Shown: positions 1 to 64,000 of the stretch, one piece after another
Numbering within the stretch: position 1 is the first letter of the stretch
Layout of the letters: every line of letters starts with the position of its first letter
Source of the DNA: Takakia lepidozioides
Taxonomy: Eukaryota > Plantae > Bryophyta
DNA length: 64,000 nt
Direction of reading: 5' to 3'
Assembly (NCBI GenBank): GCA_030704615.1
Contig: CM060731.1
Coordinates: 73,780,001 to 73,844,000 of the forward strand
The notes under the pieces: generated by a model
Told to the model about the DNA's origin: nothing
Seen by the model: the letters and a program-made list of their open reading frames with translations, nothing else
Databases searched by the model: none
Made by a program: the position numbers and the translations under genes

Positions 1-52
1 ATCAAACAACCGCCCAACTCTGGTTATTTGGACCTGACCTGGCACATGGACT

Positions 53-212
53 GAGCTGCTAGCTCATCCACCCAGGTGATTCGGGGTTCAAATCCTGCTA
101 CCTGGTATGATCTTCTCCCCCTTCCCTTGTGCTTGGCGAAGTTACTTTGAAAGAGGTTCTTTTCTCCTCTCGCTATAATGAAGGGGCCTGATTTGGGAGA
201 GGTCGCTCCCCT
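53..212 (+). mobile_element. Degenerate tRNA-derived SINE-like repeat, copy A
   Basis: Box-B-like GGTTCAAATCC followed by TGCTACCT. The core CACCCAGGTGATTCGGGGTTCAAATCCTGCTACCT matches ~28607-28641, and the downstream GAGGTT...GGGCCTGA.TTG...GCTCCC matches ~1630-1696 and ~27542-27592. Confidence 0.45.
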
Positions 213-1083
213 TTTTAAGGAAATTAAAAAATTTGTGGGGCGGAAATTAAATTTGTTTTAACCCCTACAACCCTACGGATTACGGACCGCACTTTTTTTT
301 CTTTAATAATTTTCTTTTCCAAGCCACTTAGCTATTGGGCGCCAGAGCTTTCCACTGGCACCTGCCCGAAGGTGATTGGTGAGCGGGATTTGGCAGGCCT
401 GCTGCCCAAGCGCGGGCAGACGTGCAGACGGGTAGGGTCCAGGCCGCACAGGCTGCATTGACTGAAGGCCGGCCGCGTAGGTCCCGCTGCCCGCGGGGCA
501 GGGTGGTGGAGGTTGCATCACTGCGGTGGACCCACTCATAAGCAGTGAGAGAGAAAAGTAAAAATAAGCCACTTCGGCGTGCGGCTACTGCTCCTGGAAT
601 GTTTTGTTTTCACTTTTATGGGGCCACGTGTAAATTCCACCCAGCGCCCATGTGGCGACAATAACGAGGTGGCAACTTTAGACAAATGACACGTTTTGAT
701 ATGTCCACGTAGGCTACAAGAGGCTACTTTGCAGCTTTACTAAACTGCTCTCATGGCACTAAGCTTTGACACGTCACAAAAGATGATTTGTAGTAGGAGC
801 AAGGACCATTATCAAATAGATTGGAGGAAGACTTATTGAACTCTGGAGATCCACAGGAAGAATTGTAATTCAAAGATCAAACATCCAATAATGGTTGGCA
901 CAATGTACGAGCGGTTGTGGGTTCGAAGTCATCTATGTGTGCCCATTAGACCTAACCCAACTACAAAAGAAGGATTCAGATCAACTAATTAGTGAAATGT
1001 GGGAGTACCTTAATAAGAATGTGTAAGTTGTTGAATTTAGAAAAGAAAAGAAAAGAAAAAAAAGAAAAGATGTCAGCGCGTAA

Positions 1084-1133
1084 GACCTTACGGTGTAAGA
1101 TCCCCCGCCCTAGAGATCTTAGGCCGTAAGGTC
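1084..1133. repeat. Hairpin / imperfect inverted repeat
   Basis: GACCTTACGG (1084-1093) pairs with CCGTAAGGTC (1124-1133), and TAAGATC (1096-1102) pairs with GATCTTA (1115-1121), around a 12-nt loop. Confidence 0.7.
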
Positions 1134-1536
1134 CCTGCCAGCTGTTCACGTGATACATTTTCCGTTACGTCCCTGCAAAGGGAAAAAACCCGTAGGTTTT
1201 TATGCTGCTGCTCTGGTTGCCCGCCTGACGCGGTGTCCTCTGCTCTAACGCCACGGCCACCCTCCGACGGGGCACCCGCTACGACTCCGGGGCGTGCCCT
1301 CTACACGCCGCCGGTGGCCCTTTCCGGCCATCATGTCCAACTCCCTGGGCCCCGCTCCGGTTACAGGTGGCACCCGCCTGGGTTTTTATATTTAGACACG
1401 GTTGACATTTACGGCATATAAAAGTGCCATTTATGACTCTTTATCGTCTAAAATAAGGTTGCTTCCTGCTTTAAAAAAAGAAAGAAAGATGTTTATTCTC
1501 CAAATATTTATTAACATTTAACACAGAACCAATATA

Positions 1537-1697
1537 TTCCGGGCTCGAATCCTGCTACCTTCTCCGATGTCTTATCTGGTTTTTGCAGCCTTTCGGTCTG
1601 GGGTTCAATGCTTCTTGCCTCATAAAGAAAAGGAGGTTATTTTATTTCCCCACTTTCCTCTCTTGTCAGGGCCTGAATTGTGAGCTGTTGCTCCCTA
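1537..1697 (+). mobile_element. Degenerate tRNA-derived SINE-like repeat, copy B
   Basis: GGGCTCGAATCCTGCTACCT, then CATAAAGAAAAGGAGGTTATTTT...GGGCCTGAATTGTGAGCTGTTGCTCCC, shared with copies A and C. Confidence 0.45.
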
Positions 1698-2225
1698 TAG
1701 GTAGATGCTATATATATATATATACACTTTTATAGTGATTCTATTTTTCCTGATTTAAGCCGTCAGCTGATCCGGTTGATCACTGAGGTACTTTCATTTT
1801 ATTTTATTTTCTTGGAGGTGGGTGGCAGACACGGAGAAGCCTGACACAGACGTGCGGCACAAGTCGGGGACGGGGCCATCTTAAGACACGATAGCGTCGG
1901 CCGTCTTGCTGGCGTAGACGGACGGCGCCGGTCGCGCCTGCCGGAACCGCGCAGAAGGTGTCGTCTGTCTGCCGGGTCTCCTCTCGCTGCTCTGGCCCCT
2001 CGCTTCAACATTCTTGCGCTGATGCACTATCGTGTTTCTTGGACTGCGCATGTGATATGGGCGAAAGGAATCTTGAATACACGTCTGTGTTTGATGCGCC
2101 ATATCGAGCTCATTCTATTACTGTCTGGGTTTTTCGTTTTCTTCTTTATCTTGGCTCCCTGGTCATTGTGGGGGGTTGTTAGTGTTCTGTTTCGGAGCTT
2201 GAATTTTCTTCTCGAATCCTGGCGA

Positions 2226-2261
2226 TGTGTGTGTGTGTGTGTGTGTGTGGGGGGGGGGGGG
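2226..2261. repeat. (TG)n microsatellite followed by a G homopolymer
   Basis: Directly visible. Confidence 0.9.
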
Positions 2262-3177
2262 TTTGAGAAATCAGCTGATTTAATTTCTAGGTTCTTATGT
2301 TGTTTTCACCGCTGTCTGCTTGGGTGATTTCTCCCTGCGTTGGTGTTTTTGAATATGTCGTGTCTTTGCTGGGTTCATCTCTCAGCACGGTGGTCAGGTC
2401 CGTAGGAAATTTCCACGGATCCCCTTTCGTTTGTTGAATTTTGTTGTTATGCTCGTATACTGAAGTTGCTCTCTCTCATACAGTTCCTTAGGACTACCTT
2501 CTCTCATTTGCCGATTGGCGCCCCATTCTTAATACTTGTGATCGTAGTGCCGTTCCTTCTGTTGGGTTACTCTTTTTCTCGTCTTTGCAAGTGCCTGGGC
2601 GTCGCATTTTTGTGGGTAGATATTTTCTTGCTCCACTGTCAAATTCTCACTGCTCAATCAGATCTCGCATGATATCTTCATTGCTCTTCGGTCTTGAGGT
2701 ATCTGATTGTTAGTTACCTCCTGTAAGCGGGCACTTGAAGTGTCAATGCTGCTTCCAGTTTTGCATTTGTGCTTGTTATCACGATTCTGCTCATGAAGAG
2801 CTCTAGGTGTTCGTTGTTGATTGGGTGCTTTCTCGGAGATTTTCGGCTGTGGACGCGAGTTACTACTGGCCTTTTTTGTGTTTCCCCCGAATCGCCTCTG
2901 GCTAAGATTTGACTCTCTCCCAAGAGGGATGATAGTGACGCAAGCACGACGGCAATTGCATCACAGCACGTTCTTCAGCATCGAGATCTCGTCATTATAC
3001 ACTAGGTACAGAATTACGAGTAGAAGTTTCACATCTCGCTATGCATCTTGTTGACGGGAGCATTAATTGTGAGTCCAGAGAGACATTTGTAGATCCACAC
3101 TCATCCGGACAAGCTTGGCACAAGTCGTATTATTGCTTTGGCTTGTTTCGCCAAGAGATTTTCATTCTAACACACAC

Positions 3178-4794
3178 ATGGACCCTGCATCCGACATCCG
3201 CAGTGATTTTCCCGTTCGCATGCTGCTCTTGGCCAACTTCTGCCTCCTCATGGTAGCCGCAGTCTCTGCATGGATTCCATCTCCGACAGATGGAATACGT
3301 GTGACTTTGCCCCCTTCCAGGTCCTCTTCCGTCTCTCCAGGAGGCAGCTTTGGAGAACAACATGGGGCCAGGTCACTGCAAGATGAAGATAGCAGAGTGC
3401 CACAGCACGTTCAGACAGTTCTTGTGGTGTCAAGCGATGGGCATCCAGCCCATTTTGCGACCGTGCAGGCAGCAGTTGATGCCGTGCCAAGGTGGAATTA
3501 CGTGAGATGGATCATATACATCAAACCTGGCACATACTACGGAACAGTAGTAGTGCCTGAAGGTAACCCTCCTATTGGGACTGTGTGTTTCCTGCATGAA
3601 ATCAATTACGGACTCTTGTATGCAGCATGCCATGCTTCAGTTCATGCATTTGTAAACCAAGCTAAGGGCACGGCAGTTACAACATTTCTTAGTACCACAG
3701 GCTAGACAGCTTCACATTTGCAAGAATGTTGTACACTCACTGTAAGGTAATCAATCCAACTGCAAAGAAAGCAATCAGTTTTTTGATTGCAAATAGAGAC
3801 AAGACTTCTGTGCATCATTTCTGGGTAGAACAACTGATCGACGTCACATGTGCTTGGTGCTTGGAATTTTGCAGGAAAGGACTACATAACGTTTCTGGGA
3901 GAGAGTGCAGAGAGCACTATTCTGACATTCAATCGGAAAGCCAATGATAAACGGCCAGATGGCTTTGAGTATACAATCTTGGATTGCCCTAGTGTCATCG
4001 TGGAGGGCTCTCATTTTGTAGCTGCTGGAATCACATTTGAGAACAGTTCTCCAAAGCCTGGTGACCTTGACTTTAGTTCTCAGGCACCAGCTATTCGCAT
4101 CTCAGGTGACAGATGCGCATTTTACAGCTGTAATTTCTTAGGCTGGCAAGATACTCTGTTTGCAGACCAGGGTCAGCACTACTACAAGGACTGCAGAGTT
4201 GAGGGGAATGTGGACTTTATTCTTGGATATGCGTGTGCGGTATTTGAGGATTGTACAATTCACTCGAGAGATGAAGGCTTCATCACTGCACAGAGCAGAT
4301 GGTGCAATGCTACATGCCATGGGGCTGCCAAATCTGCATTTATCATTTTGAGGTCTAGGTTGACAGGATCAGGGCTCACGTACTTGGGCCGCCCTTGGAG
4401 GGAGTATGCAAAGGTTCTGTTCATCGACACAGTGATGGGGGAGCACATTGTGCCAGAGGGATGGATTGACTGGCTTACTGAAACAGGGCCTCTATTCCCC
4501 CACGACCATGTCTATTTTGCAGAATCTAACAGCCAGGGCCCCGGGGCTAATCCTTCTGCTCGTGTCAGCTGGTCTCGGCAACTCACTGAAGAAGTAGCTG
4601 AACGTTTTCGTAATGTAACAAAAGTTTTGGATGGGGACACATGGTTGGAGCCTCCCCCTTCGCTGGAAGCCTTGATGAAGACGGATTTTATGCAGGAAGA
4701 CGATTGGAGAAGTGCCTTAACTCAAGATGGTTACAATCCTAAGCAGTTCCCACCACGGCGATGGAAGAGTCTGAGCTCCACCATTACACCTTGA
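3178..4794 (+). CDS. Pectin methylesterase (no PMEI pro-domain); exons 3178-3562 and 3875-4794
   Basis: Hydrophobic N-terminus; motifs FATVQAAVDAVP, IYIKPGTY, QAPAIR, QDTL, DFILG, LGRPW. The GT-AG intron 3563-3874 joins in frame (PEG|KDY). Confidence 0.93.
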
Positions 4795-7097
4795 TCTATC
4801 TGTTTTCTGTTCCACTGTCTGCCTCTCCGTGAACGCTTCCTTTGGATGGATTCTTCTTTGCAATGGCCAAGTATATCCGCTATTTAACAAGACCCTGTCA
4901 CATAAATATCCCTGGGCTATGATTTGCACAAGAGCAGTCCTCGACCGTCAATGTGCATTGAGCAGAGTTTCTCTCAAGGTTCTGGCAGGCCTTCAAAGTG
5001 AGTTGGTTGTGGGTGCCGGTCATATTGCATTAAGGTTCCCTAATTGTTGGGAGCCATAGGATCTTAGTTGGTACATCCTCTACACTGTTACTGCAAGGAG
5101 CGCTCTACTGAGTGTATGACATAATGGGGCCATGCTGGCTCAACCATTGCGGAAACTGGCAAATTGCACTGGATATTCCTTCAGGACATCTGATATAGGC
5201 GTCAGATGGTTCAAGATGCAAGCAAGAAATAAATTGGGGGATGCAGTTCATCTGTGTCACTCTTCCACCAGGGGAGTGTCTGGCTTCAATCTTTCATGCA
5301 GTTCAGGTGCATGAACGGGTTACAACAAGCGAAGGATTTTTTTGGTTGAATTGCACATCTACAATTCTTTGGAGGTTTCCTTGATTATGTGCTTCACGCT
5401 TAGAAATACACTGACAAAGTAGAATCAAATGTAAATGAAATTCTTTTAGCCCAACCCTTTCCTGGGCAGGCTGATGATGAACTGGTCTAGTTCCTGAAGC
5501 CAGTATATTTGTTGATGATAATTCCTTTCAACGATGTGGCTCCTTTTCGGTTGCCCACATATGTGATTTGGAGGTATGTAACCACTTTAAGTTGGGAGGT
5601 CTATGCAAGTAGATATCTGAATAAAGAAAGATGTGTGCGGTGAGATAATTATTGTTCCATTCCATATTGTAAAGATAGACGAACGCATTGACTTGTGTAG
5701 GAAGAAGAGGAGAACACAAATTCTCTTTTAGCATGGTATGATGTTCAAAGAGAAATAGAAAGCTGAACAATCCCTCAAAGCTGTGGGCATGTGGAGTGGC
5801 GAAGCACAACCTGCAGAGCCTTGTTGAGTATCTGGATTTTCCAGGGCAATTGTGTCCGAAGCTTCCCTCGTGAAGTATGTCTTTGAACAGGAATCATATA
5901 AGGCTGCGAAAGTTCAGTCAGCACCCATATCTTGTCCAGCTGAATGGGGTATTACGGTGAGTATACGAAAATAAGAACCAAGCTGTAAAACACCTCGAAT
6001 CACACTCGAAAGAAGAAAACATGATTTAGAATACAACGTTGGTACTCCTGCAACATGTACAGTATGGACGAGAAAGCAAGAAAAACAAGAAAGAGAGTGG
6101 GGCCCTCAACAAGCAGCCCAGCTCAAAGGGACTTCCCATCGATAACACCTCTGTAGTACTTTGGGTAGATCCACATAGAAGATAGTACCTCCCCCAGGTC
6201 TCACAGTAGAGAGGGCAGTGAAGATTCACTCTCCTTCAGCCACCTCTGGCGGTGCAGTAGATTCGGGCAGTTTCAATAGTTCGAGTGAGATGGGATTGAT
6301 CAAAAATAATTTTATTTTGAAGCATCATATCTGAGACTCTTAAAACCGTTGTCCTCAATAAAATCCCAGAGTGTGCTAAACTTGGGATCGTTTGAAACAT
6401 TGGGAAAAAAACTCAACCCTATTTTTTTTTTTCCTAACATAGCTTGAAACAGTGGGATGTTTCTTCATTCCAAGCAAATAGGTCTGAAGAACCTTGAGAA
6501 GATAGCAACCATCAGTCTCCACGGTCTGGAACGGTTTGAGAACAAGACATGAGTTAGACAGGTTCAATACACACTTCATGGCGGTGTCGTCAATGAGCAG
6601 AGTGTTACTCTTGGTGTATTGTCCACCAAATCTCTACATCCTCGAGTCGGATATGAGAATTGAATATGTCCGGGCATGGCACGAAAGGTTTAATTTGGGC
6701 AGCCCACCGGGAAATTCCTGGGGATGCCCACGAAATTCTTGGAGGAAGACAGAGTTGTATTGTAGGCTGAGCAGATGATCTGTAAAGGAAGCATCTCGTA
6801 GTCTGCATCCTCACAAGCTTGTAGAGTTTCTATTCAATTTGGGCACTGGGCAATGGAGTTGAAACTCAAAGGAATTGCTGGATGGTGAAGGGAAGACTGA
6901 GTTGAATTGTGGTGTTTGAGTCCTGCGGCTTCTCTGGAAGACGAAGTGGAGCTGTTGGATGCACCATTTGGATCACCTTCCAGGTCTCTTCAAGTTGTGT
7001 CATGGTTTAGTGCTCTTTGAGTTGTCCATTGATGTATCGTACCCTCATCTGTGCTTTTGTTTTGGTTGTGTCTTTTTCCAGCTGGAATTAGAGCGGG

Positions 7098-10000
7098 ATG
7101 GCTATGGAAGACCCCGGCGACCAGTTCTCAGAACCACTGCTGGAGTATTCCAAGTATCACGATGAACACAAGAGTATGCTAGAGAGTTTAAGGGAGGGGA
7201 CTCATGGAATGCTTGCCGCAGCAGGATCTGTGACCGGGCTGAGCTATGCTCGCAAACGCACACTTCTTCGCAGAAATAGGACTCAGAGGGCCGAGGGGTG
7301 GGGTTCATGGGCCAGAAGAGTGTTGATGTGGCCAGTGTTGAAGGTGCAGCAAATAGAGAAGTTTAAATTCCCCTTTGCCTTACCTGTGAAGGCTGGAATT
7401 GCAGCCGTGATAGCAGGATTGCTGTGTTTTGCGCCGGGATTTCTAAAGTCGCTAAACAATAATGGGGCGTGGGCCGTGATTACGGTAGACATTGTTCTGG
7501 AAGCAAATGTTGGCTTGACCTTCAGCAAAGGCACGGATTCTCTTCCCAGGGTTTTGAATTCAGTACATGTTTCGATTTCCAGCTGTATTAAGAAAGATCA
7601 TGGTTTATCACAACGCTTTGTGGTTCTGTTTCAACTAGCAAGGGGGGAGAAAAATTATGAGTTTTCCCATGAGTTTGAACTGTTAAATCTTAGATTAGAT
7701 TGCAACTCATACTTTGGGACGTGGACTAATTTTGGTTTGGGGGCAGAGGCAAGGGATAGGGCTACTCGGTATTCAGATTTCAGAAATTTATAGGGAAAAC
7801 AGCCAACGCCTGTCCAATGCCAGAGTCTGTGTATCATGATTGATCGGTTACATATTCCATCACTGTCAGGCCTGTGTGGTCAAGTTTTGAAATCATAGGC
7901 AGTGGCTAAGCAGAGTAATCTAAGCTATGAAGTTAGCACAGAAGTATATAGGTTGACTTCCATCCAATAAGGGGTACAATTACATGGGCTCAAGCTTAAC
8001 GGAGACTCTAGTATGAGCAGCTCACAACAAGAGGGATTGAGGTGTGTGTGTTTGGCAATATGAGGACTCCAAAGTAGATATGAATGACAAGCACCAGTTG
8101 AATGAGTATTAAAATTTGCAGGTGTGAACAGGACACTTGGGACATTGCTGGCAGCATTGCTTGCCTTGCTGGTTGACTATGTGAGCCCTGCCATGGGAGG
8201 ATTCGAGAGTGTCTTTCTTCTGTTCTGCACCTTTCTAGGAGGTGCAATTCCAACAGTGTTTAAATTCCGGCAACCATTCAAAGACCGCTGGAACTATGCA
8301 GTTGTGATGTCCATGATCACCTTCCACCTACTCATTCTCACCAGTTCAACTGAAAAAGTGAAACTGCCTATGATTCGGCTAGCCACTATTGCTATTGGTT
8401 TTGTCATTGCATCCCTGGTGAATCTAATCATCTTTCCAAATTTCGCTGGAAATTCAATCAATAATCTGCTGGCCACCAACTTTGAGCGCGCCGGAAGCGT
8501 AGTCGAGAAGTGTGCTACGGATTACTGCAATGGCAGGATGCTGCAGCAGGTCCCTGACATTCTGAGCCATCACTCATCCGACGATGAGTTGCACGCTTGT
8601 TTCCACGAAATTGTTGCTGTAGACTCTGAAGTGGAAAAGCTTGTAAGGTTTCTTTCGCTCTCTCTGGATGTTATGTCTTTTCTGGTTGTGGTGGCTGGTC
8701 GTTGGGGGGCCCCACTTTTTTTTTTTTCCTAACTTTCTTTCTTTTCTCTGGGAAGCAAGACCTCTGTCAAACAGGCCAACTTTCTATGCAACAGGGTAGT
8801 CAGAACTTTTGAGAGCCTGAACTTATCAAGAGCAGACCAGAGAAGACAGAGGAGATTGAGGCCAGATTTGTATGGCCACAGGCGGAAATGTTCGTCAGAA
8901 GTGAAGGACCTGAAGTCTAAGCTCTGCACAGCCTTGGGACTCCATGAATCTAGAGGGCTACTGTGGGCCCAGTTCGAACCAGTAGTAGGGTGCCTAACTT
9001 TGTGCAGTAAGCTAAACCCAGCTGGTGCAAGGAAATGATGTCTGGTCTGTTGTCTTGATGATGAGATGGCAAGCATAGTGGGGTATCAAGAAGAGGCCCT
9101 TTATTGGCTCTGTTTAGGAACCTCAAGGCAAAACAATGGTCCTCCGTGTTCTGGTCTGAAATTCATATCAAACTAGTAATTTGGAGCGAAGGATGCATAC
9201 AATTGCATATAGAACAGTGTGCCCTATGTGAGTTTTACTATTCTGCTTGTCCCTTCCCTCGCCCATCTCTGTCCCCTTATGTTGTCCAACTAATACGGGT
9301 GCCAGGTGTACGACCACAAAGTCTAGTGGAATGCAGAATTTTGGGAGGGTCTCTCCATTCCTTGCAAGAAAACAGTTTTGCATGTGCTACAGGATGTATT
9401 TCCTTTTTCACACAGTCCTCCTAGTGCTGCGACTGTCGCAAGATAGAAGGAGCCTGAGAGATTTGTTTCTATGAACTGACCTCCATATGCATGTCTTGGT
9501 GTGAAATGTTTGCTGCAGTTGACAGCAGCCAGAACTGAGCCCCCCCATGGAAAGTTCTTTTGGAGATACCCCTGGGACCTTTACGAGGATGTCATGGAGA
9601 ATTTGAGGTACACTTTGTATGATGTGGTGGCTCTGGATTCGTGCCTGCGTGCAGAGATCCAAGCGCCTCTGAATCTGCGCACCATGATTAAGCCCGAGTG
9701 TACAGCCCTGGCCAAAGAAATTGCAGAGTAAGTGCGTCACTTATTTCTAATGGGGGTCAGGAGCAAGACCCCTGATCTGCATAAAAACATAAAGAAGTAT
9801 TGGCTGTCATCTCTCACTAAAACAAAGTCAATGGAGGGTGCACTCCCCTTATATGTGATAGTTCTCTGGATCAAATCAGCAGGTCCAGTGCCGACCTATG
9901 AAACTGAAGCACATTTCAGAACCCACTGTTCTCATATTCAGACTCCTTGAGGCTAATAAAGCTCCTGTAAAGGAAGTGCTGGATGGAGGTAACATTAAGT

Positions 10001-11642
10001 TCCTTAAATCCCTTAACTGAAATTTGCTTGGCAGTTGAGACTTGAGCTGAAGGACAGCTAGCGAGGCAGTGACAATGAGGACAAGAGGGAAGGGAGTGGA
10101 TGAAAGAGAGGAGATATATACGAAATGGAAGAAAGGTGAAGACCAGTGTTAGATGGACTCTCTAAAGCACTTCCTTGCACTTTGGAGAGGGACTTTGAAG
10201 ATGGATGGGCACTGTCTATGTGCATCAATTGGTTGTTGAATGTGTGGTTACGTGTAGCGTTATTTACATCGTAGATCCAGGAGATCTCCTTCAGTGGATA
10301 CGTAGAAGTCTGATACCTTTTGTAGCCACACATTAAGGACTGAATTGTCAAGTCGCAGGTCTAAATCTCCATCTGCTGGATTGGCAGGGTCTTTCGAGCA
10401 CTCGGACAAACTATGCGCAAAATGGAGCATGTTGACACTGAGCCAGGCCTTCTGAGGACTGAGGAGGTTACCATGTCGTTACAACACAAAATTGCTAAGT
10501 TTACGGATATCTTGTCAGGAAAAATTTCATTGCCTGATCCGCTCAATGAGAGTTTCCATGGAGGTGCGAAGAAAATTCTGTCAGCAGAAGATAGCGGTGA
10601 AGTGCAGTCTGAGCTGAACAATGGGGAATCATCTGGGAGGAGTGTTGCAGCATCTGACACCATGGACAGCACGGATTTACGTCAGCCAGAGTTCCAGAAG
10701 TATGTGTGAGAGTCCTCTATGCTTTCATGGTGCAGAGTCCACTTTACGAGGCTCTAACATTGATATGTCCATGCTCTCGTTGTGCATGTTTTACTGGGAG
10801 CATGGCAGTTCCGTTGAGCAAGCAATCCTTGGTATAACAGAGTAAGATATTTGTGCCTTTGTAATCACCTAAGATGGCCAACTCTATTTCTTGGAAGCAA
10901 GACTGTCCTGTTGAGCAGGCTAAGTCTTGGTGGAAAAGGCAATTACAGCTCACCTTCCTCAGCAGCAGTACTACTTTGCTTCGCAGGCCCCACTCCATAA
11001 TCTTAGCTTTTTCATCGAGTGGAAGCCCTCCTTAGCCAATCCTGCTGTATCTCCCTCCAAATTCTCCAAAGTCTGAACTGTCCACTAAAAACACCAGGGA
11101 AAATGACGGTAGCATAGCGTTACACACTTGCCTACTAATGTTATCACAGTGTATGATGCAGGCAGTGATAGTGCAAATGTCCCTGGTCTCGTGACCTGAA
11201 AACTGTACAGGGTGTTTCCATAGCTGATTGTGAAAATGATGTTTGATTTCTTCCACAGGTCCGTGCAGACTATTTTCTGTATATAGTCAATATTACTGGC
11301 TAAGATGCTGAATGTCACATTCAGGTCATCACCATTTTTTTCTGCTGGGTGTATAGGACGGAACAACTGGAAAGAGAAAAGGAGATCAAAGACAGGGCCA
11401 CCAGACTGGAGGCGCGTGTGGTCGATGTCTTGAAGAGGAGGCCATCTATACGGGAGCAGTGGGATGTCACGGTGCAGCGCCTAGCAGCACTCTCTCTCAT
11501 CAAGTTTGCATCACAGCTCATTGAGTTAGCAGCCAAGGCCAAGTATATTGCAAGTGTTGTTGATGACCTTGCTGTCAAGGCTCGCTTTGATGAGATGCTG
11601 CCTCTGTTCTCCAAATCTGGCAATGAATTCGGGACTCCCTAA
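7098..11642 (+). CDS. ALMT: Aluminium-activated malate transporter family; exons ~7098-7530, 8122-8642, 9519-9727, 10388-10699, 11357-11642
   Basis: WAVITV..VLE..VGLTFSKG|VNRTLGTL, RLATIAIG, and EPPHGKF..YPW (WEP motif variant). Splice phases are compatible if intron 1 uses a GC donor. Confidence 0.9.
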
Positions 11643-12692
11643 GCTCATTGCTAGATGCATCAGCTCTTTCTGGGATGTGATCAGAACTTCCAGAAGAGAC
11701 TCTCTCCCACATGCACACAGAGAGTGCAAGCTACTATAATGTGTCCCCTTACCAGGGGAAGTGTTGGCAGGTGGGAGTAGGATAGCCAACATCATTTTCA
11801 ATTTCGCATTTTCCCGCCAATGAGTGAGGGGGCTATGAGACTGTTGCCCATGCAGTGCCCCAATGCGAGGCTTCCTGACAGTTTCTACTATAGTACAAGC
11901 CTTCCAGCAGCTCACCAAATGATTAAGCACTGTCATTGTAAACCAATTCTCAGGCAACAACCTGATCTGCCCGCATTGTTTCCGGGTAGGTGATGACTTA
12001 TTCTATACTCAAGTTATTGGCTTTCAAATCAATCAACCATCCCTGCTGATGATTCCTGAGACTGTCGACCTCACGGTGATGTACATGTGATTGTTAAACT
12101 GATGAAAAGCTCATAGCAAAAGTGATACAAGTTTTCCATGCAGACAAGACTGAAGAAGCACAAAAACTACAGAACAAATGCAGCTGGGCACAGGTTATAA
12201 CCAGTAATGACATGTTTGGGAACGCGGCTCTTGCCACGTGGCTAGCAACGAGAGGGCTAGCAACTGATACTACAGTGGAACGTTTGAACGTCTCTCTACA
12301 ACGGCTACTTGCCAGCGGCTCCCTGCACCCCCTGCTGTTCCCAGCTCATTCCAAGATCTCCCTGTCAACTTGTTCATGATGATCTTTTGGTTACGATCGC
12401 CTTCTGTTGTAGGCAATTGGGCACACATGTGTCCCGATCACGCAGCAAGTGTCTTTGTGCGATCGCCCTTGGAAGGGCGGGGTTGGAGAGCCTGCATACA
12501 GGCCGCAACAGTGCAATTGGTTCTAGGGAAGATTGAGGGAGACTGTGCACGGAGAGTGATGGGTTTCATCAATTTGTAAGCATTTTTGTGGAAGCACCTC
12601 GTTGCAGAAGTTTTGCAGTTGCATTTGGCTCCGGGGTGTAGGGTTTGCAGTCTTTGGAAGCACAGGTTAGGATTGGCAGGCCAGAGGTAGCC

Positions 12693-15600
12693 ATGAAGGG
12701 AGGCTTGGCTCGCTCGCGGTCGATGCGGGGGACAGTCTCCCCGGCAGACTCTGCTCTCAGAGAGAGGGAGCCTTTCAGCGTGGGTCCGGTTCGTCAAAAA
12801 ACATCTCCCATGGTGGGAAGCCCCGGGCGTCGGATGCGGCCGATGAATGAGAATGTTCCCCCTGATGGCGCGGTAAATGTAAGTTTGCTGTACTCTCTCT
12901 TTCAATGGCTGAAGCGAAGTCAGCCCTCTGTCTAAGGCTTCTTTGTGCATTTGATACCCGCACGTAAACGATCGATTGTTCTTACCATTACCTTGCAAGA
13001 GCAATCTTGAGTTATCATGGCTATGGAGGTCATTGGAGAGGGGAAGACGCAGGAGGGGGAGAGCTTTAGTAACCTAGAACAAAACCCCTCAATTTGAACT
13101 ATGACTTGTCTCTCCAAATTGTGCAGATCCCATATGCATGTTCACCTGCGCAATGCAAATCGTCAGCAAAAGGACCAAGGAACCAGGGGGCATCTAGGGA
13201 ACCTCCGTTGCCTGGCAGCCCTGGGCTGCTCTCAAAACCTCCCAGACCTTCTCCTGCAAGGAATACACCACCTGTCATCCTGTGCGAGGACCACATCAAC
13301 CGGGGTACACCCAATGGTCCAGGAAAGGATCCAGCCAAAAGGAAGATTAACTGGGATGTGCACATGGGAGGCAATGTGGAGAATGTAGTGAGCACAACGG
13401 GTGCAGAACCCTCTGGTGCTGATACTGGAGTCAAGGTGTGCCACTTCATTTGCAGCTTGAGCGATGGTAGATGAAAATCTGGCATAATCCTGTTTGTTGA
13501 AAGAAGGTGCACATGGGGAAATATTAGAGGTAATTCATTGTTCCTGCTTGCCATTAAAGGACATCTCAACCCAGAAAGAAAGGCTCTGAGCTCCTCCATT
13601 TCTTTGACTGGTGCCAGGTGATTGTGAGGATCCGTCCTTTGAGCAAGAAGGAGGAGGCCGAATTGGCAACACAAGTTGTGCACAACGCATCATCCACTTC
13701 TGTGTCCTTGACTGACCAGCAATTTACATTTGATTCAGTGGCCGGCGGAAATTCTTCCCAGGTATGAAATATACCTCCTAGGCTACCAATTCACTCTTTG
13801 ACTGTGGCTTGTTGCAGATATGTTATGTACGTCTGTCGCCCTACTTGCTCGCAGGCACTTACTGGAATCGCTTGCCTTACTCCAACATGAACCCTTGAAT
13901 CATGCAGTTGAAATGTTCCAAGGGGTTTTCAATGCAATGTTTACCATGTCAAGAAGCAGAATATACAACCAATGGGTTCCCTACAAATTCAACTCTGTGA
14001 TTGGCTTCTGCGATTTTGACCCTCCAGATTCAAACATTTTGACATTTTGACCCTCCAGGATGTACACTAAATGAAAGTGCTGTGGAGTTTTCAGATGCGT
14101 AATGCCAGTGATAATTCTGTTTGGCCACTTCCCTTCCTCAATGTACCTGCCTGAAAAGCAGCTCTGTAGTTTCGAGATGATGAATGTGTTCATCACGTGA
14201 GAGTTGAATGCTTTAGCACCACATGGAAGACCACATATTGGTAGGCCATGAGCAAGGAGGGATGCCTTTATGGTGGGTAACCTGTAACACAGTTTGCGGT
14301 GGGTGCGCCTGTTCAGCAAGCTGTGTTTGAGATGGTGGGGCTACCTATGGTCGAGAATTGTTTGGCAGGCTTCAACAGCTCCATCTTTGCCTATGGCCAG
14401 GTATTACTTGTTCACTGTTGCCCTTAGTTCTTGTAGCTCCCCTGATTGAGAGATCTCCTTAATCTCTCACTCTTTCTTTCACTCTCTTCTGAACCATCCA
14501 AATTCATATTGTCCAGCCTGAACATGCAGTCAACATGACAAACAATGGTTGTATTCTTGAGAAATTCTTTCGTGTTATCTTCCCCCCTCTCGCCTTGATG
14601 GCAATCCTCTCACGTCCTGCTCTGAATGTTTCCTTGTTTTAGGAGCATTACTGCACTTGTACACTATCCCCATGTCCAAGAACAAAAGAAGGTTTAATTT
14701 ACATAGTTGAGAGCTACCTCTATTGACCAAGCAGAGTCTGTCTCAACCCTGAGGATCTGTTGCATTGTTCACTGAACAGACAGGGAGTGGCAAAACACAC
14801 ACAATGTGGGGTTCACTGCCTGATTCCAGCGCTGACTGCACCTCAATCGAGGACCGTGGCCTGACTCCTCGCGTTTTTGAAAACCTGTTTGAGCGTATGC
14901 ACAAGGTGGCCTTCTAAATTTCCACAGGACTTTACATATGCTATGTGCTCAGAGTTTTGAAGCTTGTCTTTTCTTATGTCACTGATAGGTTGTTTTTGCA
15001 CTGCAGGAGAGTTCCAAGTATGTTGGACCATTTGGGGTTTGATTTGCTCTTTTGGGTATTTTTTTCAGTTTCTGTTAGTGTTTGACTACGTTCATTAGCC
15101 CTCTAGACCTGCCAAATTTCCTCTTCTTGTTCCTCTGCTCCATATCTATATCTGACGAACCATACCTTCATAGAATTTACTGTTTACGGTTTTTCATATC
15201 TAATGCAGGAAGAGCAGAACAATGTAGACAAGCAACTACACTACCAGTGTCGATGTTCCTTTCTCGAGGTAATTTTCAGGCCCCCTCTCCTTTGCCCATC
15301 CATACCTGCTATCACAAATTGTGAAATGAAAAGCAAGCGTTTGGTCATGCAAAAGTCTGTAATCGAGACGTGCATTTTGCTCCTCTTCATGAATGCGGAC
15401 ATGCCACATACAGAGGCAGAGGCAATTGTAATGGCAAGGATAGAAGGATCTCGAGGAAGCAAAAAAGAGGGATCCAATGGCTCATGTTCTAGGAGCAGAT
15501 TTTGATGACCTGTTCACTTGATTGGGCATGCCAGATATACAACGAACAAATTACTGACTTGCTGGAGCCATCCCAGAAAAACCTCATGGTAAACACCCTG

Positions 15601-18600
15601 TGGGTGCGTTTGGATGTGTCAATATGTCAAGGCTATTGGTATCCAGCAGCATAGAGTTATGGTAGTCAACAATTGACATACATCTCCATTGAAGACAAGA
15701 GGGATTGCAGGTAGATCTCAGAGGAGGATGCATGAAAGGAAATGACAAATTAGACTAAATTTGTGGCCAATCTTTGTACAGCAAATGCTATCAGCATTGT
15801 ATTCTTTCGACATGTTACTAGAGATAGAACTAATTCGTTGCATTGGAACTGCTGAATACCAAGTTGCAGTCTTTCTGAAACCTGCATCATAAACTGCAAT
15901 TATGTCATTATGCAGATTAGGGAGGACACAAATACGGGTGTATACGTAGAGAGCCTGACTGAGGAATACGTTTCAAATGTTGAAGATGTCATGCGTCTTC
16001 TCATCCGGGTTTGCTACCTCACACCAAACCTTCCTGCCACTTCAATTAATGGCAGTATCTTTGTCAAGATCTTAGAAAACATCAGATGCTTGGTCTGTTC
16101 CCCCTGTTTTCTGAATCCATTGCCTTTGAAGGCAGTTGAAGCAATTCCTTAACTGTCTGAAGTCCTGAAGTAGGGTTTGTGGAAATGTAGTCTATTCTGG
16201 GGCGAGGATAGTACCGTTGTGGATGAGCATGTGCTTGACTTGATAACATGTTGGTTGCATGATGTACGACAACTTCAAAACTTGGTAATGAGATCATTTT
16301 GACAAGAGTGTGTTCTCAGCTGACCAAAACAGAAGTATGTGATCATTTTCTGGTATGGGCAGGGCATAGCAAACAGAAGAGTTGGTGCGACAACCATGAA
16401 TAATGAGAGCTCTCGCTCCCACAGTGTCTTTACGTGTGTCATCGAGTCCCGTTCCAAGGTTCTAAATCCCCTTCTCTCACCATAAGCTTGCATTTCTTGA
16501 TATGACTGCTCCTGCTTGTGAAGGATAATTTCTTTGCTGTACTTGGTTTTGATTCTAAAGATGTGTAGGTCCTGGGTTCCTGGTGTTGTTCGTGTGTCCC
16601 ACACAACTTCACATCCTCATGTGCATTTGGTAAGTTCTTTATTTTTTAATTCTCTCACTTTACATACCCTTGTTAAGATGACCTTTCCTATCTCATTTTC
16701 AAAGTTGGTGATTGTGGATGAGCTCTAGCAGAGCATGGCAGAGGGCGTGAGCAGGGTGAGGATTAGCAGGATGAACTTGGTAGATTTGGCTGGGTCCGAA
16801 CGACAGAAGCAGACGGGTGCTGCAGGTGAACGTCTGAAGGAGGCTGGAAACATCAATCGGTCTCTCTCCCAGCTCGGGTCTGCCCATCTTTCTGTCTCGC
16901 CAGTGTATTTTCAACCCCATAAATTCCTATCCCCTCTTATTAATTTCACCCGATGGCTAAAATATTATTATCTGTTAAGTTTTATGGTAAAACGACCTGT
17001 AAACTTTACTGCATAACGAACAAACTACCAGTTACAGTTGCCTATCATTGAATGAAATCTTGATTTGATTCCTGAGACTTGATTTGAACTGTTGAGTGCA
17101 GGAATGTCATAAACATATTGGCAGAAGTGGCGCAAACAGGGAAGCAACGTCATATTCCATACCGCGATTCACGCCTCACTTTCTTGCTTCAGGATTCATT
17201 GGGTGGTAACGCCAAGCTAGCCATGATTTGTGCTATCTCTCCAGCTAGCAGGTGAGATATTTATCCAGTTATGTAAGTGCACATCATTAAAGTTCCACTT
17301 GCAAAGGCCTTTGCTCAGAAACAACCACAACATTCTGATTTTCTGGAGTCTCTGGAATCCAGCTGCCGAAGTGAGACATTGAGTACTTTGAGATTTGCCC
17401 AAAGGGCAAAAGCCATGCAGAACAAGGCAGTCATCAATGAGGAGACTGCCAACGATGTAAACCTTTTGCGTGAACAAATTCGGGTGCTCAAGGTGGGTAG
17501 GATGCTTTTCTTTCTAAGTCAACATCCATGGTGTCCATTTGTTTCGCCTCATGAATATTGCAGATGTCCCCCACATGACTGAACTGTGCGTGCATAAGCG
17601 ACTGGGATGAAACCCTAGCATGTAAAGCCAGTTTTATTGGGTTTAGGCTCAAACCTAAAATCCTTTGCACAATATTGACATGCAATTTACGTTCAAGGCT
17701 GCTCTCAACAATGTCAGTTTAGGCAAGTTTTTGCATCTTCATCTTCTTACAATTGTAGCAATTGGAATGATGATGTCTTGATGACCATGTGGTACAGGAT
17801 GAGCTGTTGAAGATGAAATCAAACAGCCACCAGCAGGCAGATAGTGGAGGTGGGTATTCCAATGGATGGAATGCACGCCGCAGCTACAATCTGTTGAGGT
17901 TAAGTCTGAGCCACCCCCCGACGTTTCCCCAGGAAAATTCTGAGGACATGGACAAAGACATGGAGATTGATGAGAATGCTGTAGCTGATGTGTCAACAGG
18001 GTTGACACATTCACGTCCATTCATGTCCATTGTTAAAGATAAGACAAAAGCTGACCCAAAACTTCCACTCTCCACAGATGTGGAAGTGAGGCTTCACTTG
18101 CCAGTTGAGGATGGGAATGAGGGGAGCCCAGTGACTATCTCAGGTTGCAGTGAGAAGGAGCCTGAAAGGAGAGAATCAGAATTTGAGCCAGTGAACAATT
18201 TTACTATTGACTACAACATATCAGACTTGGATAGGCACAGAAGCCCTTCAGATACAGACAGTAGAAAACTGTATAAAACTGACCTTCCAGCTCTGGATAC
18301 GACTGAACTTCCAGAGCTGACTCTTTGCCTTCACTCCCCCACGCTTAGTCTTTCCCCGCAAGTAAAACAGGACAAAAAGATAGCTATCTCTTTGATTGGA
18401 CTTCCTCCTCCCCTAGAGGGAGATGAGAAGGTCACCTGTTGGTCAACAGGCGAGCAAACTCCGGTACCCGTCGTTCAGTATTTAGACAATTCCTTGAAAA
18501 TGGGTCCAGTCAGTACAGATTTACCTCTGCGTTCTTCCCTGCCCACCAGCCAAGAGCTTTCAATTTCAAGAGATCAACTGGCGGAAAGTCTTTGTCGTGG

Positions 18601-21600
18601 TCTCCAGATTCTTGACAGTCACCAAAGGAGATCATTTTCTGCAATGGGAAAGTAAGACATATTGATTGAAATGTTTCACAGTGTCTGTCTTGTACCATAG
18701 ACAGTGAAATTTGAAGGAAATCCTTCATTCTGATCGTTTGTGCTGGGGATGGATATAGCATCTATAATTGTGGATTCTTTTAATTCTTTAAGTTTTGGTT
18801 CTTCTTATGACTGGAATTGACGGCCGGTAAATACAGGTCTTATGGAGTGCGATCCTCCTTCGACAATGCCAACTTCAAGGTTTCCGGCACTATCGAAGGG
18901 AGTGTGCAAACAATGTCCCCAAGGTGCCTGAGTGGGGCGGGTGCTGACCTATCACCAGGACTTCCAGAGTCAACTAGCCCTGACAGATCACAGTGGCAAT
19001 TAGTAGCCCTGGAAAGGACCAAGAAGGGCCTGCCAGTTACTGCAACGCACCCGGAAAACCTTGCCCAGGTATGGTCCTTACATAACCATTTGTTGCTCTG
19101 TCAACAATCGCCATAAGTTCTTCTCCTCTCTGATTTGGAACATAAATTTGGTTGTATAATACACAGTCATTTGTGGAAGCTGAGGGACTATGGTTTTGTG
19201 TAGGCGAGTGAGACAGTGTTAGCGGGGGCCATCCGTAGAGAAAGGGCTGCTGAAGAGGCATTGACTCGACAAGCTGCAGAGATTGAGCAGCTCAACCGCC
19301 TGGTAAAGCATCAACCTTTCCAACCACAATCTTAACTCCACTTGTAGTCTCATTTGTCTTTGTGTCCCCTATTTCACAGCTGAATTCTTCTTTTAGGTGG
19401 GAATTGTGTTCTGAAATTTGTTCCATGAGCTAATGAAATGAAATGTTGTTTACTTTTCTGGGTGAACCTCTTGAAAGCACAAGATTCTGGAAAGTTTGCA
19501 TCTTCAGCTTCAATGTCTCTATAATTGATGTCATGGGATGGATATGCACAGGTGCGGCAATACAAGCATGAGAGAGACTGCAATTCTATTCTACAGCAAT
19601 CTTATGAGGATAAGATAGCTCGGCTTGAAGCACTTATGGATGGCATCCTCCCCTCGGATGGCTTCCTCACTGAGGAGTGGTCAGCTCTGCTCCTTGAACA
19701 TAAGGTACAGTGGAATGGGAGTTGATATATTGCTTTGATCCTCTGCTAAGGATAACTTGTAGCTCAAAAGGAAAATTTGCTTGTGAAACTGCAGGCCTGC
19801 AACTAATGACTGGAAATTTTCATTCCTTGGGGAGTCCACTTGTGTTTGTCCGAAGCTGCATGCAAACATGTGAGCCATGTAGGAGTTTATGGTCTTCCTT
19901 TTTTCTGTCTGCACAAATGTGCATTTTATGTATTTACTTGACTATCTGGGCCAGGCGTTAGCCTTTTCTTGTTTGATTGTGGTGCAGTATGCTACCGGAA
20001 CACATTGTGGTGGATGGTTTGCTTCTTCTTTAAGTTGTCCCTTGTTGTGTGATTGTCTTGGTGTTTGCCACCGTTGAAATGTAGCAAGAAGGGAACTTCC
20101 ATTGAGAGGCGTAGAAATCCTACTCTGCCTTGGGTTCAATGTACCCCTCTACATAGTCACCAGGCTTTATCTACTTCATTTACTTTTGATCCAATGTCTT
20201 GTGCATGTCATGTGAACAACTGCTGGTTTTTTGGCTCAGATCCTGCAGGGGAAGTGCGAGCAGAACCCGGAGGTAACTGAGGCCAAGTTGGAACACCAGC
20301 GCTTGCTAGATGAACTTCAACAGTACAAAACTTTCTTTGACCTTGGGGAGAGAGAAGCCCTTCAGGAAGAAATTGTTCAACTGAGAAACCAACTACTCTC
20401 ATATCTTGAGCCTGGAACTCCAGGGTCTGCAAAGCACCGTTCCCTCTCTCAAACCCCAAAGACCATCCTTCCCCGAAGCCTAGACCTATGCACTGCAGAT
20501 TCGGCAGCTGAGCTTGGCGCTGTCCCTGAAGCCATATCACCTTGTGACATTGCAGCTGGAAACCTTGCATTGGTTTTACCTGCACCTTGTGCCAGCGAGC
20601 GCTGGGAGGATGAGAGGAAAAAGTGGGAGGAGAGGGAGATTGAGTGGATATCAGTAGTGGAGGATCTTCGAGAGGAGTCTGAGCACCACATGAGACAATC
20701 GGAAAAGAGAAGGCAAGAGCTCGAGGTTGAAAAGAGGTCAGTTTAATCCAGTAAATCCAGTTCGATGGATTTTTTAGCTTTTGCAGAAATGCATAGCATG
20801 CATAGAGAAAAACTACTATTGTATTTGTGTGTAAATTCAGTGACCATAATGCAGTTCCTGTCTCTGATTGAGAGCTATCCAGAAGTTATGAGCTCATTTT
20901 TTTTTTATGCCCAGAACCAATCGGAACAGGCAAGACCTGAACGTGGAATGTCCAAGTGTTTGGAAGACCATAATTTTGACCTGCATTGAGATCTGATGTG
21001 CTCTCTCTTCTTCCATGCTTGTCTCCAGGTGTGCACAAGAGATTCGTGATGCCCTCCAGATGGCTATGGAAGGGCATGCTCGCCTGCTGGAACAGTATGC
21101 AGAATTGCAGGAGAAACACATATCATTGCTGGCTAGGCAGCGTCAAATGCGTGAAGGTGTAAGTGACCTGAAGAAGATGGCCAGGAGGTCTGGTGTCAAT
21201 GCCACCGAGTCCCGGTGGTTTGAAGCTCAATCTGCCCAGCTGGTGGCCATAATGGTTGAGCAGGAACACGAGAGAAAAGTTGCAAGAGAGGAGATTGATG
21301 GACTCCAGGCACAATTACAAGATACAGCTGATGCTGTGCAAGCTGCAGGGGAGCTCCTTGTCCGCCTGAAGGAGGCAGAGGAAGCCTATAGCGTAGCTCA
21401 AGTAAGCTCTAACTTCCTATCTTGCCTTTGGAAACAACAAGGCCATGTCCACCAGTCATGTTTTGTTTCCAATTTTGAGATTGTCTAGGTTCACTGCTCC
21501 CTTCAGCCTCGCTCTGCATACCTAACCAAATTCGCTCTTCAATGTGTTAACAGGACGCTGCAGCAATGGCAGAGCAAGATGCTGATGGAATTCGACAGGA

Positions 21601-21982
21601 GATGGAGAAAGTCCATCGGCTGCATGCAACAGAATTCGCAATGCTCCAGCATTGCCTTTTGGAAGCTCGCCTGTCAAAATCAACACTTTGCCCTATGTGT
21701 GTCATGTCTGAGCGAGTAAAGTTTGAGTTCACTGAGGTTGAGGTTGAGATAGCTCGTGCTCAACTGGAGGCAGAGCTTCGTGCTGCTGCACTCAAAAAAC
21801 TTTCGACAATGCCTTCTTCAAGCAAACAGGGGGTGTCAAACAGCTGGAACAATGGGGAAGTACTGGAAGTGGAACAGGATGATGAAAGCGTGCAGGGAGA
21901 GTCAGAGCACTGTGCGTTGTTGCTGGAGAATCTGGATATTCCAGAGTTGATTGATGATGAGTCATGTGGGGAAACCATGTAA
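12693..21982 (+). CDS. Kinesin-12 (KIN12A/B, PAKRP1-like) phragmoplast motor, multi-exon
   Basis: P-loop YGQ|TGSGKT (~14392/14780), NESSRSH (~16400), DLAGSER (~16785), [22 protein letters not shown] (~17150), [13 protein letters not shown], and the KIN12A/B-type C-terminus [19 protein letters not shown]...[18 protein letters not shown]. Not every exon boundary was resolved. Confidence 0.92.
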
Positions 21983-22346
21983 GATGGGTTGAGTATCCTT
22001 GGATTACGATTGATACACGATTATTCTGGCATGACAGGGCTTGCACAGCTTGCACAGCTCATGCAAGACTAGCTGCTGCTATATGTTGGACGAGAGAGAA
22101 CTGGAGGTTCTCTCAGATACATTAGAGAACAGTGTGCTCTCTTGAGCTTTCAGGTGGCAGCGGTTGAAGGTTGTGCATAGAACTAGGCGCACTCGAAAAA
22201 TAAGGATGAGTGGGCGGAGTTAGAGTGCGGGTCATTGTGAAGCCTGCCTACACTGAACCAATCCACTAAAACCAGGTATTTGGTCCTTAAGGTAATTTGT
22301 GTTCATGTAACATTACCAGCCCCATTTATCTGTGGCTCGTTATCTG

Positions 22347-22920
22347 TTGGGAAAGAGAATTGTCCCTGATATGGTAGAAGGTAGTCACTTGTGAGAAAGG
22401 AACAAGTGTGTGTTGAAGAGACCAGCAATGGTGACTACAGATCTGTATAATATGTGTCTTCAATTTATTTAGACCATTTAAAAAATAAAATCTCGATAAG
22501 ATTCATTCGAATAGTTTTCTCTTAAGTTTCTTTCTTGTACTGTAATTTCCAGTTTGCTTGCCCTTTTCTCCTCCATTGTGTATGCTGTCCAACAGGTCTT
22601 AGTGAGATCTATTGTTAGCTTTACACTGATGGTAAGAAAGTAACTTTTATTTTTTAGATTGTGTTGTACCAATATGTGGCTCATCATTTCTTGGGAAAGG
22701 GAATTGTCCCTGATATTGTAGAATGTCAATACCACTGGTGAGAAGGGAACAAGTGTGTTGAAGAGCCGCTAATGCTGACTACATACCATTTAGAAAACAA
22801 TTTCAATGGTTTTCTTTACTGTAATTTCCAATTTCCTTGCCCTTCTCTCCTCCATTGTGTATGCAACTGTCCAACAGGTCTTAGTGGGGATCTATTGCCA
22901 GCTTTACACCAATGGTTAGA
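22347..22920. repeat. Diverged tandem duplication (~290 and ~230 bp) between the convergent 3' ends of the kinesin and lactonase genes
   Basis: GGGAAAG.GAATTGTCCCTGATA...CTCCTCCATTGTGTATGC...TGTCCAACAGGTCTTAGTG...AGCTTTACAC occurs at ~22347-22636 and ~22691-22920. Confidence 0.85.
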
Positions 22921-23035
22921 TGACTATCAATGTGAGAACTAGTAGCATAAAACGCGTTCTACTACACGGGTGCTTCCTCCTTGAGTGAACTCCTTAAGTG
23001 AACTCCAGGTACTTCCTTGATTCTAATGAACTCCT

Positions 23036-26000
23036 TCAGTGAACTCCAAGTGCCGTTGCTGCATAATGAAGGCCTGCTCCAGTAACCTGAACAGTACAAT
23101 TTTATAATTCAGTCAGTTTTCAGTCTAGCTTTTCTCTACCAGAAAACTACATCAGTTGTTTGGGCTTTTCATGATATTATACAGTTCGTCTGTTTTTCTC
23201 TATCTGTATGTGTGCGCATGTATACTCCAAGGTATACTGACCTGCAGCGTAATGCCATGAATGGATTTGTCGTTGAACATGTACAGTTTGTTGAGGTCCT
23301 CGCCAGCAAAGCCCAAGTTGACAACCTCTGATAATTGTATCAAACCCAATGGTTTTCCAGAGCGACTGAACACTGTTTCATGACAAGGAAAGTATAACTC
23401 TGTAAATAATAATGAAACTTCACCACAATGAAGACAAACAACAGATGCAAACAAACAACAGGTGAAGAATTTGGAGAGTAATGGCAATGGAGCCAAAGTG
23501 AATGGAGATGAAAGCTCCCTTTGTCTATGCCCACACACACGAAATCTTTACAGCATGGGAACTACTTCATGAACACAATTTAAGGGGATGCCAAGGTCCT
23601 CTACCTTGCACCCCATCCAGTGAACCGGTGTAAACTCGTCCTTTGGTGTCAACTTTTATGCCATCAGGAACACCTAATCCAGGAGCACGTCCGTCGTACA
23701 ATCCAACGGAGGCAAACAGCCGCCGGCTACTCAGTGTGCCGTCAGGTAGGATATCAAACACATATATGTGATGAGGCATTGTCACATCAAATTTCGGGCC
23801 ATACCTGCATTCAAGCCACTTTGCATGCTCATGAACCCCATTTGTAAGTGGCAGTTCCAACAAGGTTGCACAATACTTTCTATACCAGATACCCAGTCTT
23901 GAAGATGCTCATAATCTGTGCAACTCAGCAACTATGCAACGAGAATCTTGAGCCATCAACACTCACAGGAGGTTATTCTAAATAGATCAGTACTGTGATT
24001 TGATTGTTGACACAGCAGTAACTACAAATCATTCTACCCTGAGTAGGTAACTTGTGGATAAGTTGCAGGATCTACTCTAAGAGCAAGAAAGGAGAGACGT
24101 AGCTCAGTCAAAAGTGAGAGAAGTTACATGTTTGACTCCCCAGTTTGAAAGCCCGTGTCAGTGACAAAGAGTCGCTTCTCATCTTCTGAGAAAGCAAGAC
24201 CATTTGGTCGGGAAAAGCCCGTTGCCACTGCATCCACTTTCCCCGAGGTGCTGATTCTGTACACCTGATTCTCGACCCTGGGTTTAGCCTGAAATCCTTG
24301 TACACTGAACAATCAAAAACCCTGACAGATGAGTCCACTGAATAACAAGGTTCGGAAATTGCATTTAAAACATACAAAGACATGAGAAGTGATACCTGAT
24401 CAGAATTCCATTCCTGGTCAATGGAGATGCCCCCTAACGATGGTGCAGTAGGAGTGCAAGCAGTGTGCCATCCAACATCCAACTAAACTGTGGCAAGTAA
24501 CTTGAATCCTACTGGAAACTTTGAGGTGCAAGAATGAGGGGGGAGAAAAGAAGTGCCATAGTAACTTCCACCCTTTATTCCTTTTTGTTGGTAGAAAAGA
24601 TAATAGAAATGAAATGAAATGGTACTTTATAACGTCCGCGGAAAGCTCATAGAGCTTATGAGCTTATCATAGAGAAAAATGAGTATTTTAACAAATGCTG
24701 AAACATATCAATTCCACTCCAACTTTGAGGTAGACAGTTGGACCAGAAGTTGAGCCTTACTATGCGTAGTTGGGATCAGTGAACCAAATGGTACCATCAC
24801 TCTTGACCACAATATCATTGGGGCTGTTAAAACGCACACCAAACCAGTTGTCAGCAACGATACTGGTGTTGAGAGTCCTGAGATCCACCCGCTGGATGTA
24901 GGCAGGTTTCTCACCCTGGCCTTGCTGGCATATGAGCAGCTTCCCCTCATGGTCCAGGACCATTCCATTGGCAACATCTGTCACTGGGAAGACTGTCGAA
25001 ATCTCCCCAGTTTTCACTGTCAGTTTTCTCACCTGCAGTTGCACCAGTCAACAGCAGTGTGAGCCTCCTAACCCACATGACCTGTGCTTAGATTGAGAAT
25101 CAGTAATCAGGAGTTTAGTTCTGCCAATACCTCTGTGTTTTGCTCCCCGAAAACCAGTCCCTCCTTCACCCTGGAGCTTGTAAAGTAAAATCCATCATTG
25201 TCTGGAAAGTACACCCCCCCTTCATGTGCATCTGTGGAGGCCACCATCTCCAGCTTGGGTGCAGGGCCCAGCACCTCCAAGAATTCTGGATCCCGGACCT
25301 ACATGTAGCCAGAACCTTATACACTTTCTCAGATTCACTGGATAAGTGGCCACCTCAGAATTGGTCTCAGAATCCTGCTACTGCGGGAATCATAAGAAAT
25401 GTATAGCACTCAGTAGCCATTACAACAAGGTGGAGAGAAAAAGGACCATGCGTTCAGAATTCATATTTAGTTTAAGTCTGCCATTAAATTCGTGTGCTGT
25501 TCTACAGAACTCTTAGAAGATTCAAATTTGCTACAATTTTGGAAAGACAGAAAATCTTGTAATGGTTGATTATAGGATGTTTAAAGTGGCATGGCCGGTA
25601 CCAAAAATCGGCAGTCAGGTTTGGATGGCCCAGTGGGTACATTGTTGATTATGCTGCCTTGCTGCCAGAAGCACACTCCTTCTGGCAACTCGTACTTCTC
25701 ATTTGCATTCATGACCCAATCGTGGTGGGTGGCAAGAAACGGATCTCCCTCGCTCCTATGAGAAGCTTCAAGGCAACAAAAAGACACTTAATTTTAATAC
25801 CATGATCGACATGTCCAGAAGTTCTCCTCTAACAAAAAAAGTAGGCTTGTTGCAATAACTTTAGCGAACTTTGGCGTACTGTAGCTTTAATGGTAGAATG
25901 CGATGCAAGAGACAGAAGGACTTACTTGACCAGGGTGCATTTGGTATGTGAGACAGCCAGAGAGCCAGCAGAGCGATCACAATAGTAGCCACGATTACCA

Positions 26001-26052
26001 TGGGCTTCAATCCTGGTTGGGAGCTTTCCCGCTCTGGGTCATCGACAGCCAT
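23036..26052 (-). CDS. SMP-30/gluconolactonase/LRE beta-propeller protein with an N-terminal signal anchor, multi-exon
   Basis: ANGM, FNSPNDIVVKSDGTIWFTDP, FSRPNGLAFSEDEKRLFVTDT, GVPDGIKVDTKGRVY, VVNLGFAG. Start MAVDD at 26052; probable last exon 23086-23036 (VTGAGLHYAATALGVH*). Confidence 0.85.
24606..24660 (-). repeat. Short dispersed element with a (CATTT)n tail, copy 1 (in a lactonase intron)
   Basis: Reverse complement of 26522-26581 with about 2 mismatches. Confidence 0.8.
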
Positions 26053-26521
26053 GACTAAACTACCTCCAACTCTAGGTTGCGTATTGTGGAACAACCGAAC
26101 TGTTAGACTGCAACTTAAAAACTATCTTTGCAATGAAATGGGTCACCTCAAGGCTGAAACCCTCTTACTCTCGCAAGCAAGAAACCCAGTACACCTCGTT
26201 CAGCCTATCAATCGAGATGGCCCTCACTTGAACCAAAATAATATGCTTATTTGACATATGATTTGTGCAACAGCGCCAATATCTCTCCCACCCAGTTCAA
26301 ATAGCTCTCTATTTCTCCACAGGCAGTCCTCAAATCCCAAGATTGAGATGTATCCGTTCAAACTTGGTAAAAAAAGGAAACCGGTATGGATTCCAACTGC
26401 GGAGTTCCTTCCTCTACAACACAATTAAACGACTTCAGCCCGCAAGGAAGGACATCCCAGCTCAATTCCAACCATATCTCTCTCTCCGCCTGTCCGTTAT
26501 ACACTTTCTTCCATTTTGTCC

Positions 26522-26581
26522 CATAAGCTCTACGAGCTTTCCGCGGACGTTATAAAGCACCATTTCATTTCATTTCATTTC
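26522..26581 (+). repeat. Short dispersed element with a (CATTT)n tail, copy 2
   Basis: CATAAGCTCTACGAGCTTTCCGCGGACGTTATAAAGCAC(CATTT)4C. Confidence 0.8.
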
Positions 26582-27264
26582 TTTGTTTCGCTAACTGAAC
26601 CCACAAGTGAACGCTTGTGACGTGACAAAAGAAAAAATGTAAGGAAGTAGAGTATGTCGTGACGACGGGAGATTGACTGTTGTCATCGAGAGAAGGACCC
26701 AAGTGCCTTAACTTGTAACCTCAGGCCCCATCTCTCTTTCCTGTCCAATCATCCAGCACCTTAGTCTAACCAGATCCTTCTCAGCACGTGGCACCCAGCT
26801 CATCACCTTCTTCACAGACCAACTTCGGAGGATTCTCGAACTCAGATTGTCGTTCTTGTAGGTAGCCTACTTACCGCATTCAAATCTTCTAATCGACCAG
26901 CCTTCATCTCAAGCGTCGTCGTCGAGGCACTCCCAAGAGAGAGAGACGAGAGGATGCTGCGAGACCAGGCCTATTTACCACGTGTCATTTTATATTCTTT
27001 TTTCCTTGACTGACCGTCTTGGAGGTCAATTGTAACATGCCAAATGTCATGTTTGAGGCCGCTCCGAATAACCTCCAGAGATTGGGCCATGTGGCAGACG
27101 TAAACTGGCCAACCTCTCCAAGCCCCTCCACGTGGTCATCCCTCAATATTAAAGTAAACAAGATTTCAAGAGAAGTTCCCTTTTCCCCTTTTTCCCTTTG
27201 TTCTCTTTTCTGTTTTTCTAAAAACAGAGTAGAGTTCCAACTAACCAACAGTCAGCAAGGCTGA

Positions 27265-27600
27265 TTTTTGCACCTGTCACAAGGCATTTGACAGCCAAAA
27301 AACGGCCTGAAGGCAAAAACAAAAAATTGCCTGTCACAGTGAAAGGCAAAAAGGAAAATGGCCTGTCAAAAGAAAGGTAAAAATTACAAAGGAAATGTAC
27401 AAGCACATCGGCTGGTAAGTTAAGTGCACAATGCGTCGCCTTGGTGGTTCAAGGTTCAAAGCCGCTGCCCTGCTCCCTGTGGGGATTGTTTGTGGCGTTA
27501 TCTGGATGTTATCGTCCGTTGTGCCTCCCTGGCCCATAAATGAAAGGGGTTATTTTTCCCCGTCCTCAAGGGCACTGAATTGTGGGCTGTCAGTTGCGTG
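27265..27600 (+). mobile_element. CCTGTCA cluster followed by degenerate SINE-like copy C
   Basis: Three CCTGTCA, then TTAAGTGCAC...TGGTTCAAGGTTCAAAGCC and CATAAATGAAAGGGGTTATTTT...CTGAATTGTGGGCTGT. Confidence 0.4.
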
Positions 27601-28489
27601 TTGCATGCAGCTTACTCTTCAGGGGGTCTTGGGTTCTACCTTCAATGAAAGCTACATTGGGCCATGAGTAGAGCTGTGTGGTTTGTGATCGGGTCTTAAG
27701 TCCTGACCATTGCTTTGCAATATGTATTTGACTCTAGCTGCTTTGGTACGCTCGACCACGTCATTTCTGTTTATTGGAAGAATACAATCCCAAGATTAGC
27801 TACCTGAATTTTGATGATTTTGATCTTCGAAGCGTTCTCATCGGTGATTTTTTCCTTTAAATTTGAAAAATAGCACGAGTGGCTATTAAGTTTTACAGGA
27901 AATAGCTATATATTCTGTTCATCCATTGAAATTTGGATAGAATCATCCTCCTATGTATTTTCATCCATTTATATCATCCATTGTTATTTTATCTTTGTAG
28001 AAGTTTGGCGATTTCATCCATGGAAAATTGGGGATTTATGACGGAATATTCCATTTTAAAATTTTAAGGTTTCGCCAAGGCAGAAAACACTGGTTCTCAT
28101 ATACTCCGGGTTGTGAAATGGCAACTTTAGTCATTTAGCGCTCAAAGATTTACTTCAAGAAACAGGCACTTGGGCCTTAAGTTCACAACGTAGTAGTTCG
28201 GGGATGCAGCTATTGAGAGCCTCGCCTGCATGCAAAGACTGGTTGTCCAAGTCCCTCCGCGCTCTGTTGGACACATTGTGACCGGCACTTATAATTAGGA
28301 CCCCAGCAATTTGCACTTTCATAGGTGTGGTGCCCATGATCCAGGGAGTCTTCCAAGGTCCAGCAAGCAACATAGTCTAAGTGATTGAGCCCCCAAAGAT
28401 GTATAAGAAGTTCACACTTCAAACTACACACTTCTTTTCATTTTTTATTTTTTATTTCGTATGACATGGTTGTGTGAAAGGTCAAAATC

Positions 28490-28645
28490 TTGTCAACCTG
28501 TCATGTGAAAGTCAAAAAAAAATTAACCTGTCACAAAAAAGGTCGGGCTACCTGTCAAAAAACAACACTGACAGTCGGTAGCTTAGTTGGTTAGTGCACC
28601 GAGTATCACCCAGATGGTTCTGGGGTCAAATCTTGCTACTTTGAC
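28490..28645 (+). mobile_element. ACCTGTCA cluster followed by tRNA-like head, SINE-like copy D
   Basis: Three ACCTGTCA, then box-A-like TAGCTTAGTTGG and box-B-like GGGTCAAATC. Confidence 0.45.
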
Positions 28646-29033
28646 GGGTGTGGTATACACGTATACACTTCGCCCCCCTGGGTGGAAAGAATGTGGGGGC
28701 CCAGCAGGGCGGTAGAGGGAATGAATGGCGGGCTGGGCATGCATAAAGATCAGCGAGGCGAGTCCAGTTGGCGGGTTTGCAATGCGATCACACATGTGTT
28801 CTTTGGTAAGTGGTAGTTGGAATGCGAAAGGGAGAGAGATGGGAGAGAGGAGGGGAGGTGAGAGTGTCCAAATTGTGCGGATGAGAGCGGATGAGGGAGA
28901 AGTTTGCGGGTTTTGTTGCGGAGGAGGAGATCAGGAATGGGTTGTGGTGGATTTTTCTGAAATGGGAATGGAGATGGAGTGAGATGTTGGTGGAGCAGGA
29001 GGCGTAAGTGTGGGAGAGGCTTGGATCACGCAC

Positions 29034-32000
29034 ATGGATGATGGGTGTTGTCCACTTCCTCCCAAGCTTCGACGCAGCGTGACCTCTCACTGGCATCACG
29101 AGCGCCGGTTGTGGCATGAGCGGAATGACGTGAAGAAATCTCCTCTTGTTCGTAGGCATAGATCAAAGCACGAGAGGGTGACGTTCTCTGAGCGGCAGCG
29201 TCTGCGGACAGTGGGCGAGCTCAAGGAACCCCAGATCAATTCCTTCGACCAGTTGCCCCCAGTGCCTCACCGTGTGAAAACTACCGTCACTTTTTCGGAG
29301 AGACAGAGATTGAGGAAAAGAGGATTGCTAAGCAGATTGTTTGTTTCTGAGGATGAGGCGTTTGATTCCTTGGACCAGCTCTTTCCGGGGGCGCGGGCTG
29401 ATTACTCTCCACCCGACTCGCCCTATGGGTCACCGGACTCGCCGGATTCTTTTCATGCTCGAAGGTTGAGGAAATTGAATTCTACTGGCTTTAAGCAAAG
29501 TTCGTTCAAGAATTTTGGTGCGGTTGCTGACCAGATTAGCAGAAGAAATGTTCTCCCCGAATTTCCAGAGCAGTCTGATTGTTCTTCTGATGAAAAAGAG
29601 GAAGAACTCGAAGCGAGCAGCCAGCCAGAGAGAAAGACCAAGTTTAGGTTGGCATTGAAATTGGGTACAAATGGTAGAAGGTTGCTTAGTGGGGCGCTGG
29701 CAGGGGCTTTCTCGCGCACGGTTGTAGCGCCTCTAGAGACCATTCGAACACATTTAATGGTAGGAAGCCATGGCCATTCTGCTACAGAGGTGTTTGATTG
29801 GATAATATCGCATGAAGGATGGACCGGCCTTTTTCGGGGAAACACTATCAATGTGATACGCGTGGCGCCCAGTAAGGCAATTGAGGTGAGCCCCCAATTC
29901 GAATACAGCTAAGTGCTTTGGATATCCTACCCATCCAAGACTTTCTCCTGTCCCTCCCCCCCACCCACCAAGATGAGCACCTTAATTTTGCTGTCTCGGA
30001 TTCTTGGGTGAATGTTGCGTTCATTGTGGGGCATTTTCTTCTTCATGACTTGTGAGTAACCTTTTCCTGGGCCTGTATATCTCTTTCTTTTGGTAATGAG
30101 ATGAGGGAGATAGGAGACAGGTGCTAAAAAGGGCTTTCATACGTCTTTCTCAGGTCTATCAATCTATTTCCCTCTCTCCAGCTCTCTTTCACCTCTGCAA
30201 TCCTTTCTTTTTCTGAAGAAAAATGAACACATCTCTCTCTCTCTCACAGATGTGTTCCATTACGAGGATCAGAAATGCTTCTGCATGATTTGTGGACTGT
30301 TAGATAATCCCTTGATCAATAGTTGTTTTTGGGCTGCTTGTTGAGAGCCCCACTCTCTTTTGTTTCATCCCTTCTCTTGTCCCACGAGCTCTTTGAGCTT
30401 CCCTGGATGTTATAAATTCCCTCTCTCTCGCTCTCTCTCTCTCTCTCTTGGAGCGATTGGAACTTCAGTCACGCTCTGTTAACGCAAGAAATGAAGTCGA
30501 AAGAGCAGTGGACTCTTGGGAGAGTTTCGTTTCCTCCGTGGCTGACAAGATCATTGGGAGGAAACTAATTGTCTGCGGTAGAGCAGTTAATTGGTGGACT
30601 AATGAGATTAAACTCAAGATAGCTGAGAGACGAGCCCTCTATAAAGAGTGCTGCAATTTGGAAACCAACAGAGAATTGTGGATGAGGTACTACCAGCTCC
30701 GTAAAGATATCAATCAGCTTGTTAGGTCTCAGAAGAAATTATACTGGGACAAGTTATACAGTGAAATAAACTCAAACCACGGTAATGACAAGAAATTCTG
30801 GTTGGCCCTTCAACGTTTGTACAAGCCGAAAAACGGTCAGCAAGTACAAGCGCTGAAGACTACTAAAGGTGCAGTGGTGACTTCATCGGTTGACATTGTC
30901 AAAACCTTTGAAACTCACTACAGTATCCTTGGCAGAACTTCTAGGTCTAACAGTGAGGGGTCTTCTGCTGAATGGAGGGACACAGTTGGAAAAACTGTTC
31001 CTATGATTCAAAACAGCCCTGATGAACTGGAGTATATTTCAATGGCTTATAATGCTCCCATTAGTTCTTCTGAGATTGTGGAAGCAATTGAACATTTAAA
31101 TGGATATAAAGCTGGTGGACCTGATGGAATTGTCAACGAGCTTATCAAGCACGGTGGCGATCCCATGATAGAGGCCCTAGTTCTCCTCTTTAACCTTATC
31201 TGGAAGACTGAAATGATCCCCGTTCGCTGGCGACAGGGGGTCATTGTCAATCTATACAAGAAGGGTGACAGAGAAGAACCGGGGAACTACCGTGGTATCA
31301 CGCTCCTCAATGCTGTTGGCAAGACATTCTGCAGAGTTATAAGTACTCGTCTCGAGGTTGATCTGGAGTCTAGAGGTTGTTTCCACGAAGGCCAAGCTGG
31401 CTTTCGGTGAAACAGGGGCTGTGTGGATCATATCTTCACTCTAAGCCAGATTATCCAGGGAAGGAAAAAAGAAGGGAAACCCACTTATGTCTTTTTCCTG
31501 GATGTCAAAAAGGCTTATGACACAGTGTGGAGAGATGGCCTATGGTTCCGCCTCTGGTCTTGTGGAATCAAGGGAAAGATGTGGAGAGTTGTCCACAACT
31601 TGTATGCTCACACCAAAAGCTGTGTCACTGTTAACGGACAGAAGTCCAACTTCTTTGACATAGACCAAGGTGTAGCTCAAGGATGTACTCTCTCCCCTCT
31701 GCTCTTCAATGTTTTCATCAATCAACTCCTCGAGGATGTGGAAAGTGAGGGATTTGGGTTAAGGGTGGGTGATACCACCATACCAGCCCTTATGTTTGCG
31801 GATTACTTCGCAGGCATAGGGGAGACTCCAACCAATCTCCAGGAGTTGATTGATTGCGCGAAGAGATACTTTGATCTTTGGGGGCTAGAGGCTAATGTCA
31901 GCAAATGTGCAGTGGTAGCATTCAACGACAGAGGAGAGGGAGGAAGTGATCTTAAGTGGCAGTGGGGTAGCCAAGAGATCCCGGTCCTCCCTTCCTACAC

Positions 32001-33138
32001 TTACCTGGGCGTTGAGTTCTCCTCCAATTGTAATTGGGATGCACATATCCGGAAAGTTGTTCAAACTGGCAAGGGCAAAGCTCTGGGGCTCACTAAATTT
32101 TTCCACTGCAGAGGGGTCAACTCTGAGGTTAAGAAAACCATGCTTTGTCGCGTTATTAGACCTGCCTTGGAGTACGGATCTGCTATATGGGTTGATAACT
32201 CCAACCAGGCTAAGTCTCTAGAATCCATTCAAGTGGGGGTGCTTAAGGAGTGTATGTCAGCATGCTCCAAAACAGCCAATGTGCTGTTCGGGGTGAGTTT
32301 GGCATTCCGTCCTTAAGCTCCCGACGAGATGAATTCAAGGTCAGATGGTGGGGTCAGCTGCAACATATGCCCAACACCAGATATCCTAAGTTAATCGACT
32401 CTATATCTTGGAAACAGGACCGCCCTGTCAAACAGGCTAAGTCCTGGCAGAAGAGAGTAGAAGAGATCCTCAAGGACCTGGACCTGGATCCGCAAGTCTT
32501 GACCCTGCTGGATAAATCTGACTTAGAGGCTGTAGTGTCCTCAGCTATGTCTGTTGCCATGAGATTGTCTGATGAAAATGAAGTTAGGCAGAAAACTTCC
32601 CTGAACTTGTTTCCAGTCTGTGACATGGGGGAGGACATCTTGGATGACCTCAAGGGTCTACCCACTCTCGGCACTAGACTGAAATTTAAACTCAGGGCAG
32701 GAAGCCTACCTTTGAACAGCAAACAGAAGCAGAGAGGAAAGGGAGAGTGCAATTGCCCGTTGTGTGGGCAATCTGAAGACAGTATTCATTTTCTGATACA
32801 CTGTCCGGGGTTCTCTCACCAAAGAGAGGCTCTCTTCAAATCTATTAAGGGAATTGTGCCTGTACCCCTGTTTACCAACTTTGAAAGTCTCGAGGCTGAG
32901 CCAAAAGCCCAGGCCCTCCTGAGGCCTAGTTTTTGGGCAAATCACACACAGCAGATTGATGCTTGTGTGAAGGGATTTCTAGAGGATATCTGGAAAACCC
33001 GGATTAATTCTTTATATGGAGGTAAGTCTTACTACCAACGTCAGCCCCTGACAGAGGTAGGTTCTGTCCCTTTTGTTCCCGGTCAAACTGGGCGCGGGGT
33101 CAATGGCCACAAGGCTACGGCAAACAACGTCTTATGAG

Positions 33139-33178
<40 letters not shown>

Positions 33179-35524
33179 CCCCATCCCAGCTGTAAACCCT
33201 TATTGTGAGCCACTGTTACCAATATTTTTGGGTTGCACAACATCGCATATGCATGTGGTTTTTTGCCAACTTCCTTTCTCTATTCTTCTGCAGGCATCAA
33301 ATTAAGCACCCAGGTTGGCCATACACATTATTAACAAATTTGACTTATATATCAGACCTATACCTCTACCCCTACTCTGATGAAAATTAATTACTTGTAT
33401 CTTAATGAGATAAGCATCTTTATAATGAGATGGTTTATGGGTGTGGATGCAGCTCTTTGCATACGATTCAGTGAAGGGACTCTTGAGCCCTAAGGAAGGG
33501 AAGCCTACCTTTTTGGCATCTTTGCCGGTGTCACCTATGGCAGGGTCATGTGCAGGCATTTTATCCACTATTTGCATGTACCCTCTTGAGCTGCTGAAAA
33601 CTCGCCTCACTATTCAGGTAAGGACATAGGCAAACTCAAAATTTCTGCTGTGAATTTTCTCTTGGAATATCCACTCTGAACTGTCGATTGGTTCGCAACA
33701 GTATTCATAGATCCAAAGTAGAGCTAGTCAAGTCCATGTAAGTTCCTCGTAGTGTCCACTCTCTTCGTGTTGCCATAGTTCAGAAGTTAGGTTACTTCTC
33801 CTTCAGCCTTTGCCTGCTCGTCTTCCAAGTGTGAAGAGTGGCCTCTAACCTTATAGGGCAGCTGCTGTAGGTTAAGACCTCATGAGAAACCCTATTGAGT
33901 CATCACGTCTTCTGTTTTTCTGTTCTGTTCTAGGTCAACATTTCTGAGCAGGACAACAGGATTAGGCAATTCTTGAGTGTTGTTACAAAGAACATAGCCA
34001 CATTAAGGAAAGAGAATGTACTCATAAGATGTTGTTTTCCATAGCCTTGTGGCCATAGACCCTGCACCCAGTTTGGGTGGAAAGATTGTACTCATAAGAC
34101 GTTGTTTGCCGTAGCCTTGTGGCCATTGGGTGGAAAGAGAGGGAGAGAGAGTAATGTCCATTTTTTCCAGGGGGAAGTAGAATCGTAGTTAATCTTTGAG
34201 GTTATGTGGGTGTGTTTTGATATGGCCAGCCGGGTGAGTACCGAGGGATACTCAATGCCATATGGAGGATAATCACCGAGGAAGGAATCTTGGAGCTGTA
34301 CCGTGGCTTGGGTCCAAGTGTGATTGGAGTAATTCCGTATGCGGGTGTGAATTACTATACCTATGATTCTTTGCGCTCACTCTACAAGAGGGTGAGTAAG
34401 ACAGATAGTATTGGTAACCTTCAGACTTTGTTGATTGGTTCTTTGGCGGGAGCTGTGGCAAGCACAACCACATTTCCATTAGAGGTGGCGCGCAAACAAA
34501 TGCAGGTGGGCACCCTTTCTTGTTTCATGATTCGTCAAAGCTATGATGAGTTTGTGGGATTATGGGTCCTTATACCTCTTGTGCAACTTGAGAACAAACA
34601 CACATTGATTTCATTACAAAAGCATGAAGTGTCTAAGTTGCCATTTCCAAATTACTCCCGTGGACTGTTCTGAAACAAATCTCTGGTCAGGCGATGGATT
34701 TTCCATGGCTTATGGGGTTGGTAAACTCAAATCTAGAAGGGTGTTCTATGCTTGTTGTTGGAGTCATAAAGCTCTATACACGTCCCTCGCATGAAGCAAG
34801 AGGGGACAAATTGTGAGGGGAGGGAGGTCATACCAACCGGCAACATGTACATCCAGGATAAGCTTCTTAGACGGAGTATATCTAATGTAGCAGTGGACAG
34901 TTTATGGTCTTAGATGAGTGATTACAATTGCTTTTTCTAATATTCCAACCTTGATTGATTTTTAAGATGCAATAGTCCCCACAGTGGCCATATTGTCCCA
35001 GGAGGAACTAAAAGGAGGTCATAGTATTCAGCTGTCCATAGTTGAAGCAGACTCTGAACACTTCAGAAGCTTCTAGTGACTGTCTTTCCTATTGTTGGCT
35101 AGCACTGACAAGCAAAGTTAATCAATTATTCGCCATCAAGAATGTGAATGTTGACCAGATTCACCATAAAAGTGCATATTGGAAAATGAAACTGTACTTG
35201 AGAGAAAGGGCATAGACAAGTATAGAAGTGGTATAAGCAGTATGATGGGTATACGATAATAAGTAAAGACGATTGAAGTGCAAAATGAGGTTAAATACAA
35301 CAATAACATTTGAGTTGTGGTGTGTGCAGGTAGGAGCAATAAAAGGGAGGATAGTGTATACTAGCACATTGGATGCCTTGAGGGGCATTATGAAGGAACA
35401 AGGGGTTAAGGGTTTGTATCGAGGCCTAGGGCCCAGCTGCCTGAAGCTGATGCCAGCTGCAGGGCTCTCTTTCATGTGCTATGAAGCACTGAAGAGAATT
35501 CTGTTGGAAGAAGAACGAATTTGA
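29034..35524 (+). CDS. BT1: Mitochondrial-carrier-family adenine nucleotide transporter, Brittle1-like; exons 29034-29885, 33453-33617, 34230-34505, 35330-35524 (~495 aa)
   Basis: RRLLSGALAGAFSRTVVAPLETIRTHLMVGS, GLFRGN..NVIRVAPSKAIE|LFAYD, YPLELLKTRLTIQ, FPLEVARKQMQVGA, GLYRGLGPSC.KLMPAAGLSFMCYEA. All introns are phase-0 GT-AG. Confidence 0.93.
30449..33143 (+). mobile_element. 5'-truncated, inactivated LINE (RTE-X-like) in BT1 intron 1, flanked on both sides by (CT)n
   Basis: RT motifs KAGGPDGI, GNYRGITLL, QAGFR, FLDVKKAYDTVWRDGLW, GVAQGCTLSPLLF, FADY (for FADD), YTYLG; C-terminal CPLC..EDSIHFLIHC. Stop at 31408, frameshift near 32280. (CT)n at 30420-30448 and 33144-33176. Confidence 0.92.
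34018..34126. repeat. Small direct duplication (~39 bp) in BT1 intron 2
   Basis: GTACTCATAAGA.GTTGTTT.CC.TAGCCTTGTGGCCAT occurs twice. Confidence 0.8.
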
Positions 35525-36437
35525 TCATTCTTTCTTGTTTCAACCAATTATTGTCTGTGATAAGTTAAAGCTCTGATATGAGGAAGGCCAAGTGGTTGTT
35601 TAGAATGTTCCCTTCTATTCAACTCTAAGGGAAAAAGAGGGGGGTCTGTCACTGCTGTGTCAAGCAAAGCTTGGTCTGGTTGGGGTGCCCCCTAATGAGC
35701 TCTCAATTCCCCAAAAAATATCAAGAGAATGGCATTCCTTATGTGGTTTCAAAGCGGATTGTTTTTGTCGAAGTTCTGTTTCAATGCTGATAGAGGCTCA
35801 TAAACATTCAGGCACTCCACGCGGTAAGCCTTGCTGTTGAGTGAGGGCTAAATAGTTTGACTGTGTCACCCATCACCACCTTCCATGGACACCGAGTTTT
35901 TCATCTCCTTGTGCTGCCACTAAAGAAAACTCACAGAAACCCTTGCGATGTGCGGTTGTGATGTGCGGTTGTCAAGTGCAAGAGAAAATAGTTTTTCTGG
36001 AGATTCTTTTGGCAATTCTCCCTCTCTTGTTCTACCACACTTCTTGAACACTGGAAATTCTGCCATAATTCACCATAGGGGTTTCATCTTATTATGGACT
36101 GTAATGTGGTAACCAGGATTTGAACTCAGAACAGTGTACACTATCCCCCAATTGGTGGTTACAATTTTACTTTTTAATTTAGTGTCCCATCTTTGCTCCT
36201 TGACGGTTGTCGGTTCTTGCTCTGATTTGGTGAGTCTATAAATGCCCTCTTCTCCTCTCCTTCACAGATTACTGGACTTTTCACCACAACTACTTAATTC
36301 TATGTGGGATGTGGATCTCTCTTCTTTCCTTGTTGTTCTTGCTATCATGAGTGATTTCCGAACCTTTGAACAATTTCGATCCTTTCTGTTTCTGGGTTGA
36401 ATCTCCTTTTCTCCCTGTCACCCAGTTCCACTTAGCA

Positions 36438-39011
36438 ATGATGATGTGGGAAATGGACAAGCACGACAAGGACGACGGTGAGGAGAAACCATTCGTGGGC
36501 CAGTCGCTCACGGGAGCTCCCCACAGATTCACTCTTATGCCCACCCCACACAAGCACACTCAGTATGTTAATGGACTCTTCATGTTAGTCTATGTTTTAT
36601 TGCGGTAGTTGATCTGGAAATTGAATCTGAAAATTTGGCCTGTTGGTTTGTTTGGGACTATACCTCCGTTCTCTCTCACACATAGGTCCCTCCCCCATCT
36701 GCTAGATATCAACAAGACAAGCTCCAAGGTGACCTTCAAATTTTCATTGTTGTTGCTTATATATGTAGTCAAGGTGTATGACGATTCCATTTTTAAGGAA
36801 GTCAAATTATGTTACTACGATTGTAGAGGGCGGCCTGTCTCTTACATGTATAGTTACCAAAATCAGAAGCATGGCTTGGTGTTGACCAGCAGAATGTATC
36901 AAAGAAGTATGGGGGGATTGAGTCCTGTGAATTCGTAGTATATATGATGGTGTGTGGGTCGGGGCAGACTGCCATATGTGACGGGGACATCGGTCTTGGG
37001 AATTAAATACAAAGACGGTGTTCTGATTGCTGCGGACACTGCTGGTATGGTCTTCACTCTTCTCATCCTCCTCCTATTACTGTCATGTCGTGTTGCGCAT
37101 CTTGGATCCCTGTATTTTACTCTCTCCCTCGTCGAGTGCATACTTTCTGTCGTTGTTTCGTTGCACTTCCGTTGTTTGTTTTTTATGCTCTTCTCCCATG
37201 TAAACTTTGCTTGTTGTCCCAGGCTTAGTTTTTCCCTTTTTCACCGCACTGCAACTCGCAAGTAGAATGACAGCCAAAGTTTCGAATCCTGCAAAGTAGA
37301 AGGGATACAGTAGCAGTGGTACAGATCTTTCTGTCTGCGCGATAGAACCAATGCGAGTCCTCATGTCAACGCTGAATCACCCGTAAGTAGATTTTCGTTG
37401 GCTGTACACGATATCTCTGGCTCTGGCACTGAATCTACGAACATCTTCATCACCGCCGAAATTCAGTGGGAACAGTCTGTCTAGGCTGTTGGTATTTTTG
37501 TGTTAACTGTCATGTTTTGCTCGGAGCACCCTCTCTCGGCAGGCCTACACTTCAGAACTTTTCCATGCTCTTTCTCTCATATTCATCATTAATCGCTTTT
37601 CCACTTGTGAACAACTGCAAGGTTGCGTTGAGATTTCCAGTATTCAAAGTACCTAATGGTGTCCGAATTTTCTGTTTGGACGACTAGGACAGGATGACAA
37701 AAACTCTTCGACTCTTGATCACACACCTGCTGCATCCATGTGGCGGCAGGGTCCTATGGGTCGACGACAAGGTACAAGAGTGTGGAGCGCTTGAAGGCGG
37801 TGGGCAAGACTACACTACTTGGGGCCTCCGGCGAAATCAGTGACTTCCAAGCTATCCTGAACCTGCTGAATAGACTGATGTATGTCTTTTCAGTTCCTAC
37901 TGAACACACGTAAAGTAAGAAGAAAAAATCATGGTGACCCAAGACCCAAGAAGGAGCCCATTGAACCTATACTCCCTGCTGGGGACGATGCAGATTGACC
38001 GACGCAATGTGGGATGATGGAAACCACTTGGGGCCCACTGACATCCACAACTACCTCACTCGTGTCATGTACAACCGTCGCAACAAGTTCGACCCTCTTT
38101 GGAATAGCCTTGTGCTCGGTGGCGTCAAGAATGGCGTCAAGTATCTGGGTACGGTATGTTCCTCAGTCCTCAATGCTCATCCTCTCATATCCCGGTCAGC
38201 GTTCGTATCTGTATCTAGTACCTTAGTGTTACTGGAGAATTTTGATAGCTGCTGTAAACTTGAATAACGGGGTCAGTTACCTGTCAGTGCTCATGCAGTT
38301 CCCATATATCAGGCATAGATCACCCTCCTATAGTTCTTGGGATGTTTCTGAACAGCGGTCATTTCTGGTTTGAAATCCACCAGGTGAGCATGATAGGCGT
38401 GCATTATGAGGACTGCCATATAGCAACGGGATTTGGCATTCATCTCGCTCGACCCATAATTCGGAACGACTGGAAAGAGGACATGACGTTGGAGGAAGGC
38501 ACGAAGTTGCTGGAGAAGTGCATGCTGATTCTCTTCTATCGTGACCGGTCCTCCATCAACAAGATCCAAGTATATTACTTTTCTTCGCAAAACAACTTTG
38601 AAGTAACGGTAGTTCAATACATTGCCCTTTGCCATGCATGCTGCTAGTGCCTGTAAAGACTTCGTGCAGCCGTGGATCTAAGAGTAAGTCCGAACTCTTG
38701 CCTCCAACGGTGCATGCCTCTGCCAAATTTGGGTGATCCACACTGCCTAGTGCACTTCTCATGTCTCTCTTAGACACTGTTCAGGTGGGTAATCTAAACT
38801 GGAAAATAAAAAGCTACTCTCCAGTCCAGGCAGCCAGTTGTCTAAGGATATCAAGTGCAAAGGCTAATGCACCAAGAATTGTTTGACTGCTCTGTAGGTG
38901 GCCAATATTACAGAGGACGGAGTAAAAATTTCAGATCCCTATGCACTCAATACCGACTGGAGTTACCAAGCGTTCCACAACCCCACAGCTTCTGCAGCAG
39001 GCTCTTGGTAA
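36438..39011 (+). CDS. PBG1: 20S proteasome subunit beta type-4 (beta-7), 6 exons
   Basis: TQ|LPYVTGTSVLGIKYKDGVLIAAD, SYGSTTRYKSVER, LGASGEISDFQ, YLTRVMYNRRNKFDPLWNSLVLGGV, ATGFG.HLARPI, YRDRSSINKIQ, ending AGSW*. Confidence 0.95.
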
Positions 39012-39381
39012 TTGCAGGTTTTGAAGAAAGCAAGGAGAAGAGCTTTCCCCGCCTCTCCAAACTCTGGGGGCGTAGTTGATGTAATAACAAGCAGATTCTA
39101 GTATTAAATTGCACGCCAGCAGTTACAACATGTCTCGCATTCAACTCAAGAGATCAGAGTAGAGAGGTCATATAAAGGGCACCAGTGCTGCTGTAGGTAG
39201 GAGTTCCAGTGAGGTTGGGGATGGGAGGGGGAGAACAGTTGTCTATGGGCCCAAACTCGATGCACATCATACACATGCATACAAAACAGTGATAAAGAGT
39301 GAAAACAGAGAATGGATCAAATCTTTGAACCAAATGCAGCTCCATGTCCATGCACTACAAAAAGATGGGGAGGATCAAGAG

Positions 39382-39755
39382 GCCTCTCATTTTACAATAA
39401 TTGGGACGTTATGGCGCACGCGCGAGCTGACCGGTGGGCCCCGCGCACGGACGCCCGGCTGCCCGGCCGCGCCCACCTACTGCCGCCCCTACCAGCCGTA
39501 CCGCGCTCCGCCGCGCCCCCAGTCCGGTGCGGCCAGTCCGCTGCCCTTGAGTCCAGTTCCCTCGGTCCGCCAAACCGCCAGTCTGTCGGCCAGTCTGCTC
39601 TGCACGCCAGTCCGCTGTGCCAGTCCCCGCAAGTCCACCCAACAGTCCGTTGTGCCCGTCTGCTGCCCCAGTCTGCCAGTCTGCCAGTCTACCAATCCGC
39701 GCCGGCCGAAGGATTTGGATCGTCCATTCTGAGAAACCCATCCGCGTCATCCATG
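39382..39755 (+). repeat. Left long TIR
   Basis: Inverted similarity to 52383-52652 extends to GATCGTCCATTCTGAGAAACCCATCCG..CATCCATG. The left copy has an extra ~80 bp at 39422-39500. Confidence 0.92.
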
Positions 39756-40051
39756 CCAGTCCGCTGTGCCAATCCCGGCCAGTCCACCCAACAGTGTGCC
39801 CGCCAGTCCGCCGCCCATGAGTCCGCTTTCCTCCAGTCCACTGATGATGCCGCATCTGGACCGTCCGTTCACAAATGCCATCTGAGCCCTCCATTTTTAG
39901 GGCATGAATTGAAACCTTATCCCTGCCGTCTGCCACTTGTCAGCGCCGCGAACGTGCGCATTGATGCTCCTTGCACATTGTCCATCGTGTCCAGTGTATT
40001 GCGGCGCGTTTCTTGCAGGTTCTGAAGCGTGTCCTCTATGCTATACAGGGC

Positions 40052-43000
40052 ATGGATGTGGAAGCAGAAGGTGATGATATACTAAAAACGAGATGCTGGA
40101 TTATACGGCCTCTTCGACAAAGTTTGCAAACACCCAAACCAGGACCCTTCAACAGGAAGGACCTCCAATGGAAGAGAGACACGCAATATGGTTATATGGG
40201 TGCCAGACAAAATGTTCTGAAGGCCTGCATACCGTGGGATAGAGTTGATGACCTTCTCCTTGGAGAGGAGAGTTTGGTGGACTACCCCACTCAGTTTTGG
40301 GTGAATGTCCATACTAAAGTGCAACCCGGCATGCTAAAAGAGCCGAGAGCCAACAGTTCTCTGAACAGTTTTCATGCTTCCAGAAGTCGATAGATATCCA
40401 TTGTGATTTTTATGTCCAGGTATCAATGCTGCTATGGTCCTGATGACAAGCGCACCAACAATGCGATAGTGGATGATCCGAAACTGAAACGTGGATGACC
40501 TCTTCTGGGTGCTGGAACATCTCACCCTCATAAAGGCCCAAGGAGAAAGAAGTCGGAATATGGAGAGTCTTACAAGCGTGGTTGCCAGTGCTGTTTCAAG
40601 GTCCAGCAATGTTATCTCGACCCCGACATTTGTGTTCTCACGTACTACAACAATATGGAGCATACAGACGCGAAAGGGAACCCCTGTCATGGGAAGTCCG
40701 TTGAGTTCAAGAACATTCGCCACGCCTACGCACCACACATTAGCGAGGAATTGAAAGCATGGGTCATGGAGTGTCTGTGCCGAGGCTTGTCAGTCGCCCA
40801 AATCATGATGGAACATAAAGAGCACGTCATGAACAACACCAGGTTGGGGGATGCATGGACACGGGACGATTTTTTGCTAGAGCAGGATGTGCGCAACCTG
40901 GCCGAGAAACGGGCGTGGCAAACATTCAAAAAACATGCCAACGATGCGGAGAATGTCCGCATGTGGAAAGACCAGAACCCGAAATCGGTCTTCTTCTACC
41001 AAGAGGAAAAATTGGCGCCAACATTCAAGCACTACGATGGCGACTTAACATTCACAATCGGCATACAGACTGAGTGGCAGAAGAAGCGAATGCTTCAATT
41101 AGGCCATGCCCATATTGTTGCATGCGATGCAACCTTCGGGACAAATCACCACAAGGTACTCTTCATCCCTTTCACAATTTATCCACTTGCAGAAGTAGTG
41201 GATGTACGCACACTGGCAGCATCTGACATTCTGCATTTGAACAGTTCCCATTGTACACGTTGATGGTCTTCGACGAGTGGCTTAACGGTATACCAGTTGC
41301 GTACATCGTATGCGCGCGTGAGCGGACTACAGACCTGGTGTCGTGGATGGCAGCCTTGCGGAACTCTCTCCTCGCAGAAATGCCGGACTGGCGACCCAAT
41401 GCCTTCATTATGGACGATGCCGACGCCGAAATAAACGCCATTACGTAAGTTTCACGTACCCTCTTGTACACTCGCGTGCAAGTCCGTCGTCTGCGTCCAT
41501 TGTCTGTCTCTTCGGCAAGTCCCCTACCATACAACGTAGTCCTGGCTGCTAGTCCGGCCCATTCATTTCTGCAAGTCTGTTGGCAAACCAGTCCGCTGGT
41601 AATGTCCTCTAGCGAAGTCCGCTGGAAGACTCACTTGCGCAAGTACGCTGCAAGGTCAGTCTGCTCGGGTGTGCTACCAGCAACATCTGGGTAAGTCTGT
41701 TGCCGGTCTCCTAAGGGTAAGACCATTGGTAGGTCAGTCCGCCGAAGGGGACTGTTCGCAAGCAGTCCGCTGCAAGACTCACGTGCGTCAGTCTACTGCA
41801 ACCTCAGTCTGGTCGAGCAAGTCCGCTCGCAGGCGAGTCCGCCAGATGGGACTGTTCGCAAGCAGTCCGTTGCAAGACTCACGTGCCCAATCTGCTGCGA
41901 CCTCAATCTGGTCCAGCAAATCCGCTGGCAGGCAGGTCCGCCGGGGGAGGCTGTTCGCAAGTAGTCCACTGCAAGACTCACATGCGCCAATCTGCTGCGA
42001 CCTCACTCTGGTCCACTGGCAGGCGAGTCCGCCGGAGGGGACTGTTCGGAAGTCTGCTGGCAACCCAGTCCAGTCGATATGCCCTCTGGCCAAGTCCGTT
42101 GCAAGACTCACTTACGTAAGTCCGCTGCGAGGTCAGCGTGGTCAGGTCTGCTGGCGGTGTCATGAGGGCAACACTCATGGCAGGTCAAAGTGGGCGAGTC
42201 TGCTGCCTGAATCCGTTTGGAACAGACGAGCAGACCAGTCAACTAGACAGTCTACTGGGTTAGTGCCCAAATCCACCGGCCAAGTCCTCTTCGAAGTCTC
42301 TCATGTGGGCATGTGTACTTTGCAGGGCGGTTTTTCGAGGAGTGCTGATTTTCCTGTGCCTTTGGCATGTCCGGCGGGCTTGGGTGAAGCAATCATGCGC
42401 GAAAACCAAAGATCCTATCATTGCCGCAAACTTGCTGAAAGATATGGGAGACCTCATGTATTGTAGAGGTGGACCAATCAATCCCAAAGAAGGTCTTGCA
42501 TGGGTAGCAACAATGCTCCGACGTATGAGAAAGAAATATCCGAATGGGCATGAATTTATGGACTACATCGATGAGGAATGGCATCCTAAAATAGCAATGT
42601 GGTGTACAACAGCTCGCCATGTTCCGCATGCCAGTCAAGACAGCAATGCTAGCATTGAGGCATACCATGGAAACTTGAAGGCAAGACTGAGGATGGGGAA
42701 AGGCAAAATGACTGGGCGTAGAGTGGATTGGCTCATATGGGAACTCACAGGCCGTGTGCTAACATACTACCGGTATGCAATTCACCTGAAGACGCACGGA
42801 TTCATAAGGAATGACAAACAGGAGAAGTACATGTCCAGTTCTGTGCTTGCGGCACGCGATATCCCAGCTTGCAATGTCACTCTTCCGTTCCATCCTGGGC
42901 AACCAGCCTATGTTCTAAGCACCAATCACCCAAACACAATTTACATTGTTTACAACCCCGGATGCGAATGGGCTTCTTGCACTTGCCCATGGGCAATGAA

Positions 43001-43573
43001 GGGCAATTTGTGCAAGCATCAAGTCCGAGTCATGAAGTTGCTTCATCCACACTTGCAGGATGGACTCATAGTGCGCGCTTGTGGCACGGTGTTGGGAACC
43101 ATTCATGGAGGATTGCATAATGTGTTTAGGGTTCATGCAAGTGTTGGCGACGAAGAGGTTTTGGGAAATGCAACAGAGGGCCCTTCCACAGATGACTTCC
43201 CCTATGATGCGGAGCCTGTCCTCATACCATCCTCCATGGATGAAGAATTTGCAGACATACTTCGCATTGTTGGGGACGACAAATACCTGCAGAAACATGT
43301 GTTGTCTTCTCTTCGTATCTGTAGGGGGGAGTTTGTTGATATTCTCGCCAAGAATGTTGCAGGAATGTTGCACCCTACGGCAGCAAAGAGCTTCCGTCTT
43401 GTACATGACAACAATATATGTCGCTGAAAAGGAAACGGGATTTCGTTGAGGCATGGAAAACGCGACCCAGGGTCTTACGCAAAACAGGGAAGAGGGTTGG
43501 TGCCCCAACACCTGCAGCACACATATACTCCACAATCCGGAGAGTCGCAGACCGTATACCAGTTTTAAAGTAG
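40052..43573 (+). pseudogene. MULE-like DDE transposase with SWIM zinc finger; exons ~40052-40370, 40420-41155, 41245-41444, 42326-43573
   Basis: IVACDATFGTN (D1), FIMDDA (D2), CLWH (CxxH), SNASIEAYH (E), CTCPWAMKGNLCKH (SWIM). In-frame TGA at 40496-40498, AT slippage frameshift near 43415, and no clear donor for intron 1. Confidence 0.9.
41735..42050 (+). repeat. ~100-bp tandem array (about 3 units) in transposase intron 3
   Basis: CTGTTCG(CAAG.AGTCC..TGCAAGACTCAC.TGC) recurs at ~41751, 41851 and 41950, with a partial unit at 42041. Confidence 0.9.
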
Positions 43574-43688
43574 AGTAGGAAATGTAAGAAATGGTACAGT
43601 ATCATTCTCCCCATGAAATAAAATTTCGGCGGTACGATTGCATGTGCACCAGACGTCCAACCTGCCTACCAACCAGCCTGGTAAACTA

Positions 43689-43815
43689 GTCTTCTGGCGT
43701 CTGAACCAGTCTGCTCAATCAATCTTCTACCGTCTGATCCAGTCTGCTCAACCAGTCTTCTGGTGTCTGAACCAGTCTGCTCAACCACTCTTCTGGTATC
43801 TGAACCAGTCTACTG
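43689..43815 (+). repeat. 33-bp tandem repeat (about 4 units)
   Basis: Units of (GTCTTCTGGyGTCTGAACCAGTCTGCTCAACCA)-like sequence. Confidence 0.9.
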
Positions 43816-44459
43816 TACCAGGCTGGGACTCAGTCTTCAAACAGTCTGCTGAGCCAGCCTTCTCAGTCTCCCGGTTCTGAACGTGCCTGCACCTGGCTGA
43901 CCAGTGAGCCTCATGCGGTCTGCCCATCAGACTAGCCATTCTCAGCACGGTGGACTCTCATTACTCTGCTGACCAGACTTGGCAGTCTACTGGCCAATGC
44001 CATCCGCCTGTACTATACCACTCCGGTGACTCTCGACAGTCTGCTCACCAGTGCAAACTCATGGTTCCCAATCACATCTGCCAATCTGCCGGACTCGTCC
44101 CAACTCCTCAATCTGTCGGACTCTCGTCAGTCTGGCGACATTGCCATCTGTGTGCTCACAAGCCTAGGCATACCCTCTTCCCGTACTCTGGCAGTCTGCT
44201 GACTCTCGGCTGTTTGCTGACCAGTGGACTCCCTTGGTATGTTAAATAAAACGATTGTGTGTGCAAAGGTAAGTCCGCTTAACAACATGCAGTGAATTGG
44301 TCACAAATCTACAACGACTACTCCACACTGCACTCATATGCGACCAATAGGATGTGTATACAAAGTCATATTTTATTTCGTTGCAAATGCTCAAAAGCAT
44401 ACTTACATGACAAATGCGTCTTATGGTGCACCTCTAACCTCGGACCCAGATGGATATCT

Positions 44460-47400
44460 ATGAGGATACTGCTTTCTCAGCAGCACTTAAACCAGTGAAG
44501 ATGTACTTAAGACACTGCATCCGTTGGTCAAGTGCAAACTTGAACGTAAACCAGTGTTTCGTGAAAGGTACTCCTCTCTCTGCCCTTTTAGAAGAGGTTC
44601 GAGTATGCCCAGTTTGTAGCCATTCATAATATCCTTAGATGAAGGACATGACATAAAACCCGCATTCCCAGCTGAATGGCTGTTGGGGCACTTCAAGCTG
44701 GTTGAACTGAAATGCCCTAACCTCCTCCCAACCCGGTGAATCAACACTGTAGCCTAAACACTCCGCATGCAGCTTCCGTATCCATGACAAAACATATGGG
44801 CAACCATGCAAAGACTCGATGGAGTTCATGTGAGTGTAGCAGCCTTTCCGTACGTCGATGACAACAACACTCCAGTGCGCCCTGCAAGACGAATCTCATG
44901 AGTCTCACGGCAGCAGACCACTCAGCAAATTGTTTGATCCTGCTCAGAGGCTTGCGAAGTATCTCTCTTGCATACTCTAGCCTCTGCAATTGGGCCCACC
45001 AATTGCCTCTCCAGCAGACTCTACAGACTCCCACACTGCACGGGTCCCACTACACTCAGCCGACTCGGCAGAGTCACGACTCAGCAGACTCAGAAGACTC
45101 ATCACCCAGCAGACTCGGCATAATGAGCAGACTCAGCAGACTCGGCAGATTGAGCAGACTCAGGGCTGAGTGGGCAGACCGAGCAGACTGTCCTCATTCA
45201 AAAAACTGGGCAGATTTGCTAGACTGAGCAGGAGAGAGGCAGGTGTGAACGTAGTGACGTCATTCAAAAGACTGGCCCGACAAAACAGACTGGGTATGCG
45301 AGATCTTACTCCTCCACAATCGGAACGATTATATGATGGCAGTCTTTTATGTCTTTGCCGAGCCGAGGGACGCTCCAGCAAGAATGCAGATACTCCACTA
45401 GCCTTTCCCGTGGCCCGTCCCAATGTGTCATCATACGAGACCACGTTGAGGCTGGCAGAAGAGCAACAGTACTTGAGTACTTGTCTTCGACCGTCTTCTC
45501 ATAAAAACGACACCACAGCTCCAGCATTCTATCTGTGCACTCCGACTCCACCGTCTCAAGTGGCTTCAAGTCCGGAGGCCCGATGGAGCACTCATACCGG
45601 GGGTCGCCTTCATAAAAGTGAACCATGCAATTGTCGGCCGCGACATTCCATCGCAGGGCCGTGGCAAAACAAGAACCCAACCTGTACACAGACCACGGCC
45701 TTGTGTGAAAACCCATGTACGCAACGGTCTGAGCGGACTGACTCCATTCAACAGACTACCCATACCGAGCGGACTGAGCGGACTCGCCAGACTCACCAGG
45801 CCGAGCGGACTGAGCATACTCACACTTCTGAGTAGACTGGAGTGACCAGACTCAGCAGACTGGGAGGACTACTCACTGGTGCATTTCTTGCTGAAGAACC
45901 ACTTCCTTGTCCGTATCCAATGCCATTTTTGCGGTCCTTGTTCATGAAGACAACGGACTTGCCTTTCTTCGCAGGTTTCATGGCAACAGGACCCTCCCGA
46001 ATTTCCTGAGTCTACTCCACGACAGTCCGCTTCTTCGCTCTACTTGTGCCTAGGGATTCGGCGACTACTGTGGCCGGGTTCGATTCAGCAGACTGACGAA
46101 GTGATGCGGTCCTGCTTCGCAAGACGACCGTGTCTGCAGGCTTGTTTACATTTGCAGAACCTATATTGGCAGCCTCATGGGACGCATGCGTTGAACTAAT
46201 CCGTGCATCTGTTGGCGTTGTAAGTAAGTCACCTTTTCTGGTTGTGGAGCCAACGTGAGCAACATTGGCGGGTTGTGGAATTGCCTGGGAGGGAAACGGT
46301 ATCCTCAAGTCCAGTAGGTACAACAGATCCTGTCAATACACAGAAATTGAACATAAATCTGAAATCACAGAGGTGGAAGACGGCAGGGCACAACCTGTAC
46401 GGCGTCATTGGAAGGAAGCGACTGGGCAGACTGTTCCCCTGCTTGAACGTCAGTCAGTCTGTGTTCCTCAGAGCGGTTAGCCTGGTGCTCAATCTACTTG
46501 CCGCTATGGTCAGTCTGCTGTCGAGTCTGGTGGATACTCTCGTGTGCGGGGGGAACGGCATGTTGGCCCTTAGTTTGTCCATGTTCGGCATCGGTCTGCT
46601 GCTCAGTGTCCTCAGTCTGACCAATCTGATGCTCAGTCTGCTCACCGCTCTGGTCAGTCTGTTGTCGAGTCTGGTGGACACTCTTGTGGGCGGGGCAAAC
46701 GGCATGTTGACCCTCCTTCAGAGGGCCTGTTCAGCGTCAGTCTAATGCTCATTGTCCTCAGTCTGGTCAGTCTGGTGCTCAGTCTGCTTTTTGCTTTGGT
46801 CAGTTTGGTGGTCGGTTTGCTCTTGCAGGGAGGAGATCAATCTATCAACTTGCAAGTCAACTGTGTCTTCAGGGTCTGATGGAGAAAAAGCTTGACTACC
46901 GCCGACATCTAAATTATCCGCAGCAACTACATCGTCTAGTTCTTCAGTAAGGTCAATGATACGGGGTTGAGTTCCCATATTGCGATCAATCACATAACAA
47001 TCATCTATAGCTTTTGCAAGCAAACGAACCAAAACCGGGCTGAGCTGAATGGAAATAGTTGGCAGGCCATGGGTCACTGGAGAAGAATGGTTTATCGGTG
47101 CCCGGCTTATATCCTCAAACGATGCGCCAATATGTGAAGATGGCCCGGCGGGAAAAGAAGACTCCGTCAATGCACTGATAGAACTCCGCACAAATTCAGA
47201 GACAGGGTCCCGTTGAGGCCAGTGCAGCCGACTCTGTTCAACGAGCCAGGATCCAGACTGCTGGACAGGAAGTGTAGTTGGGTCCTCCGAGTCAGTGTGG
47301 TCGTGAATCTGCTAGACAGTCTGCAGGGCACTGTCATTGTGATGACTACTTTCAATCTGCTGGACGGACTGCTCAATGGTATGCTGCACAGTCTGTTGGT

Positions 47401-50400
47401 GCACAACCAGGTCATCCATTTGTAGCTCGGTCTGCTCATTGGTATGCTGGACGGTCTGCTTGACAGTGACGTCATCGGTATGCTGCACGGTCTGGTGTAG
47501 AGGCAGTCCTTCAGTCTGCTCGCCGGTTTTCTCATGAGTCTCCTCGTCCTCGGTGTGGCCTGTAGTGCGCCCACTCTCCTGAACAGTGGCTGGGATAGTG
47601 TTGACAGTCTGTCCATGCTCTTTTTGTTGCAGTGGGTCAGTCTGCTGAGCAATGGCGTTGTCAGCAGTCTGCTGAACGGTGTCATGGAGTTCATGTAACG
47701 CCAGCACAACATCTCGTGCACCTCTGGCAAGGGAATCGAAAGCACACTGCACGTGCTCATCTAAATCGGACATTCCTGAAACAAATGAGTTGGACAAAGT
47801 AAGTCTGACATGATGGTGAAAGAAAAGACCATGAACTTCACAACGGTCCAGAAGAAGGCGGCATTACCTTCTAGGAGGTTGCCAATGAGACCAATATCTT
47901 GGATTTGGTGTCCCAAGCATGCTCCATCGAGATGGCAAATCGCTGGCATGCGGTTTTCAAATGGGGAGCCGCACCATAGGACTTTGAACACATCTGGTCT
48001 GTTCAACACAATATCGAACATTGCTCGCTCAATTACCGCAGCAAACCATTGCAACGCCTCATCCACAACACTCTTCTTACCCGCATCCGAATCTGAATGA
48101 AACAAATACTTCCTCAAACTTTGCAGGTCCTTTACCAATTTACTGTATGAACGGAAATTGCCGAACTGCATCCATCGATGGTGAAGGAAAGAATTAGCAA
48201 TGCGATCAAAGTATTTTTCAGTAATTCCAAGCAAGTGCTTTCCCCGCACCCCAAAGGTGGGATGTGCCATGGGCATATGTCTGAGTTCCTGAGGCCATGG
48301 GTCATCCATGAGGATTAATTGGACAAGCAGTGGTGGGGCATTTTGGACCTTCGTGGCTGTTAGGGCCACAAAATGTGCGCTTTCGAGGACTTCATTCGCT
48401 TCTGCCAAAGTAAATTCCATGGAATAATGAAAGGGAACAAAAGGCCACCGGCCGTCCGTGACAATGCGATGGAGCTCATTATACCAATCCACATTGGCAT
48501 TGACTTCCCCCACCCTCAGACGGGCAAGTGTCAGGTCCACAGCTTCGGGATCAATGAGCGGCAATGGCGAGCGCCAAACTCCAAAAAGTCCCTTGGTGGT
48601 CGTGACAATGTGAGTCTGCTGGCTGGGAGTCCACAGGACAGCAGTGTGGTGGATGGGCGTCTTCTGGGTGGCAGTTTACTGGTTGGGAGTCTCCTGAATA
48701 GCAGTCTGCGGGCTGGGAGTATGCAAAGCAGTCTGCTAGATGGGAGTATGCTGGACGAGAGTCTGGTACATGGGAGTGTGCTGGACAAGACTGCGCTGAC
48801 TGTGAGTCTGGTGGGAAAGAGTCTGCTGGATGCCAGATTGGGTGAGGTCTGTGTCCACCGAGTCTGCAGTGAGTATGGTGTTGACCGGGGAGTTGGCGCG
48901 TGCTTTGTCTGCAGAGTCCAGTGCTGCTATGGCGTCTGCTGAGCCAGGGTACTTAAACAAGATGTACTCCCGCACCCGCTCCACTTCCCGGCGCACCGCA
49001 TTCACTACTAAAGGAGGGTCGGAGCTCACCGTCCGCCAAGCACACAAGGCCTCCCGAATACTGGCTCGTTCATCCTGGTATATGACAGAAAACCCAAAAA
49101 CTCAGCATCGGACTCACTAGCAGCAGACTCACCAGCATCGTGGCACAGAACAAATGAACCAGCGGACTCCAAGGACTGACAAGCAAGTCCACAAGCAGGG
49201 GACTGACTAGCAAGTCCACAAGCAGACTGACGCAGCAGACCGAGCAGGTAGACTGAACCAGCAGACTCTATGACAACAGACACCAACTGTGGGGACAGAC
49301 TGGGCATTACCTCGTCGTCGTCGTTGACACAAATGTCCTCCTCATCTTCAAGGGAGCTCAACCAATTTTCCTCCGCTGCTCGGATGGTTCTGCTAAGCTG
49401 TCCGGACTAGGCAAAACTGTAGAAAAAACGGAAGAAGTCTGCATCGTCCACTGGTGGGCACACCGATGGGAGAAGCCCAAATGGTATGAGGCACAATGTG
49501 CCAGAACAGACTCCACTGGTAGTCTCTTTCGACTGGACTTCGTCCACGTGAACCCTCGACTGGTAAGGCAAGACAATGTCGACGGGAGATGAGACACCTC
49601 CCAGACCTGCGAATTCATCATTCCGAATGATGTTTGCAGACGGCTCAGCAGACTGGCTCTCACTCAAAGTACTGATGGTCTGCATCTGCTGCGTAGACCG
49701 TCTCCCTGGCACAGCCCGTGACACTTCCCGACTGCCTTGAGGACGAGTCTGATGTTGAGATTTCGCCCTCGCCTCCCGAGCAGACCTTGCAGCCTTTTCT
49801 CTTTCCTTCTTCTGGGCCCCATCACTAAGTTTCCTTTTTCTGGGACCCACAGGCGATGGCAATGTCAGATCATGCACATCTTGCATTGAAACATCCGAAC
49901 CCATCCCATACCGTGCGCGCACCTCCGCCAAAGTGCGGGCCTTTGGGTTTGCGCCACGGAGTCTGGCGGTGGCCGCATTCACCACCCTCATTGAACTTTG
50001 AACTGGCCACGACTTGAAGCCAAGTGGGATATAGCGCTTGTTTTTGCAACCCGTGTCAACACAATGGCGGTTTAGCTGCACTTTGTCCTTGATAATTTCA
50101 CTACAGAAGGGACAGTGGAGCTTATCCTTCTGCCAGTTGGAGTCTGCAGGCTTGATTGCGCGGAGGTCTAAGAATGCTTCGACTATTTTCACATCATACT
50201 CCTCAGGTGAGTACCAGTACCTTCGCTCCTTTAGCCTGGACTTGTGCATGAAATGCAACCAGTCTGCTCCACCCTTTGCACAAACATCCTCCATGGCTGC
50301 AGAATCATACAAGAGATGCAGCGGCAATGAGCGACAGACAGACTAAGAATAAGAAAGCAGAGAAGAGCGGAAAAGAGAAAGAAACCAAAGCACAAAGTAC

Positions 50401-50571
50401 AAAGAGGAAAGCTCACCGGGCAACAAGCGACGGTTGTTGCGACGATTCGGTGCTCATGGGACTGTCCGCGCCTCGAAAAACTAACATGCGCAAAGGAAAG
50501 CGGGCTCGCACCAATGGGAGGTGGACAAGCCCTAAACGAAACAGTGCGAAAGAAGTCCAGCGGGAAGTAGA
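44460..50571 (-). pseudogene. Large spliced accessory gene of the transposon: Zn-finger-like, unknown domains, Gln-Thr repeats, C-terminal Ulp1/C48 protease (may extend 5' to ~52056)
   Basis: Successive minus-strand ORFs (50327-49407, 49361-49311, 49047-48736, 48564-47868, 47777-47312, 47191-46742, 46323-46012, 45716-45309, 44881-~44460) mostly join through GT-AG introns or single TAG/TAA stops. Motifs CPFC..LNRHC, IIVPIVEE|AHWSVVVID...MNS, VPQQPFSWECGFYV. Confidence 0.8.
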
Positions 50572-52382
50572 CCCTACATGTGCGGAGTGACGTGGCGAGA
50601 TTTCACTGGCGCCCCTTTTTGGCCGCCAACGCATTAAATAGTTGCAGACCCCTGACACGTGCTGGTGGTATGCCACTGCACAGACAGTCCAGCAGACGGG
50701 ATGAATGGGACTATCGTCAGTCTGCCGTCGTCGCATTCATCAAGTCCAGCAGACTTACTCCTGATGACAAAGATGGCCGAGCAGACCCAGTACCCTCCAC
50801 AACAGACTCATATGCCACCGCAATGACAGACTGACGACTGAGGTTAAGCGAACTGACGAAGAGACTAAGGCGAGTGCGGAGTCTGGTGCGGAGTCTGATG
50901 ACGTGCTGCGACGTGATTGGGCCTCCTTACCGCCGTCGCTGCATTTATTGCGTCCAGCAGACTTAAACCTAATGACATAACGGCCGAACAGACCCACTGC
51001 AAACAAACTTGTGCAACAACAGACTCGTATGCCACTGCACGGACAGTCCAGCAGACGGAAGGTTCAACAGACTGACGAAGAGACTGGCGCAGAGTAATTT
51101 GCGCGACAACAGACTGATTTCTAACAGACTAATATCCTAAAAGACAAAGTATCCCCTAGGCGGCCGGGTGATCCGGGAGTAAACTGTAAACCGCGTCCAG
51201 CAGACTTACACGTGATAATAATCACGGCTCAACAGACCCAGCGCAAACAGACTTGCGCCACAGTAGACTGACTTTGTGACAGTCCAACTGACTGATATCA
51301 GAAGAGACGGACAGACCAGCAGTCCGACGGCTCAGCAGACTCACGACAATGCGGATAATTAAAAGGTAGTAGTTAAATGGACTCATATCCGAAGAGACGG
51401 ACTTCCAGCTGACCAACGGTTCAACAGACTGACGAGAGAAGAGACTTCGGGGATATGACGAGATAAGACACTTCGGAATTTGGCAGGCAGTGACGGCCCA
51501 GTAGTCCAGTGAAGAACAGACTCACGCCACACCAGACTTGTATCCTTACAGACCAACAATCCAGCAGACCAGACAGATATCCCATCAGAACCACGCTTGG
51601 CGTCGCCGTCATGCCGTGGTTACATTTCATCCGTCCAGCAGACTTGCATATGCCCATACTCATGGCACAACACACTGCTTAGAGAAAGTACTGACAAAGA
51701 CGCAGTCGAAGAGCCTGTTGATCCACGCGCATTTGCAGTCATAAGGACCTCGAACATCCACAAGCAACGTGAATCCACATCTCTCAGGCTACGTCTCTTT
51801 TCCCATTGTCCAGTTTTCAAAGAGACGGTAGTGGTTGAGATGTGATGTTTCAGGAGGTGAATCTGGATGTTTGAGGACCTTTGGACTGGATCCTGTTCCG
51901 TTCACACTCTCCGCAGTTCTCAGACATGTGGTGATAGAGACGTCCTCCCCTGAACAGTCTCATTGGTGGACATAAATTCTGCAATGTATACACGCCCCCA
52001 CGTGCATATGCTTCCGCGATTTCCGCTATCGTGTTACCAATGGTTTCCTGCTCCATACGAAGGACCTCGGACTCGGAGACACACCATAAACCGTAAACGC
52101 ATGCAATTTTTCCACATATCGTCCTAAAAAATAAGCACGTCAACACAAAATGAAGGCGAAAATAGTGGAAGCATATGCACGATGGTGGCTGTAGAGCTCC
52201 GCCAGCCCTCTCATGTTCAGGCACACCCTTCATCGTCATTAAAATCGCCATAAACAAGAACAACAGCCGCATGCGTGCAAAGTCACCTCCGCAACATTGG
52301 ACAACAAAGAGCCGCAAGAACGAGACAACAAGAACGAGTGGGTGAGTTCGTGGCAGGGTGTTACGATCTTCCATGCCCTAAA

Positions 52383-52652
52383 CATGGATGGCACGGATGG
52401 GTTTCTCAGAATGGACGATCCAGATCCTTCGGCCGGCGCGGACTGGCAGACTGGGGCAGCAGACGGGCACAACGGACTGTTGGGTGGACTTGCCGGGACT
52501 GGCACAACGGACTGGCGTGCACAGTAGACTGGCGGTTTGGCGGACTGAGCTCACGGGCAGCGGACAGGCGGGCGGACTGGCCGCGCCGGACTGTGGGCGC
52601 GGTGGAGCGCGGGCGTGCGCCATAACGTCCCAATTATTGTAAAATGAGAGGC
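52383..52652 (-). repeat. Right long TIR
   Basis: Reverse complement of 39382-39755. Confidence 0.92.
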
Positions 52653-53612
52653 AAGAGCTTTCCAGTGGTATCTTTATATTTTAAAATGGTTATAATCCCA
52701 AGTTACAATGAACAAGGTTCACCATGCACCACAATAGGAACATGGTGCGTCAAAATAGGATCAGGATATAGGACTTGCACCCTAATTTCGAGTTGAAATT
52801 CTGGTTTCGGTTTAGTAGTTTTGTTGCCTGTGACTGAATAATTGACAATATAAACATTAAAGTTGGGGGGCATGGCCTTGGTCAGTACGAGCATGCCTTT
52901 GGGGACCCACAGCAACTGTCCAGCCCTGTCCAGGGACCAACTCGGAGGGTTGAGAAGAGAGCGTACGCTGTCAGTCTGCAGTCGGTAGTATCTCATTAAC
53001 GTTCAATCTTTGTTGCCAGCACGGATTTATCAATGCAGGACGCCATGTGCTCGGTTGGTACACGGCAGGCCTGTCGTAGTTGTTCATGGATATGAGTCGT
53101 TTGTCTTGATTGCACTTGGTTTGGGTGTTTCACATTGGCAAGGAGTACGCGGTCTCGTGATTCTGTTGGGAGCAATCTCTTCTCTCTCTTCCTCTCTGGA
53201 TTTGCGGATTGTTTGGTCTGTGGGTCTTCGTTGTCAGGTTGGTGTCACTTGGGTTGGGCCTACTGACCAACGTGATATTTCTTTTCGCTGTATGATCTAA
53301 GTGTCGCTCTCAGGTTCCTTCAGGAAGTTTCTATCCTCTCAGCTGTGTACGAATACAGCGACTCTCTCCCCCGTGTTTTCGCAGTCAATTGTTAGTGTCT
53401 TCTTTTGAGTTGGGGTTTGTGATTAGTTATATTTTACAGGCCTGCCTTTGCGAGATCCTTTTGCCTGGACGTCCTCGCAATTCCAGAACCCAAAAGCTTT
53501 GAGTCTCTACCGGAGCCACTTTTCTCTTTCCTTCTCCGCAATGCAGTCTGCGTCTTAGTGCCACGGGAATCTTGACTTCTCTGAAAAGTTCAAGCAATCC
53601 AGCTTAGTTATC

Positions 53613-56188
53613 ATGGCGTTCATGGAGAAGAACACCAATGCACATAGAGTTCATAGCACACCGGACATCAAAGACGTCAATGGCAAGAAGCGTCACTTAA
53701 TGGATGGTTCAGTGGACATCAGCGGGAAACCAGCAGACATGGCAAGCACTGGCCGCTGGAAAGCCACTTCCTTTCTAATGGGTACCTACTTCGCTTCAGT
53801 TCTACAGAATAGGTCACATGCGGAATGGTAGTTCAATCGGTAGATGATAGAAAAAGCCTGCAACTTAAATTCTGTATTGTACGTGGATGAGGTCGAAAGT
53901 TGAAGTGCTGGGTACAGATGCCTACTCATCTGTGAAGACAATGTCTCTTTGATGCTGTACAGTGGGAGAGGTGTTGGAGCGAGTGGCCTACTTTGGGATA
54001 GTGGCAAACCTTGTGACATATCTTACGACCGTGCTGCACGAAGGCACAGAAGTTTCTTCGACAAACGTATTTAACTGGGGAGGTTCCGCCTGGATTACTC
54101 CGCTGATTGGAGCATTCGTTGCGGACACTTTCTTGGGTCGCTTCAGGACCATCGTCGTCTTCGCTGTGTTATACCTGCTGGTGCTCTTTTAACTCATGGC
54201 AAGATGCAAGTTTTCCAACTTAGAGTGCATCTTTATTCGAACACTAATCCAAGTAGTATACATGTTCCCTCTGATTTGCACCAGGCTCAAAGAACATCAC
54301 AAGTACAAATTTCTTGCCTTTCACGAATTTACTTCCAGCCCCACCACCTTCCCATAATTTGAAGAACTAGTGTCCCTCCCCCCACTCCCCTACCTGCAGT
54401 AGTCGATGAGCAGCATTTTTGGCTCGAATGCTAACTTTTGCCCACGACTAAACATGTAAGGCATTAATTAACTTCCTAAGAGAACACTCAATACGGACGT
54501 TGGAATTGCAGGGAATAGTATCCTTGACCTTGTCTATGTCCCTACCCCATTTGAGACCGCCTAAATGTCATTCAGCTGCTACCTCTTGTCAAGGTGCAAC
54601 TTCTGGCGAGCTTGCGTTCTTCTATTTCTCGCTCTACTTGATAGCACTGGGCTTGGGCGGAGTGAAGCCGAACATGTCAACACTTGGGGCCGACCAATTC
54701 GATGATGGAGTTGGGGAGGAGAGGAGAAAGAAATTTTCATTCTTCAACTGGTGGTATCATTGTATCAAGATAGGTGCCCTTCTTGCTCAGACAGTGGTGG
54801 TCTACATCCAAGACAACGTGGGCTGGGGCTGGGGATATGGTATCCCAACTGCAGGATTCATTGTAGCCTTCATCTGTATACCATCCGGTGCTCAATTCTA
54901 CAGGTATCAGCCGCCAACTGGCAGCCCTTTGACACGCATGGCCCAGGTGTTTGTAGCAGCAGGGGGGATTTGGAAGTGTGGCCCCATGTGGGTGTCCATG
55001 GTGCGACCCTGCCTTGTGTAGAAGGTTTGCATCTGGGCTTGCAACAAACCGAGCGGGGTCATTGTAAGCCAAATTGGCAGCATTTGTAGCACTTGTTTCA
55101 CTTTCATGTGCGTCAAGTTATGCAGAAAGTCAATCTCGCTGGACATGAACGTGGAGTGATGCTTACAAGAAGCCATGCGTGTGCTGAATGCGTTGCCAGC
55201 TTGGATCATGTAGAGATCCGTCGTCGTAGACTTCATACAACGTGACTTTGTCCGAGGAGACAACAAGATTCCGGTTGTGAAATGCTTCGCTCCAGGGGTT
55301 CCTTACAATTACGATCCTGATTTTCATCCCCCTGTATGACCGACTTTTGGTTCCTGAGCTTCGCCGCTTCACAGGAAACGCAAGAGGAATTTCGATGCTT
55401 ACACGCCTGGGAACAGGTCTACTCCTTGGAGTTCTGGTCTGCATCGTTTCAGCCTTAACTGAAATGAAGCGACTGAAGGTAATTTGCTACTCTCACTTTC
55501 TAATGCAGTGTGGGCATTGTAGATCAGTGCGCAATAGTCCAAGTTGTAATCCTGAAGCCACCCAACCTTGCACTCACACATGCTCAAACAGCTCACTCTG
55601 TCAGGGTCTGTGCATATGCTCAGCTTTCTAAGTCATTGTGCGCCATAGTTCACCATCCAGTTTCTAGGTGGTAGTACACTTCACAGAACACATCTTTACC
55701 GCACTTTGCAGGTTGTGACTGAGCACGGCCTTCTCCATCAGCCCCAGAAGGTGGTTCCTCTCACCATCTTTTGGCTGCTTCCACAATATGCTCTGTTTGG
55801 GCTAATGGAGGTCTTCTCAAGCTTAGCACAAATGGAATTTTTCTACAATCAATATCCCTACGGCATGCGAAGCCTGGGAACAGCCTTTTGCCTGGCCTCT
55901 ATCGGTATCGGCAACTTTTGGAGTACAGCATTGACCAAGGTTGTAGTGGAGGTTACTGGGCAGTCTGGTCACCAGAGCTGGATTGTGAACAACATCAACA
56001 GATGCCGCCTCGACTACCTCTACTGGCTCACTGCTGTGCTCATGGCCTCAAACTTCTGTGCCTTTCTCATCTGTGCCCAGTTTTACAAGTACAAGATGGA
56101 AAGCACCCTCCAAACTAGTGAGTCTGGCCATCTTGGACTCAAAGCCCTCAATGCTCCTGATGGGTCGCACAAATCCGAGCATCCATAG
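53613..56188 (+). pseudogene. NRT1/PTR (NPF) transporter disrupted by an internal inversion (54962-55282) and a deletion
   Basis: TGRWKA, EVLER (ExxER), GAFVADTFLGR, GADQFD, SFFNWWY, YIQDNVGWGWG, GSPLTRMAQVFVAA, IFWLLPQY, EFFYNQ.P.GMRSL. The middle of the protein (FHNRNL..LYE, MLPIW..QG.TMD..FQIPPA) is encoded on the opposite strand. Confidence 0.9.
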
Positions 56189-57242
56189 AGAGACAAGTCC
56201 CACTGTACATAGCTCACAGACTTGTGTGTACATACAGACCTGACAACTAAACTGTAAATTACAATAGCGTATCATCAGCATCCACCAGATGTCCGAGTGG
56301 TTAGGGCGCAATTTGCCAGTCCTCAAACAGTCTTTACCTCGCAACCTGCGCTCCGGGATTGAATGTCACAAATTTGACTCTCGGGTGTACTACTTCTATG
56401 CGCAGCACATATAGAGCTAGTGTCATACCCATAATTTTAGCATCAATGAATATCTCAACTTTTCTTACTAGAGGCTCAATCGTTCCACTGTAAGGAGTGA
56501 GAAGGAATTGCGATTACCGACTGCTTCTTCGATGTTTTTATTTTTAGAGAACAGAGGACAGAGGCCCTGTTGATGTTTGGGTCTCGAACAATATTGGGCG
56601 GGTATGGATATGGCCAGGTCTCACGCCAATTATTCACTTGTGATTAGCCCCTCTCGCTCGTCGCTCCTTACCTGCGTGGATTCCTCAAGAGTCAACATCC
56701 TTCATATGACCCATAGCTGGTTAAACAGGAGTTGGACTATTGCGGATGGCTTCAAATCTATGGCGAATCAATTCCCCTAGTGCCATGAACAGACCAGGTT
56801 TTCAGAACGTTCAGACCAGCGTTCAGACACTTGTCTTTTGCAGGAGGGTAGATCGTTTGGTTATGGTGGCGATACAAATACGGATTTCCTTCACATATTG
56901 GCATTTTTCAATTTGTTGAAATGTAGATCTACAAATTTGTCGAAATAAATTTTTTTGTTCTGGTTTTCAAGATATTTCTTGAGCAATTGGAGAAGCACTT
57001 AGATAAACAGAAACTATTTTGATTGGCCTAATTGAGGTATTAGTATTAGTTTGATTAGATAAGAAAGATTGTATTTTTTTCCGATAATAATAACGACTGA
57101 ACGGGAATTGAGCTTTCTTACATTCGGCATCCCTTAAAACCAAGGGGCCACAGAAATCCAATATGGACCAGGGTTGACGAATTGACTCCTTGCTTTTTAT
57201 TATGCAATTACTAGATAATGGCCTGCCTTGCTCTTGATAGGT

Positions 57243-59953
57243 TGGAAAACGAAGCCTCAAAAGGCTCTGTTTGCACAACGGGGCTGGAGCAGATCTACTT
57301 GATATCCGGTCACGGAAGAGAGAGGGCCTGATCTTGTGTGGAATCTGGGATCCACTAACTATCAACCACGGTGCACATTGGATCAGCTCCTGTAGAAGCT
57401 CACGATTCCTATGCCTCAAGCCCTCCAACTTGTACATTCTAACGATTCTAACACAGATTTCAATCTGAACTTGCGCAAGAGTCCTACAAGTTATACGTAT
57501 ACATACGGAGTTCTTCATGTGCTTGTGCACATGTGGGAGGTATTGGGCAATCAGACTTCGCACGACCTCCGGGTGGCGCGCTGGTTGTCGACCTTCCTTC
57601 TAATGAGTGGATTTTGATTAATTGCCTTGAAAGTTTTTGCTGTGATCCTGGCATCTTCTTTTGTTTGCTGTTCGACCAGATCTTGTGACCTTTGCCCAGA
57701 GGTTTAATGTTTATTCTAAGGGCACGAAGTAGGGTTTTCTCTTTGTTGCTTCTTGGTTGAACGGCATCGTGTCTGTCTTCGCAGCCTACTTTCTTTTGCT
57801 GCATGACATTGTTGGATATTGTAAGCCTGTTTTGCCCTCTCATCAGACTAGGCCCTGAATGCATGTTGAATTCTGAAAGTTAGCTGGTTGGGTGGTGTTG
57901 AGGGCACCTTCTTCTTCGACCTCTTGCAGCCTGCTTTGCCCTCTCATCATACTCGGCCCTGAATGCATGTTGAAATCTGAAAGTTAGCTCGTTGGGTGGT
58001 GGTGAGGGCACCTTCTTCTTCGACCTATTTCAGCCTGTTTTGCCCTCTCATCAAACTCGGCCGTGATTCCTGATTGCATGTTGAATTTCAAGTGACGGTT
58101 TACTTACTATGCAAGAGTGGCTTCAACAAACGCTTCAAGTCCGCTTTCCTTCCTTTGGTACTCAGCCCGGGCCCAGACCTGGTACTTACGATTGCCAAGT
58201 GGGCCCTTGGGATATCTTGCCAGATATAGATAAGTATGTTGCAAGTGTAGACGTTGTGGATCACAAACATCAACCAGTTTGTGTGGAAGAGCTTTCTGGA
58301 GCTGCAAATGAGGAACTCGTGAAGCATCATTATTGGAATATCCTAGCTAAAGTGGGTGGTCTCGTTCTTGGCGACAAATTAACCGTCCAACCCAAGGTTT
58401 ACTCGAGCTCCTCATCCTTGAGGACTCAAATGGGTCCAAGCGAACGAGCTCAATCCGTTTCCCGTTCTGACCTGGTGCTGTTGCTCAACGGTCTACGCTT
58501 CTTAGTTGTCGAGATGAAGTGACCATCTACATTTAGGACAGGTGTGCATGCGAAATGTCCAAACTTGTGTGACGCTTGTATGGACGTTTGTCGGCCTTCG
58601 CCTGCCGCCTCGATTTGAGGCTTTGGTTGGGACTATTTGCCAGATCTACACTTACCTGGTAAACATGACGTTTGGGCTATGGAATAATTTCATCGTTCGA
58701 CTTGTCGTATTTTCTACGTCGCGTGGGGGATACCTTTGAGATATCTGAAGCCATAACCTGTGGAAGTGGTAAATTTCTCGGTGCGCTTGGCTACGTCTTG
58801 GATCTAGCAGCCCATGACCTGCAAGTGTTTGAAGAGCCAGATCAAGGTAATGGCCTGTTCTGAAGTATTGTGCAATGTCGATTGAATGAAAGCATTATTT
58901 ACTAATAATATTGCAGGTGTCCAGGTGCTAATGGGGTTGTGTTTTTGTAGGGGAAGAATCTCCTAAAGTCAATTATCAAGACTTTGGTCAAGACAGTTCC
59001 CAGAGCCAGGAGCCTCATGATGATTTATACTTAGGAAAAGGAAAAGCAAATGATGTGGGACCTCACCCTATGACTACTCGGTAAGTGTCACTGTTTGTTT
59101 TGAACACTCATGGTGAAGTTGCGAGTCCTGATAGTTAAATGAGGCAATGACTGTAGTGTTTTCTTGCAGGAGCCGCAGCGAGTATGATGGGTTTGCGGGA
59201 GACTCCTGCAGAACATTTGCATTTGGAAGCGCATCCCTTTGCGATAGGGTGGAGTGATAGGGTGGAGTGGAAGGATCGTACGTGGCACATATGAGGGTCA
59301 CCCTGTTGTAGTGAGAGCCGTTTGGTTCGGCCCGTGTAGAGGTGATGCTTCTTTCTTCTGATGGGATCCATCTTTGTGAAAGTTCTAAATGTATATCTGC
59401 GACTCATGTGATATCTTGTGTGTACAGGCTCTCTTGACTGAGATACTGGCCTATTACAAGCTGAAGAAGTACTGGGGAAAATATGTACAGGAGCTTGTAT
59501 CGTATGGGACTACTGCGGGGGGCAAAGTTGTGTACATTGCAACAGAAGTCATCAATGGTCATGAGATTGGAATTGGTATGCTACATAATAAGATTGCTTT
59601 TACTGTTCGTGTAGTAGGGTACTAATATGTTGAATGCACGGTTTGCAGGAGCTTTGACCCTAGGAGTGGTGAAGGCGACATTTGATGCACTTAATGTTGT
59701 GCACGAATCTGGAATTCTTCATGGGGACATCCGGTGCAATAATATCTTGGTTGTAAAGAGAGGGCAGGGAGGTGGTCGTTTGATCGATTTTGGGTTTTCT
59801 CATCCCATCACCAGCAATGAAGATTGCGAGAGAGAGAGAGAGTGTGCACAGCTGGAATTAATTTTTAAACAGTGTTCTAGTTCTCATTGGTCCCGTCCAA
59901 ATGTAAGGGAAATTGGCCAGCTTTCTCACATGCGGGGGATTGTGACTCCTTAG
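57243..59953 (+). pseudogene. Decayed REase(PD-(D/E)xK)+protein kinase gene, Crinkler/CR-like architecture
   Basis: SDLV...VVEMK*P, QIYTYL, YGIISSFDLSYFLRR...EISEAI (REase); AIGWSGRIVRG, EILAYYKL, LHGDIRCNNILV, LIDFGFS (kinase); possible LHVLV header motif near 57512. Contains stops and frameshifts; the 5' limit is uncertain. Confidence 0.65.
57825..58090 (+). repeat. 104-bp tandem repeat (about 2.5 units)
   Basis: GCCTG.TTTGCCCTCTCATCA.ACT.GGCC starts at 57825, 57929 and 58033. Confidence 0.9.
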
Positions 59954-61439
59954 AAAGGCGTGCACTCTAATTGAGTCACTTCTAGTCTTCCAGAGGGAGT
60001 GAAGTAGCTCTTATCACTACAATCCAATTTGACTTGAACACATATGATGTGAACACTCTTTACCACCAGATTTTTCCAAGTAGCTGGTGAGAATTACGCT
60101 CACTGCACTGCAATGGGACCCCTGGATTGATGTTATTCCCTAATCTTTTCTTGCATGAATCGATGGATACTGTTGTTTGCAAAAGATAAGGAAAAAGTTG
60201 AAGTTCAATGCAGCAAGGTGGAAGAACTGATAAGGTAGCCATGTGTAGTACACACTACTGTGTTTGTCTTCACGATGACGGAAACGTCAGAACACTGAAG
60301 ATTAGAATGGGGATGAGTACCGAAAGCACGAGTAGAGTAGTTTCAAAATGGACCCTCTGAGGTTAAAATCCATTGGAAAACATGTGGAACAGACACGGAT
60401 ATAGAGTCATCCATGCCACTCACAATCTCTCTTCGCCCTATTGTTGCTCTGAAATTGGATGGGCTCGATGGGATGAAACACAATCCACAAATGATCGATG
60501 AAGGAGGGAAATGCAGATTTGGCTGCACTGCACTGCACCAATGCCTACTGCATGCCCATACAAATCAGTCATTGCTGTCACTTCTCTCAGTCAGTCAGCT
60601 GCATCCATTCGATGCATGCCACGATGTGCACATATTTCTGACACCACTGCTGTCACTAGGTGATAGCCTAATCCAGCAATGTGAAATCACAACTGTATCT
60701 CTGGAATCACATTGCATCCACATTCTATGATAGAAGCATGCATTGGTAGCCTATGAATCCAGAGGCTCACCAGCATTCCTCACTCTGGCAACGAGCATAC
60801 ATAAGATCAAGTCGTCAAAACCATTCAAACACGAAATTCTCACCCATTCAGTGTAGTCTTCATTCATCCTGGCGATGGCCATTGGGCACTGCCCTGGAGC
60901 TTCACAGCAATGTTGAACAAAGCTATCATCCAGTGTCAGAGCCCGGAAACACTATCAACGGAAATTGATAGTAGATTTGTGACCTGAAGGACAAAATCGA
61001 TGTGCTCCATCAGGTGCTCCATCAACTGGACCTTTGCGTACACCCATCAATAGAAATCCATAGGAATGGCACCTAAATTCTTCAAGGACTTGGTCCAACT
61101 CCCGCAGCGAATTTTGCATGGTATGAGGGGAGTTTGTCTGGACAGCGGGAGGAGAGAGAGAGAGAGAGGGAGAGAGATTTGTAATGCCCTGTAAAGGTGC
61201 ACAGCACAAGTCATTCCTTCGTGGTAGCTGGCACTGGAAAACTTTGCACAAGGTACATGATGACAGTGTCAAGCCAGAACTGTCAGTGACACCTTTTCAG
61301 TGACTCTTCCTACGAATTCTTTGTCAATGGGCCTGAACTCCCGCTAATTTGCTCGTGTTCACCAAAGTGACATTACTGAACCCAAGAGTGCACCTCTTTG
61401 CAACTTCATTCTGTGGCCTATGACAGCTCCCCACCAATT

Positions 61440-63320
61440 TCACTCTTTAATACAGGCGAAGGTAAGGGTGGTCTCTGCACGAGCTGCAAACTCCTCCAAT
61501 ACATCCTCATTAGACTCTAGCCACCTTTTCGAGTCCACCTGCTTGTTTTGCAAGCTTTTCCACTTCAGTTCTTGCAACCTCCGGACACTTGGTGTATCAC
61601 CATGGCCAGTCAACACAATTAATAAGGTGTTTGTGAGGAGTGCTTCGTGTAAACTCTTCACACGCTCATCCATTCGAGTTAAAAGGGCCTCCAAACTTTG
61701 GGGTAAGCTAGAGTTACAGGTAGAATTGTGTTCCTCTCTACTGATTCCTCGATCAATTAAGGAGCTATTGTGCTGGACGCCCTTATTGCAAGTCATCAGT
61801 GCGGCCATCTCTGCAGCACGTACAGCCATATCCTCAGAACTCCGGGCTCGGTCTTCATAGTAAGTATTCAATTCCGAAAACTGTGCCCACACAAAATCCA
61901 CTGATGCCTTTTTGGCCTCCTTTGCAACCTTCACAAGGACATCATCATCAGAGGTGGCAATGATGGCATTGCACGCACCCACTGCATAATGGTGGAGCAC
62001 AGGCCTTCTGTCAATCAACGTACTTCGCCGGCCATGGGTGCTCAATATTGCCACTAGATTCTCACAAAAGGGCTTTAGTCTCTTCCCAAAGGCAGGGCCC
62101 TTTTGGATTTTGAGGAGGGTCAAATCCATGGCTGCTCGGGCATCGTCTACACTGTCATGGCCACTCTTATCTCCTTGAATTTTGCGGTGAAGAAACTTGG
62201 CTGTCAGCATGCGTAAGGCAGGCTTAAACAAAGCCCCTTTAGAGGGATGTTGATAAAGCAATGCTGTGTCAATTACCAATGAGTGGAAGACCTTTAGAGC
62301 CAGCAAATCATTCTCTGCTGAATGTCCAACCAATATCGTCTCTGCTGCCACTATTTCTAGTATCTCTTCCTGGATGTCTGCCAACGTTGTGGTGACATCA
62401 GTCATCATCTTAGAGGTGATTCCACTGTATTGTGTGTTGTAATCTGTAATTGGATTGGCTGGTTTGACCAACTTGTCCAAAAGAACCTTTCCTTCGCTGT
62501 CCACAAGCGAAACTCGGGTGAGCTCCAAGCCCTTCGCTGTGTAGCACATCTCACAATCGACTGCAACCATGTCCCTATACTTGGAACCTGAAGCAGCTGG
62601 ACGAGTTGTCACAAATCCTGGCGGTTTCTGGAGAGTACAGCCTTCACTACCAACTTCTGCTTTCGGATAGCCGTTTTCATGCATCTGCCTCGTCGTGAGA
62701 GTATAATATGAAGCAGGAAATGCAGAATTTCCACTATATCCAACAGTTAAATGCACCCGCGTCTGCTGACATACCTGGTTGCCCTCAGCAGGACCCGTGG
62801 AAACAACCCCTGAATCTCCACTGCTTACCTTTCTCCTCTTGAATCTCGATTCCTCCGTCTTTGAGTCAGAATTTTCAACTTCCAGCAGCGCAACATCATC
62901 CTGGGAGCGGTCATGCTTCTTCATGGTTTTGGGTTGAGGGCAGGTCAAAATTGCCTCCACAGTTTGTGCAGAAGTTGCCAGTGGACTGACAGCTGCAGAC
63001 GCACGAGGGGTACCACAGCAGTGGGCCAAATTTCGAAAAAGCCTGGGATACCCTGTGTAGACTGCCGCATCCAAGCCTGCCATGTAGAGCACCACCACCT
63101 TTGAGACTAGCGGCTTGTTCTTGATAAAAACCCATTTGGGCATCGGTCCATCTGCCAAGACCCACATCACCAGCCCCTGAAAATCCTGGAAGGTCAACCT
63201 AGCATTGTTATTCGGTGCTTGCAAAATCACTTCAGCCTTTGCCTGATCGCCATACACGTCAACGTAATCGCTCTTGCTCCCCTTTCCCTGCAGCACTAGC
63301 TGCTTCTTCTTTTTAGCCAT
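61440..63320 (-). CDS. SDN5: Small RNA degrading nuclease 5-like / REXO1-type DEDDh exonuclease, single coding exon
   Basis: VAVDCEMC (Exo I), VGHSAENDLLAL (Exo II), GHDSVDDARAA (Exo III); N-terminal DFQGLVMWVL..G.MPKWVFIKNKPLV.KVVVL; C-terminal LLIVLTGHGDT. Uninterrupted ORF; start may be 63320 or 63389. Confidence 0.88.
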   Translation of the reverse strand: MAKKKKQLVLQGKGSKSDYVDVYGDQAKAEVILQAPNNNARLTFQDFQGLVMWVLADGPMPKWVFIKNKPLVSKVVVLYMAGLDAAVYTGYPRLFRNLAHCCGTPRASAAVSPLATSAQTVEAILTCPQPKTMKKHDRSQDDVALLEVENSDSKTEESRFKRRKVSSGDSGVVSTGPAEGNQVCQQTRVHLTVGYSGNSAFPASYYTLTTRQMHENGYPKAEVGSEGCTLQKPPGFVTTRPAASGSKYRDMVAVDCEMCYTAKGLELTRVSLVDSEGKVLLDKLVKPANPITDYNTQYSGITSKMMTDVTTTLADIQEEILEIVAAETILVGHSAENDLLALKVFHSLVIDTALLYQHPSKGALFKPALRMLTAKFLHRKIQGDKSGHDSVDDARAAMDLTLLKIQKGPAFGKRLKPFCENLVAILSTHGRRSTLIDRRPVLHHYAVGACNAIIATSDDDVLVKVAKEAKKASVDFVWAQFSELNTYYEDRARSSEDMAVRAAEMAALMTCNKGVQHNSSLIDRGISREEHNSTCNSSLPQSLEALLTRMDERVKSLHEALLTNTLLIVLTGHGDTPSVRRLQELKWKSLQNKQVDSKRWLESNEDVLEEFAARAETTLTFACIKE

Positions 63321-64000
63321 GCGTCTTTGCTTGCCCTCCCCACTAAAGGGAATCTGTGCTGATTTTGCAGGTGTTGATGCGGGAAGCATCTGATCACACC
63401 CGTGATTCTGCCTCCCCTTCTCAAGACCATTAATCGCCAGAGTCGAGAAATTTCTACTGCATGCCTATCCAGGTTACAAATTACAACAATCGTTCCGTCC
63501 CCTGCTCCCAAGAGTCATGGATTCTCAACTCCTTTCTCTTTTAGGGTTGATCTCACGAAATTTGTATGCAGCTAGACCTATATTTACCAGTCCCGTTGCA
63601 TTTGTTCATCTACACCAATTCATCCACGCCCCTCCTGCCAAGTTTGAAATGCTTGACTGTTTGGTTTTAGGTGAGATGTACGCGATGAGGGGTTCAGATG
63701 TTCTTGGGCTGTCGCCTCCGCAATGTGATCCTTGCAATATCGCAACCCAAATGAACTCCAAGGGGCGACAGAATGTCGCTGCTTCAAGGATCACACCGCA
63801 GAGGCGACATGTCCAAGAACGGATTCAATCCAAATGAACTCCCTACAACCCAAATCAGGTTGTAGTAAGCACATGTTTTCAGAGTTCGAATGATTGCACA
63901 GGACACGGTAACAGATCCAGCTTCTTTTACAGGAGGGGGTGGCAGGCAGTAGCTGAGGGCCGTGGCAGGGCAGCTCCGTGCGATGGACAAGCATGCCGCG

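Follow-up and report, generated by a model that had tools for sequence, protein, structure and literature searches.

A short motif saturates a decayed Mutator-type element of Takakia lepidozioides and is a candidate docking site for an element-encoded protein

Motif arrays of the VANC type are known from eudicots, and anti-silencing borne by a transposase was reported only in 2026. The capture of Ulp1 by VANDAL elements has been dated to the monocot-eudicot split (PMC5735166, PMC10398659, PMC13317346), and the AtMu1 transposase by itself combines motif binding, hypomethylation and activation of its family (bioRxiv 10.64898/2026.08.24.746577). A literature search of incomplete coverage returned no paper on the lineage described here or on such arrays in bryophytes.

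Within the window, the 64,000-nucleotide stretch of the Takakia lepidozioides genome that was analysed, positions 39382 to 52652 hold one decayed copy, about 13 kb long, of a multi-copy Mutator-type family (Table 1). The arms of its terminal inverted repeats (TIRs) are 91-96% complementary over about 270 bp, and in run X5 five contigs diverge into differing flanks just before 39382, supporting this terminus. The 5-bp AAGAG duplication was seen at one insertion and falls outside the 8-11 bp MULE range. A 9-bp duplication is absent, and a 7-bp duplication with one mismatch is disfavoured because the flanks of other copies diverge at 39382. The target duplication of L002, a relative in Adiantum, can be read as 5 bp, given one terminal mismatch, or as 7 bp, also given one mismatch.

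Two convergent genes face each other in the element, a DDE-SWIM transposase on the plus strand and an accessory gene on the minus strand. The former has the MULE-type DDE core with CxxH and SWIM, accompanied by long TIRs; PF04434 scores above its cut-off, and PF10551 (E=0.001 on one 66-aa exon) falls below its curated cut-off and is present in P0010, a full-length homolog. Among named proteins, the closest are a hypothetical protein of Adiantum and a SWIM protein of Ilex; the latter may be a domesticated seed-plant gene of the At4g13970/At1g60560 type. By its transposase, the element is classed as Mutator-type and not as a canonical MULE. The window copy has undergone the C-to-T decay that is characteristic of methylated DNA. 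Transposase exon 2 has a TGA stop at 40496 and the Ulp1 exon a TAA stop at 44637, both absent from other copies, and frameshifts lie near 43415 in transposase exon 4 and, along with stops, near 46740 in accessory exon 3. None of the RNA runs searched holds the element, which is not a demonstration of silence, and relatives were not found in viral contigs.

The accessory gene encodes a C2HC finger, an orphan domain, Gln-Thr (QT) repeats and Ulp1. The Ulp1 domain proposed for this gene in the preliminary description is recovered by Pfam, and the best PDB matches of its exon are SENP1, SENP2 and Ulp1; a deNEDDylase (SENP8) identity was considered, and only SENP1/2 and Ulp1 were matched. In place of His-Asp-Cys, the triad of the window copy is His-Asn-Cys, with Asn at the catalytic Asp position. 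Exon 5 has no match in Pfam or PDB. The spliced gene models were searched one exon at a time; DUF1985, the VANC domain, was not detected by Pfam at E<=1 in any exon or in the relatives, and a PDB sequence search of the accessory exons for VANC likeness gave no match. The orphan domain has one homolog among 1.8 billion representatives and no match in the Atlas; its fold model (pLDDT 36) is unusable and too poor to exclude remote VANC likeness. The N-terminal finger region yielded no further homologs and weak, C2H2-like Atlas matches.

Table 1. Features of the element and their motif content (AGTCYG; positions within the window)
Feature	Position	Strand	Remarks
Left target-site duplication	39377..39381	+	AAGAG, 5 bp
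Left TIR	39382..39795	+	11 motifs within 39521-39825, every one inward
Transposase exon 1	40052..40374	+	3' end approximate, indistinct donor site
Transposase exon 2	40420..41155	+	C..CxC..H..H zinc-binding DNA-binding region (predicted); first catalytic D at 41126
Transposase exon 3	41245..41444	+	MULE domain; second D at 41413
Transposase intron 3	41445..42325	+	18 motifs, sense only; 99-bp array 41736-42015
Transposase exon 4	42326..43573	+	CxxH 42357, catalytic E 42657, SWIM finger 42978
Spacer between convergent genes	43591..44400	.	33-bp array 43671-43811; motifs 8 + / 4 -
Accessory last exon (Ulp1/C48 protease)	44458..44881	-	PF02902 E=1e-10
Accessory intron 5	44882..45309	-	9 motifs, sense only
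Accessory exon 5	45310..45681	-	Probably N-terminal protease part
Accessory intron 4	45682..45876	-	8 motifs, sense only
Accessory exon 4	45877..46329	-	Low-complexity linker containing a stop
Accessory exon 3	46395..47775	-	QT-rich repeats from reversed motif (16 reversed, 3 sense)
Accessory exon 2	47868..49074	-	QT repeats, then conserved ~260-aa orphan domain (48640-47868)
Accessory intron 1	49075..49310	-	6 motifs, sense only
Accessory exon 1	49311..50294	-	Start codon 50294; C-x2-C-x12-H-x5-C finger 50114-50046; basic stretch; TAG stop 49409
Accessory upstream/leader region	50295..51700	-	21 motifs, 17 sense
Right TIR	52383..52652	-	7 motifs, every one inward
Right target-site duplication	52653..52657	+	AAGAG

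The motif AGTCYG, with an extended consensus of about (C)AGTCYG(CTG), occurs 137 times on both strands of the element (74 plus, 63 minus), or 10.3/kb, and 33 times (0.65/kb) in the remaining 50.7 kb of flanks, making the element about 16-fold denser, in agreement with the high density described from the sequence. Base composition is not the cause of this density, because element-trained Markov simulations of orders 1-3 expect 16, 34 and 67 copies and their maxima (25, 51 and 92) lie below the observed count; together with the flank comparison, they rule out a composition artefact. AGTCTG (91 copies) is far more frequent than the mirror deamination product AGTCCA (27 copies), so it is unlikely to derive purely from deamination of AGTCCG. 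The 99-bp and 33-bp tandem arrays reported earlier are both real. A single expansion copied around the element is ruled out, because motif-rich blocks align with one another over no more than 12-28 nt.

The motif fills the TIRs, introns, spacer, leader and low-complexity coding stretches, and its orientation depends on where it lies. The ratio of sense to reversed copies is 41:1 in introns and 8:30 in accessory exons, and that of inward to outward copies in the TIRs is 18:0. The earlier statement that both TIRs are filled is correct for this inward series, but their outermost parts, 139 bp on the left and 60 bp on the right, are empty. Restriction of the motif to non-coding DNA was not upheld, as 38 of the 137 copies lie in accessory exons; the 30 reversed ones are mostly read as Gln-Thr codons, and in accessory exon 2 of two elements these codons are CAGACT in 6/6 and 7/7 cases. 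The region at 50640-51650, previously taken for an intron, is promoter or 5' leader and not a coding intron, because it lies upstream of the start codon. Transposase exons of the window copy are nearly motif-free, with 5 copies in about 2.5 kb against 1.8 expected in the coding exons, which is not significant when all 5-mers are taken into account.

Other words occur at about 20 related transposase loci and are distributed by transposase clade: GTTAC in L008-L014, GTGTCAC in L004/L015/L026, TCTCG in L027/L029 and TATCG in L006. In line with the comparison first drawn with VANDAL elements, the motif is family-specific and varies from one related family to another. Measured against a synonymous null, one of the leading non-coding 5-mers of L006 and of L027 also ranks first among the 5-mers of the transposase exons (z 6.7 and 8.5; p=0.007 with correction for all 5-mers). 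In L003, whose accessory protein is 54-66% identical to that of the window, accessory intron 1 has 10 motifs (6 in the window) with polarity kept, while the two introns align only over motif-sized pieces.

Selection on AGTCYG is likely because of this polarity, its retention in the L003 intron, the clade-specific words and the excess in relatives' transposase exons. The preference expressed earlier for selection over one expansion is thus supported by the L003 intron, the exon 5-mer excess and the unalignable blocks. We consider it probable that AGTCYG is a selected docking site for an element-encoded protein, gained by point change and multiplied by local tandem duplication. An alternative is neutral spread, in which a binding word in the TIRs seeded arrays by slippage and conversion and has no function away from the ends. 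Much of the motif density does lie in tandem arrays, the window copy decayed regardless, and array units are only mildly better conserved at the motif than at neighbouring positions (13% versus 24% mismatch, a comparison with ascertainment bias). However, apart from the word the arrays have no homology to each other, the word survives in an L003 intron otherwise turned over, the Gln-Thr codons are uniformly CAGACT, and a synonymous excess in relatives' transposase exons is impossible via tandem expansion, making neutral spread quite improbable.

The difference in polarity between introns (23:1) and exons of the accessory gene (Fisher p=5e-9), repeated in L003, could instead reflect the host, through a transcription factor with a GAC core or through RNA processing in which strand choice yields U-rich introns and purine-rich exons. 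CRGACT also resembles the W-box core (PMC3834811). Nonetheless, different words in related families better suit an element-encoded reader, and the TIRs are filled with the motif as well. Polarity is not always coupled to transcription, because in L011 the word is on one strand across the introns of both convergent genes, albeit with small counts. A host or RNA-processing explanation is therefore improbable, and a docking site for an element-encoded protein remains preferred.

Which element-encoded protein would read the motif is a closer question. The transposase is tentatively the likeliest reader, through an N-terminal zinc domain of putative WRKY-GCM1/FAR1 type, and the finger protein comes second as a less likely candidate; the accessory protein had been proposed earlier, and the transposase equals or betters it as a candidate. 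The model of this domain from L011 (pLDDT 59) matches Atlas clusters of FAR1 and WRKY (by-target TM 0.54, 47/51 residues), and it may be WRKY-GCM1/FAR1-like; PDB and Pfam searches gave nothing significant. The invariant core bound by WRKY domains, GAC (PMC3834811), is present in CRGACT, GTGAC and GAGAC. Also favouring the transposase are the inward motif in both TIRs, the words that follow its clades, the exon excess in L006 and L027, and the AtMu1 precedent (bioRxiv 10.64898/2026.08.24.746577). Furthermore, enrichment accompanies every accessory layout seen: finger with Ulp1, finger without it, a same-strand orphan gene, and none. In L001, the locus with the orphan gene, 17 of 26 sites lie inside (p=0.0005), and a BAH domain in that gene is possible, not confirmed; L004 and L005 are enriched with no accessory gene within their short contigs, whose truncation may be the only reason for its absence. 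Against the transposase stand the weak fold evidence, the absence of GAC from GTTAC and TATCG, the small exon excess in the window copy, and L002, which has transposase and TIRs yet no motif load. In addition, AtMu1 acts at TIRs, whereas intron arrays are the VANC pattern (PMC5735166). Tracking of words with clades cannot separate the candidate readers, because transposase and accessory gene are co-inherited.

Were the transposase the reader, it would grip the element ends through the inward TIR copies, and internal copies would let it occupy the whole element and keep transcription on, by analogy with the AtMu1 transposase at TIRs. The finger-Ulp1 protein would then assist without being essential, and any effect on methylation is likewise proposed by analogy.

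The competing reading, that the accessory finger-orphan-Ulp1 protein is a VANC analogue that reads non-coding AGTCYG arrays and lowers silencing, with Ulp1 stripping SUMO from silencing factors, is possible but rather unlikely. The same-orientation intron arrays match the pattern of VANC21 targets and the tandem peptide repeats of the variable region recall VANC (PMC5735166), while KIU provides existing VANC-Ulp1 fusions (PMC13317346). L003 retains motif and polarity in an otherwise unalignable intron, and a convergent gene encoding a C-x2-C-x12-H-x4/5-C finger occurs in both complete motif-rich elements (window and L011), with none found in motif-poor L002. On the other hand, the accessory exons show no DUF1985 or PDB match to VANC, the two fingers are only 20% identical over about 115 residues, enrichment also occurs at loci without a finger gene, and the catalytic Asp is Asn in the window copy. 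A single finger offers a small reading surface. Ulp1 is not needed for the motif pattern, because L011 is complete and motif-rich with no Ulp1 match, and its proposed place in the system, given also the altered triad, was not sustained.

A broader proposal, doubtful at present, is that a Mutator-type lineage with short target duplications in non-seed plants, of which little has been described, independently evolved VANC-like sequence-specific anti-silencing, in which a new C2HC-finger/orphan-domain protein, with or without Ulp1, would read a family word that has been amplified across TIRs and introns and also lies in codons, reader and word diverging together. Several families of a non-seed plant lineage, each with its own word, form natural reader-and-site pairs, which could show whether internal arrays are read by the transposase or by an accessory protein, and whether systems of this kind recur. 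Should demethylation prove real, these pairs would give epigenetics new sequence-specific tools. The duplication of 5 bp is possibly the mark of a Mutator sub-group not recognised so far.

In comparison with known systems, the element shares with VANDAL/VANC elements, including KIU, its Mutator type, a family-specific short motif in same-orientation tandem arrays of introns and upstream regions, variation of that motif among related families, and an accessory gene with Ulp1 and tandem peptide repeats. Judged by sequence, it is nevertheless not VANDAL/VANC, because it has TIRs, its exons gave no DUF1985 match and the complete motif-rich L011 lacks Ulp1; of the VANDAL/VANC likeness first suggested, the same-orientation arrays and family-specific words stand. 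VANDALs are non-TIR elements with VANC, whereas the window element has long TIRs, a C2HC finger and motifs in coding exons, and its host is a non-seed plant. In AtMu1 and Spm (TnpA), a family motif is recognised by a transposase, or by a DNA-binding protein derived from one, which lowers methylation and activates its own family (bioRxiv 10.64898/2026.08.24.746577), a candidate parallel here, although AtMu1 binding peaks at TIRs while the window motif runs end to end and relatives' motifs enter transposase exons. With MULE/Mutator elements it has in common the D-D-CxxH-E core, matches to MULE and SWIM, long TIRs and an extra ORF, and a WRKY-GCM1-type N-terminal domain is a possible further likeness, but their target duplication is 8-11 bp in place of 5 bp (PMC6446971, PMC1702500). 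Like KAONASHI and other Ulp1-carrying MULEs of melon, rice and grape (PMC13317346), it has Ulp1 in a Mutator second gene; these differ in partner domain and transposase lineage, and Ulp1 was probably captured independently of them.

The loading of the decayed 13-kb Mutator-type element (39382-52652) with the word AGTCYG, or CRGACT on the other strand, is real. The element holds 137 copies of AGTCYG, against 33 in the remaining 50.7 kb of the window (10.3 vs. 0.65 per kb), and exceeds the 16, 34 and 67 copies expected when Markov models (orders 1-3) are trained on its own sequence, which upholds the enrichment claimed in the preliminary description. AGTCCG is enriched 35-fold and AGTCTG 12-fold. 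The high density reported from TIR to TIR also stands, but 38 copies within exons of the second, or accessory, gene had been overlooked. Tandem units are 99, 33, 30, 27, 25 and 9 bp long, and the longest mutual alignment among seven motif-rich blocks is at most 28 nt. Selection on the word, as had been proposed, is probable.

Homolog and metagenome searches revealed about 25 relative transposase loci (32-48% identity), most with an enriched word of their own, and these words track well-supported clades in a tree of the last exon. GTTAC-type words are also found on the separate branches L005, L007 and L021, with 15 word copies within about 400 bp of intron in L007; among the relative loci examined, L002 (an Adiantum element), L017 and L020 have no clear word. 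Under a null with the protein fixed and synonymous codons resampled, which leaves local mutation bias outside, conserved transposase exons carry 18 copies of TATCG vs. 4.8 expected in L006 (1446-3609) and 19 copies of TCTCG vs. 3.5 expected in L027 (2-1782). In both loci, the top exon 5-mer is also a top non-coding 5-mer (p=0.007, all 5-mers allowed for). With the same null, z is 2.4-3.7 for transposase exons in five of the six GTTAC-clade loci tested, and the window transposase exons have only a small motif excess. This synonymous excess is beyond the reach of tandem slippage, and neutral spread of the motif is the least probable of the explanations weighed here. Separately, a TTCAC(TA) array lies within a transposase intron of L024 (5478-6120), and a dense AACTTA/ACCTAA array lies just outside the Adiantum element (L002, 20500-22221). 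An Ilex protein (P0011), a seed-plant SWIM protein with 34% identity to the last transposase exon, is probably a domesticated gene from the same transposase lineage.

Relative to the local gene strand, AGTCYG runs 41 sense to 1 in introns and 17 to 4 in the accessory leader, and the copies in both TIRs all point inward (18 to 0). Accessory exons carry 8 sense and 30 reversed copies (Fisher p=5e-9 vs. introns of this gene), the latter mostly in frame as CAG ACT, encoding Gln-Thr. The QT repeats (46395-49074, and 1700-1900 in the accessory-gene relative L003) nearly always use CAGACT, placing the motif on the other strand from its copies in introns; one guess is that the reversal reflects U-rich introns and purine-rich exons. 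L003 comes from another sequencing run and shares 54-66% identity at the protein level. Its equivalent intron contains ten motifs in sense orientation, and its exons contain CAGACT, which encodes every QT pair of exon 2 (7 of 7). Alignment of the two introns is confined to motif-sized pieces, and the word has outlasted its surrounding sequence. In L011, a complete relative, the word holds one strand throughout both convergent genes, so the intron/exon polarity rule is not general. A host or RNA-level cause of the motif loading is improbable.

Exon borders were set by splice signals and homology, and domain searches were run exon by exon. Five contigs of another sample diverge exactly before 39382, each with a different flank, which fixes the terminus there. 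The 5-bp duplication of this single insertion is atypical, as MULE duplications are 8-11 bp (PMC6446971). In the Adiantum element (5926-16058), a 5-bp duplication fits with one terminal mismatch and is ambiguous; this length may mark a sub-group of Mutator-type elements. The window Ulp1 domain keeps His and Cys, with Asn at the Asp position. At 51660-52000, motifs are few and splice-like signals accompany Cys-rich frames interrupted by stops, with no Pfam match in the one frame scanned; this is possibly a small third gene.

Features of the element and words of its relatives
Feature	Position or loci	Strand	Details
Left TIR	~39382-39795
Right TIR	~52383-52652
Target-site duplication	39377-39381, 52653-52657		AAGAG, 5 bp
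Transposase		+	four exons; D, D, CxxH, E and SWIM finger
Accessory gene		-	six exons, roughly 1,600 codons
Accessory protein			C2HC finger, basic stretch, QT repeats, ~260-aa orphan domain, further QT repeats, Ulp1 domain
GTTAC	L008-L014		clade word
GTGTCAC	L004, L015, L026		clade word
TCTCG	L027, L029		clade word
TATCG	L006		own word

Judged by genes and relatives, the host is a land plant outside the seed plants. The element follows the final exon of a host gene (38500-39000) at a distance of about 400 bp; read by eye, this gene resembles a proteasome beta subunit. A LINE-like reverse transcriptase (30397-33134; PF00078, E=1e-23) lies inside a mitochondrial carrier gene (28983-34670), with exons on either side, and ends near a (TC)n run. 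A 104-bp tandem repeat (57824-58066) and two inverted-repeat pairs of 65 and 49-68 bp (24596-26584; 33084-34126) may be small non-autonomous elements.

Because thousands of same-species contigs cover the whole of 39300-45290, the family is multi-copy. Other copies in run X1 differ from the window copy by T>C or A>G at 151 of 345 places and by C>T or G>A at 77. The stops at 40496 and 44637 are missing from most other copies of the family. Every accessory-gene stop is TAG or TAA, as deaminated Gln codons would give. Among the top 40 differences listed, 3 of 22 A>G or T>C changes restore the motif (expectation 1.3% per such change). From the stops, the substitution bias and the motif-restoring differences, it follows that the window copy is dead, bears marks of past methylation and has lost some motifs.

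Which protein reads the word can be approached through the relatives. L011 (1-8842) is a complete 8.8-kb element whose word is GTTAC. It carries, in convergent orientation, a C2HC-finger/orphan gene whose finger spacing equals that of the window accessory finger and in which no Ulp1 was found. As L011 is complete and motif-bearing, Ulp1 is dispensable for the motif pattern; the VANC-plus-deSUMOylase model proposed earlier is possible, but not the best supported. L001 has a weak motif and, behind its transposase, a different, same-strand orphan gene (12845-14233) that by eye resembles a BAH domain with a ubiquitin-like tail, although Pfam and PDB searches gave no match. L004 and L005 have motif clusters, and the accessory gene is absent within these short contigs. 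The sole part common to these four relatives and the window is the transposase, whose N-terminal region has conserved ligands C, CxC, H and H. In the Atlas structure collection, an L011-based model of this region matched clusters of the FAR1 and WRKY types; in PDB there was no significant match. Known DNA-binding domains of MULE transposases are WRKY-GCM1 (PMC1702500), and the GAC core, present in several family words, is a WRKY binding target (PMC3834811). In addition, the AtMu1 transposase by itself hypomethylates and activates its own family (bioRxiv 10.64898/2026.08.24.746577). The transposase would, tentatively, be the motif reader, at somewhat below even chances. However, intron arrays are a VANC signature (PMC5735166), and the finger gene is in both complete motif-rich elements, the window element and L011; reading by the accessory protein is possible, though unlikely.

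No published description of this lineage was found in the literature searched. L011 is a good experimental partner. The transposase and TIRs match Mutator/MULE elements, although the duplication does not have their 8-11 bp length. The VANDAL/VANC likeness put forward earlier holds for the layout, but not for membership, since TIRs are present and DUF1985 was not detected in the accessory gene. The element is best viewed as a variant form of the self-recognition systems already known.

What the first reader, a model, noticed from the sequence alone, without database searches (positions are those of the whole stretch)
40052..43573. Mobile-element version of the domesticated plant SWIM genes (At4g13970/At1g60560-like) with an intact DDE triad
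Seen: the transposase reads IPWDRVDDLLLGE...YPTQF...YQCCYGPDD...KRGCQCCF...H.DAKGNPCHG...YAPHISEELK...TRDDFL...VFFYQE...FTIGIQTEWQ..RMLQLGH...DATFGTN..K|FPLYTLMVFD....IPVAY...RVDWLIWEL...VYNPG...CTC.WAMKGNLCKH. From memory, this is collinear with the conserved angiosperm SWIM zinc-finger genes At4g13970/At1g60560 (IPY.RVDDFVRGE, YWCSFGPDD, GIQTEWQLQQM, DSRFGTN, RADWLV.KL), which are not TIR-flanked and have lost the CxxH. Here the gene lies between TIRs with a TSD and keeps D, D, CxxH and E. Inference: this is the transposon lineage from which those host genes were domesticated.
Basis: partly seen in the sequence, partly recalled or inferred. Interest (0 to 1): 0.82.

Follow-up and report, generated by a model that had tools for sequence, protein, structure and literature searches.

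The report
Transposon cousin of plant SWIM genes
A decayed copy of a high-copy "jumping gene" in a moss-like plant genome encodes a cutting enzyme that matches, from end to end, a deeply conserved but unstudied gene family of seed plants, so those plant genes very probably began as a transposon enzyme of this kind, although this lineage is a distant cousin and not shown to be their direct ancestor.

Summary
Window 40052-43573 (+) is a four-exon Mutator-type transposase gene inside a 13,271-bp element (39382-52652) with about 270-375-bp terminal inverted repeats. D, D, CxxH, E and the SWIM finger are all present. The copy is dead: it has an in-frame TGA at 40496-98 and a 1-nt frameshift near 43414. 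The "TSD" is only a 5-bp repeat (AAGAG).

DNA runs show a very high-copy family, and at least one other copy lacks the frameshift. Every exon matches conserved seed-plant SWIM proteins in collinear order at 26-44% identity (best-scoring exons E 1e-39 to 1e-41). These proteins form three paralogue groups present from Ginkgo and Amborella to eudicots.

The seed-plant proteins form one clade (100/99) in two exon-level trees. The window's gene sits in a separate clade (98/98), with an intact TIR-bearing element from a metagenome contig. No MuDR, FAR1 or MUSTANG outgroup could be obtained, so the tree is unrooted.

Arabidopsis At4g13970 and At1g60560 were never listed by the searches.

Verdict: kinship at family level is supported; "the progenitor lineage" is not shown. 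First readers of this scan noted the same reading on other copies in this genome (s1-461813, s1-474579).

The parts
39377..39381 (.). Left copy of the only flanking direct repeat (AAGAG), a candidate 5-bp target-site duplication
   Evidence: AAGAG abuts both termini; the 9-mers GATCAAGAG and AAGAGCTTT do not match
39382..39755 (+). Left terminal inverted repeat, terminus GCCTCTCATTTTACAATAATTGGGACG, rich in AGTCYG words (forward orientation only)
   Evidence: four collinear blocks, 93-96% complementary to 52383-52652; terminus unique to the two ends
40052..40318 (+). Transposase exon 1 (ATG at 40052; IPWDRVDD)
   Evidence: matches residues 8-72 of host proteins. The end of the exon is inferred: it is the only phase-0 GT donor
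40319..40393 (+). Intron 1 (GT..AG), inferred
   Evidence: a stop at 40391-93 lies directly before the exon-2 frame; L007 also has a break here
40394..41155 (+). Exon 2: YQCCYGPDD, basic linker with in-frame TGA at 40496-40498, CxC..H..CH motif (40580-40693), helical region, first catalytic D at 41126-41128
   Evidence: the linker is open in the relative L007
41156..41244 (+). Intron 2 (GTACTC..AACAG)
   Evidence: exon 2 ends at host residue 311 and exon 3 starts at 312
41245..41444 (+). Exon 3: FPLYTLMVFD, second catalytic D in MDDADAE (41413-41418)
   Evidence: (Pfam MULE, E 0.004)
41445..42325 (+). Intron 3 (GTAAGT..TTGCAG), holding a 99-bp tandem repeat at 41736-42015 and 18 forward AGTCYG words
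   Evidence: exons 3 and 4 are contiguous in L007, L005, L006, L008 and L010
42326..43427 (+). Exon 4 as it now reads: CLWH (42357-42368), catalytic E (42657-42659), SWIM finger (42978-43019), premature stop at 43425-27 after a 1-nt frameshift near 43414/15
   Evidence: Pfam SWIM 20.1 bits, cut-off 19.6; an extra C after 43414 in another copy
43418..43573 (+). Displaced C-terminal tail (MSLKRKRDFVEAW..) in another frame, homologous to the tails of relatives; stop at 43571-73
   Evidence: L007 ends ..NMSLKRRRDFLERRR
44460..50571 (-). Accessory gene region of the element, with a Ulp1 (peptidase C48) piece at 44635-44829; subject of another finding
   Evidence: Peptidase_C48 20.9 bits, cut-off 20.7; two searches found no other transposase domain in the element
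52383..52652 (-). Right terminal inverted repeat (AGTCYG words in reverse orientation only)
52653..52657 (.). Right copy of the AAGAG direct repeat

Best explanation
The stretch is the transposase gene of an aged, inactive copy of an autonomous Mutator-superfamily DNA transposon, 13.3 kb long with long TIRs and a convergent accessory gene carrying a Ulp1 protease. The family is very abundant in this genome, which unchecked scan notes call moss-like. The encoded enzyme would have these parts: a conserved N-terminal region with a CxC..H..CH metal-binding motif and a helical domain (inferred to recognise DNA, perhaps the AGTCYG words that fill the TIRs); an RNase-H-like DDE core with the Mutator CxxH motif; a C-terminal SWIM zinc finger; and a basic tail. 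It would cut and paste the element. This copy cannot make it, because it has one nonsense codon and one frameshift. The same protein family includes three conserved paralogue groups of seed-plant 'SWIM-type' genes. Those genes are one clade, are highly conserved from gymnosperms to eudicots, and have each lost the H of CxxH or the first D. The most economical reading is that they descend from one old domestication, before seed plants diversified, of a transposase of this family. Mobile members of the family survive in bryophytes and probably in Taxus. The window's lineage is a collateral relative, not the demonstrated progenitor. Shown: anatomy, homology, copy number, motif states, host-clade monophyly. 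Inferred: DNA-binding role, direction TE to host, timing.
For: Element and gene anatomy. Family membership: Pfam SWIM at threshold and weak MULE on the window's exons. MULE passes its cut-off in close kin: L007 30.8 bits, P0136 44 bits, P0175 59 bits, against a cut-off of 27.6. High copy number and decay: 2798 and 1151 contigs of two DNA runs lie on 3.7 kb at 90-99% identity. The window differs from other copies in the runs mostly by carrying A or T where they read G or C, and another copy restores the frame at 43414. An independent mobile relative: L007, an 8842-bp contig bounded by 130-bp 99% inverted repeats, has an uninterrupted gene in the same position and orientation, 41% identical to the window. 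Kin in multi-copy clusters: P0132 has 31 members and Taxus P0164 has 18 members on many chromosomes. Homology to host genes over the full length and in collinear order: (exon 2b against Ginkgo P0093: 41% identity, E 2e-41). The host family is conserved across seed plants (Ilex against Ginkgo 64%, against Amborella 69%) in three groups. Motif states. Trees: host clade 100/99 in both the exon-4 and exon-2 trees; window clade 98/98. There is no other transposase domain in the element.
Against: No outgroup was available, so the root and therefore the direction of descent are inferred, not shown. Deep branches are weak and differ between the two trees: Taxus groups with the host clade at 93/79 in the exon-4 tree only. 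The flanking repeat is 5 bp, not 8-11 bp. Many 'transposon-like' relatives may not be mobile: eight Riccia paralogues are single-copy, and the two loci checked have no TIRs within 10 kb. No RNA evidence was found. The Arabidopsis proteins were never seen. The organism is unknown to me; 'moss, likely Takakia' is only an unchecked note of the scan. The N-terminal fold prediction was mediocre (pLDDT 69.6) and matched nothing.
Confidence: 0.78

Rival explanations
1. One reading: this very lineage is the transposon from which the host SWIM genes were domesticated (host clade nested in, or specifically sister to, the window's clade).
For: Same family and full-length collinearity. Identity to the slowly evolving Ginkgo host protein (41-44% in exons 2b and 3) is as high as to bryophyte kin.
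Against: In both trees the window is outside the host clade and is not its neighbour. The window's 13-member clade (98/98) excludes all host proteins. Nearer candidates are Amborella P0188 and the Taxus multi-copy lineage, but only weakly and in one tree.
Confidence: 0.1
2. Reverse direction: an unrelated transposon captured a host SWIM gene (transduplication), so the gene is cargo and not the transposase.
For: The 5-bp flanking repeat is odd for Mutator. Many relatives are single-copy genes without TIRs.
Against: No other transposase domain exists in the 13.3-kb element. The gene keeps D, D, CxxH and E with Mutator-like spacing. An independent element 41% diverged (L007) carries the gene complete, at the same distance and orientation from its own different TIR. 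Kin pass Pfam's MULE threshold. Captured genes are usually fragments, and this one is full length.
Confidence: 0.05
3. Ordinary MuDR/VANDAL-type element whose likeness to the plant SWIM genes is only the generic MULE core plus SWIM finger.
For: Ulp1-carrying accessory gene and long TIRs as in KI-MULE/VANDAL. The atlas look-alikes are generic MULE/SWIM clusters (leads only).
Against: Homology to the host family covers the N-terminal 300 residues too, which no Pfam model (FAR1, MuDR DNA-binding domain, WRKY) recognises at the thresholds searched (E 0.01 to 1). Pfam's MULE model sees the window's core only at E 0.004, while host proteins score E 1e-39 to 1e-41 per exon.
Confidence: 0.05

Closest known systems
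MUSTANG (MUG) and FAR1/FHY3/FRS genes: Mutator-derived host genes of flowering plants (PMC4948706, PMC3435246)
   Same: Host genes that keep the Mutator transposase architecture (N-terminal DNA-binding region, MULE core, SWIM finger), are conserved and lack TIRs, while related mobile MULEs exist.
   Different: This is a different family: neither Pfam FAR1 nor the MuDR DNA-binding domain matches. The host clade already exists in gymnosperms (Ginkgo, Cryptomeria) and Amborella, so it looks older than the angiosperm-age MUG and FRS events. Neither At locus appears in the main text of any paper of the held library as transposase-derived nor in the supplements of PMC5715367.
KI-MULE / VANDAL-type Mutator elements carrying a Ulp1 (peptidase C48) gene (described in PMC4948706, PMC6446971)
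   Same: A long-TIR DNA transposon with a MULE/SWIM transposase plus a second gene with a C48 protease domain, and short words repeated through the ends.
   Different: The transposase belongs to a separate clade with its own N-terminal region. The flanking repeat in this copy is 5 bp instead of 9 bp. The host is a moss-like plant rather than an angiosperm.
Animal ZSWIM1/ZSWIM3 (Pfam PF21056, ZSWIM1-3 RNaseH-like)
   Same: SWIM-finger host proteins with a Mutator-like RNase-H core. PF21056 passes its cut-off in three of the kin scanned (P0175, P0136, Ginkgo P0093).
   Different: The match is only domain-level. The window's exon 3 scores E 0.18 on that model. No orthology is implied.

Membership tests
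Mutator superfamily (MULE) DNA transposon | DDE transposase with the MULE domain | tested here: inconclusive
   The window's exon 3 scores Pfam MULE at E 0.004, 17.9 bits, below the cut-off of 27.6. Kin pass it: L007 30.8, P0136 44.1, P0175 59.1 bits. D, D and E are present with spacing of about 62 and 125 residues.
Mutator superfamily (MULE) DNA transposon | C/DxxH motif between the second D and E | tested here: met
   CLWH at 42357-42368, in a column nearly invariant across kin.
Mutator superfamily (MULE) DNA transposon | Long terminal inverted repeats | tested here: met
   39382-39755 against 52383-52652, 91-96% identity.
Mutator superfamily (MULE) DNA transposon | 8-11-bp target-site duplication (PMC6446971) | tested here: not met
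   Only AAGAG (5 bp) is repeated at this copy. No second copy was available to me. A distant relative, L062, has TGCTCACCTG / TGCTCACTTG, 9 of 10 matching.
Mutator superfamily (MULE) DNA transposon | Repeated family (mobility in the past) | tested here: met
   Thousands of contigs at 90-99% identity in two DNA runs of one sample.
Seed-plant SWIM-type gene family (S1-S3; presumed to hold At4g13970/At1g60560) | Full-length collinear homology, including the N-terminal IP.xRVDDF / YWC.(Y/F)GP(D/E) / RGCxCxF..H.D..G..CHG / YAPxIS region | tested here: met
   All five exon pieces hit in order, at 26-44% identity.
Seed-plant SWIM-type gene family (S1-S3; presumed to hold At4g13970/At1g60560) | Falls inside the host clade | tested here: not met
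   The host clade has 100/99 support and excludes the window in both trees. The window is kin of the family, not a member of the host clade.
Seed-plant SWIM-type gene family (S1-S3; presumed to hold At4g13970/At1g60560) | At4g13970 and At1g60560 belong to this family | not tested
Arabidopsis proteins were not among the best 120 hits listed. AT4G13970 is described as 'Zinc ion binding' (PMC6265505), the name carried by P0087, P0389, P0399, P0404, P0411 and P0419.
Domesticated (host) gene as opposed to transposon | No TIRs, low copy, loss of catalytic motif | tested here: not met
   The window's gene has TIRs, a high copy number and all catalytic motifs. It is the transposon state, though this copy is broken.

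The most novel reading that the evidence does not exclude
The three conserved seed-plant SWIM-type gene groups (probably including At4g13970 and At1g60560) are an unreported domestication of this Mutator lineage that predates the split of gymnosperms and angiosperms. Mobile members of the lineage survive today in bryophytes. Several host groups still keep all three acidic catalytic residues (S2, S3, Ginkgo S1), so a retained DNA-cleaving activity is not excluded.
Probability: 0.55. Interest if true: 0.7.

Novelty: new member of a known kind. Interest (0 to 1): 0.6.

Why it matters
Domesticated Mutator transposases (FHY3/FAR1, MUSTANG) are important plant regulators, and their origin is dated to angiosperms. 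This case differs. A family annotated only as 'SWIM-type' or 'zinc ion binding' is conserved at 60-80% identity across seed plants in three paralogue groups and has no studied function. Here it gains a bona fide mobile relative with the same architecture from end to end. That gives a concrete origin for the family, an older date for a plant transposase domestication, and testable predictions. The N-terminal CxC..H..CH region should bind DNA. The host proteins differ from the transposase mainly by loss of the CxxH histidine or the first aspartate. It also explains why Pfam-based screens would miss these genes: in the angiosperm members scanned, only the SWIM finger, or nothing, is recognised.

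Tried and rejected
- Outgroups: no MuDR, FAR1, MUSTANG or ZSWIM sequence could be obtained. The big HMMER search lists only the best 150 of 2086 hits, all inside the family. A relaxed family-HMM scan of all 0.8 Mb of fetched loci and the window found no distant MULE. The trees are therefore unrooted.
- Arabidopsis: two word searches, with an S1 and an S2 query, listed 120 hits each without Arabidopsis.
- Other copies for the TSD: the terminus occurs only twice in the window, the flanks are unique in the window, and an exact scan of metagenome contigs found nothing.
- TIRs around relatives: none around Riccia P0175 or P0184 or the contig L001.
- Expression: no RNA run holds the stretch, and the one presumed-RNA run that was laid gave nothing. 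This is no evidence of silence.
- N-terminal fold: AlphaFold2 on a 28-row alignment gave pLDDT 69.6, and Foldseek against the PDB gave no match at E <= 0.001.
- Rfam: no RNA family in the window.
- Accessory-gene homology between the window and the fetched loci, including L007: none at E 1e-5.
- Spliced model: I did not build or search a joined protein. Each exon was searched, aligned and placed in trees by reference on its own. In one script exon rows were only printed on one display line.
- The ICU11 paper turned out to be irrelevant.
Full report
**What is there**

The + strand between 40052 and 43573 carries a split gene. I modelled four exons from splice signals and from where homology to relatives starts and stops:
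- E1 is 40052-40318.
- E2 is 40394-41155.
- E3 is 41245-41444.
- E4 is 42326-43427.

Intron 2 (41156-41244, GT..AG) and intron 3 (41445-42325, GTAAGT..CAG) are well supported. E2 ends at residue 311 of the Vitis protein P0018 and E3 begins at 312. E3 ends at 377 and E4's match begins at 385. In five metagenome relatives E3 and E4 are contiguous with no intron. Intron 1 (40319-40393) is inferred from the only in-phase donor.

Each exon was used by reference on its own.

**State of the gene**

All catalytic landmarks are present:
- first D at 41126-28 (DATFGTN)
- second D at 41413-18 (MDDADAE)
- CLWH at 42357-68
- E at 42657-59 (IEAYHGNLK)
- SWIM finger at 42978-43019 (Pfam SWIM 20.1 bits, cut-off 19.6)

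The copy is nevertheless broken. An in-frame TGA sits at 40496-98 in the basic linker between YGPDD and KRGC. That stretch is open in the relative L007. The frame also slips near 43414/15, so the conserved tail MSLKRKRDFVEAW.. lies in another frame, ending at 43573. Relatives read ..NMSLKRRRDFLERRR straight through. One contig of a DNA run carries an extra C after 43414 that removes the shift.

**The element**

The gene lies 670 bp inside a 13,271-bp element, 39382-52652. Its ends are inverted repeats of about 375 and 270 bp in four collinear blocks, 93-96% complementary. The 27-nt terminus occurs only at those two places.

The only direct repeat abutting the ends is AAGAG, 5 bp. The 9-mers do not match, so the TSD expected of Mutator (8-11 bp; PMC6446971) is not met in this copy. 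I had no second copy to compare.

The rest of the element holds a convergent accessory gene with a Ulp1/C48 piece and no other transposase domain. The word AGTCYG occurs 10.3 times per kb inside the element against 0.6-0.7 outside. It is forward-only in the left TIR and reverse-only in the right.

**It is a transposon family, not a lone gene**

Contigs of two DNA runs from one sample cover the 3.7 kb with 2798 and 1151 pieces at 90-99% identity. At many sites all or nearly all of the laid contigs differ from the window's letter. The window mostly has A or T where the other copies have G or C (A>G 41, T>C 27 of about 150 listed changes). This is the pattern expected of an old, cytosine-deaminated copy. 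No RNA holder was found, which says nothing about silence.

**Relatives**

E4 alone finds only fragments and two longer named proteins, because of the search's length filter: Adiantum P0010 and Ilex P0011. P0011 leads to more than 400 proteins of a seed-plant family of about 690-700 residues. They are 60-80% identical from Ginkgo, Cryptomeria and Amborella to eudicots, and are annotated 'SWIM-type domain-containing', 'zinc ion binding' or 'SWIM zinc finger family protein'.

A profile search of 1.84 billion cluster representatives gave 2086 hits, 153 of them at E <= 1e-30. Names for the long hits show three seed-plant groups:
- S1: Ilex, Vitis, Amborella P0073, Ginkgo P0093.
- S2: Pterospermum P0158, Hevea P0282, Magnolia, Amborella P0151 and gymnosperm P0121/P0130; 870-1140 residues.
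- S3: Perilla P0141 and Ginkgo P0125.

There is also a divergent Amborella gene (P0188). Outside seed plants the hits are:
- eight single-copy paralogues in the liverwort Riccia sorocarpa
- genes in Calypogeia, Adiantum and Diphasiastrum
- a Taxus cluster with 18 near-identical members on many chromosomes
- many unnamed contigs from metagenomes; several accession series recur among them, and from memory I take some for peat-moss or bog samples (not checked)

**Collinearity**

Each window exon hits host proteins in order. For Vitis P0018 the matches are E1 to residues 8-72, E2a to 92-110, E2b to 107-311, E3 to 312-377 and E4 to 385-608. Identity across all exon/host pairs is 26-44%. The best pair for E2b reaches E 2e-41 and the best seed-plant pair for E4 E 2e-39.

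The N-terminal 300 residues, which carry an invariant GCxC..H..CH pattern, match no Pfam model at the thresholds searched (E 0.01 to 1). The likeness is therefore specific to this family and not just MULE core plus SWIM.

Arabidopsis itself was never listed, so the two locus names remain unverified. AT4G13970 is called 'Zinc ion binding' in PMC6265505, and that name recurs in S1 and S2.

**Motif states**

The window and the Adiantum P0136 and Riccia P0175/P0170 proteins keep D, D, CxxH and E. The host groups differ:
- S1 of eudicots and monocots keeps CLWH but has HS in place of the first D.
- Amborella S1 has CLWR, and NS in place of the first D.
- Ginkgo S1 has CLWR.
- S2 has CFWR or SFWR.
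- S3 has SLWR or CLWR.

Pfam recognises MULE in the transposon-like kin and nearly in Ginkgo S1. In the angiosperm host proteins it finds only SWIM or nothing. This may be why these genes are absent from the lists of exapted transposases I could read.

**Mobile kin elsewhere**

L007 is an 8842-bp metagenome contig (bog origin is my recollection of the accession series, not checked) bounded by 130-bp inverted repeats, 99% identical. It carries an uninterrupted gene 41% identical to the window's, at the same distance and orientation from its end. Its protein is nearly identical to the 31-member cluster of P0132.

L062 has 42-bp TIRs and a 10-bp flanking repeat with one mismatch.

By contrast, the Riccia loci of P0175 and P0184 and the contig L001 show no TIRs within 10 kb. 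Part of the 'transposon-like' diversity may therefore be immobile.

**Trees**

In the exon-4 region (51 rows, 344 columns, IQ-TREE LG+C20):
- S1+S2+S3 form one clade at 100/99.
- Amborella P0188 and the Taxus multi-copy lineage join that clade at 93/79.
- The window sits with P0001 (99/95) inside a 13-row clade (98/98) that holds L007 and P0132.
- The liverwort, fern and lycophyte lineages form an unresolved comb.

In the exon-2 region (28 rows) the host clade is again 100/99, but Taxus moves away and the window's position is unresolved.

No outgroup could be obtained, so the trees are unrooted. The data fit 'host clade sister to or nested in this transposase family'. They do not show that the window's lineage is the source.

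**Mechanism**

Shown: the parts listed above. Inferred, from the general behaviour of Mutator transposases:
- The N-terminal metal-binding and helical region binds subterminal repeats.
- The DDE/CxxH core cuts and joins.
- The SWIM finger and basic tail help DNA or protein contacts and nuclear import.

The fold prediction of the N-terminal part was mediocre and matched nothing.

**Known versus new**

This works like MUSTANG and FAR1/FHY3 with their related MULEs (PMC4948706). It is a different family, and it appears older, because it is already present in gymnosperms. The element itself resembles Ulp1-bearing KI-MULE/VANDAL elements.

First readers' notes of this scan gave the same reading for two other copies in the same genome (s1-461813, s1-474579). 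A follow-up on a third copy (s1-459675) calls the organism a moss, likely Takakia. I did not test that.

**Verdict**

This is a real, decayed Mutator-type transposon whose transposase belongs to the same family as a conserved, unstudied seed-plant gene family. Domestication from this family is likely. Direct ancestry of this lineage is not shown.

Noticed in passing
window 44460-50571 (- strand), Ulp1 piece at 44635-44829: Convergent accessory gene of the element with a peptidase C48 (Ulp1) match at threshold. None of the other ORFs scanned in 45.1-52.4 kb passed Pfam's cut-off (only a weak Nop25 match). It has no detectable homologue in the related element L007.
   Followed up: partly
window 39382-52652: The word AGTCYG / CRGACT occurs 10.3 times per kb inside the element against 0.6-0.7 per kb outside. 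It is strictly forward in the left TIR and in intron 3, and strictly reverse in the right TIR.
   Followed up: partly
window 41736-42015; also L052, L063, L079, L055, L066: A 99-bp tandem repeat sits inside intron 3 of the transposase gene. In several related metagenome loci, arrays of about 100-bp repeats in opposite orientations lie just upstream of the last exon.
   Followed up: no
L007 1-8842: A contig bounded by 130-bp, 99% identical inverted repeats carrying an uninterrupted homologue of the transposase. It looks like a complete, possibly active element.
   Followed up: partly
L062 5721-16963: An 11.2-kb relative with 42-bp TIRs and a 10-bp flanking repeat (TGCTCACCTG / TGCTCACTTG). Its transposase pieces contain stops.
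   Followed up: partly
P0144, P0156, P0159, P0167, P0170, P0175, P0177, P0184 (Riccia sorocarpa); L003, L004: Eight mutually divergent, single-copy paralogues in one liverwort. Some keep the full D, D, CxxH, E set, yet the two loci checked have no TIRs. They may be further domestications or old immobilised copies.
   Followed up: partly
P0184 (Riccia) and P0293 (Diphasiastrum): A liverwort-lycophyte pair (100/99) that has lost the first catalytic D in both members. It is possibly a separate, very old host gene of the same family.
   Followed up: no
P0164 cluster (Taxus chinensis): Eighteen members at 90% identity or more on many chromosomes, with DATFGTN kept. This is a probable recently amplified lineage inside a seed plant.
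   Followed up: partly
window 33084-34128 and 24595-26587: Two further inverted-repeat pairs (49 nt at 98% and 68 nt at 88%, about 0.9 kb apart; 66 nt at 89%, 1.9 kb apart), probably small TIR elements.
   Followed up: no
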